A DNA stretch of 64,000 nucleotides from Macrostomum hystrix (Eukaryota > Animalia > Platyhelminthes). The position numbers and the translations under genes are program-made. Under the pieces are notes generated by a model. The model was not told where the DNA came from. It saw only the letters and a list, made by a program, of their open reading frames with translations, and did no database searches. Where the stretch lies: contig CATNEN010000031.1 of NCBI GenBank assembly GCA_950097015.1, positions 1,798,001 through 1,862,000 of the forward strand. The letters run 5' to 3'. The stretch's first letter is position 1; each line of letters begins with the position of its first letter. Shown here in pieces: positions 1-64,000 of this stretch.

Positions 1-262
1 GGGCGGTGACTGGCGAGGTCCAAGATTTCAGTGCTACCTGCATTATCAACCCCCACAAACCCCACCCCACTCCTGAGCCACCAACCCTCACCAACACCAC
101 CCCACTCCTCCTGCACACCACCCCGCTCCTGTGCACAAACCCCCACAAACCACACCCCCACTCCTGAGCACCAATTCCACAAATACCATCCTCTCTTAAG
201 TAGTGCTACTGTAAGTAGTAATAACAGCTTTCTGTTTCATAACAAATTCAAAGAATCCTCAC

Positions 263-713
263 CGCACTGTATCTGGTCCTCGACTCCGTCGTCGAAGTTG
301 TAATCCTCAACCTCGCGATACCAATAGTCCGTGAATAGGCTGCCTGTGGAATTAACGGTGCTTTGTATAGAAACTAATAGTCAGACGATGCTATTACTTT
401 AGTAATAACATTAGGTATATACTTTAGGTATATTTTAGTTGCTAACCAGGAAAGTCAGTGTGCACTGAGCTGTACTTCATGGCCACATTCTCGCCCAACT
501 TGTCCGTCTGGCACTGCGGATCGTGCTCAAGCTTGTCATTGGCGGCAATGTGCTCAGCCCACTTCTGAGCGGACTCAGTTAGGCCATGGTTTAGTCTCAG
601 CGGAGGCACCTGATGCCTCTGACGGTAGGTGTTGTGTGAGTCCAAGATCTCTTTCAGGAACTGCTCCATTAGTCCGGGAGTTGGTCTGTGTGGAATGCGG
701 TTTTTTATTCTTG
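263..713 (-). CDS. CAP/SCP (GAPR-1/GLIPR2-like) protein, partial; exons ~447-713 and 263-343, gene probably continues off the left edge
   Basis: Translation 'ILDSHNTYRQRHQVPPLRLNHGLTESAQKWAEHIA...LEHDPQ...GENVA' carries the CAP HN..R and GEN motifs. It splices in phase 1 (G|gttagc ... cacag|GC) to 'SLFTDYWYREVEDYNFDDG', matching the GAPR-1 WY.E...YNF segment. The 5' end is uncertain. Confidence 0.8.
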
Positions 714-773
714 CTACGTTCATCATAAAAGACAAGATAGCCGTATAACTAAAAACTCAAGTCCGGGGACTAT

Positions 774-1150
774 ATCAATATACAGCTCCGAGATCAATAG
801 ACACAGCTCCTAAATCTATAGACACAGGTCCGAGATCAATAGACACAGCTCCGAGATCAATAGACACAGCTCCTAAATCTATTGACACAGCTCCTAAATC
901 GATAGACACAGGTCCGAGATCAATAGACACATCTCCGAGATCAATAGACACATCTCCGAGATCAATAGACACAGGTCCGAGATCAATAGACACAGCACCG
1001 AGATCATTAGACACAGCTTCTAAATCTATAGACACAGCTCCGAAATGAATAGACACAGCTCCTAAATCAATAGACACAGCTGCTAAATCTATAGACACAT
1101 CTCTGAGATCAATAGACACAGCTACGAGATCAGTAGACACAGCTCCGAAA
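774..1150. repeat. 21-bp minisatellite (GATCAATAGACACAGCTCCGA), ~18 copies, decaying rightwards
   Basis: Direct reading; it explains the spurious ORF 775..1140. Confidence 0.95.
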
Positions 1151-1916
1151 TCTATTGGGATACAGGTATAAAATATCTAGAGACCCAGGCTCGAAATCTA
1201 CAGACTCAGTTTAGAAATCTCTTGAGATACATTTCCAAAATCTATCATTTCTAGTCTGAAATCTATAGATATTGGTGCGCAATCTATTGATAAACGTCAG
1301 AAAGCTGAGAGTATATATGCGCAGTTCCAAATTCTATAGACAAATAGGTCCGAAAATTTTTAACAAAATGCCAAAACTGAATATCTTAAGAATCCTGTCC
1401 GTAAATCTAAAGAATGATCAACTTTTCACTTCAATTGAAAAATCTGACTTAATGAATGAGACTTACAGAGAGCCAAAAAATGAGACCTTCTCAAATAAGT
1501 CAGACAGTCGAGACCACAAGTTGGAAAAGATTGAGGTGAGCTATCAGATCTTTATAGAGTATTTGCTAGAGCTGTTTTAGTGTCATTAGAGCACACTGCT
1601 GCCCAGGGGGCCTATATAAGCAGATAATTTTATGTCCCAATGTACATATCCCGCCTGTTTATATTGATCCATTTGCTGCAGTACTCAATACTCTCTGTCC
1701 CTCTATCTTCTCTCTTTCTCTCGCTAAGAGTACTATCAGTGGACACAACGTGTGAACGCCCCACCCTGACGAGTACGCTCAGGATTAACTTCACTACTTC
1801 CTCATCTGAAATGCTCAATCCTTTGCTATACTCCCCGTTCTTTTCTACACAGTGCTGTAACATTTCCATCCTTCGTAGCTATGATTTAGCTCGTATATTA
1901 TTTTCTTGATCCAGTA

Positions 1917-2843
1917 AGTCATGAATCTAGGAGGTCATGAATCTAGGAGGTGATGAATCTAGGAGGTCATGAATCTAGGAGGTCATGAATCTAGGAGGTC
2001 GTGAGTCTAGGAGGTCATGAATCTAGGAGGTGATGACTCTAGGAGGTGATGAATCTAGGAGGTCATGAATCTAGGAGGTCATGAATCTAGGAGGTCGTGA
2101 GTCTAGGAGGTGATGAATCTAGGAGGTCATGAATCTAGGAGGTCATGAATCTAGGAGGTGATAAATCTAGGAGGTCATGAATCTAGGAGGTCGTGAGTCT
2201 AGGAGGTCATGAATCTAGGAGGTCATGAATCTAGGAGGTCATGAATCTAGGAGATCATGACTCTAGGAGGTCATGAATCTAGGAGGTCATGAATCTAGGA
2301 GGTCATGAATCTAGGAGGTCATGAATTTAGGAGGTCATGAATCTAGGAGGTCGTGAGTCTAGGAGGTCATGAATTTAGGAGGTCATGAATCTAGGAGGTC
2401 ATGAATCTAGGAGGTCATGAATCTAGGAGGTCATGAATCTAGGAGGTGATGACTCTAGGAGGTCATGAATTTAGGAGGTGATGACTCTAGGAGGTGATGA
2501 ATCTAGGAGGTCGTGAATCTAGGAGGTCGTGAATCTAGGAGGTCGTGAATCTAGGAGGTCGTGAATCTAGGAGGTCGTGAATCTAGGAGGTCGTGAATCT
2601 AGGAGGTCGTGAATCTAGGAGGTCGTGAATCTAGGAGGTCGTGAATCTAGGAGGTCATGAATCTAGGAGGTCGTGAATCGAGGAGGTCTTGAATCTAGGA
2701 GGTCATGAATCTAGGAGGTCGTGAATCTAGGAGGTCGTGAGTCTAGGAGGTCATGACTCTTGGAGGTCATGAATTTAGGAGGTCGTGAATCTAGGAGGTG
2801 ATGAATCTAGGAGGTCGTGAATCTAGGAGGTCGTGAATCTAGG
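1917..2843. repeat. 16-bp minisatellite (ATGAATCTAGGAGGTC), ~58 copies
   Basis: Period 16 (1921, 1937...). Variants gtg/atg segregate in blocks. Confidence 0.97.
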
Positions 2844-3914
2844 ATTGTAAGTTAGAATTTTACAGCATTCTCTGCATTTTTGTATCTTCATGGGTGGTCG
2901 AATAGAAAATTGCAAAGCAGATCACACACAGCATTTTTCTGCGTATAGGCAGGAGGACAGAGTGAAAGCGCAGAGTTGCTTTTCGTCAAACAATTTATTT
3001 TAACTAGCTTTCATTTGCTGAATCGAAGTACTTTAGTCACACCTTGTGTCAATTTAGCAAAGGAAGACACGGTACACGAGTGTGTCCTCTCTCTATACAT
3101 GCATCTACACTCCTCTACTTGTGTGGTCAGCAAAATAATTTTTCTTAGTTAAATGCTTTTAACACTGCTCTACAAACTCTACTAGGGAGGGGGTACATAA
3201 CCAGCCAAATTTCTACCCTTGTAGCTAATTTTGCAGCACCTAATTTTACTGCTGAGTAAACTGAAACAGCGAGGAGTTAAAGTGTCTCACTCAAGAACTC
3301 AAATTGCTTTGCTCTCTTACAAATATTACAAAAATCAATAGCAGATTCAACAATATACAAACATTATACTCGTAGATTTACCTTGCGGATACAAGCCTTC
3401 GAATTTTGATTGGCCCAGAGAAGAAGCCTGACTCGTAATTTCTATTTTTAGAAACGCTCTTGGGGATCCCCTTTTAAAACAGATCAAGCTTAAGTATGTA
3501 AAAAAACTAGTAGATTCAATTTGGCAAAATCAGCTTTTTTAATTTCTTTGCGCATGATCTTTCGTCACTGGTTACAGTTTTTCTCAGGCAATCGAGAAAT
3601 AATTGCATACAATTTTGTTTCAACATCATGTACCGCGACCTGCTTGATCTTAGTCTAATATTGATGAATTAGTGCATTAGCAGGAAATAAAACATTTTAG
3701 AAAAAAATTACTATGCCATCATTGTTTCTCTATAAGTCCAAGCAATTGTTGATGAACGCAATAAATTTAACAGCTGTATTTTCGAGACAGACTACTTTTA
3801 GTAATACTTCAGAATATAATCAGAAATTTTACGTTATCAAGTAGTAGAATGATAACATTGAAAAATATTGAGTCTTATATTTACAGAAAAAAAGTAAATA
3901 GAGAAAAATAGATA

Positions 3915-4075
3915 TGACACCGGCCCACTCGGGCCGAACGTGCAGCAATGGCACAGCCTTTTAAAGGTTGTGTACAACTAACTGTTCAGTCCGTGGACTG
4001 GGGCGGCCGCCAAAACCACACAAATTTCTATCCCAACTTGTTTTCCTTGGGCTGATATTCGAACTCTCGGTTAAA
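3915..4075 (-). mobile_element. SINE family 2, partial copy
   Basis: The reverse complement shares 'caagttgg...gtgtgg...ccccagtccacggactgaacag' with 41480-41545 and has a GTTCGAAT B-box-like motif. Confidence 0.55.
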
Positions 4076-4186
4076 AGTCTGAAGCTCTAAAAAGTGTGGC
4101 AGAAGCTTTGTGTGTCTAGTGCTAGTCCAGAAATATAACACAGGAAGATACAGGAAGATACAGGAACACGAACATCCGCACAAGCG

Positions 4187-7100
4187 TCAGTCGTACATAT
4201 TGTATCTACTATTAACGGTGTTTTCAAAGTCTTCGAATGTAGCAGAAAGTGTTTCAAACGTTGGCCGCTCCTCTGGCCGCTGGCGCCAGCAGGGCAGCAT
4301 GATCTCCTCGTAGAGGTACTTGGCCTGCTTGCTGCGCTGGTCTTCCCTATCGAAACGGCCTTCCAAGGGATTCTCCAGCCGCTTGCCAGCGTTGACCAGC
4401 TCCGTCACTTGTTGGTTGTTTTTATCTGGGAGGATGGGGGCGCAACGACGGTCATCGACTATCAGTTTAATTAAGAGCCCATAGTCCACTGCTGTAAGAC
4501 TTTCGTCTATGGCCTGATTTTGATGCGAACTATACCAGCCTCGTTGGCGACAGAGTTCGATTCGACACTCACAAAACAGGTAGAGCTAGGATCGCTTTTA
4601 GCAGTAGAACAACAAAGGGGGGCACCTTTGTAGTTGTTTCCCCGCAACTGACAATTTTTTGTGCTGCACCCGAACGGAGCAACGCATGCACACGAAACTC
4701 AAGAACACGGCCAACTTTTTGTTGCGCATCTTCTGAAACCATAATCAAGTCACCAGCTCTTCCGACCGCCGAGATATTCAATGGTTTTGGCTGAAGGTCG
4801 GATTTTACCCACAAGCGCTAGTGTATTTCATACACCCCTATACACGAATTAACACTGCGTCTCAGTGCGGCCTTACCTGGCCTTCAAAATTTATCCGCAT
4901 GTCACCCGAATGTGCCTGCATCATCTCTGCCTTCGGTAGTCACCTACCTTTATCTACACAGACTACTGGACCTTCAAGGGCTACAACAGGCGGAAATAGG
5001 TCACGATGGACACCCTGATGCAAATTTCTCCTATTTCACTGATCAAGACTAAATATATTATGCGTAGCTCAACCACAGTACACCATCGCCTAGTCTGTCA
5101 ACCAATCAGTCACCACCCAACGCTGTTTGCATTCAGGCGTTGCCAAAAAAATTTCAGGGGGGATTTCCCCTTGTGTGTCGTCTGTCTTCCACTGGGATGT
5201 TGAAAGGTTTTATTTCAATTTTTTAGTCCGTGGGCTGAACAGCTGTACCCAGCGAGAGCTCACCATAATAGGGCTTCCTTCCGCCGCTCAGAATCTCGTA
5301 GACGCAGACGCCGAAGCTCCAAACGTCGCTCTTGACGCTGAACTCGTGCCGGTTGATGCCCTCCGGCGCTGTCCAGCGGATCGGGAAGCGGCAGTCCTTG
5401 CCGCCGTTGTACACGCCGGCCTGAACCGTGTACTGGCTGTCGGACTTTTCAATCACTCTGGCCAGACCGAAGTCGGCAATCTGTAGACGGAATTTGTTGT
5501 AATAAGTACAACAATAAACCTCAAATGACTCGTGGATGTAAACTCTATAAATGCGGATCACCTTACTACGCTCGTAGTTATTACTTGGGGGTTGGAGTGG
5601 CGGAGCGGTCCTGCCTGACAATAAAATAGTCAGGGAAAATGTACACACCTGTGTGAGTGTGTGCCTGCGTACGGTATCTGTGCGCGTGTGTGCTCAGGAG
5701 TCAGCGGAATGGGCCAAATTGCCTCTCGTTCGCTGCGGGTCTAGTGTCATCTAAATAATGTAGCCGTACCCGCAGCCCTCCTGCAAATATTAATCTTTGC
5801 CGCTCACCTTGAGTTCATCCTTATCCGTGAGAAGTATGTTGGCCGCACGCAGGTCCCGGTGCACTACCTGTTCCCGCTCCAGGTAGGCCATGCCGTTGCT
5901 AACCTGCCGGATGTAATCAACCTGCTGGCGGAACTCCACCCTCTGGCCAGTCAGCTGGGAGTGAAGAGAGCCCTTCTCGGCGAACTCCATGATCAGCCAG
6001 AACTCCCCGGTGGCTGTTCGTGTATAGCCAATCAGTTGGATGACGTTGCGATGGCTCAGCAGGTACTGGGTCCGAGCCTCTTCAATCAGGCTGCCCTCGG
6101 TGCTGATGGTCGATTCCATCTTGAGCTGCTTCACCGCCACGTCAACTTTGTCTAGCAGTTTGCCGCGGTGCACTGACGGGGTAGATTTTGAGAATTGCAG
6201 AACAGTGACACCGGCATACGGATTACTGACTAATGTGCTCACTTACCAACACCAAAGCTTCCGCTGCCAAGCTTTGCCAGACACTTGATCTTCTGCTCGT
6301 CTATGAGCAGCTCGCGGAAAGGCACCACAGGTCGAGTGTTTGTATCCACTGGTGTGCTCAGCTTGCAGACTAGAGCGGACTCTGGGGTGGAGGGTTGGGA
6401 GAGAGTACCAGAGTAACAGAAAGTGGGTGAGCAGCAGAGTAGTCAACGCTCGCACCAAGGCCCTGAGCTCGATTCCACGGCAAGGCCACATTCATTTTGG
6501 GCGGATAGAATGGGGGGGCTTTTTATGCAATTTACGCCATTGAGGGCCAACCATCAATGCACAGTCAGTGTACACTGCCTGACAATGCAAAGTTCAGGGC
6601 AAATGTACATCCCCTGTGTGAGTGTTTGACTGCGTACGGTATCTGTGTACCTACGTTTTCAGGAGTCAGCGGAACGGTCAGAAATGCAGAAAGTCCTTCA
6701 GAAATTGTATAAAGGACTCGATAATGACTTAAAAATCGTCTCGTTACTATCTATCCTCAACAGGGACCCCACTTACCTGCTTTGTAGAACTCTATCAGCG
6801 ACGAAACGGTTGGGAATTTATTAGAATTGCTTATAAAGACCAAGCCACCGCTCGGATCTCGCTTGATCTTGTAGTGATAGATCTTAAACACGTCCAGGTG
6901 CTTGTACTTAATGCTCAGTACCAGAGACTCAGTATTGTTTGAGCAGGGCCTCAAGATGTATGATCCAACTTGGTGGGCCGCCCGCACGAGCTCCTTTTCG
7001 GCGTCTGGCCGGCCAAAGCTGTAGTAGCCCGGTAGCAGCTTGGGATCGTCAGGGGGCAGGTCCGCCAAGAAGTTGCCGGGCACGAAACCGCTCCGTCCGT

Positions 7101-7551
7101 TCACGCCAGCCAGCTGGCCCCGCAGCCAGCGGCTATTTACGGCCTCGGCATTGGTTGAATACATCACCAGGATGACATCACCGCGCTTGAATCCGAGATC
7201 GTCCTCGGACTGGCCGTCGAAGTCGTACAGAGCTCGGTACATTCGCTGCTGCATGACCGGAGGTGGCGGCGGCTGGGACGGTGAAGTCGGCGGACTGCCA
7301 GCCTGCTGCGGCGCTGGCGGAAGCGGAGGTGACGACCTGGGCCTCCTCTGCGGCTCGCTCGGCGCTTCACTAGTAGACTGGCCGTTTGTTCTCGAGTCCA
7401 CCGAGTTATCTAATGTCGGCGGAGGCGTGGAGTTCGCCTGTAGTTTCTGGTCTTTGTTCTCATCTTTCTTCTTTTGATTCTTCTTAGATTTGGCTTTGTC
7501 TGAGTTGTGAGTACCATTGGCACGGCTGGGCTTGCTTGGCTTGGCGCCCAT
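4187..7551 (-). CDS. Src-related non-receptor tyrosine kinase (myristoylation signal-SH3-SH2-kinase), ~576 aa; exons 6777-7551, 6247-6381, 5808-6172, 5264-5480, 4187-4425
   Basis: MGAKPSK (MGxxxS); SH3 ALYDF...WLRG...GFVPGNF; SH2 GSYILRPC; kinase [38 protein letters not shown]; tail Tyr (SRYNMYD*). All introns are GT-AG with matching phases, and the joined length of 1731 nt is a multiple of 3. Confidence 0.93.
5588..5795 (+). mobile_element. SINE family 1 copy a (internally deleted), in a Src intron
   Basis: A-box remnant GTGGCGGAGCGG is fused directly to the hairpin and 3' body 'tgtacacacctgtgtgagtgtgtgcctgcgtacggtatctg...ctcaggagtcagcgg'. Confidence 0.8.
6421..6645 (+). mobile_element. SINE family 1 copy b, in a Src intron
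   Basis: Contains 'ctcgcaccaaggccctgagctcgattcc...gtgtacactgcctgac...cagggcaaatgtaca...caggagtcagcgg'. Confidence 0.8.
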
Positions 7552-9399
7552 GGGAATGTCAGAAAGCTAGCTAGCTAAAGCAGTTTCAGATTCTGCTCAG
7601 GTTTTTCTTCTTCCCTTTATGCTATTCTCTTTGGCTCTAGGCTAGCTTTTATAGCTCTTGCAAACTTTCTGCAGGGTGAGAATGAGAAAATTGCGCACAG
7701 ACGTGGCCACCATAGTGCTGAGAACAAAGGGTTGAAGGGCCCCTATAAGAGGCCATCGCTCAGTCCCTTGTTATCGCGAGTTTAAAAATAGAATCAAGCC
7801 AGAACCAGAATTATACGAGTACATTCGTACATTCGTACATTCGCCATCTATAAATCCAAGTTGAGCAGGTATAGAAGGGTGCGTAAGTTTTCTTCGCCTA
7901 TTAAAATCCTTGATACTGACTAAAGAAGAACTCTAAGGTTTGGACAGGGCCTGAGAGAGTAAACACTCTAATTTCACTGTGCTGCTCTACAGTATAGTTT
8001 GAGTCCCTATCGGCTTTGAGCATCATTAGTTTTTAACACGCGTGGCACAATTTTTTAAGTATACGAATATATCCGCTCATATATATATATATACCTTTCT
8101 TTACCTTTCTAGCCCCTAAATAATATCGGGGCTAGGACTCACTCGTTTAATTTTCCGTAGAAAAACTGCTACCATAGAGATAATATACTTGTACTCGTAG
8201 CATTCTCTATTTCAGTGGTTTTGCCTTCTGAAATAAAACCTTCTTTGAAGTTCAGCTTTTAGCCCACAACAGTAGAAATACAGTTTACACATTTTATTTT
8301 AGGTAATTTTTTATTTATTTTAGTATGACATCACCAGTTTAACTACCCTCTTGTCTTTCAGGACATCATCGGCTTATTTAAAGACCTATAGAGTGTCCCC
8401 ATTTTCCCCGGTCTTAAAAAATTATTTGTAACTCATGCATTTCAGTGAATAAATAAATTTTCGGTAGCCTTCAGTTGATATTTTTGCATTGGAATGGCAC
8501 AGTAGCCAATAACATTTACTATAGAAAAGTGCAGAGAATTAGTTTTTCCAAAAAGTCAGAAGTTTTAGGACAACTCTCACAGGACGATGTCGAGCACATA
8601 GGAAATCTGACAACAACGGCACGGATATTTACAAGAGAATCGGTTAGAAAATAGAAAAAAGAAAAGACAGATTGTTGATTGTGTCTAAATGCTCCAACAC
8701 ATTCTCGGGGCCGATAAATATGACAGTTGAGAAAATATTGCAAGCAGTATTAATAGAGACAACAGCAGAAAACACAGCAGAGACTGGTATACATTAGAGA
8801 GTCAATTGTGAACAACACTTTACGCTCGTATACTCAGATATGCTATACTAATTTCTACAGCGTCTCCTACTGCAAGTAGCATGATATGGAAATTTAATAG
8901 CGATATCTAAAATCAGATCAGAGAAAATCAGAAAAACTTGTTACAAAGTGCGCTGCAAAACGTAAAAAATCATTAAATATTGATGATTGAACTGATTGTG
9001 ACAGAGATGGCTTTCAGCTTTTACCCAACGTTAAACCAGGGCATATGGAATGCGACATTGTCCGCACGAGCGATTAGCGCTTTAGCGATGCGAACGCGAA
9101 CTCGTAATTAGCGATGCGAACGCTTTGATTGTTTTGTAAAGATAAATTGACAAATGACCTAGAGCTATAATGCGTTTAGACTGGCGAACAACAATACTAG
9201 CGGCACTAGAATTTTTTTAAGAAAAAAATAGAAAGAAAATCACTGTTTTAGAGAAGCAATTCATTTTTTCAGCCATCTCATCAGAGTCTTCTTTCCAATT
9301 GAATTTAAAACATCAAATCCCACTTTGCATTAGACTTTCGTTCATCAAGTTTCAGTCATAGACTTTAACTTTGGGTCATTAATTTTGAGTCATGAGCTG

Positions 9400-27280
<17,881 letters not shown>

Positions 27281-28314
27281 GCTTCACTTTGCCGTGAATG
27301 CTTGCCAGTTCTGGTATAAGGATTTTACTTCGATCTCAAAGCAACTAGCAGCTGTTTAGTTATCCTCATTGTCCAGGTGAGTTATATAGAACTGCAAGCT
27401 ATTGTGCGTGTGTGTGTTTGAGAAGGCCGGCTCAGAAAATGAGGGTCGAATAAGGTAAAAAGAGACAGATTAGCGCGGGGGAGAGAGTGGAAGAGAGAGG
27501 GAAATTTGCTGGCTAAAAAATTCCTGGCGAGAGTCAGCGCAGCGGTTGAGGCGAGACAAGGGTGGGGTAACAGGTGGCTCTACCTCGCTGGTTTGTTGCG
27601 CGTGAGCTGCTGCGGAGGCACGACGGATACGGGGAGGAGGCTCGGAGATGAGGCGGGTGCCGGCTGGCAAACAGAGGCGGGAGGGTGACAGACAGTGAGC
27701 TTTGGCTGGGAATGCGATTGGGAACAATTCAAGCAGTGAGAGTGGCCCGTAGAGGATGCTGGCCTCTCACCTGTAGCCGTTCAGTCTCTCTCTGCTCCTC
27801 TATAGGACGCAGATCGCGGTTGAAATAGTGACTGGGGGTGGGTGGGGCAACAACAGTGAGAGGTTGGAGTGGGGATAGAGTTACCGCTTGTCCCTAGTTC
27901 CCATGCGCTCCTATGCAACTGTATTGGTTTGGCACAGGTCGGGCGTAGCTACTATGCAGCTGGCCTCCCAATAGTCCCTGCTATAGTCCCCCTTGTTCGT
28001 CTGTCTCGCGTGTCTCTTACTTCGCCATTCAGCTCCTGTGCAAACCTGCTGACCAATCAGAGAGCGGGAAAACGTTGAGGGGGGTTAGAGATAGAGTGAA
28101 TGGAAGAGAAGGGGAGACAAGGAGAACTCGAGTTGGGGAGCTCTCACATGGACTGCGATGGTTATTTGCTAGTGAACAATCGGCGCATCGCCACTGCCGA
28201 GTTGGCTGCCCTGCCCTATCTTTATGTTTCTACTGTAAGTAGTGTTTATCTACTACTTACAAAGTAGCAGATTTTTGCAATACTCATAAATTAGAAATAA
28301 ACACTGAGAAGACA

Positions 28315-29400
28315 AAGCTTCTGAGCTGCAATCTCCACTCAAAGGCCATAGAACTAGGTAAAAAAAGTGGATATCCAATAATGCTTCTGAGAAAGTTGGC
28401 GGGATTTCAGAGAGTAAAACACAAATAGCTCATCCTGTTTAGCACAACTATGATTGAAAGCATAGTTCTCTATGCATCAGAGGCCTGGGGAGCCTTTGTC
28501 TCCTGGCAACTGGGTACTTGGGATCGGAACCTTATAGAGAGAATTAATTCTAGAATCTGCAAGTCGATTCTGCAAGTTAGTCCAAACACTGACAGCAATG
28601 GTGCTCGGTCCGAATTAGGAAGACTACCACTATTATATAGTATTCAAAAAAGAAGCCTTCAATACTGGTCCTCAGTTCGGAGCCGACCAGACTCCATCAT
28701 CGCGAAATTGGTGGCAGATACAGAATACAGCGATGTTGGCATTGGGGAAAAAATGAATAGTGAAGTAATGCGGAATTGTCAACAAACTAGAAAAACAAAG
28801 TCCATCAAAACGCACAGAGAGAACTTTGAGTCAGAGTTTCGAAGGCACTGGACTCAGAGGATGGGAAAGTCAGCCAAGCTCAGCCACTTCTATTACACGT
28901 TTAAGAAAGATTTCTCCCGAGAAAAGTACCTAACAATAATCTCTAACCCAGAACAAAGGCGCACAATGTCCCGATTTCGTCTAGGAAACCACAAACTGGC
29001 CTGTGAGACATTGCGCACTGTAAGACCGAAAATCGCCTATGAAAACAGAACATGCCCAAAATGTAGAGTCGAGGTAGAGAACGAAACTCATATTCTCTTT
29101 AGATGCGATTGGTCCGTTTATGTTCCAATTAGAAATAAATTCATAGAGAAAGTGGCAGGTACTGTTCGAAATTTCGAAAGCCCAACAGCTGATGACAAAA
29201 TTGTGTATTTAATGACACAGGAAAGCACAGAATTAACAGAAAGTTTTGTGGACTTCATAGAAAGCATAATTAAAGCTAGATAAAAAGCCACTGCCCTGAG
29301 GCCCATAGTTAGAATGCAAAAACACAATAGCTATTCTCCTTTCAGTCAGTTTTAATTTTCCCTGTAAATTTAAATATTTCATTTCTTGTTTTAATGCCTT
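28315..29400 (+). mobile_element. 5'-truncated non-LTR retrotransposon (LINE): C-terminal part of the RT ORF plus 3' UTR, inactivated
   Basis: 'IESIVLYASEAWG', 'GARSELGRLPL', 'MSRFRLGNHKLACE' and Zn-knuckle 'CPKC...ENETHILFRC' are typical post-RT segments of L2/CR1/RTE-X-type ORF2. There is an in-frame TAG just upstream of the ORF-track Met. Confidence 0.82.
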
Positions 29401-29557
29401 TGTTTATTTCAAAAATTGTTTTTTTTTCAAATATTCTATTAACCTAAAATTGCGCATGCTACTGTTTTCCTATCGCCTTCTCTTTAAAAAAATCGATTTG
29501 TTTAACCTCAAACATAAAATAAACAAAAAATCAGCACCCAATCGGCGTGCGCACCTC

Positions 29558-29589
<32 letters not shown>
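29558..29589. repeat. (AAT)n microsatellite
   Basis: Direct reading. Confidence 0.9.
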
Positions 29590-29590
<1 letters not shown>

Positions 29591-29619
29591 TTACAGAAAC
29601 CAAGAGGGCCTCGCGATCC

Positions 29620-30950
29620 TCCAGCAGCTGCGAAGGGCCGTCGGTACCTCCAGGGGGTGAAGCGCAAGCTTCTGGCTCACGCCGACCTGTGCCTTAGAGA
29701 TTTGAGAGACTGCAACAGACTCTACGTCTTATCTGACGGCGAACCACGCACGCCAAACATAATGGCAGGCTTTCCACAGTCTTCCAGGATGAAATTTTGG
29801 CCATCAGCTCCTCTGCCACAGAACTAAATGCCAGGGACACGAGAGGAGAGACTGTTGTCATTCACTCTGACAGCCAAACGGCCTTACAAGCCCTTTGCCG
29901 CACCACCACGTGCTCCCGGACAGTCGCTGACTGTGCCCAACTCAACCTCCTTGCTCGTAGCAATACGGTCAGGCTGCACTGGATCCCAGGGAATGAGCAA
30001 GCAGACACCCTCGCCAAACTGGGCGGCTCTGGCTCCGTCCTGGGCCTTGCACCCCTGGTCCCGATCCGCACCACGGTCATCAACCGCCATATTGATGACT
30101 GGGCTGAGCCCCTCTACAGGGACAGGTGGGCACCCAAAATTGTTGGCAGTTCCGCGCCCGTCTCGCAGGCTTAGGAACATTCTTCTGAACGAAAACCAGA
30201 AAGATATCCGCGCCCTCGCCATGACCCTCTCGCCAGGCACTGCTTCCTCCGGAGCGACCTTGAGAGCACCTTTTGCGAATGCGACAACGAAGATGCTGAG
30301 CACTTTGTGTGTCACTACCCTTAAAATAACAAGAATAATTGCTGGAGGGCTGCAGGCAATGGCACTAGCAATGGTGCATCAATTGCTGACACTAGACATA
30401 CAGCCAGCGAGGGGCCATTCTGCCCATTTCGCTGACTCCTGAGCACACACGCACACAGATACTGTACGCAGGCACACTTGCACACAGGTGTGTACATCTG
30501 CCCTGACTTTCTCATCGTCAGGCAGTGTACACTCTCACTGTGCCTTGGAGGTTGGCCCTCAAGGGCGTAAATTGCACGACAAGCCCCCTGCGCTCTAAAT
30601 AAATGTGGCCTCGCCGCGGAATCGAGCTCAGGGGCCTTGGTGCGAGAGGCAGACGCGTGAACCGCTCTGCCACTGACCCCCCGTCAATGCAGTTTCTTTA
30701 ACAGAGGCCAGATCTACGCTACCTTGGGCCCAACCCGTCTGTAGACGAGTTTTGCCAGCCCGACAGCAATCCACGGCTCGTCTGGGCGACAAGACGAGCC
30801 AAAGTCCTTCCCTACGGAACACAAAGCTGCTCTACCGGTGAGGAACACCCTGACCGGCCCCGCGCCATCGCCTGTTTGCGGGCCCACAGGGGTTGGCGGT
30901 ATGGGCGACTCTCGCCCCCCGCTGTGTCCATGGACTACCCTGCAGCTAAG
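29620..30950 (+). mobile_element. Decayed RNase H-encoding LINE (I/R1/Jockey-like) fragment, interrupted by SINE copy e
   Basis: Frameshifted RNase H motifs 'STVFQDEILAI', 'VIHSDSQTALQAL', 'LHWIPG..NEQADTLAKLG'; C-terminal 'EHFVCHYP', which appears to resume as 'RYLG' after the SINE. Confidence 0.72.
30328..30682 (-). mobile_element. SINE family 1 copy e (most complete)
   Basis: Head GGGGTCAGTGGCAGAGCGGTTCACGCGTCTGCCTCTCGCACCAAGGCCCCTGAGCTCGATTCC (A and B boxes), central hairpin, GT-rich body and tail. Confidence 0.87.
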
Positions 30951-32098
30951 TCAAGCAAGTCAATTAGTGTTTGTAGTGTTTTGAGCAAGCCTAAAGTATA
31001 GAGCGCGTACAGAGATCTCCAACAGACTGTAACCACTGGAGATTGAAGTGAAAGAAAGACAGCACAAATACATGTGGTAAAACACAGAACAATGCGTCTA
31101 ATAATCTAAATTCACTGATGCAATTATTATTGAACTGAATTACAAAATATTTTATTTAAGTCGCAGTCTTTGCAATTGTGTTCAAAATTATTCGTCGACA
31201 AGAACTCTTCCAATGGGAAAGCCAAACTCATCTATTTAGAAATTGAATAGAAGCACACAAAAAGATTGTTCTAAATTGAGTAGACTAAATTTACTACTAC
31301 TACTAGTAGTAAATAAGTACTTAAAACAAAGACTGTGTGCCATACTGAACTAACAGTACCTAAAACAATTAGTGAACCTTGAGGACAGTAAAGAAAGAAA
31401 GGGTTTGAGTGACATGTGGTTGAGTGACAAGTAGCATTTGCGGCAGGCAGCAGGTAATGAAGGCAGAGATTTAGGAACAATTAAAATTGGAGGAAAGAGC
31501 CGAGAAAATAAAAGTAAAAAATAGAAATTATTCAAAAGGAAGCGAAATCAACTATGCCTTTAATTAACTTACATTTCTAAACAATTAAGGAAACAGGATT
31601 TAATGATATTGGGTCACACACAATTGCATGCACTGATTGCACATAAGTTTTTTATTAATTAGCAAAGCAACAATATATATTACGCTCGTTCAAAAAGTTC
31701 AGTAATACAAGCTATATGGGGAAGTGACATGGCAATGCTTCCATTTTTGCTGATTCCAATTAGTTTTTGTGTAATGTGTCTCAACTTACTTCCGACACAG
31801 TGTTAAAAGTTATGTTGTCAGCATTTAATTTTAAAATCGCGCCCAAAAGCGTCAAACAACAAATGCGAGAGAAATAAAGAATATTAGCTATATTAAATAT
31901 GATCATACCTGTAGTTTCACTCCTAAAGATTAGAATAACAAATTTTCTCTGCACATTAAAAAGTGTTTTTCCAATCAGCAACGTTTTCTGTTCGATTTGT
32001 TTTATTCAACTATAAGGCTCAGGAGTGACATAAGATAGTTACATTCAAATTACACGAATTGCGGGTCTAGGCCGATCACTGAGTCAGTGTGATCAGCT

Positions 32099-34250
32099 TC
32101 AGACCTCAGTGTGAGTTGATGCAGCCTTCAAAAGAGGCAAGTTGAGCAGCTCAGCAGCCGACGGTCTCAGGCGGGGCTGTTTCTGCACGCACGAGTTGTA
32201 GAAGGTATGCATGTTGCGCGAGTGTCGCACGGGCAATTTGGGCATCGGCTTGTTGCAGATGGCGAACATCACCGCGTTGACGCTCTGCTTGTCGGCGTTC
32301 GGCGGCGATCCGGTGGCCATTTCGAACAGGGTGCAGCCCAGCGACCAGATGTCCGACTTGTCCGTGAAGTGGCGCCCGTCCAGAATCTCCGGCGCGATGA
32401 AGCACGGCGTGCCGACGATGCCAGTGGGATTGTAGGCGATGGAGGTGAGGATCTCCTTGGCCAGGCCAAAGTCGATGAGTTTTACGATGCCCTCGTTAGT
32501 TAGCATCACATTGGAGCATTTGAGATCGCGGTGCAGCACCGGCGGGTTGCAGGTGTGAATATAGTCCAGTGCACAGCAGATCTGTTGGTTCATGCGAATG
32601 ATAATATTTAGGTACATCACTTGGTTACACTAGACCTGCAGCCCAGCGAGAGGCAACTCTGCTCATTTCACTGACTCCTGAGCACACACACAGATTCTAT
32701 ACGCTATTACTATACTCATACTCCACTCACTCTACTATTATCTACTACTCACTATAGATACTATACTCACTCACGCAGGTGTGTACACCTGTCCTGACTT
32801 ATTCATGGTCAAATAGTGTTCACTCTCACTGTGCCATCAAGGGCGTAAATTGTATGACAAGCCCCCAAGCCTTATCTCCACGGCTGCGCCCCAAAATGAA
32901 TGTGGCCTCGCCGCGGATCGAGCTCTGGAACCTCGGTGCGAGAGGCGAAAGCGTTAGACCGTGCTGACACAACCCTGGCTTCGAGCGAATGTAAAAATAA
33001 ATATTAACTCATTTCTTTCTGCTTCGATAAGATCGCAAATAAATATAATGACAGCAGATTCAGTTAGGCCAGATGTGCAGCAAGTGGTGCTTCTAATACC
33101 TGTGTACCGCTGTTCAGTCTTTGGACTAAAGGGAGGCCGGCACACCCACTAGAACTTCTACCCCAAACTAATGCTGATACCTGTTTTAAAGGGTCTTGTT
33201 GAAAGGAGACGAACTGTTCTGGATTGAGATTCGAAATCCTATATCATTATGGCTAGCATTCACGGCAAAGTGAAGCATGGCTTGTCACAATCTGGCAGTC
33301 GCATTGGTTATGATCGGCCTCCTGCTGATGACGGCTCATTGTGACGGTGAGTTTGCGGTTTGATCTGGGCAAACAATTTGGCTTTAAACTCAGGTCAGGG
33401 GCTTCTGGAGACGTTAATTCTGTTAACAGTTATCACTGGTCAGTGACTTGTCTTGTCCAGCCTCTCGGGGGGGAGGGTCAGTGGCAGAGGGATTAATGTG
33501 TCTGCCTTTCGCACCGAGGTCCCTGAGCTCGATTCCGCGGCGAGGGGCGTGGCCGCAGATAGAAGACTTATGAACTTACATCCATGAGGGCCAGCCTCAT
33601 GGGCACAGTGAGAGTGTCCACTGCCTGATGATGAGAAAGTCAGGGCAGATGTACGCGCTTGTGTGTGTGCTCCAGTGTACGGTTTCTGTGCGCGTATGTG
33701 CTCAGGAGTAAGCGAAACCGTCAGAATGTCTACTGACATATTATTATTACTAACAGACAGCTGTCAAGTCTAAGCACACCTGTCTGGTGAAGTTGACGAT
33801 GCCATCCTCGGTGAAGACGCCGTACTCCTCGAGAATGCCAGACAAGCTATTGCCAGACAGCAGCTCTGTGAAGATCAGGAAGTTGCCCAGATGGTCGCGG
33901 TCGGTCTTTAGAAATCTGAGAATGTTTCTATGGTTCAGCCGGCTGAGCAGGCGGACGCCCTTCTCCTCATTGCGGATGGCCTGCTTCAGCTGCTGGGGAT
34001 TGGCGCTGTTGGCCACCTTCACCACCTTGACGGCCACAAACTGGTTCTTGTCGGTGAAGGCCCGGTAGACAACGCCGAATGAGCCGGAGCCGATTGGCTT
34101 GTCGTTGCGCTTGATCTTCCAGGTGCGAAAGTTGCTGCTGATGCCCTCGACGCCACCGCTACTGGAGTCGCTGCCTCCGGTTGCTGAGCGCTGACGAGAA
34201 TGCTGCTGCTGCTGCAGCAGTTCCTTCTGCTGCTGTTGCTGTTGTTGTTG

Positions 34251-34284
<34 letters not shown>

Positions 34285-36611
34285 GCGTCAACGCGAAGTT
34301 TCCGCATCTGCTCGGTTGGCTGATCAACCGGATGTCGACGCGGTGTGCCAGATGAGGGTGCTGGAGAGCTCCCCCCGGCGCTGGCTTGTCGTCGATGACC
34401 CAGAGGCTGCTGCTGCTGCTTTTGCTGTTGATCAGCAGCCGCGGCAAGCGCAGCTACCGCTGCTGCACCCTGCTCCTGACGCTGCTGCCAACGGTTCACG
34501 CGGTTCTCTGGTGTTCGACTCCGTCGAATTGGCTGCTGCTGCTCGTCCGAGTTTGGACTGGGCACTGCGAGGCGTCGGTCAGACTGAACTCGGTGCACCG
34601 GCTGCCCGACCGTCGGCCTCAGCTGGGCGGAGCTGCGGGTGGTCGCCTCGCCCTCGGTATCATCGCCAGAGCTCTCCGTCTCCGTCTCGGAGGTCTCAGT
34701 TTCTGAGTCGTCCGACTGCTGCTCCCGACGCTCTGGCTGACGCGGAATGCTCATTGTGCTCTCCTCGATCTGCCTGGAGTTTTAGGATACGTTGAACTCT
34801 GCCTGGGTGAGAGCCTTAGCAGTAGAAAGTCCAGTATTTAAAATACCACATTTTTCTTTTTCTTCATCTCTCAAAATATTCAACCAATCGCCATGAGAAT
34901 CCAGAACACGAACTCAAGTTTCCGCTCTATCCGATGAAACAACTTCCAGAATCACAAAAGATCGGCATCGAATCGAAATTCAACGATTCTCATCGGGCTG
35001 TTTGGTGGCAAAAACCACCAAAAACATTTTTTCTGCTCATTGACTATCTTGACTATTTTGGATTGATTAAATTGTTAATTTTTTACTTTGAACCAATAGG
35101 GATCCGCCATAGAGGTTTATGCAGAGCAATGTTAGCTGTCCTTGTCACCAGGTTCTCCGACAAGAATCGCTGAATATCTTGACGATGCTGACGTCGGAAG
35201 GCTTTGAAAGTTAGTTCATCGTGAAGGGCGAAAGATTTTGATTCAGATGGCGGACTTTCATGGCAATCGGTCATTCGGTTTGGGAGCTGTCGTGAAGTAG
35301 GCAGCGGTCTTTCTACTGTTAACGAACACGCACTTAAATTGCCAACTTTTTGAAGTCGAAAGCATTTAAAGAACAATGTCTCTTCTTAATTTCTCTGCCC
35401 ATCTACACGTTCTCTAATCCAATCAGATTGTACCACGGGTCCTCTAGCTCACCTCCGCCTGTAGAGATCTTCAAGGAAAGCCACAGCCTCGGCGACTCCG
35501 CTCTGTCTGGCCAGCTCCAGAGCATTGCCGCGGCTGCAGCGCAGGTGGATATTGGCCCCAGCGTTGGACAGCAACTGCAGCAGGTCAAGGTGGCCGAGCA
35601 GGGCCGCCATGGTGAAGGGCGTGTGTCGGTCGGCCTCCGGCTTCGTGACGACATCCAGCTTGGCGTCGAATTCTATGAGCAGCCTAGCAAAGTCCAGGTG
35701 ATTGTGCTCAACACTAAAGTGCAGCGCCGTGAATCCTTTGCTCTGCTGAAGATCTGTGTCAGCGCCGGCCTTCAGCAGGGCCCGACCGATCTCCAGGTGG
35801 CTCAGGGCTGCGCAGGCCATCAACGGCGTCTGCTGATTTTTGTCGACAACGTCCACGTGAGCCTGCAAGGTCAGGGACAGTGGGATAATCAGAATAAGTA
35901 GAACTGCAATTATAAAACTCTCGAAAATCACCCATCCAAACACACGAGAATCACCCTCTAAACCCCAGAGAATCCACTTCTAAACCCCAGAGAATCCACC
36001 TCTAAACCCCAGAGAATCCACCTCTAAACCCCAGAGAATCCACCTCTAAACCCCAGAGAATCCACCTCTAAACCCCAGAGAATCCACCTCTAAACCCCAG
36101 AGAATCCACTTCTAAACCCCAGAGAATCAACCTCTAAACCCCAGAGAATGCACCTCTAAACCCCAAAGAATCCACCTTTAAACTCTAGGGAATCCACCTT
36201 TAAACCCCAGAGAAACCACCTCTAAACCCCAGAGAATGCACCTTGACTGGGTGGATATATACACAGGCGAGAATGCGCAGCGTTTACCTGGGCGTCAATG
36301 AGCGCTTTGGCCACTCGCTGATTGTTCTGCTGAGCGGCGATGTGCAGCGCCGTGGCCCCAGTCTGGTCCTCGGAGTCGTTCAGCTGGGCGCCGCAAGCAA
36401 TGAGCAGGCGGATCATCTCTTCATTGTCGGACCAGGCTGCGCGAATCAGCGGTGTCAGATTGTAGTTGGCATCGTCCTTGCAGTTCACGGGCAGGCCCTG
36501 CCGTAGCAGTTCCAGAACTGTGGCGCAGTCGCCTTTCGCTACCGATCGGAATAGCGCCAGCTGGGGATTGTCAATCACGGACATGCCGTCGGCAGCGGAA
36601 GATCCGGACAA
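32099..36611 (-). CDS. Ankyrin-repeat plus STE11/MEKK-like Ser/Thr kinase, ~736 aa; exons 36288-36611, 35453-35862, 33780-34773, 32099-32581
   Basis: About seven ankyrin repeats ([35 protein letters not shown]); acidic/poly-Gln linker; kinase [43 protein letters not shown]. Splice phases are consistent (2211 nt). The ankyrin-to-kinase join (AG|gtgagc ... actccag|G) is inferred. Confidence 0.8.
32600..32975 (-). mobile_element. SINE family 1 copy f, with an internal low-complexity insertion
   Basis: Head 'cctctcgcaccgaggttccagagctcgatccgcggcgaggccacattcatttt', body and 3' end 'ggtctagtgtaacc' on the minus strand. Confidence 0.8.
33251..33725 (+). other. Inverted duplicate of DDR exon 1 (ATG 33277 to donor 33347) plus intron start plus SINE copy g
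   Basis: The 70-nt exon differs from 27211-27280 by one synonymous base; 26 nt of 5' flank and 35 nt of intron are near-identical, followed by the same SINE subtype. Confidence 0.9.
33474..33725 (+). mobile_element. SINE family 1 copy g
   Basis: Contains 'gggtcagtggcagagg...gagctcgattccgcggcgagg...gcctgatgatgagaaagtcagggcagatgtac...ctcaggagtaagcg'. Confidence 0.82.
35955..36243. repeat. 22-bp minisatellite (CACCTCTAAACCCCAGAGAATC), ~13 copies, in ankyrin-kinase intron 1
   Basis: Direct reading. Confidence 0.95.
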
Positions 36612-37664
36612 ACGGCTTCGATATCGTTACAATTTCGGCTTAGCTTGATTTTGAGGGGCTCGAGTTGATTTCCTTTCTTTCACCCAGCTCGCTTGTCCAG
36701 AGAGAAAGTGAGCAGAGGGCCGTCAATTTCAATGTTATTTGGTGACCCTCTCCGTGAGACCGTTTGCTTTCGGCTGGCTCTATCGTTGCCTGGGCTTCTC
36801 TGCTTTAGCTGTCTCTCTCCCGGTGTGGACTTGTGGGGCAGAGAGGGTACTGCGGAGTCTTTAGTATGGGGTGCGTCTGAGGCTCTGCTCACGGGTCTGA
36901 GGTGGGCAGGGCCAAGGGTATTAGTGCAGTGAGCTAAGGTGTCAGGTGGTGGCTGCACAGCCAATGGCGATACTGCAATCTTTAATCTAGCAGAGCGTTT
37001 CCTTTCTCTCCCTTCCTCCCTCTCTCCTCGCAGACGCGCACGAACTCTGCCTGTCTGGCCAATAGCCTCCTGAGTGTTATAGCAAGTTGGGCCGGGTTTT
37101 TTTTTGCCAAGAGAAAGGCTATATAATGCACAGCGCTAGGCAATGCAATATGCAATAGGCGTACATTGCACACGAGCTCCAAAATTTCCGCCACCCCTTC
37201 TTCTGCCAGGACAACGCAGCGGAAGACAAGGAAGGGACAGTGTGCACCGCATTTGGCAAAGCAGAGAAGGTTTTCTAGTCTGTATCAACGGAGCGGAGCT
37301 GTACGCAGTAATTATCTCAGCCTCCAACTCAAGCTCATTTGGAAAAGAACATTGGTATAGAGAGAAGTGCATTCACAGCCCACCGTTAAGGCTCTGATAA
37401 TTATAATGTACAGCTGTTATTAAAGACAGCTGTCAAGCAAAGCCTCGTGCCTCAAAAAATGCATGTCTGAGTGACAAGGTCCAAATACTGCCATTGTGTG
37501 CCCGGTTTGTCGATTCTCAGGTGTTGTGAGAAGACTCATTCAAGCGTTGCATGAGCGATGAAAATTGATTAGAGCACGGATTGGCCAGATACGGCCCTCG
37601 AAGCTCCTGAAACCACCTGGCATTGACAACTTCTGAAACATACCGTGGTCCCCTCCCATGATGA

Positions 37665-38545
37665 GAGTTGTCTCATCTCTCCTCTGTCTATCTCTTTCCT
37701 GCAAAATCTTTCCCCTGTCTTATCTCTCCCGTGTCTCACCTCTCCCATTTCTCATCTCTCCCCTGTCTAATCTCTCCCGTGTCTCACCTCTCCCATTTCT
37801 CATCTCTCCCCTGTCTCATCTCTCCCGTGTCTCACCTCCACCATATCACATCGCTCCCATATCTCACCCCTCCCATATCTCATCTCTCCCATGTCTCACC
37901 TCTCCCATATCTCATCTCTCCCATATCTCACCCCTCCCATATCTCATCTCTCCCGTGTCTCACCTCTCCCATATCTCATCTCTCCCATATCTCAATTCTC
38001 CCCTGTCTCATCTCTCCCATTTCTCATCTCTCCCATATCTCACCCCTCCCATATCTCATCTCTCCCGTGTCTCACCTCTCCCGTGTCTCATCTCTCCCAT
38101 ATCTCGTCTCTCCCGTGTCTCACCTCTCCCGTGTCTCATCTCTCCCATATCTCATCTCTCCCGTGTCTCACCTCTCCCGTGTCTCATCTCTCCCATATCT
38201 CGTCTCTCCCCTGTCTCATCTCTCCCGTGTCTCACCTCTCCCGTGTCTCATCTCTCCCATATCTCATCTCTCCCGTGTCTCACCTCTCCCCTGTCTCATC
38301 TCTCCCGTGTCTCACCTCTCCCATGTCTCACCTCTCCCGTGTCTCATCTCTCCCATATCTCATCTCTCCCGTGTCTCACCTCTCCCTGTCTCATCTCTCC
38401 CGTGTCTCACCTCTCCCATGTCTCATCTCTCCCGTGTCTCACCTCTCCCATGTCTCATCTCTCCCGTGTCTCACCTCTCCCATATTTCATCTCTCCCATG
38501 TCTCATCTCTCCCGTCTCATCTCTCAACGTGTCTCACCTCTCCTA
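37665..38545. repeat. Pyrimidine-rich ~14-bp minisatellite (TCTCA(T/C)CTCTCCCGTG and variants)
   Basis: Direct reading; similar to 22650-23118. Confidence 0.92.
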
Positions 38546-39044
38546 TGTACTCGTATCATCTCTCCCTATCTGGCCCGTTGTCATCTTTTGGATTCCGTTT
38601 TCAACCCACGCAGTAGATAAGGTGGCTGCCATGTTTTTAATTATACTCAATGAATTACCTTCTAATTATTGCCTTAAATAGTGGCAGGGGTTAACAAGTG
38701 GGGTTGAATTGGGGCAGAGAATAAATCAATCGGATCATTAATTACCGTGTGGTCTATAAGCTATGTTAATTTGCATTAGGTTTCAGAATCAGAAAGAACA
38801 CTTACATGCATATAAATACAAAGAAAAAAGTAAGGCAACTATGATTGATGCCCAAGTAGCATTGTGTCCTCAATGACACGGTACAGCTGCGTCAATTCTG
38901 CAGGATGTCCCGCTTGACCAGATGCCACAGTCGCAAGAGACGCAGCGAGACTATTTTGAGAACTTTTCTTTCGCTCTTTTGGCACTTCAGCGCCGAGACC
39001 AATCGAAACGCCTAAGACCTTAGAAACTAAAAACGTCTCTAAAT

Positions 39045-39838
39045 TGTCAACTGGGGGATTATTGTCAACTGGGGGATCATTGTCAACTGGGGGATCATTG
39101 TCAACTGGGGGATCACTGTCAACTGTGGGATTATTGTCAACTGGGGGATCATTGTCAACTGGGGGATCATTGTCAACTGGGGGATCATTGTCAACTGGGG
39201 GATCATTGTCAACTGGGGGATCATTGTCAACTGGGGGATCATTGTCAACTGGGGGATCATTGTCAACTGGGGGATCATTGTCAACTGGGGGATCACTGTC
39301 AACTGTGGGATTATTGTCAACTGGGGGATCATTGTCAACTGGGGGATCATTGTCAACTGGGGGATCACTGTCAACTGTGGGATTATTGTCAACTGGGGGA
39401 TCATTGTCAACTGGGGGATCATTGTCAACTGGGGGATCATTGTCAACTGGGGGATCATTGTCAACTGGGGGATCATTGTCAACTGGGGGATCATTGTCAA
39501 CTGTGGGATTATTGTCAACTGGGGGATCATTGTCAACTGTGGGAGTATTGTCAACTGGGGGATCATTGTCAACTGGGGGATCACTGTCAACTGTGGGATT
39601 ATTGTCAACTGTGGGATTATTGTCAACTGGGGAACCATTGTCAACTGGGGAACCATTGTCAACTGTGGGATTATTGTCAACTGGGGGATCATTGTCAACT
39701 GGGGGATCACTGTCAACTGTGGGATTATTGTCAACTGGGGGATCATTGTCAACTGTGGGATTATTGTCAACTGGGGAACCATTGTCAACTGTGGGATTAT
39801 TGTCAACTGGGGGATCATTGTCAACTGGGGGATCATTG
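39045..39838. repeat. 18-bp minisatellite (TGTCAACTGGGGGATCAT), ~44 copies
   Basis: Period 18; it produces the spurious ORFs at 38839-40074. Confidence 0.96.
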
Positions 39839-40599
39839 TAGCTTAAAAAACTGAAAATATAGCTGCTAAAAAGTATACCAGACGAATTAAAAATATATCT
39901 GCTCCCTGAAGGGGGGCAAAACTTGCTAGTTGCATCTAAAAATGGTCTAACCTGAGTAGTTTTTGAGCACTTTGTCATAGAAATTTCGAGTTTAGGCCAT
40001 TGTTTTAGGTTAGCATTAAATAATACTTTGTAGTAGCCTCGAAATGTTTGAACTTGCAGAATCAGCAGGGTCAATTTTACAGGGCATCATTTTTAACCAA
40101 GCAAGTTGCCTTAATACTCTCTGATTTGTCAAATTTCGAAGTGGAGATTTAGGGACTCACTCAATTTTGAGTAATTATCCAAAACATCACTAGTTGAAAT
40201 TATCAAAACCATCCCATGGTTATTAATAATGATTATATTCATTTTTTCCCAGTCTGTGAAAAAGCAGTAAATAAAATAAAAAGTTCAAATTAGTGTTACG
40301 TGTCCTTAATTCATTGTGTGCCACTGTACTTGTCTGTCCAGAATTGTTAATTAACAAAACAGCACTCTGTCCATAGCATCAGACTATGAACTAACATTGA
40401 AAGCTATTTATTAATTAAGATAATAAGAAGATTGGCAGACATGACAGCAAAGCAAAACTAGACAGCAATGTGATTATGATAATTAATTTGTTTCACGTGA
40501 ATAATAAACGTGCAGCGGAACCAAAGTACTTTTTGTGAGCCGATACTGTAACAAACACGTACTCACAAGCTTGACATTGTGATTGAACCGAAACTTAAA

Positions 40600-43347
40600 T
40601 TAATCCGCTTCTTTCGGATCAGCTGGCGGATCAGCCATATCAACTGTTGATGTAACTGCAGGAGCTTCAGCTTCAGTGGTGGCAGATGGAGCTGCAGTGC
40701 TGGCAGATGGAGCTGCAGTGCTGACAGATGGAGCTGCAGTGGTGGCAGATGGACCTGCATTGGTGGCAGATGGACCTGCAGTGGTGGCAGAAGACACTTT
40801 AGAGGTATCCCCAGCAGCGGCAGCATCTACATCTGTGCTAGAAGCCACAAGCAGCACGGTGTGCTGGCCGCCGCCGCTAACGGACAGCACCCTGACGCCG
40901 TCCATCTGTTTGCCTTCAATCTGGCCGGGCATGAAGGCGTCTTCGTCCTCGTCGCCGTGGCCGAGCTGCTTGTTGCTGCCCATACCCCAGGCGTAGGCGG
41001 AGCTACCGTCCTTGGCAACGCAGAAGCTGCAGGCGGTGGCGCAGCTGACCTGCCGGCAGGCCACCGACTCCAGGAGGCCCCCGATTGGCTCCAGGCGGCC
41101 GCTGGACTCCTGACGATCAGCACCGCGACCCAGGCGGCCGTACTCGCCGCGTCCGATTGAGTAGACTCGCCCCGTGCCCTCTTCAAGGGCCAGGGTGTGG
41201 TGCTGGCCGGAGCTCACCTCCTGCCACTGCTTGCCTGGAGCAGGGGACATTGGGCAGAAAAGCATGGGATAAAAAACTTAAAATGTGGAGCCTCAAGTTT
41301 TGAACTAAAGGATCCAGATATCTTTCTTGGACTTTTAAATAATAGCACCCGGACTCTCGGGACTTCTAAACTATATAGATGGGAATTTACCCTAGTGGTT
41401 AGAGCGTCCGACTCACGACTTGAACGTCGGGGGGTTCGATTCTTGACTCCGCAGGAACAATTTGTGTCCTTTAGTAAGACTTAGCAAGTTGGAGTAATTG
41501 AGGGAGGGTGTGGCGTCCCCCCAGTCCATGGACTGAACAGCCGTACGCAGCCTTCAGATGCAGAGCGCAACAGCTGCGGCTGTGCTGCCGGCTGGACATC
41601 TGACGCAATTAGGGCAGGTGTAATCGATCATTAGTTATTACGAGCATCAAACTATTGCTTTCGGATTCTCTGGACTTCTAAACTATAGCACTAGTTAGAC
41701 TATGCTATTTGAAAACGCGGACTTACTAAGCAAAAAAAGAAGTCAGCTTACCAGAAAACTCCGTAGCCAGAGCTGGAAAGAATTTATTGTCCAAATCACC
41801 AGTTCCCAGTTGGTAATAGTTGTTCAGCCCCCAAGCGTACACAGTCGACTGTTTAGCCGATCGAGCGAAGCTCACATAGGCGCCGGCCCAGATGTCTACG
41901 AAGTAAGGCGAGCCGCGGACCCGGACCTCCTTGGGGCCGAGGAACAGCTGCATGCCGTTGCGACCGCCGTGCGCCCCGGCCAGGCGCTCGCTGACTCGGC
42001 CCAGCTGGCCCTGCTCTCCGCAGCCCAGTGTGAATACGCGGCCGTCTCTGGTCAGGCAGACCACGTGACAGGCGCCGGATGCAGTTTTAGCCACGCGAAT
42101 GCCGGTCTCGGGGAATTCCAGGAGAACTGGCCGGCCTGAGACCTCCTTGGCTCGGGTCAGACCTTCGAAAGGGGGTGATGTGGTCGCCTTCAACCTCAAC
42201 AACAAAATTTAAGCTGCACAAACTGGAGTACGGGGAATTTTAACCTCTAAACAATTTATCTAACCACGCGCTATTTCATCCTGTAGTGACCCACGTGGAA
42301 CTTGATCCTCTAGTAACCCACTTGGACTCTAAACCTGTAGTGACCCACGTGGAACTTGATCCTCTAGTAACCCACTTGGACTCTAAACCTGTAGTGACCC
42401 ACGTGGAACTTGATCCTCTAGTAACCCACTTGGACCTTAAACCTGTAGTGAACCACGTGGAGTTTAAACCTCTAGTGATACACTACACATTTCTTTTCAT
42501 GCTTTGCCATTCCCATTAACGATACATTCAGTGTTATTGGACAGATTATAACAGCCATAAGTCCATACCAATAATTCCGTTGCTGTCGCGAAACGTGCCC
42601 CAGAGGTACAGCTTGCCGGATCGTGTAGCTGCGGCCGTGTGGCTGTCGCCAGCTGAGACGTGCACAACCGGATCCTCGGCCGGATCCGGCAGGCCCTCAG
42701 TCACGGGACCTGGCTGATACTCGCTGCCGTCCTCGCTGGTGGACCGGCCAAGCGCCTGTTCGTCGTTGCAGCCGAATGTAAAGACGCGCCCGTCAGAAGT
42801 CAGGCAGACTGTGTGCATACCACCGGCTACGGCCTTCAACGAGAGAATCGGCATCGGCATAAGGGAGCTAGTAGTAACCTCAGGCAAAGTACCAGCATTT
42901 ACCTAGGTTAGTATTTTTGGTGGGTATCCCCCCTGTCCACGGACAGTGCTATAGCTAGGTTAGGTGTGAACTATCTGTCTGGTAGAGAGAGAGAAAAGAG
43001 AGAAACTGACTACTAGTACTACTTTAAGTATTACTGACCTGCACAACATTAGCTAGTCCGTCAACTTTAGCCGGCCGTTTTCTGCTGAGCATTTCATCGC
43101 CCAGACCCAACTGGCCAGTGTCGCCTTCGCCAAGGGTAAGCACCTTACCAGGTGTACTATTGAACTGAAGGCGGACTTTGTCGACTAAATCGGAGGCTGC
43201 GGCATTTGCGGCAGCGGAGGAGGCGGCCGCTGAACTGCTCGATGGCGGCTCCGGCCTGGCTGTCTTGCGAGCGGGACCGGCACTGTCAGCAGCCAAGGAA
43301 TTGTTGTTGTCTGATTCACTGATTGCTCGCTTACGGCTGCGTGTCAT
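40600..43347 (-). CDS. RCC1: Regulator of chromosome condensation 1 (Ran GEF), ~539 aa; exons 43039-43347, 42569-42833, 41752-42162, 40600-41234
   Basis: N-terminal basic NLS (RSRKR), '[15 protein letters not shown]...RKRP', and seven RCC1 blades ([71 protein letters not shown]). Phases are consistent (1620 nt). Confidence 0.93.
41385..41640 (+). mobile_element. SINE family 2 copy with tRNA-like head, in an RCC1 intron
   Basis: TAGTGGTTAGAGCGTCCGACTCACGA...GGGTTCGATTC followed by 'tgtgtcctttagtaagactt', which resembles the TGTGTCCTTGGGCAAGACACTT segment common after SINE tRNA heads. Confidence 0.7.
42281..42475. repeat. 54-bp tandem repeat (two diverged 27-bp halves), ~3.6 copies, in an RCC1 intron
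   Basis: Period 54 (42281, 42335, 42389). Confidence 0.9.
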
Positions 43348-44391
43348 GGTATAAGCAGTGCTGGAATGATTTATTGCTGCTGGACTGCAGAAACCTAGAT
43401 GCTTTAAATGGATGCTTCTTACAGAAGTTATATGGTTAGCTACTTAGCCATCACCCAGACTTATTGGGAAAAATGGAATGTGTAACTTTTCTGCATTCTA
43501 CTTAATATTCTACGCTACTATGAAAGTGATTTTGTATTTATTATTATATCTGCTGTACTAATTATCTTTGCTAACAAATATTGGTGACAGATTTAGACTG
43601 ACAAAGATAAAAAGAGTAAAATACCAGCATTTAAACAAAAACATCAGTTTAGCCATTCATAACATACATGCGCAACACCCGTCTGAGTGCCAAGCAAGGT
43701 AAGTCGCAAAAACCAATCAACCAAGCGCAAAAAAATCAAAGGGGGGACCAAGGGACAAAAAAGGAAGGCGTGATGAAAAGGAAAAAGGGGAGAGAAAAAG
43801 AGAGCAAATGAGAGCAAACTAAGTCGTAAATAGAGCAATGAAATGAACTAAGTCGCAAATGAGAGCAAACTAAGTCGTAAATAGAGCAAAAACTAAGTCG
43901 CACAGCCGGCTAAGATTTGGGAGGTTGCACATGTATGATTCATAAGACAACTGAACTGATCTCTTTTGGTCAGAAACTAAATAAAGCAACACAACATGTT
44001 GCTGCTGTAACAGATATAAAGCATGGTTGGTCCATTTATGTTTCAATTAAAGTTAAATTCCTAAAGAATGTGGTAGGCACTGTTTGAATTTTAAAAGCTG
44101 AAAAGCCAAAGACAACCTGCTATATTTGATGACATAGGAAAGCACCAAATTAACAAAAACTAACTGAGAATCCATAGAAAAAAGTTAACACTTAGATCAA
44201 CAAAGCCGCTAACCTGAGGCCATAGTTGCATTTTAGAATTTTTGGGCTGCCTGTGTAACTGTTCCACTGTCCTTTCCTATGTGCAAAATAAAAATGCATT
44301 TTAGATCAGTTTAAGTTGCAACTTTACCCAAAAAATGGGCAAAAAATTGTTCTTTTTCTTTAATCAAAATTTAGTTTGATTAATTTATGGG

Positions 44392-44730
44392 GGTCAATGG
44401 CAGAACAGTTAATAGATTTGCCTCACACACCACAGTCCCAAAGTTGATTCCATGGTGAGGCCACATTTATTTGGGGCACAGACATGGAGAGAAGGCTTAG
44501 GGGCTTGTGAAATTTATGCCATTAAGGGCCAACCTAGGCATAATGAAGTGTACACTGCCTAATGACGAGAAAGTCAGGGCAGATGTACACACCTGTGTGA
44601 GCATATGCCTGCATATGCCTATAGTATCTGTGTGCATATGTTGCTGAGGAGTTAGCAACCTGGGCAGAATTGCCTCCTTGCTGGCTGTGGGTCTAGTGTC
44701 ACCAAATGAGATAATGAGATGTAATAATTA
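44392..44730 (+). mobile_element. SINE family 1 copy h (CpG-decayed), upstream of RCC1
   Basis: Degenerate head plus 'gtgtacactgcctaatgacgagaaagtcagggcagatgtacacacctgtgtgag...ggtctagtgtcacc'. Confidence 0.78.
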
Positions 44731-45714
44731 TTTTTATTAGATTAAATCCCAGATTTTTTGTTTCTCTAATTTGTAGTACCTATTATATTTTGAATCAATT
44801 ATATAGGCCTAGTCATTAATTACTATTAATAATAATGATTATAACAAAGTAAACAAAAATGCAGCATCAAATCATCATACATATAATAGTAATAAAAATT
44901 ATGATAACAGTGATAACAATATTGATAATCATTTTTCAAACAGTAACTTTGACAAGTCCCTTCAGAAATTATCATTAAGAGTGTTGTTATGTGTAAATTC
45001 TTAGCAAAATATTGCTTACTCACTTATCAAAACTTTCAAATTTAATATTTAATAAGGTAAAAGGTGGATAAGATCAAGATCAGAACTTCAGAGGCTCTTG
45101 GAGATCTAAATTATTGATTAGGGCCTATATGTCATGAGAGAAAGGGGAGATCAAAACTGTTCAGTGCAAATTAGCTAAGCATAACCCAGCCCAACACAGG
45201 GGCCTTTTAATTTTATATAAACGTAGGAAAATGTCCAATATTAAACGTCTATACTTCCAGTACCAGAACCAGTACCAGAACCAGTACCAGAAAAAAATTA
45301 TGTTATAGCCAACAAAAAATCGACAAGCAACTAATAAAAAGACTTCTAACAGATGAAATACTTATATATCGGTCCGAAAATATCATTATTGAGAATAAAA
45401 TTAATAAATATCGACGGACTTGCGCACAACACACAAAGAATCGTTTACTTTCACAAAACGTTTTCTAATATATGTTTTTCATAGAATAAAACAAATTTGC
45501 TCAACCAACTAAGTAAACGAATACAAAAAGCGGTTTACTAAATATCGCAACTACTAAAATAACAACTCAAAACTCACCTCATTAAATGTGTTTGTATAAT
45601 TTATTATTTTTATAATCATCGTAAACTTCATCAAAAAAACTAAAAATATAACCTCACTTTTGCGCTTCGCAGGATTATTACTCGTACATGATATACAGCT
45701 GAGAGCAATGATAA

Positions 45715-48700
45715 GGAAGGAAACATTATCTGTGAACACGGCTGTAAAATTTCAGAGCCCTGACTAGTCGCGTCTCGGAGTTGTAGACCCTCGAGTCCCC
45801 CCCACTCTGATATCTCCCATTTTAAAAGTACTTTTCGTCACCTCACTGAATCTGGTGGTCAGACGAGGCTGAAAACTCAGATCTGGAAGGAAACATTATC
45901 TGTGAATACGGCTGTAAAATTTCAGAGCCCTGACTAGTCGCGTCTCGAAGTTGTAGACCCTCGAGTCCCCCCCACTCTGATATCTCCCATTTTAAAAGTA
46001 CTTTTCGTCACCTCACTGAATCTGGTGGTCAAAAAAAGCTGAAATCTCAGATCTGGAAGGAAACATTATCTGTGAACACGGCTGTAAAATTTCAGAGCCC
46101 TGACTAGTCGCGTCTCGGAGTTGTAGACCCTCGAGTCCCCCCCACTCTGATATCTCCCATTTTAAAAGTACTTTTCGTCACCTCACTGAATCTGGTGGTC
46201 AGACGAGGCTAAAAACTCAGATCTGGAAGGAAACATTATCTGTAAACACGGCTGTAAAATTTCAGAGCCCTGACTAGTCGCGTCTCGGAGTTGTAGACCC
46301 TCGAGTCCCCCCCACTCTGATATCTCCCATTTTAAAAGTACTTTTCGTCACCTCACTGAATCTGGTGGTCAGACGAGGCTGAAAACTCAGATCTGGAAGG
46401 AAACATTATCTGTGAATACGGCTGTAAAATTTCAGAGCCCTGACTAGTCGCGTCTCGGAGTTGTAGACCCTCGAGTCCCCCCCACTCTGATATCTCCCAT
46501 TTTAAAAGTACTTTTCGTCACCTCACTGAATCTGGTGGTCAGACGAGGCTGAAAACTCAGATCTGGAAGGAAACATTATCTGTGAATACGGCTGTAAAAT
46601 TTCAGAGCCCTGACTAGTCGCGTCTCGAAGTTGTAGACCCTCGAGTCCCCCCCACTCTGATATCTCCCATTTTTAAAGTACTTTTCGTCACCTCACTGAA
46701 TCTGGTGGTCAAAAAAAGCTGAAATCTCAGATCTGGAAGGAAACATTATCTGTGAACACGGCTGTAAAATTTCAGAGCCCTGACTAGTCGCGTCTCGGAG
46801 TTGTAGACCCTCGAGTCCCCCCCACTCTGATATCTCCCATTTTAAAAGTACTTTTCGTCACCTCACTGAATCTGGTGGTCAAAAAAAGCTGAAAACTCAG
46901 ATCTGAAAGGAAACATTATCTGTGAACACGGCTGTAAAATTTCAGAGCCCTGACTAGTCGCGTCTCGGAGTTGTAGACCCTCGAGTCCCCCCCACTCTGA
47001 TATCTCCCATTTTAAAAGTACTTTTCGTCACCTCACTGAATCTGGTGGTCAGACGAGGCTGAAAACTCAGATCTGGAAGGAAACATTATCTGTGAACACG
47101 GCTGTAAAATTTCAGAGCCCTGACTAGTCGCGTCTCGGAGTTGTAGACCCTCGAGTCCCCCCCACTCTGATATCTCCCATTTTAAAAGTACTTTTCGTCA
47201 CCTCACTGAATCTGGTGGTCAGACGAGGCTGAAAACTCAAATCTGGAAGGAAACATTATCTGTGAACACGGCTGTAAAATTTCAGAGCCCTGACTAGTCG
47301 CGTCTCGGAGTTGTAGACCCTCGAGTCCCCCCCACTCTGATATCTCCCATTTTAAAAGTACTTTTCGTCACCTCACTGAATCTGGTGGTCAAAAAAAGCT
47401 GAAATCTCAGATCTGGAAGGAAACATTATCTGTGAATAACGTTCTAAAATTTCAGAGCCCTGACTAGTCGCGTCTCGAAGTTGTAGACCCTCGAGTCCCC
47501 CCCACTCTGATATCTCCCATTTTAAAAGTACTTTTCGTCACCTCACTGAATCTGGTGGTCAAAAAAAGCTGAAATCTCAGATCTGGAAGGAAACATTATC
47601 TGTGAACACGGCTGTAAAATTTCAGAGCCCTGACTAGTCGCGTCTCGGAGTTGTAGACCCTCGAGTCCCCCCCACTCTGATATCTCCCATTTTAAAAGTA
47701 CTTTTCGTCACCTCACTGAATCTGGTGGTCAGACGAGGCTGAAAACTCAGATCTGGAAGGAAACATTATCTGTGAATACGGCTGTAAAATTTCAGAGCCC
47801 TGACTAGTCGCGTCTCGAAGTTGTAGACCCTCGAGTCCCCCCCACTCTGATATCTCCCATTTTAAAAGTACTTTTCGTCACCTCACTGAATCTGGTGGTC
47901 AAAAAAAGCTGAAATCTCAGATCTGGAAGGAAACATTATCTGTGAACACGGCTGTAAAATTTCAGAGCCCTGACTAGTCGCGTCTCGGAGTTGTAGACCC
48001 TCGAGTCCCCCCCACTCTGATATCTCCCATTTTAAAAGTACTTTTCGTCACCTCACTGAATCTGGTGGTCAAAAAAAGCTGAAATCTCAGATCTGGAAGG
48101 AAACATTATCTGTGAACACGGCTGTAAAATTTCAGAGCCCTGACTAGTCGCGTCTCGGAGTTGTAGACCCTCGAGTCCCCCCCACTCTGATATCTCCCAT
48201 TTTAAAAGTACTTTTCGTCACCTCACTGAATCTGGTGGTCAGACGAGGCTGAAAACTCAGATCTGGAAGGAAACATTATCTGTGAATACGGCTGTAAAAT
48301 TTCAGAGCCCTGACTAGTCGCGTCTCGAAGTTGTAGACCCTCGAGTCCCCCCCACTCTGATATCTCCCATTTTAAAAGTACTTTTCGTCACCTCACTGAA
48401 TCTGGTGGTCAAAAAAAGCTGAAATCTCAGATCTGGAAGGAAACATTATCTGTGAACACGGCTGTAAAATTTCAGAGCCCTGACTAGTCGCGTCTCGGAG
48501 TTGTAGACCCTCGAGTCCCCCCACTCTGATATCTCCCATTTTAAAAGTACTTTTCGTCACCTCACTGAATCTGGTGGTCAGACGAGGCTAAAAACTCAGA
48601 TCTGGAAGGAAACATTATCTGTAAACACGGCTGTAAAATTTCAGAGCCCTGACTAGTCGCGTCTCGGAGTTGTAGACCCTCGAGTCCCCCCCACTCTGAT

Positions 48701-51700
48701 ATCTCCCATTTTAAAAGTACTTTTCGTCACCTCACTGAATCTGGTGGTCAGACGAGGCTAAAAACTCAGATCTGGAAGGAAACATTATCTGTAAACACGG
48801 CTGTAAAATTTCAGAGCCCTGACTAGTCGCGTCTCGGAGTTGTAGACCCTCGAGTCCCCCCCACTCTGATATCTCCCATTTTAAAAGTACTTTTCGTCAC
48901 CTCACTGAATCTGGTGGTCAGACGAGGCTGAAAACTCAGATCTGGAAGGAAACATTATCTGTGAATACGGCTGTAAAATTTCAGAGCCCTGACTAGTCGC
49001 GTCTCGAAGTTGTAGACCCTCGAGTCCCCCCCACTCTGATATCTCCCATTTTAAAAGTACTTTTCGTCACCTCACTGAATCTGGTGGTCAAAAAAAGCTG
49101 AAATCTCAGATCTGGAAGGAAACATTATCTGTGAACACGGCTGTAAAATTTCAGAGCCCTGACTAGTCGCGTCTCGGAGTTGTAGACCCTCGAGTCCCCC
49201 CCACTCTGATATCTCCCATTTTAAAAGTACTTTTCGTCACCTCACTGAATCTGGTGGTCAGACGAGGCTAAAAACTCAGATCTGGAAGGAAACATTATCT
49301 GTAAACACGGCTGTAAAATTTCAGAGCCCTGACTAGTCGCGTCTCGGAGTTGTAGACCCTCGAGTCCCCCCCACTCTGATATCTCCCATTTTAAAAGTAC
49401 TTTTCGTCACCTCACTGAATCTGGTGGTCAGACGAGGCTGAAATCTCAGATCTGGAAGGAAACATTATCTGTGAATACGGCTGTAAAATTTCAGAGCCCT
49501 GACTAGTCGCGTCTCGGAGTTGTAGACCCTCGAGTCCCCCCCACTCTGATATCTCCCATTTTAAAAGTACTTTTCGTCACCTCACTGAATCTGGTGGTCA
49601 GACGAGGCTGAAAACTCAGATCTGGAAGGAAACATTATCTGTGAATACGGCTGTAAAATTTCAGAGCCCTGACTAGTCGCGTCTCGAAGTTGTAGACCCT
49701 CGAGTCCCCCCCACTCTGATATCTCCCATTTTTAAAGTACTTTTCGTCACCTCACTGAATCTGGTGGTCAAAAAAAGCTGAAATCTCAGATCTGGAAGGA
49801 AACATTATCTGTGAACACGGCTGTAAAATTTCAGAGCCCTGACTAGTCGCGTCTCGGAGTTGTAGACCCTCGAGTCCCCCCCACTCTGATATCTCCCATT
49901 TTAAAAGTACTTTTCGTCACCTCACTGAATCTGGTGGTCAAAAAAAGCTGAAAACTCAGATCTGAAAGGAAACATTATCTGTGAACACGGCTGTAAAATT
50001 TCAGAGCCCTGACTAGTCGCGTCTCGGAGTTGTAGACCCTCGAGTCCCCCCCACTCTGATATCTCCCATTTTAAAAGTACTTTTCGTCACCTCACTGAAT
50101 CTGGTGGTCAGACGAGGCTGAAAACTCAGATCTGGAAGGAAACATTATCTGTGAACACGGCTGTAAAATTTCAGAGCCCTGACTAGTCGCGTCTCGGAGT
50201 TGTAGACCCTCGAGTCCCCCCCACTCTGATATCTCCCATTTTAAAAGTACTTTTCGTCACCTCACTGAATCTGGTGGTCAGACGAGGCTGAAAACTCAGA
50301 TCTGGAAGGAAACATTATCTGTGAATACGGCTGTAAAATTTCAGAGCCCTGACTAGTCGCGTCTCGGAGTTGTAGACCCTCGAGTCCCCCCCACTCTGAT
50401 ATCTCCCATTTTAAAAGTACTTTTCGTCACCTCACTGAATCTGGTGGTCAGACGAGGCTGAAAACTCAGATCTGGAAGGAAACATTATCTGTGAATACGG
50501 CTGTAAAATTTCAGAGCCCTGACTAGTCGCGTCTCGAAGTTGTAGACCCTCGAGTCCCCCCCACTCTGATATCTCCCATTTTTAAAGTACTTTTCGTCAC
50601 CTCACTGAATCTGGTGGTCAAAAAAAGCTGAAATCTCAGATCTGGAAGGAAACATTATCTGTGAACACGGCTGTAAAATTTCAGAGCCCTGACTAGTCGC
50701 GTCTCGGAGTTGTAGACCCTCGAGTCCCCCCCACTCTGATATCTCCCATTTTAAAAGTACTTTTCGTCACCTCACTGAATCTGGTGGTCAAAAAAAGCTG
50801 AAAACTCAGATCTGAAAGGAAACATTATCTGTGAACACGGCTGTAAAATTTCAGAGCCCTGACTAGTCGCGTCTCGGAGTTGTAGACCCTCGAGTCCCCC
50901 CCACTCTGATATCTCCCATTTTAAAAGTACTTTTCGTCACCTCACTGAATCTGGTGGTCAGACGAGGCTGAAAACTCAGATCTGGAAGGAAACATTATCT
51001 GTGAACACGGCTGTAAAATTTCAGAGCCCTGACTAGTCGCGTCTCGGAGTTGTAGACCCTCGAGTCCCCCCCACTCTGATATCTCCCATTTTAAAAGTAC
51101 TTTTCGTCACCTCACTGAATCTGGTGGTCAGACGAGGCTGAAAACTCAAATCTGGAAGGAAACATTATCTGTGAACACGGCTGTAAAATTTCAGAGCCCT
51201 GACTAGTCGCGTCTCGGAGTTGTAGACCCTCGAGTCCCCCCCACTCTGATATCTCCCATTTTAAAAGTACTTTTCGTCACCTCACTGAATCTGGTGGTCA
51301 AAAAAAGCTGAAATCTCAGATCTGGAAGGAAACATTATCTGTGAATAACGTTCTAAAATTTCAGAGCCCTGACTAGTCGCGTCTCGAAGTTGTAGACCCT
51401 CGAGTCCCCCCCACTCTGATATCTCCCATTTTAAAAGTACTTTTCGTCACCTCACTGAATCTGGTGGTCAAAAAAAGCTGAAATCTCAGATCTGGAAGGA
51501 AACATTATCTGTGAACACGGCTGTAAAATTTCAGAGCCCTGACTAGTCGCGTCTCGGAGTTGTAGACCCTCGAGTCCCCCCCACTCTGATATCTCCCATT
51601 TTAAAAGTACTTTTCGTCACCTCACTGAATCTGGTGGTCAGACGAGGCTGAAAACTCAGATCTGGAAGGAAACATTATCTGTGAATACGGCTGTAAAATT

Positions 51701-54700
51701 TCAGAGCCCTGACTAGTCGCGTCTCGAAGTTGTAGACCCTCGAGTCCCCCCCACTCTGATATCTCCCATTTTAAAAGTACTTTTCGTCACCTCACTGAAT
51801 CTGGTGGTCAAAAAAAGCTGAAATCTCAGATCTGGAAGGAAACATTATCTGTGAACACGGCTGTAAAATTTCAGAGCCCTGACTAGTCGCGTCTCGGAGT
51901 TGTAGACCCTCGAGTCCCCCCCACTCTGATATCTCCCATTTTAAAAGTACTTTTCGTCACCTCACTGAATCTGGTGGTCAGACGAGGCTGAAAACTCAAA
52001 TCTGGAAGGAAACATTATCTGTGAACACGGCTGTAAAATTTCAGAGCCCTGACTAGTCGCGTCTCGGAGTTGTAGACCCTCGAGTCCCCCCCACTCTGAT
52101 ATCTCCCATTTTAAAAGTACTTTTCGTCACCTCACTGAATCTGGTGGTCAAAAAAGCTGAAATCTCAGATCTGGAAGGAAACATTATCTGTGAACACGGC
52201 TGTAAAATTTCAGAGCCCCGACTAGTCGCGTCTCGGAGTTGTAGACCCTCGAGTCCCCCCCACTCTGATATCTCCCATTTTAAAAGTACTTTTCGTCACC
52301 TCACTGAATCTGGTGGTCAGACGAGGCTGAAAACTCAGATCTGGAAGGAAACATTATCTGTGAACACGGCTGTAAAATTTCAGAGCCCTAACTAGTCGCG
52401 TCTCGGAGTTGTAGACCCTCGAGTCCCCCCCACTCTGATATCTCCCATTTTAAAAGTACTTTTCGTCACCTCACTGAATCTGGTGGTCAGACGAGGCTGA
52501 CAACTCAGATCTGGAAGGAAACATTATCTGTGAACACGGCTGTAAAATTTCAGAGACCTGACTAGTCGCGTCTCGGAGTTGTAGACCCTCGAGTCCCCCC
52601 CCACTCTGATATCTCCCATTTTAAAAGTACTTTTCGTCACCTCACTGAATCTGGTGGTCAAAAAAAGCTGAAATCTCAGATCTGGAAGGAAACATTATCT
52701 GTGAACACGGCTGTAAAATTTCAGAGCCCTGACTAGTCGCGTCTCGGAGTTGTAGACCCTCGAGTCCCCCCCACTCTGATATCTCCCATTTTAAAAGTAC
52801 TTTTCGTCACCTCACTGAATCTGGTGGTCAGACGAGGCTGACAACTCAGATCTGGAAGGAAACATTATCTGTGAACACGGCTGTAAAATTTCAGAGACCT
52901 GACTAGTCGCGTCTCGGAGTTGTAGACCCTCGAGTCCCCCCCACTCTGATATCTCCCATTTTAAAAGTACTTTTCGTCACCTCACTGAATCTGGTGGTCA
53001 GACGAGGCTGAAAACTCAGATCTGGAAGGAAACATTATCTGTGAACACGGCTGTAAAATTTCAGAGCCCTAACTAGTCGCGTCTCGAAGTTGTAGACCCT
53101 CGAGTCCCCCCCACTCTGATATCTCCCATTTTAAAAGTACTTTTCGTCACCTCACTGAATCTGGTGGTCAAAAAAAGCTGAAAACTCAGATCTGGAAGGA
53201 AACATTATCTGTGAACACGGCTGTAAAATTTCAGAGCCCCGACTAGTCGCGTCTCGGAGTTGTAGACCCTCGAGTCCCCCCCACTCTGATATCTCCCATT
53301 TTAAAAGTACTTTTCGTCACCTCACTGAATCTGGTGGTCAGACGAGGCTGAAAACTCAGATCTGGAAGGAAACATTATCTGTGAACACGGCTGTAAAATT
53401 TCAGAGCCCTGACTAGTCGCGTCTCGGAGTTGTAGACCCTCGAGTCCCCCCCACTCTGATATCTCCCATTTTAAAAGTACTTTTCGTCACCTCACTGAAT
53501 CTGGTGGTCAGACGAGGCTGAAAACTCAAATCTGGAAGGAAACATTATCTGTGAACACGGCTGTAAAATTTCAGAGCCCTGACTAGTCGCGTCTCGGAGT
53601 TGTAGACCCTCCAGTCCCCCCCACTCTGATATCTCCCATTTTAAAAGTACTTTTCGTCACCTCACTGAATCTGGTGGTCAGACGAGGCTGAAAACTCAGA
53701 TCTGGAAGGAAACATTATCTGTGAACACGGCTGTAAAATTTCAGAGCCCTGACTAGTCGCGTCTCGGAGTTGTAGACCCTCGAGTCCCCCCCACTCTGAT
53801 ATCTCCCATTTTAAAAGTACTTTTCGTCACCTCACTGAATCTGGTGGTCAAAAAAAGCTAAAAACTCAGATCTGGAAGGAAACATTATCTGTGAACACGG
53901 CTGTAAAATTTCAGAGCCCTGACTAGTCGCGTCTCGAAGTTGTAGACCCTCGAGTCCCCCCCACTCTGATATCTCCCATTTTAAAAGTACTTTTCGTCAC
54001 CTCACTGAATCTGGTGGTCAAAAGAAGCTGAAAACTCAGATCTGGAAGGAAACATTATCTGTGAACACGGCTGTAAAATTTCAGAGCCCTGACTAGTCGC
54101 GTCTCGGAGTTGTAGACCCTCGAGTCCCCCCCACTCTGATATCTCCCATTTTAAAAGTACTTTTCGTCACCTCACTGAATCTGGTGGTCAGACGAGGCTG
54201 AAAACTCAGATCTGGAAGGAAACATTATCTGTGAACACGGCTGTAAAATTTCAGAGCCCTGACTAGTCGCGTCTCGGAGTTGTAGACCCTCGAGTCCCCC
54301 CCACTCTGATATCTCCCATTTTAAAAGTACTTTTCGTCACCTCACTGAATCTGGTGGTCAGACGAGGCTGAAAACTCAAATCTGGAAGGAAACATTATCT
54401 GTGAACACGGCTGTAAAATTTCAGAGCCCTGACTAGTCGCGTCTCGGAGTTGTAGACCCTCGAGTCCCCCCCACTCTGATATCTCCCATTTTAAAAGTAC
54501 TTTTCGTCACCTCACTGAATCTGGTGGTCAAAAAAAGCTGAAATCTCAGATCTGGAAGGAAACATTATCTGTGAATAACGTTCTAAAATTTCAGAGCCCT
54601 GACTAGTCGCGTCTCGAAGTTGTAGACCCTCGAGTCCCCCCCACTCTGATATCTCCCATTTTAAAAGTACTTTTCGTCACCTCACTGAATCTGGTGGTCA

Positions 54701-54931
54701 AAAAAAGCTGAAATCTCAGATCTGGAAGGAAACATTATCTGTGAACACGGCTGTAAAATTTCAGAGACCTGACTAGTCGCGTCTCGGAGTTGTAGACCCT
54801 CGAGTCCCCCCCACTCTGATATCTCCCATTTTAAAAGTACTTTTCGTCACCTCACTGAATCTGGTGGTCAGACGAGGCTGAAAACTCAGATCTGGAAGGA
54901 AACATTATCTGTGAACACGACTGTAAAATTT
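45715..54931 (+). repeat. Left arm: 170-bp satellite array, ~54 near-identical monomers
   Basis: 'aaacattatc' recurs at 45721, 45891, 46061...; two main spacer variants (AGACGAGGCT and AAAAAAAGCT). Confidence 0.98.
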
Positions 54932-55377
54932 TTCAAGTTTGTGGAAGAATCTGAAAAAGGAGGTTTTGAAGGAGCTATTGTTTCTGTAGTTTTTTTTTCG
55001 TTTTTTCAGTTTGTTTCGATTTAGCCTAATATAATATAAGTTTTTCTTTTGGTATATTTTTCGTGAGCCCTCCTCTTTTTGAAACCAGGCTTGGGACTGG
55101 CTTAGGCAGAGTTTTTCACAAAGTCTTTAATACATTTTTAGTTTTAGTTTTTTGTAAGATTTTTGTTTTTTTTAAGCGTTTTGTTGGTTTTAGTGTTTTT
55201 GTTTCACACAAAAGCCAATATTTACGAGTAGATAAGTCTTACAATATTTTGCAGCTTAGATTATTCACAGTTTTACATGCAAACCGGTGGTATAATTTTT
55301 TACAGAATTGACTTGTCCTTATTAAAAAACTACAGATTTGACATTTCATTTTTAAGCAAGTAGCTTTTAGTAATTAG

Positions 55378-55383
55378 TTTATT
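55378..55383 (-). promoter_or_regulatory. Candidate polyadenylation signal (AATAAA) of the transposase transcript
   Basis: TTTATT on the plus strand, ~32 nt downstream of the stop codon at 55415. Confidence 0.45.
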
Positions 55384-55414
55384 TTTTCACTGCACTCTTG
55401 GTGCATCCATCCAG

Positions 55415-58400
55415 CTATCGCGTTGCTGCGTACTCGGCGCAGCAGCAGACGTAGCCGTTGGACGCGTGGCGCTGGTGCATATCTTTCGATGCACACTCAT
55501 GGTGCAGCCATGAATCACAAAGATCACATTGCAGCCAAGTTCCAGTCGCACTGGGTTCAGCTTCATGACAGCGAACGCACGAGTTGGTGGATTCTTCATT
55601 TTCTCTTTCCAAGTCTTTCCAGATGCAGATTCGAGCTCTGTTAAGAAATCCCTCCGTCGTTGGAAAGCACAAAGCTCGGAACTCGGTATCAACGGATGTT
55701 ACTAGAACTTTCGCGTACAGACAGACAAATACACCACAGCTATGACCATCAAACTGCAATGATCTCAACATTGATTTATTTTTATACGTACCTAAAATTT
55801 CTGGCATGTCTTCGCGAATACTGGCGGTGCTTTGGATTAGGTTTTGCCATAGTTTTATAAAATGTTTTGGTATCGACTTATCTGAGATAGGTTTTGTGTC
55901 TAGGACAGCTAATTCTTTGCGTGTTGTGTCAATATAGACTAAGTAGAAGTGGTCGTTCTGAAGGATCGGACAGATCAAACGGGTGCATTTGTTTGAAACT
56001 GTCGCTCTTAGCATTTCAATTGCAGCGCTCGAATCTCCTTTGCGAATGCAGCTAAAGAAGCTAGATGGTAGGTGGCCCGCTTTGCTGTTTGGGTTGCATA
56101 CGCAAAGTAGATGTATGAATGAATTTACTACTCCGACAGAAAGCCACTTTCCGGGTTCCAATGATTGTCTATCAAACTCAGTTAGGAAATCTCCAGCGCG
56201 GGTGCACCACACCTGTTCCCGTTCTGCTGTGCCTTGCTGCTTTCTATTCTTTGTCGCTGATTCTGTTCTCTGTCGCTTGTACTTTGAACGACTAACCCGC
56301 TCGGCCCTTCGCCACTCCTCGCGAGAAAAAGAAATATCTTCGTGCTTTCTCTTCCTTCCAGATAAAGTTGCTTTTCCCACTTTGTTGATTATGTCAAAGG
56401 CTGTTAATCTTGTTTTTAAATATTTTAACCGTCCGCAAATAAAACTCGACACGTTCACCCTGGAAGCCTTGCCGAACCTTGTTTTTCGAGATTTAACGTC
56501 AGAAAAGTACGATTCTACATAAGAGTTTGAAAACCAACTTTTATTCTTTCTGAAGCTCTTGATACTCCCGATGAAATGGCAGAACAATGGAGCTAAACTA
56601 CACCAGTGCTTCAGCAAGTAAACCAGAAGTTTTGGTGAGTAATAGCTTTTAAATGGCCCGGCTGGCTCGTCGGTTGCATCAATACTTGCCTGTCGGGACT
56701 TAAAAAGAAAAATGTACGGAGAGCTTTCGCGCAGAGAAGCAAATCGAGAACTTTCGGCCTGCTCTTCCTTATTGTTATTTATTTCATCGTCGTTGTAGAG
56801 CAAATATTCTTCGTCCACGGGCTCAGTTTCCCAATTGTTAATCGCTGATCTTAATTCTTTCGGATCTCGCTGCCCTAAAAATGTATCTACAGTCAGACTC
56901 AAGGTAGTTTCAAACGCTTCAAAAGTCTCCTGATGCAATAAAAAAACGAATGCGCTAATAAATAATTCCCGCATAGCTTTACCTTCCGCAGTTTTAGACT
57001 TTAGTTGTATGCCATTAATGAACGCACGGATTACGTGATTTGTGCAAATGAATGGAATCGTGTACTTGATTTGTTTCCCCATGCGTAACGCACAATGCGT
57101 ATCAATAAGGTATTGCTCTAAGCTAGTGCCAAATGACTGGCATACCGAATGTAACATAGCCCAAGAGAAGTCCGTGACGATGACAGCGGGTAAATAGTCA
57201 TGCGACATAATTGTACTGCTTGCTAGTGTGCCCAAATCTGCGCGGACAGAAAACAAAAAGTGTTGGATTGATTTGGTCCTATGCTCACTTGTTATCATTT
57301 CGGCCACAGGCACACCACGCGTCTGACCGTTATCGGAGGGCATTGTCAGCGAGTAAAGAAATATTTGGCTACCTGCGAAATTCATTCTCTTGAAAATGCT
57401 TCCAGTGGCATCTAGATGTAAAACACACTGCGGCCTACTTGTAACAAGTCTAAGCTGTCTTTCGAGGTACAGATGTACATGAAATGGATGGCGAGACACA
57501 GCTTGAATGTATCCGCGTATACTCTTACTCTCTGTGTCTGTTTCGCTCAGTATTCGTTGCAAAGCAGCAATTTCGACTTCAACATTTTTATGCAGCCGTT
57601 CTTCTGCGGCCACCAACCGCTTCGCGTTTACCCGCCGAATGGCATCCAAATTTTTCGATCGAGAAAAATCATTTTCCTTTATCTCTTTATCTGTCATTTC
57701 CGAGAGTAGTCTATCATGTACATCAGTTGGTGCTTCAGTTTCAAGTAGTTTTGCTATCCTTTCTGATTCTAATGGCGTCATTCTAGACATCGTTGGATGA
57801 TTATGATTCTTCTCACCTTTAGAATTAACAACTACCTCCACAGGCTCATTTTCAGTTGGAAAATCTATAATTCTAAAATCGTGTACTATTTTGCATGCGG
57901 GATGCTGGCATAATGCGACCTGTTTTACGAAATATTTTGGCTTTAGTGCTCTGAGATTTGGAAAGTTCACATATCGATTTTTAAATTTTAGAACACAGTT
58001 ACTTGCTTCCACATTCAAAGAGCAATATTGTCGATAATTTTCACGAATGCAGTTTAGCCACCAAAGAGCGGTTCTCTGACATATCGAATGCATTTTTTCT
58101 CCCCGCCTGATAAAAAAGTTACTTTTCCACTGTCTCCAAGCTATTCGAAAATGAAAAATTAAATTAGTCATTGATTCGCTTTCACCACTCTCGAAATCAG
58201 CACCAACTTCAGCATTAGTAAAATCCCTTACTTCTGAATCATCACTCCCAGCATCATCACTCCCAGAAGCACTCATATCATCACTCCCAGCATCATCACT
58301 CACAGCATCATCTCTCCCAGCATCAACACTCCCAGCGTCATCACTCCCAGCATCAACACTCCCAGCGTCATCACTCCCAGCATCAACACTCCCAGCGTCA

Positions 58401-60001
58401 TCACTCCCAGCTTCAACACTCCCAGCGTCATCACTCCCAGCTTCAACACTCCCAGCGTCATCACTCCCAGCTTCAACACTCCCAGCTTCAACACTCCCAG
58501 CGTCATCACTCCCAGCATCAACACTCCCAGCGTCATCACTCCCAGCATCAACACTCCCAGCGTCATCACTCCCAGCTTCAACACTCCCAGCGTCATCACT
58601 CCCAGCTTCAACACTCCCAGCGTCATCACTCCCAGCATCAACACTCCCAGCGTCATCACTCCCGGCATCAACACTCCCAGCGTCATCACTCCCAGCATCA
58701 ACACTCCCAGCGTCATCACTCTCAGCGTCATCACTCTCAGCGTCATCACTCTCAGCGTCATCACTCCCAGCTTCAACACTCCCAGCATCATTACTCCCAG
58801 AATCACTCATATCATCACCACCAGCATCATCACTTCCACGAGCAGGCCCCACAGAAGCAGCAACAGCACCACGGGCAGGCACAGCAGAAGCAGCAACAGC
58901 ACGACGGGCAGGCACAGCAGAAGCAGCAACAGCACGACGGGCAGGCAGAACAGAAGCAGCAACAGCACGACGGGCAGGCACAGCAGAAGCAGCAACAGCA
59001 CCACGGGCAGGCACAGCAGAAGCAGCAACAGCACCACGGGCAGGCACTGCAGAAGCAGCAACAGCACGACGGGCAGGCACAGCAGAAGCAGCAACAGCAC
59101 CACGGGCAGGCACAGCAGAAGCAGCAACAGCACCACGGGCAGGCACAGCAGAAGCAGCAACAGCACCACGGGCAGGCACAGCAGAAGCAGCAACAGCACG
59201 ACGGGCAGGCAGAACAGAAGCAGCAACAGCACGACGGGCAGGCACAGCAGAAGCAGCAACAGCACCACGGGCAGGCACTGCAGAAGCAGCAACAGCACGA
59301 CGGGCAGGCACAGCAGAAGCAGCAACAGCACCACGGGCAGGCACAGCAGAAGCAGCAACAGCACCAGGGGCAGGCACAGCAGAAGCAGCAACAGCACGAC
59401 GGGCAGGCACACCAGAAGCAGCAACAGCACCAGGGGCAGGCACAGCAGAAGCAGCAACAGCACGACGGGCAGGCACAGCAGAAGCAGCAACAGCACGACG
59501 GGCAGGCACAGCAGAAGCAGCAACAGCACCACGGGCATGCACAGCAGAAGCAGCAACAGCACCACGGGCAGGCACAACAGAAGCAGCAACAGCACGACGG
59601 GCAGGCACAACAGAAGCAGCAACAGCACCACGGGCAGGCACAGCAGAAGCAGCAACAGCACCACGGGCAGGCACAACAGAAGCAGCAACAGCACGACGGG
59701 CAGGCACAACAGAAGCAGCAACAGCACCTCGAGTGGATCTTACGACAGCAGATTTATGATAAGCAGTATTCTTACTTTTCGAAACAGAAGATTTTGACTT
59801 ACCGAATATTTTACGCTGATAATACAGCCAGACAACTCGACGGTTTTCAATAGTGTTCTTTGCTGAAAGCTTGCTCAGAATTTGCCCGCAAGCACCATAG
59901 GGACAGCGAAATGATTTGCGAAGGCACTCATCACTATAGTCTTCAAAATATTCAGGCGACAGTTCAAAAAAGAAATGCGTCGATTGTGGGTTGCTTTGCA
60001 A
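55415..60001 (-). CDS. Putative transposase polyprotein: low-complexity N-terminus, C-x4-C...H-x-H Zn motif, MULE DDE domain, Ulp1/C48 peptidase, PHD finger (up to 1528 aa; start unresolved)
   Basis: HLDATG (D ~57411), VTDFSWA (D ~57171), CTNH (CxxH ~57040), SNSYVES (E ~56514); protease WLSVGVVN, DHFY (H ~55950), LDT (D ~55899), QFDGHSCGVF (C ~55737); PHD C-x2-C...C-x2-C-x4-H-x2-C...C. No stop in 4.6 kb. The ORF-track start is TTG; the first in-frame ATG is at 58810. Confidence 0.88.
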   Translation of the reverse strand: MQSNPQSTHFFFELSPEYFEDYSDECLRKSFRCPYGACGQILSKLSAKNTIENRRVVWLYYQRKIFGKSKSSVSKSKNTAYHKSAVVRSTRGAVAASVVPARRAVAASVVPARGAVAASAVPARGAVAASVVPARRAVAASVVPARGAVAASAVHARGAVAASAVPARRAVAASAVPARRAVAASAVPAPGAVAASGVPARRAVAASAVPAPGAVAASAVPARGAVAASAVPARRAVAASAVPARGAVAASAVPARRAVAASVLPARRAVAASAVPARGAVAASAVPARGAVAASAVPARGAVAASAVPARRAVAASAVPARGAVAASAVPARGAVAASAVPARRAVAASVLPARRAVAASAVPARRAVAASAVPARGAVAASVGPARGSDDAGGDDMSDSGSNDAGSVEAGSDDAESDDAESDDAESDDAGSVDAGSDDAGSVDAGSDDAGSVDAGSDDAGSVEAGSDDAGSVEAGSDDAGSVDAGSDDAGSVDAGSDDAGSVEAGSVEAGSDDAGSVEAGSDDAGSVEAGSDDAGSVDAGSDDAGSVDAGSDDAGSVDAGRDDAVSDDAGSDDMSASGSDDAGSDDSEVRDFTNAEVGADFESGESESMTNLIFHFRIAWRQWKSNFFIRRGEKMHSICQRTALWWLNCIRENYRQYCSLNVEASNCVLKFKNRYVNFPNLRALKPKYFVKQVALCQHPACKIVHDFRIIDFPTENEPVEVVVNSKGEKNHNHPTMSRMTPLESERIAKLLETEAPTDVHDRLLSEMTDKEIKENDFSRSKNLDAIRRVNAKRLVAAEERLHKNVEVEIAALQRILSETDTESKSIRGYIQAVSRHPFHVHLYLERQLRLVTSRPQCVLHLDATGSIFKRMNFAGSQIFLYSLTMPSDNGQTRGVPVAEMITSEHRTKSIQHFLFSVRADLGTLASSTIMSHDYLPAVIVTDFSWAMLHSVCQSFGTSLEQYLIDTHCALRMGKQIKYTIPFICTNHVIRAFINGIQLKSKTAEGKAMRELFISAFVFLLHQETFEAFETTLSLTVDTFLGQRDPKELRSAINNWETEPVDEEYLLYNDDEINNNKEEQAESSRFASLRESSPYIFLFKSRQASIDATDEPAGPFKSYYSPKLLVYLLKHWCSLAPLFCHFIGSIKSFRKNKSWFSNSYVESYFSDVKSRKTRFGKASRVNVSSFICGRLKYLKTRLTAFDIINKVGKATLSGRKRKHEDISFSREEWRRAERVSRSKYKRQRTESATKNRKQQGTAEREQVWCTRAGDFLTEFDRQSLEPGKWLSVGVVNSFIHLLCVCNPNSKAGHLPSSFFSCIRKGDSSAAIEMLRATVSNKCTRLICPILQNDHFYLVYIDTTRKELAVLDTKPISDKSIPKHFIKLWQNLIQSTASIREDMPEILGTYKNKSMLRSLQFDGHSCGVFVCLYAKVLVTSVDTEFRALCFPTTEGFLNRARICIWKDLERENEESTNSCVRCHEAEPSATGTWLQCDLCDSWLHHECASKDMHQRHASNGYVCCCAEYAATR
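58242..58810. repeat. In-frame 15/30-bp coding repeat (DDAGS / VDAGS) inside the transposase ORF
   Basis: Direct reading and translation. Confidence 0.92.
58826..59729. repeat. In-frame 33-bp coding repeat (AVAASAVPAR[G/R]), ~27 copies, inside the transposase ORF
   Basis: Period 33; the reading frame is preserved throughout. Confidence 0.94.
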
Positions 60002-60613
60002 ATGCAGAAAATTGAAAGTAAAGCAATGATGCGAAGACTGAAAATCATGGTTAAAAATACGCTCGTATATTGATATACTAGCAGACGATTGAAATCAGCT
60101 TTTCTGAAGGCTTTATACTCGAGAATTTATGCATGGCTTGTTCGGATAGGGATATGAGATAGCAAGCAAAAAGCATATAAAGCAGCTGATTGGATAGCCC
60201 AGCTACTAGTGTAAAACAGAGCACGGTACACACCCAAGTACACTTATTTTGTCAGGCATTAAATTAGCAATAAAGCATAAGGACAAAGCACTAATAACTA
60301 AATGCAATAGAGGATAAGCAATCGACACTATAAAATTCGAAGCAACATGCACACATGAGGCTTGAAATCTCAACACTCAACTTCAAACGCTAAAGCCTCA
60401 AAAGCCGACAAACATAAGAGGGCATTAGTACTTCAAAGAATAAAAAACAATAGCAAAAACCAGATCCAACATGCAAAATAAAGACCTATGTGCACGACAA
60501 GGCAAAAAATTATCCTGCATTACCAATTGCGCAATACATCTCAACACTTCACGCAACTCAACGCTGACAATACGCAGGCATCTCAGAGTGAGGGTGTTGT
60601 ATTGTGCCCACTA

Positions 60614-63600
60614 TAAAATGGGAGATATCAGAGTGGGGGGGACTCGAGGGTCTACAACTCCGAAACGCGACTAGTTAGGGCTCTGAAATTTTACAGCCGT
60701 GTTCACAGATAATGTTTCCTTCCAGATCTGAGTTTTCAGCCTCGTCTGACCACCAGATTCAGTGAGGTGACGAAAAGTACTTTTAAAATGGGAGATATCA
60801 GAGTGGGGGGGACTCGAGGGTCTACAACTCCGAGACGCGACTAGTCAGGGCTCTGAAATTTTACAGCCGTGTTCACAGATAATGTTTCCTTCCAGATCTG
60901 AGTTTTCAGCCTCGTCTGACCACCAGATTCAGTGAGGTGACGAAAAGTACTTTTAAAATGGGAGATATCAGAGTGGGGGGGGACTCGAGGGTCTACAACT
61001 CCGAGACGCGACTAGTCAGGTCTCTGAAATTTTACAGCCGTGTTCACAGATAATGTTTCCTTCCAGATCTGAGTTGTCAGCCTCGTCTGACCACCAGATT
61101 CAGTGAGGTGACGAAAAGTACTTTTAAAATGGGAGATATCAGAGTGGGGGGGACTCGAGGGTCTACAACTCCGAGACGCGACTAGTTAGGGCTCTGAAAT
61201 TTTACAGCCGTGTTCACAGATAATGTTTCCTTCCAGATCTGAGTTTTCAGCCTCGTCTGACCACCAGATTCAGTGAGGTGACGAAAAGTACTTTTAAAAT
61301 GGGAGATATCAGAGTGGGGGGGACTCGAGGGTCTACAACTCCGAGACGCGACTAGTCGGGGCTCTGAAATTTTACAGCCGTGTTCACAGATAATGTTTCC
61401 TTCCAGATCTGAGATTTCAGCTTTTTTTGACCACCAGATTCAGTGAGGTGACGAAAAGTACTTTTAAAATGGGAGATATCAGAGTGGGGGGGACTCGAGG
61501 GTCTACAACTCCGAGACGCGACTAGTCAGGGCTCTGAAATTTTACAGCCGTGTTCACAGATAATGTTTCCTTCCAGATCTGAGTTTTCAGCTTTTTTTGA
61601 CCACCAGATTCAGTGAGGTGACGAAAAGTACTTTTAAAATGGGAGATATCAGAGTGGGGGGGACTCGAGGGTCTACAACTCCGAGACGCGACTAGTTAGG
61701 GCTCTGAAATTTTACAGCCGTGTTCACAGATAATGTTTCCTTCCAGATCTGAGTTTTCAGCCTCGTCTGACCACCAGATTCAGTGAGGTGACGAAAAGTA
61801 CTTTTAAAATGGGAGATATCAGAGTGGGGGGGACTCGAGGGTCTACAACTTCGAGACGCGACTAGTCAGGGCTCTGAAATTTTACAGCCGTATTCACAGA
61901 TAATGTTTCCTTCCAGATTTAAGTTTTCAGCCTCGTCTGACCACCAGATTCAGTGAGGTGACGAAAAGTACTTTTAAAATGGGAGATATCAGAGTGGGGG
62001 GGACTCGAGGGTCTACAACTCCGAGACGCGACTAGTCAGGGCTCTGAAATTTTACAGCCGTGTTCACAGATAATGTTTCCTTCCAGATCTGAGATTTCAG
62101 CTTTTTTTGACCACCAGATTCAGTGAGGTGACGAAAAGTACTTTTAAAATGGGAGATATCAGAGTGGGGGGGACTCGAGGGTCTACAACTCCGAGACGCG
62201 ACTAGTCAGGGCTCTGAAATTTTACAGCCGTGTTCACAGATAATGTTTCCTTCCAGATTTGAGTTTTCAGCCTCGTCTGACCACCAGATTCAGTGAGGTG
62301 ACGAAAAGTACTTTTAAAATGGGAGATATCAGAGTGGGGGGGACTCGAGGGTCTACAACTCCGAGACGCGACTAGTCAGGGCTCTGAAATTTTACAGCCG
62401 TGTTCACAGATAATGTTTCCTTCCAGATCTGAGTTTTCAGCCTCGTCTGACCACCAGATTCAGTGAGGTGACGAAAAGTACTTTTAAAATGGGAGATATC
62501 AGAGTGGGGGGGACTCGAGGGTCTACAACTCCGAGACGCGACTAGTCGGGGCTCTGAAATTTTACAGCCGTGTTCACAGATAATGTTTCCTTCCAGATCT
62601 GAGTTTTCAGCTTTTTTTGACCACCAGATTCAGTGAGGTGACGAAAAGTACTTTTAAAATGGGAGATATCAGAGTGGGGGGGACTCGAGGGTCTACAACT
62701 TCGAGACGCGACTAGTTAGGGCTCTGAAATTTTACAGCCGTGTTCACAGATAATGTTTCCTTCCAGATCTGAGTTTTCAGCCTCGTCTGACCACCAGATT
62801 CAGTGAGGTGACGAAAAGTACTTTTAAAATGGGAGATATCAGAGTGGGGGGGACTCGAGGGTCTACAACTCCGAGACGCGACTAGTCAGGTCTCTGAAAT
62901 TTTACAGCCGTGTTCACAGATAATGTTTCCTTCCAGATCTGAGTTGTCAGCCTCGTCTGACCACCAGATTCAGTGAGGTGACGAAAAGTACTTTTAAAAT
63001 GGGAGATATCAGAGTGGGGGGGACTCGAGGGTCTACAACTCCGAGACGCGACTAGTCAGGGCTCTGAAATTTTACAGCCGTGTTCACAGATAATGTTTCC
63101 TTCCAGATTTGAGTTTTCAGCCTCGTCTGACCACCAGATTCAGTGAGGTGACGAAAAGTACTTTTAAAATGGGAGATATCAGAGTGGGGGGGACTCGAGG
63201 GTCTACAACTCCGAGACGCGACTAGTCAGGGCTCTGAAATTTTACAGCCGTGTTCACAGATAATGTTTCCTTCCAGATCTGAGTTTTCAGCCTCGTCTGA
63301 CCACCAGATTCAGTGAGGTGACGAAAAGTACTTTTAAAATGGGAGATATCAGAGTGGGGGGGACTCGAGGGTCTACAACTCCGAGACGCGACTAGTCGGG
63401 GCTCTGAAATTTTACAGCCGTGTTCACAGATAATGTTTCCTTCCAGATCTGAGTTTTCAGCTTTTTTTGACCACCAGATTCAGTGAGGTGACGAAAAGTA
63501 CTTTTAAAATGGGAGATATCAGAGTGGGGGGGACTCGAGGGTCTACAACTCCGAGACGCGACTAGTCAGGGCTCTGAAATTTTACAGCCGTGTTCACAGA

Positions 63601-64000
63601 TATTGTTTCCTTCCAGATCTGAGTTTTCAGCTTTTTTTGACCACCAGATTCAGTGAGGTGACGAAAAGTACTTTTAAAATGGGAGATATCAGAGTGGGGG
63701 GGACTCGAGGGTCTACAACTCCGAGACGCGACTAGTCAGGGCTCTGAAATTTTACAGCCGTGTTCACAGATAATGTTTCCTTCCAGATCTGAGATTTCAG
63801 CTTTTTTTGACCACCAGATTCAGTGAGGTGACGAAAAGTACTTTAAAAATGGGAGATATCAGAGTGGGGGGGACTCGAGGGTCTACAACTTCGAGACGCG
63901 ACTAGTCAGGGCTCTGAAATTTTACAGCCGTATTCACAGATAATGTTTCCTTCCAGATCTGAGTTTTCAGCCTCGTCTGACCACCAGATTCAGTGAGGTG
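60614..64000 (-). repeat. Right arm: the same 170-bp satellite in inverted orientation, at least ~20 monomers, truncated by the window end
   Basis: Monomer is the reverse complement of the left-arm monomer. Confidence 0.98.

Follow-up and report, generated by a model that had tools for sequence, protein, structure and literature searches.

A probable foldback-type DNA transposon copy with long inverted arms of a 170-bp satellite in the flatworm Macrostomum hystrix

The stretch of Macrostomum hystrix DNA analysed here (64,000 nt of contig CATNEN010000031.1, positions 1,798,001 to 1,862,000; referred to below as the window) very probably holds a foldback-type DNA transposon, one copy that belongs to the NOF/Rehavkus branch of the Mutator (MULE/IS256) superfamily and has its right end beyond the window. 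Its gene, read from the minus strand, encodes in order an N-terminal motif, two in-frame minisatellites, a zinc-finger-like region, a DDE core, an Ulp1/SENP protease and a PHD finger. The copy strikingly illustrates an already known route by which satellite DNA originates and disperses and does not represent a new kind of element; its completeness and autonomy are unproven. The features of the locus, in window coordinates, are the following.

45245-45696, plus strand: outer (terminal) domain of the left arm, non-satellite and AT-rich, delimited by read depth and the ends of single-copy contigs
45697-54931, plus strand: left arm, 54 monomers of the 170-bp satellite preceded by an incomplete, degenerate one (45697-45714), with multi-monomer blocks duplicated within the arm
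54932-55414, minus strand: inner spacer, presumed 3' untranslated region, with no mirror copy across the gene
55415-60001, minus strand: open frame of 1528 codons including the stop; upstream, openness extends to a stop at 60095-60097
55436-55576, minus strand: C-terminal PHD-type zinc finger (profile A2)
55667-56209, minus strand: Ulp1/SENP-type (C48) cysteine protease domain (profile A2 and Pfam matches of relatives)
56372-57514, minus strand: DDE (RNase H-like) transposase core (alignment A1, AlphaFold2, Foldseek)
57410-57412, 57170-57172, 57035-57046 and 56513-56515, minus strand: catalytic D864, D944, C986 with H989, and E1163, respectively
57782-58003, minus strand: Cys/His-rich β-strand region before the core (conserved Cys columns in the A1 consensus; model strands 61-119)
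58238-58838, minus strand: in-frame 15-bp minisatellite of about 41 units, acidic SDDAG-type repeats, in which the ORF frame alone is open
58836-59728, minus strand: 33-bp minisatellite of 27 units, read in the ORF frame as AVAASAVPARR-type repeats
59741-59929, minus strand: N-terminal segment conserved with residues 19-81 of the related protein P0002 (phmmer, BLASTP)
60002-60613, minus strand: presumed promoter and 5' leader, a unique segment that separates the frame from the right arm on the gene's 5' side
60614-64000, minus strand: right arm, with no fewer than 20 monomers of the 170-bp satellite in inverted orientation before the window ends

Within the window, TRF delimited a left array of the 170-bp unit at 45715-54931 (54.2 copies, 96% matches) and a right array of the reverse-complement unit at 60614-64000 (19.9 copies, 97%), inside which the window ends. 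Inverted pairs, the longest 3025 nt, link the two arrays at 97-98% identity. Both results agree with the initial annotation, which had described 9.2 kb of a 170-bp array on the left and at least 3.4 kb of its inverted counterpart on the right. Spacing between monomers is 170 bp except at three places of the left arm (169 or 171) and a single place of the right arm (171). Identity between monomers of different arms (97.3%) equals that within an arm (97.2-97.4%); of 16 recurring monomer types 11 are found in both arms, and a block of five monomers, OKPEB, stands in mirror order in the left and right arms. The inner ends are asymmetric, the left array stopping at monomer position 38 and the right one at about 108. 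The 5.7-kb centre between the arms is likewise unique and asymmetric, its inner left and inner right segments showing no relation to each other or to any other part of the window. An exact scan of JGI metagenome contigs for the 170-bp monomer returned no match, and an Rfam scan of the whole window was equally negative. That the monomer was born from the terminal domain, as is the case for the Drosophila virilis transposon Tetris, was considered and rejected, local alignments of the monomer with the outer and inner segments being no better than shuffled controls.

The array is not the outermost part of the repeated unit. The domain at 45245-45696, which opens with three copies of a 12-bp repeat (45257-45292) and has no second occurrence within the window, stands about 15- to 40-fold above the depth of the single-copy flank in two public sequencing runs, X1 and X2. 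Depth in X1 rises from 50-90 in the flank (44785-45179) to 1200-5100 at 45180-45653, and that in X2 from 4.9 to 84-505; these boundaries and the multi-copy status are read from assembler word depth, which is not equal to copy number. The single-copy X1 contig matches the window up to 45244 and then continues with 39 unlike letters, suggesting that the insertion may be absent from the X1 sample, and the corresponding X2 contig stops at 45273, that is, k-1 bases beyond the boundary. As the depth data put the start of the repeated unit near 45245, the outer domain is part of the element, whose left end is most likely there (give or take a few bases) and not at 45715. Read depth thus agrees with the earlier proposal that about 45200-45714 is the unique terminal segment of the element. 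Under a 31-letter rule the junction of outer domain and array is spanned by none of the contigs, an X1 contig of depth 917 stopping 12 letters into the array. Satellite depth reaches 250,000-320,000 in X1; in X2 it is only 113, a value that does not fit the at least 74 monomers at this locus. Outer domain and satellite are both multi-copy, the former roughly in tens of copies and the monomer in thousands. The boundaries are one-sided, as the window stops at 64000, short of the right terminus and of the mirrored outer domain and target-site duplication expected there.

The protein encoded between the arms carries a transposase core with its catalytic positions in place. In alignment A1, built from the query and 24 relatives retrieved from a search of 1.84 billion proteins, D864, D944, C986-x2-H989 and E1163 fall on columns that are invariant or at least 90% conserved, so that the claim that all catalytic positions (D, D, CxxH, E) are kept holds on an alignment of relatives. 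The AlphaFold2 model has a pLDDT of 80-95 across the DDE core. The Cys/His-rich region that precedes the core is presumed to be a DNA-binding zinc finger of WRKY/FLYWCH-like type; neither this region nor the segment before the repeats matched a Pfam family. Downstream of the core, profile A2 matches Ulp1 (1euv) at 4.6e-30 and SENP1/2 at 1e-28 to 1e-22, and 12 of 16 relatives match Pfam C48. The Ulp1 residues H1351, Q1416 (the oxyanion Gln) and C1422 lie on conserved A2 columns, and an Asp in the expected stretch, at q748 or q758 (numbering of the 918-residue core; add 610 for ORF numbering), would complete the triad. With the same profile, PHD fingers are also recovered, those of DPF3 and KAT6A scoring 1e-9 to 1e-7; 9 of 16 relatives match Pfam PHD, and the window's own sequence does so weakly (E 0.043). 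Direct Pfam scans of the 918- and 928-residue core gave no match, and a scan of the C-terminal piece gave weak matches to C48, PHD and C1 only.

Relatives of the protein number 855 among the 1.84 billion, the best at 31% identity (E 5e-84). The closest full-length relative, P0002, has an identical domain order including the N-terminal motif, and the nearest Atlas cluster is annotated as '120.7 kDa protein in NOF-FB transposable element' (score 0.98), its members carrying C48 and PHD domains. By predicted fold the closest reviewed protein is NOF-FB itself (P16320; Foldseek E 8e-26), 15 orders of magnitude ahead of ALPHA3, FAR1/FRS and ZSWIM and then the transposases of IS256, IS1081 and IS406 (all of these at E 1e-11 to 1e-5); the best solved structure is the IS256-family transposase of ISCth4 (9e-5). 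The multidomain nature of the model keeps TM-scores in these comparisons low (0.14-0.36). Neither the query at E ≤10 nor its 24 closest relatives at 0.01 matched Pfam MULE (PF10551) or Transposase_mut (PF00872), which fits a clade outside the canonical MULEs. Profile A1 found no match among PDB sequences; a word-indexed protein search returned nothing with the single protein and two unnamed proteins only with the A1 profile. Taken with the catalytic motifs, the Ulp1 and PHD domains and the multi-copy outer domain and satellite, the fold search supports the assignment made in the initial annotation, a Foldback-like Mutator relative of FB-NOF/Rehavkus type.

The reading frame itself calls for a more guarded description. 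An uninterrupted ORF of 4.6 kb had been reported, and a frame of 1528 codons is indeed open; however, its first ATG is codon 398 (position 58810), and the 429 in-frame codons that separate this codon from the upstream stop include none. Moreover, the 33-bp array contains zero stops in all three minus-strand frames, and openness there therefore proves nothing. Further upstream, the N-terminal segment matches the P0002 cluster by phmmer (E 4e-7 to 3e-6) and P0002 by pairwise BLASTP (E 5e-8), and its 122 stop-free codons compare with 2 and 14 stops in the other two frames. Its conservation with P0002 argues, at the level of sequence, that the frame upstream of the minisatellites is coding. Trans-splicing was considered as a source of the missing start and rejected, as the candidate AG acceptor just within the frame start would put the donated ATG out of frame.

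These observations raise the possibility that the copy belongs to the same family and yet is non-autonomous, being either decaying or defective (its original start untranslatable) or truncated on the right, and mobilised only in trans, if at all. We take this possibility seriously, while holding it to be somewhat less than probable. It would account for a conserved N-terminal motif upstream of codon 398 in a frame that offers no ATG there, the more so as P0002 begins with a Met about 18 residues ahead of the aligned motif. No public RNA run clearly holds the gene: a search returned one run only, with 7% of the gene's words. The visible arms are also very unequal (9.2 kb against at least 3.4 kb), and Drosophila FB-NOF is itself listed as non-autonomous, at least in the statement of Badal et al. 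2013 as cited in PMC4079207. On the other hand, the 918-codon core contains neither stop nor frameshift and is collinear with its relatives, the DDE and Ulp1 catalytic residues are all kept, an upstream spliced exon or non-AUG initiation is possible, and arms that are 97-98% alike suggest a young copy. The earlier description of the element as apparently intact and possibly autonomous nevertheless goes beyond what is seen, as the long frame lacks its 5' ATG, no RNA run clearly holds the gene and the right end is off the window.

That the locus is no mobile unit at all, and instead comprises a domesticated or resident NOF-like gene at the inversion point of a pre-existing 170-bp host satellite block, is improbable. 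The right end and target duplication lying beyond the window, the asymmetry of the inner array ends and the lack of arrays near the more distant Mytilus and Holothuria relatives would all be compatible with such an origin. In run X1, too, the satellite exceeds the outer domain by about 200 to 1, and many arrays may thus lie outside elements. Nevertheless, the resident-gene reading is opposed by a non-satellite outer domain that is raised about 15- to 40-fold over the flank in two runs and has a sharp boundary at about 45245, and by the identical monomer types and mirrored five-monomer block that the arms have in common. Three distant relatives (each at most 31% identical) adjoin arrays of like period and unrelated sequence: 186 bp in 15 copies at locus L001, 174 bp in 32 copies at L003 and a 174-bp array at a contig end at L014, with both inverted arms seen at none of the relatives' loci within the DNA available. 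The surroundings are, in addition, a euchromatic genic region: the first-exon ATG of RCC1 is at 43347, in agreement with the earlier statement that the array begins 2.4 kb upstream of this gene, and the element lies 1.9 kb upstream of that start codon. Least probable of all is that the inverted layout is an artefact of assembly (say, from a long read that is chimeric or folded back on itself, or from collapsed satellite put together in the wrong direction), for although satellite arrays are difficult to assemble and the public data used here are k-mer contigs unable to span the arms, the structure is no simple palindrome, with its unique and asymmetric 5.7-kb centre and arms that differ in length, monomer order and end phase, and an equal architecture is known in beetles (10.1101/2024.12.02.626372).

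Read as a mobile foldback element, the locus has several counterparts, among them Rehavkus. In both, long inverted termini carry subterminal tandem repeats that act as satellite DNA, and both contain a PHD finger and a minisatellite within the element. Rehavkus has a 9-bp target duplication, a transposase with a PHD finger, a minisatellite and a single ORF; it is placed beside the canonical MULEs, serves as their outgroup and has been reported only from arthropods and annelids (PMC6446971). In Tribolium, Rehavkus-like elements (Rehavkus-1_TC, Rehavkus-3_TC and the carriers of TfSat06, TfSat23 and TfSat25/TCsat12) possess inverted satellite termini of more than 11 kb, each arm holding as many as 50 monomers, and a Rehavkus-derived array measures 80 kb (10.1101/2024.12.02.626372). 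These figures weaken the suggestion that arm size is what makes the present element unusual. It differs from Rehavkus in its host, in a 170-bp monomer of unrelated sequence, in the full-length stop-free transposase-Ulp1-PHD frame between giant arms and in the two minisatellites in frame inside the gene.

With FB-NOF the element shares a gene placed between inverted arms of tandem repeats, although the structural alignment with P16320 is only 15% identical. The arms of Drosophila FB are made of 10-, 20- and 31-bp repeats rather than of a nucleosome-length monomer, and extend to the very ends of the element; the majority of strict foldback copies have no coding capacity. Compared with such a strict foldback, the present copy has a non-repeat outer domain of about 450 bp capping the array, a monomer of 170 bp and a long open frame. 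The arm layout, an outer domain and then internal tandem repeats, is instead that of Tetris, a foldback transposon in which an outermost final domain is followed by internal tandem repeats of about 220 bp (PMC4079207). Those repeats have 37 bp in common with the terminal domain and also make kilobase satellite-like arrays; target duplications of 8-10 bp suggest Mutator affinity, and no copy encodes a transposase (PMC4079207). Here, a transposase frame is present, and no similarity of the monomer to the outer or inner segments was detectable. Canonical MULEs (MuDR, Phantom, Curupira) and their derivatives (FAR1/FHY3, ZSWIM, ALPHA3) have the RNase H-like DDE fold in common with our protein, as well as the CxxH between the second D and the E and an N-terminal zinc-finger-like region. 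Some plant MULEs also contain an Ulp1 domain. The present protein stands apart from the canonical MULEs in leaving PF10551 and Transposase_mut unmatched, and the arms of the element are kilobases long, compared with the tens to hundreds of bases of their inverted repeats (PMC6446971).

We infer transposition itself from this organisation, and it may be pictured as follows. Each long inverted arm would consist of an outer terminal domain of about 450 bp and then a multi-kilobase subterminal array of the 170-bp satellite, with one gene for a fusion protein placed between the arms. The transposase would bind the terminal domains, and possibly also sites repeated in the monomers, pair both ends and move the element by DDE cut-and-paste. 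Insertion would leave a target duplication of about 9 bp; those of the Mutator superfamily measure 9-11 bp. The Ulp1 and PHD domains probably serve in chromatin targeting or in countering silencing. The arrays would lengthen and shorten through unequal exchange or replication slippage of multi-monomer blocks, while exchange between the arms would keep the two alike. By this combination of array growth, exchange and cut-and-paste, the family would carry a nucleosome-length satellite to new loci and amplify it there.

Where satellite DNA comes from and how it disperses has long been asked, and foldback transposons such as Tetris and the Rehavkus elements of Tribolium are among the few documented sources, in which the autonomous partner is either lacking or little characterised. 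The unit described here joins satellite-bearing arms to a full-length transposase-Ulp1-PHD gene. Transposases at most 31% identical are accompanied by arrays of near-equal period (170, 174, 174 and 186 bp) and unrelated sequence. One may speculate that NOF/Rehavkus foldbacks are a general generator and carrier of nucleosome-length satellites across phyla and that the family is, in addition, currently active in this genome, as a coding-competent transposase and an insertion apparently missing from a second sample might indicate; taken jointly, these two propositions seem to us rather unlikely. Were they true, the target of selection would be the period rather than the sequence, by way of nucleosome phasing or of the distance between transposase binding sites, and the element would be the first experimentally tractable autonomous foldback. 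Being a foldback 18 kb or more in length and situated 1.9 kb from the start of RCC1, it is also a potential rearrangement hotspot. The presence of binding sites in the monomers, exchange between the arms and the relation of arm length to mobility are questions that can now be tested in this genome.

Foldback transposons with arms made of tandem repeats have long been known. At the right end of the window, the initial annotation had described a 170-bp tandem array and its inverted counterpart flanking an uninterrupted ORF, an arrangement borne out by TRF, by inverted-pair detection and by ORF scanning, with the following coordinates:

45715-54931: left 170-bp array, 54.2 copies, 96% matches (TRF)
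55415-60001, minus strand: open frame of 1528 codons, between the arrays
60614-64000: right array, reverse complement of the left 170-bp unit, 19.9 copies, 97% (TRF), interrupted by the window end

Inverted pairs linking the two arrays reach 3025 nt in length, at 97-98% complementarity. Similarity to the left array starts at 45697 with a degenerate partial monomer, and monomer spacing, anchored on a conserved 22-mer, is 170 bp with only four exceptions of 169 or 171 bp. The monomer consensus (45715-45884) contains a C7 run and five palindromic 6-bp sites (SpeI, XhoI, EcoRV, ScaI and BglII), consistent with the 170-bp ladder predicted for these enzymes. Among the 73 complete monomers of both arms we distinguished 29 identical-sequence types, the order of which, from outer to inner, is ADLMHFGIBCJADCADQRMDLSHFGIAHFGIBCJADBTENUOKPEBVWXABCJK in the left arm and FGYEBOKPEBCZabCENcA in the visible part of the right arm. 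Multi-monomer duplications are present in the left arm (HFGIBCJAD twice, HFGI three times). Identical monomers recur in both arms, as do the five-monomer block OKPEB and a run reading "E, N, 171-mer"; all of these lie in mirror order, yet at unequal distances from the centre. On average, monomers are 97.2% identical to one another in the left arm and 97.4% in the right, and comparisons across arms give 97.3%. Taken with the block sharing, these values fit growth by unequal exchange or slippage of 0.7-1.5 kb blocks, as well as ongoing inter-arm exchange or recent common descent. A simple palindromic assembly artefact is argued against by the asymmetry of the inner array ends (the left array stops at monomer position 38, the right at about 108) and by the inner unique segments, which show no relation to each other.

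The left terminus was examined by comparing assembled contigs and word depth from public sequencing runs (X1, X2 and X3) with the window over 43600-45960; word depth is not copy number and was used solely for contrast between adjacent bins. In X1 it is 50-90 over 43995-44389 and 44785-45179, 1200-5100 over 45180-45653 and 250,000-320,000 in the array, while the corresponding X2 stretches give 4.8-4.9 in the flank and then 84-505. A single-copy X1 contig fits 44901-45244 and continues with 39 letters unlike the window, and its X2 counterpart is identical to the window and stops at 45273, that is, k-1 bases past 45243/45244. Contigs and depths of the two runs thus agree that unique flank gives way to repeated DNA at ~45245, and the X1 contig, by leaving the window sequence at 45244, gives a hint that the X1 sample lacks this insertion. 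The outer domain thereby delimited (45245-45696, ~450 bp) has about 15-40 times the flank depth, begins with a 12-bp repeat present three times, and has no second occurrence within the window. One X1 contig of depth 917 spans 45544-45708 and reaches the degenerate first partial monomer, but extends only 12 letters past the junction and is therefore not counted as bridging under a 31-letter rule. Satellite depth exceeds baseline thousands-fold in X1 and X3. In X2, the flank contigs of which are identical to the window, array depth is only 113 (45733-45890) against a baseline of 4.9, less than expected from the at least 74 monomers at this one locus; this may be an artefact of filtering or of the contigs, or the samples may truly differ.

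The element had been called apparently intact, which our analysis supports only in part. Downstream of the stop at 60095-60097 the frame stays open as far as 55415, and its earliest ATG is codon 398, at 58810. Openness across the internal 33-bp array (58836-59728) is uninformative, since none of the strand's three frames contains a stop there. Conversely, the ORF frame alone is open in the 15-bp array (58238-58838) and in the 122 codons upstream of the repeats, where 2 and 14 stops interrupt the other two. This upstream segment is homologous to residues 19-81 of P0002, the closest full-length protein relative (pairwise E 5e-8), which has the same domain order and a Met start about 18 residues ahead of the aligned stretch. 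The long frame, minisatellites included, is therefore probably real coding sequence. What falls short of intactness is that the frame in this copy has no canonical start, and that a search of public RNA runs yielded one run, under another organism label, that contains 7% of the words in the gene. An unseen spliced exon may provide the start, or the start may be non-AUG or lost.

The 918-residue core is unrecognised by Pfam. HMMER, run exhaustively over 1.84 billion representative proteins, retrieved 855 relatives, the best at 31% identity (E 5e-84), with alignments collinear over residues 53-647. In an alignment of the core with 24 relatives, the invariant or near-invariant columns include D254 (LDATGS), D334 (TDFSW), C376 and H379 (CTNH) and E553 (VESYF), corresponding to ORF residues D864, D944, C986/H989 and E1163, so that the D, D, CxxH, E signature claimed in the initial annotation is indeed retained. 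The AlphaFold2 model built from this alignment has pLDDT 80-95 over residues about 80-600. Its top Foldseek match among Swiss-Prot models is the Drosophila "120.7 kDa protein in NOF-FB transposable element" (P16320, E 8e-26), followed by the domesticated Mutator proteins ALPHA3, FAR1/FRS and ZSWIM and then by bacterial IS256-family transposases; the best solved structure is the IS256-family transposase ISCth4. Independently, the nearest ESM Atlas cluster is NOF-FB (score 0.98), 45% of whose members carry C48 and 34% PHD. The Pfam MULE model matches 0 of the 25 aligned proteins, which fits a clade beside canonical MULEs, not within them; Rehavkus has been placed likewise (PMC6446971; 10.1101/2021.09.26.461848).

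For the C-terminal piece, Pfam gives only weak hints (Peptidase_C48, E 0.023; PHD, E 0.043). A profile of its 278 residues with 15 relatives matches Ulp1 (1euv, 4.6e-30), SENP1/2/5 and PHD fingers (DPF3, 1e-9), with Pfam C48 detected in 12/16 members and PHD in 9/16. The window copy keeps the catalytic His, Gln and Cys of the Ulp1 domain.

Arrays also adjoin genes of several relatives. The P0002 locus (L001, JGI metagenome) has about 15 units of 186 bp 0.6 kb downstream of the gene (14208-17143), another (L003 and L004, one locus) has 32 units of 174 bp 3.2 kb upstream, running off the contig (L003 1-5582), and at L014 a 174-bp array begins 1.9 kb downstream, at the contig end (14375-14881). 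These three, all from metagenome assemblies, have transposase identities of 22-31%; L017 has a 66-bp array. No arrays were found at the loci of more distant relatives from Mytilus and Holothuria. The 186-, 174- and 174-bp monomers of the first three loci share no sequence relationship with one another or with the 170-bp monomer of the window, and both inverted arms were found at no relative's locus in the DNA examined, most contigs ending too early.

Outside the element, the minus strand encodes RCC1 repeats at 40603-42205, and exon 1 of RCC1 opens with an ATG at 43347, which confirms that the array lies 2.4 kb upstream of RCC1. Within the single-copy flank, 43679-43994 and 44390-44784 are very high-copy dispersed repeats (X1 depth 100,000 to 1,100,000 against a 50-90 baseline), the former containing a 22-bp tandem unit, AACTAAGTCGCAAATAGAGCAA, that includes the motif ACTAAGT, the latter with copies showing many variable internal deletions or replacements. 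Long minisatellite blocks (18234-21157, 37658-38681 and 38839-40074; periods 16-22 bp or multiples) lack stops in several frames of either strand and give spurious ORFs of up to 932 codons; such blocks occur generally in this genome and can mislead ORF-based reading. A 277-codon ORF at 28450-29283 (plus strand), with a C-terminal CxxC...H...C motif, resembles, judged by eye, the tail of an ORF2 from a non-LTR retrotransposon.

Starting from the established anatomy, fold and motifs, multi-copy status and block sharing, we infer the rest of a mechanism. The element would move by DDE cut-and-paste transposition, its transposase recognising the outer domains and perhaps also sites repeated from monomer to monomer; the like has been argued for Galileo and for MULEs that have subterminal repeats, in work cited in PMC4079207 and 10.1101/2024.12.02.626372. 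The PHD finger would read histone tails, and the Ulp1 domain might target SUMO-dependent silencing of chromatin or take part in regulating the transposase itself. Unequal exchange would lengthen the arms, which would be homogenised with each other.

Fold, motifs and arrays support, in family and architecture, the proposed foldback-like Mutator relative with array-built arms, which may also be complete and autonomous. Tetris of D. virilis has an outer final domain and 220-bp repeats that also form satellite-like arrays, with no coding copy found (PMC4079207), and Rehavkus of Tribolium carries satellite repeats in its inverted termini (10.1101/2024.12.02.626372); both share with the window element the succession of an outer domain and a subterminal array. 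Published Rehavkus traits comprise a 9-bp target duplication, a PHD finger, a single ORF and a minisatellite (PMC6446971); our element shows each testable one, and adds an Ulp1 domain and a NOF-like fold. It differs from these precedents in its host lineage, in combining giant homogeneous arms with a full-length coding frame, and in minisatellites that form part of the reading frame of the gene. The array period may be conserved across distant elements, and the family may be active at present.
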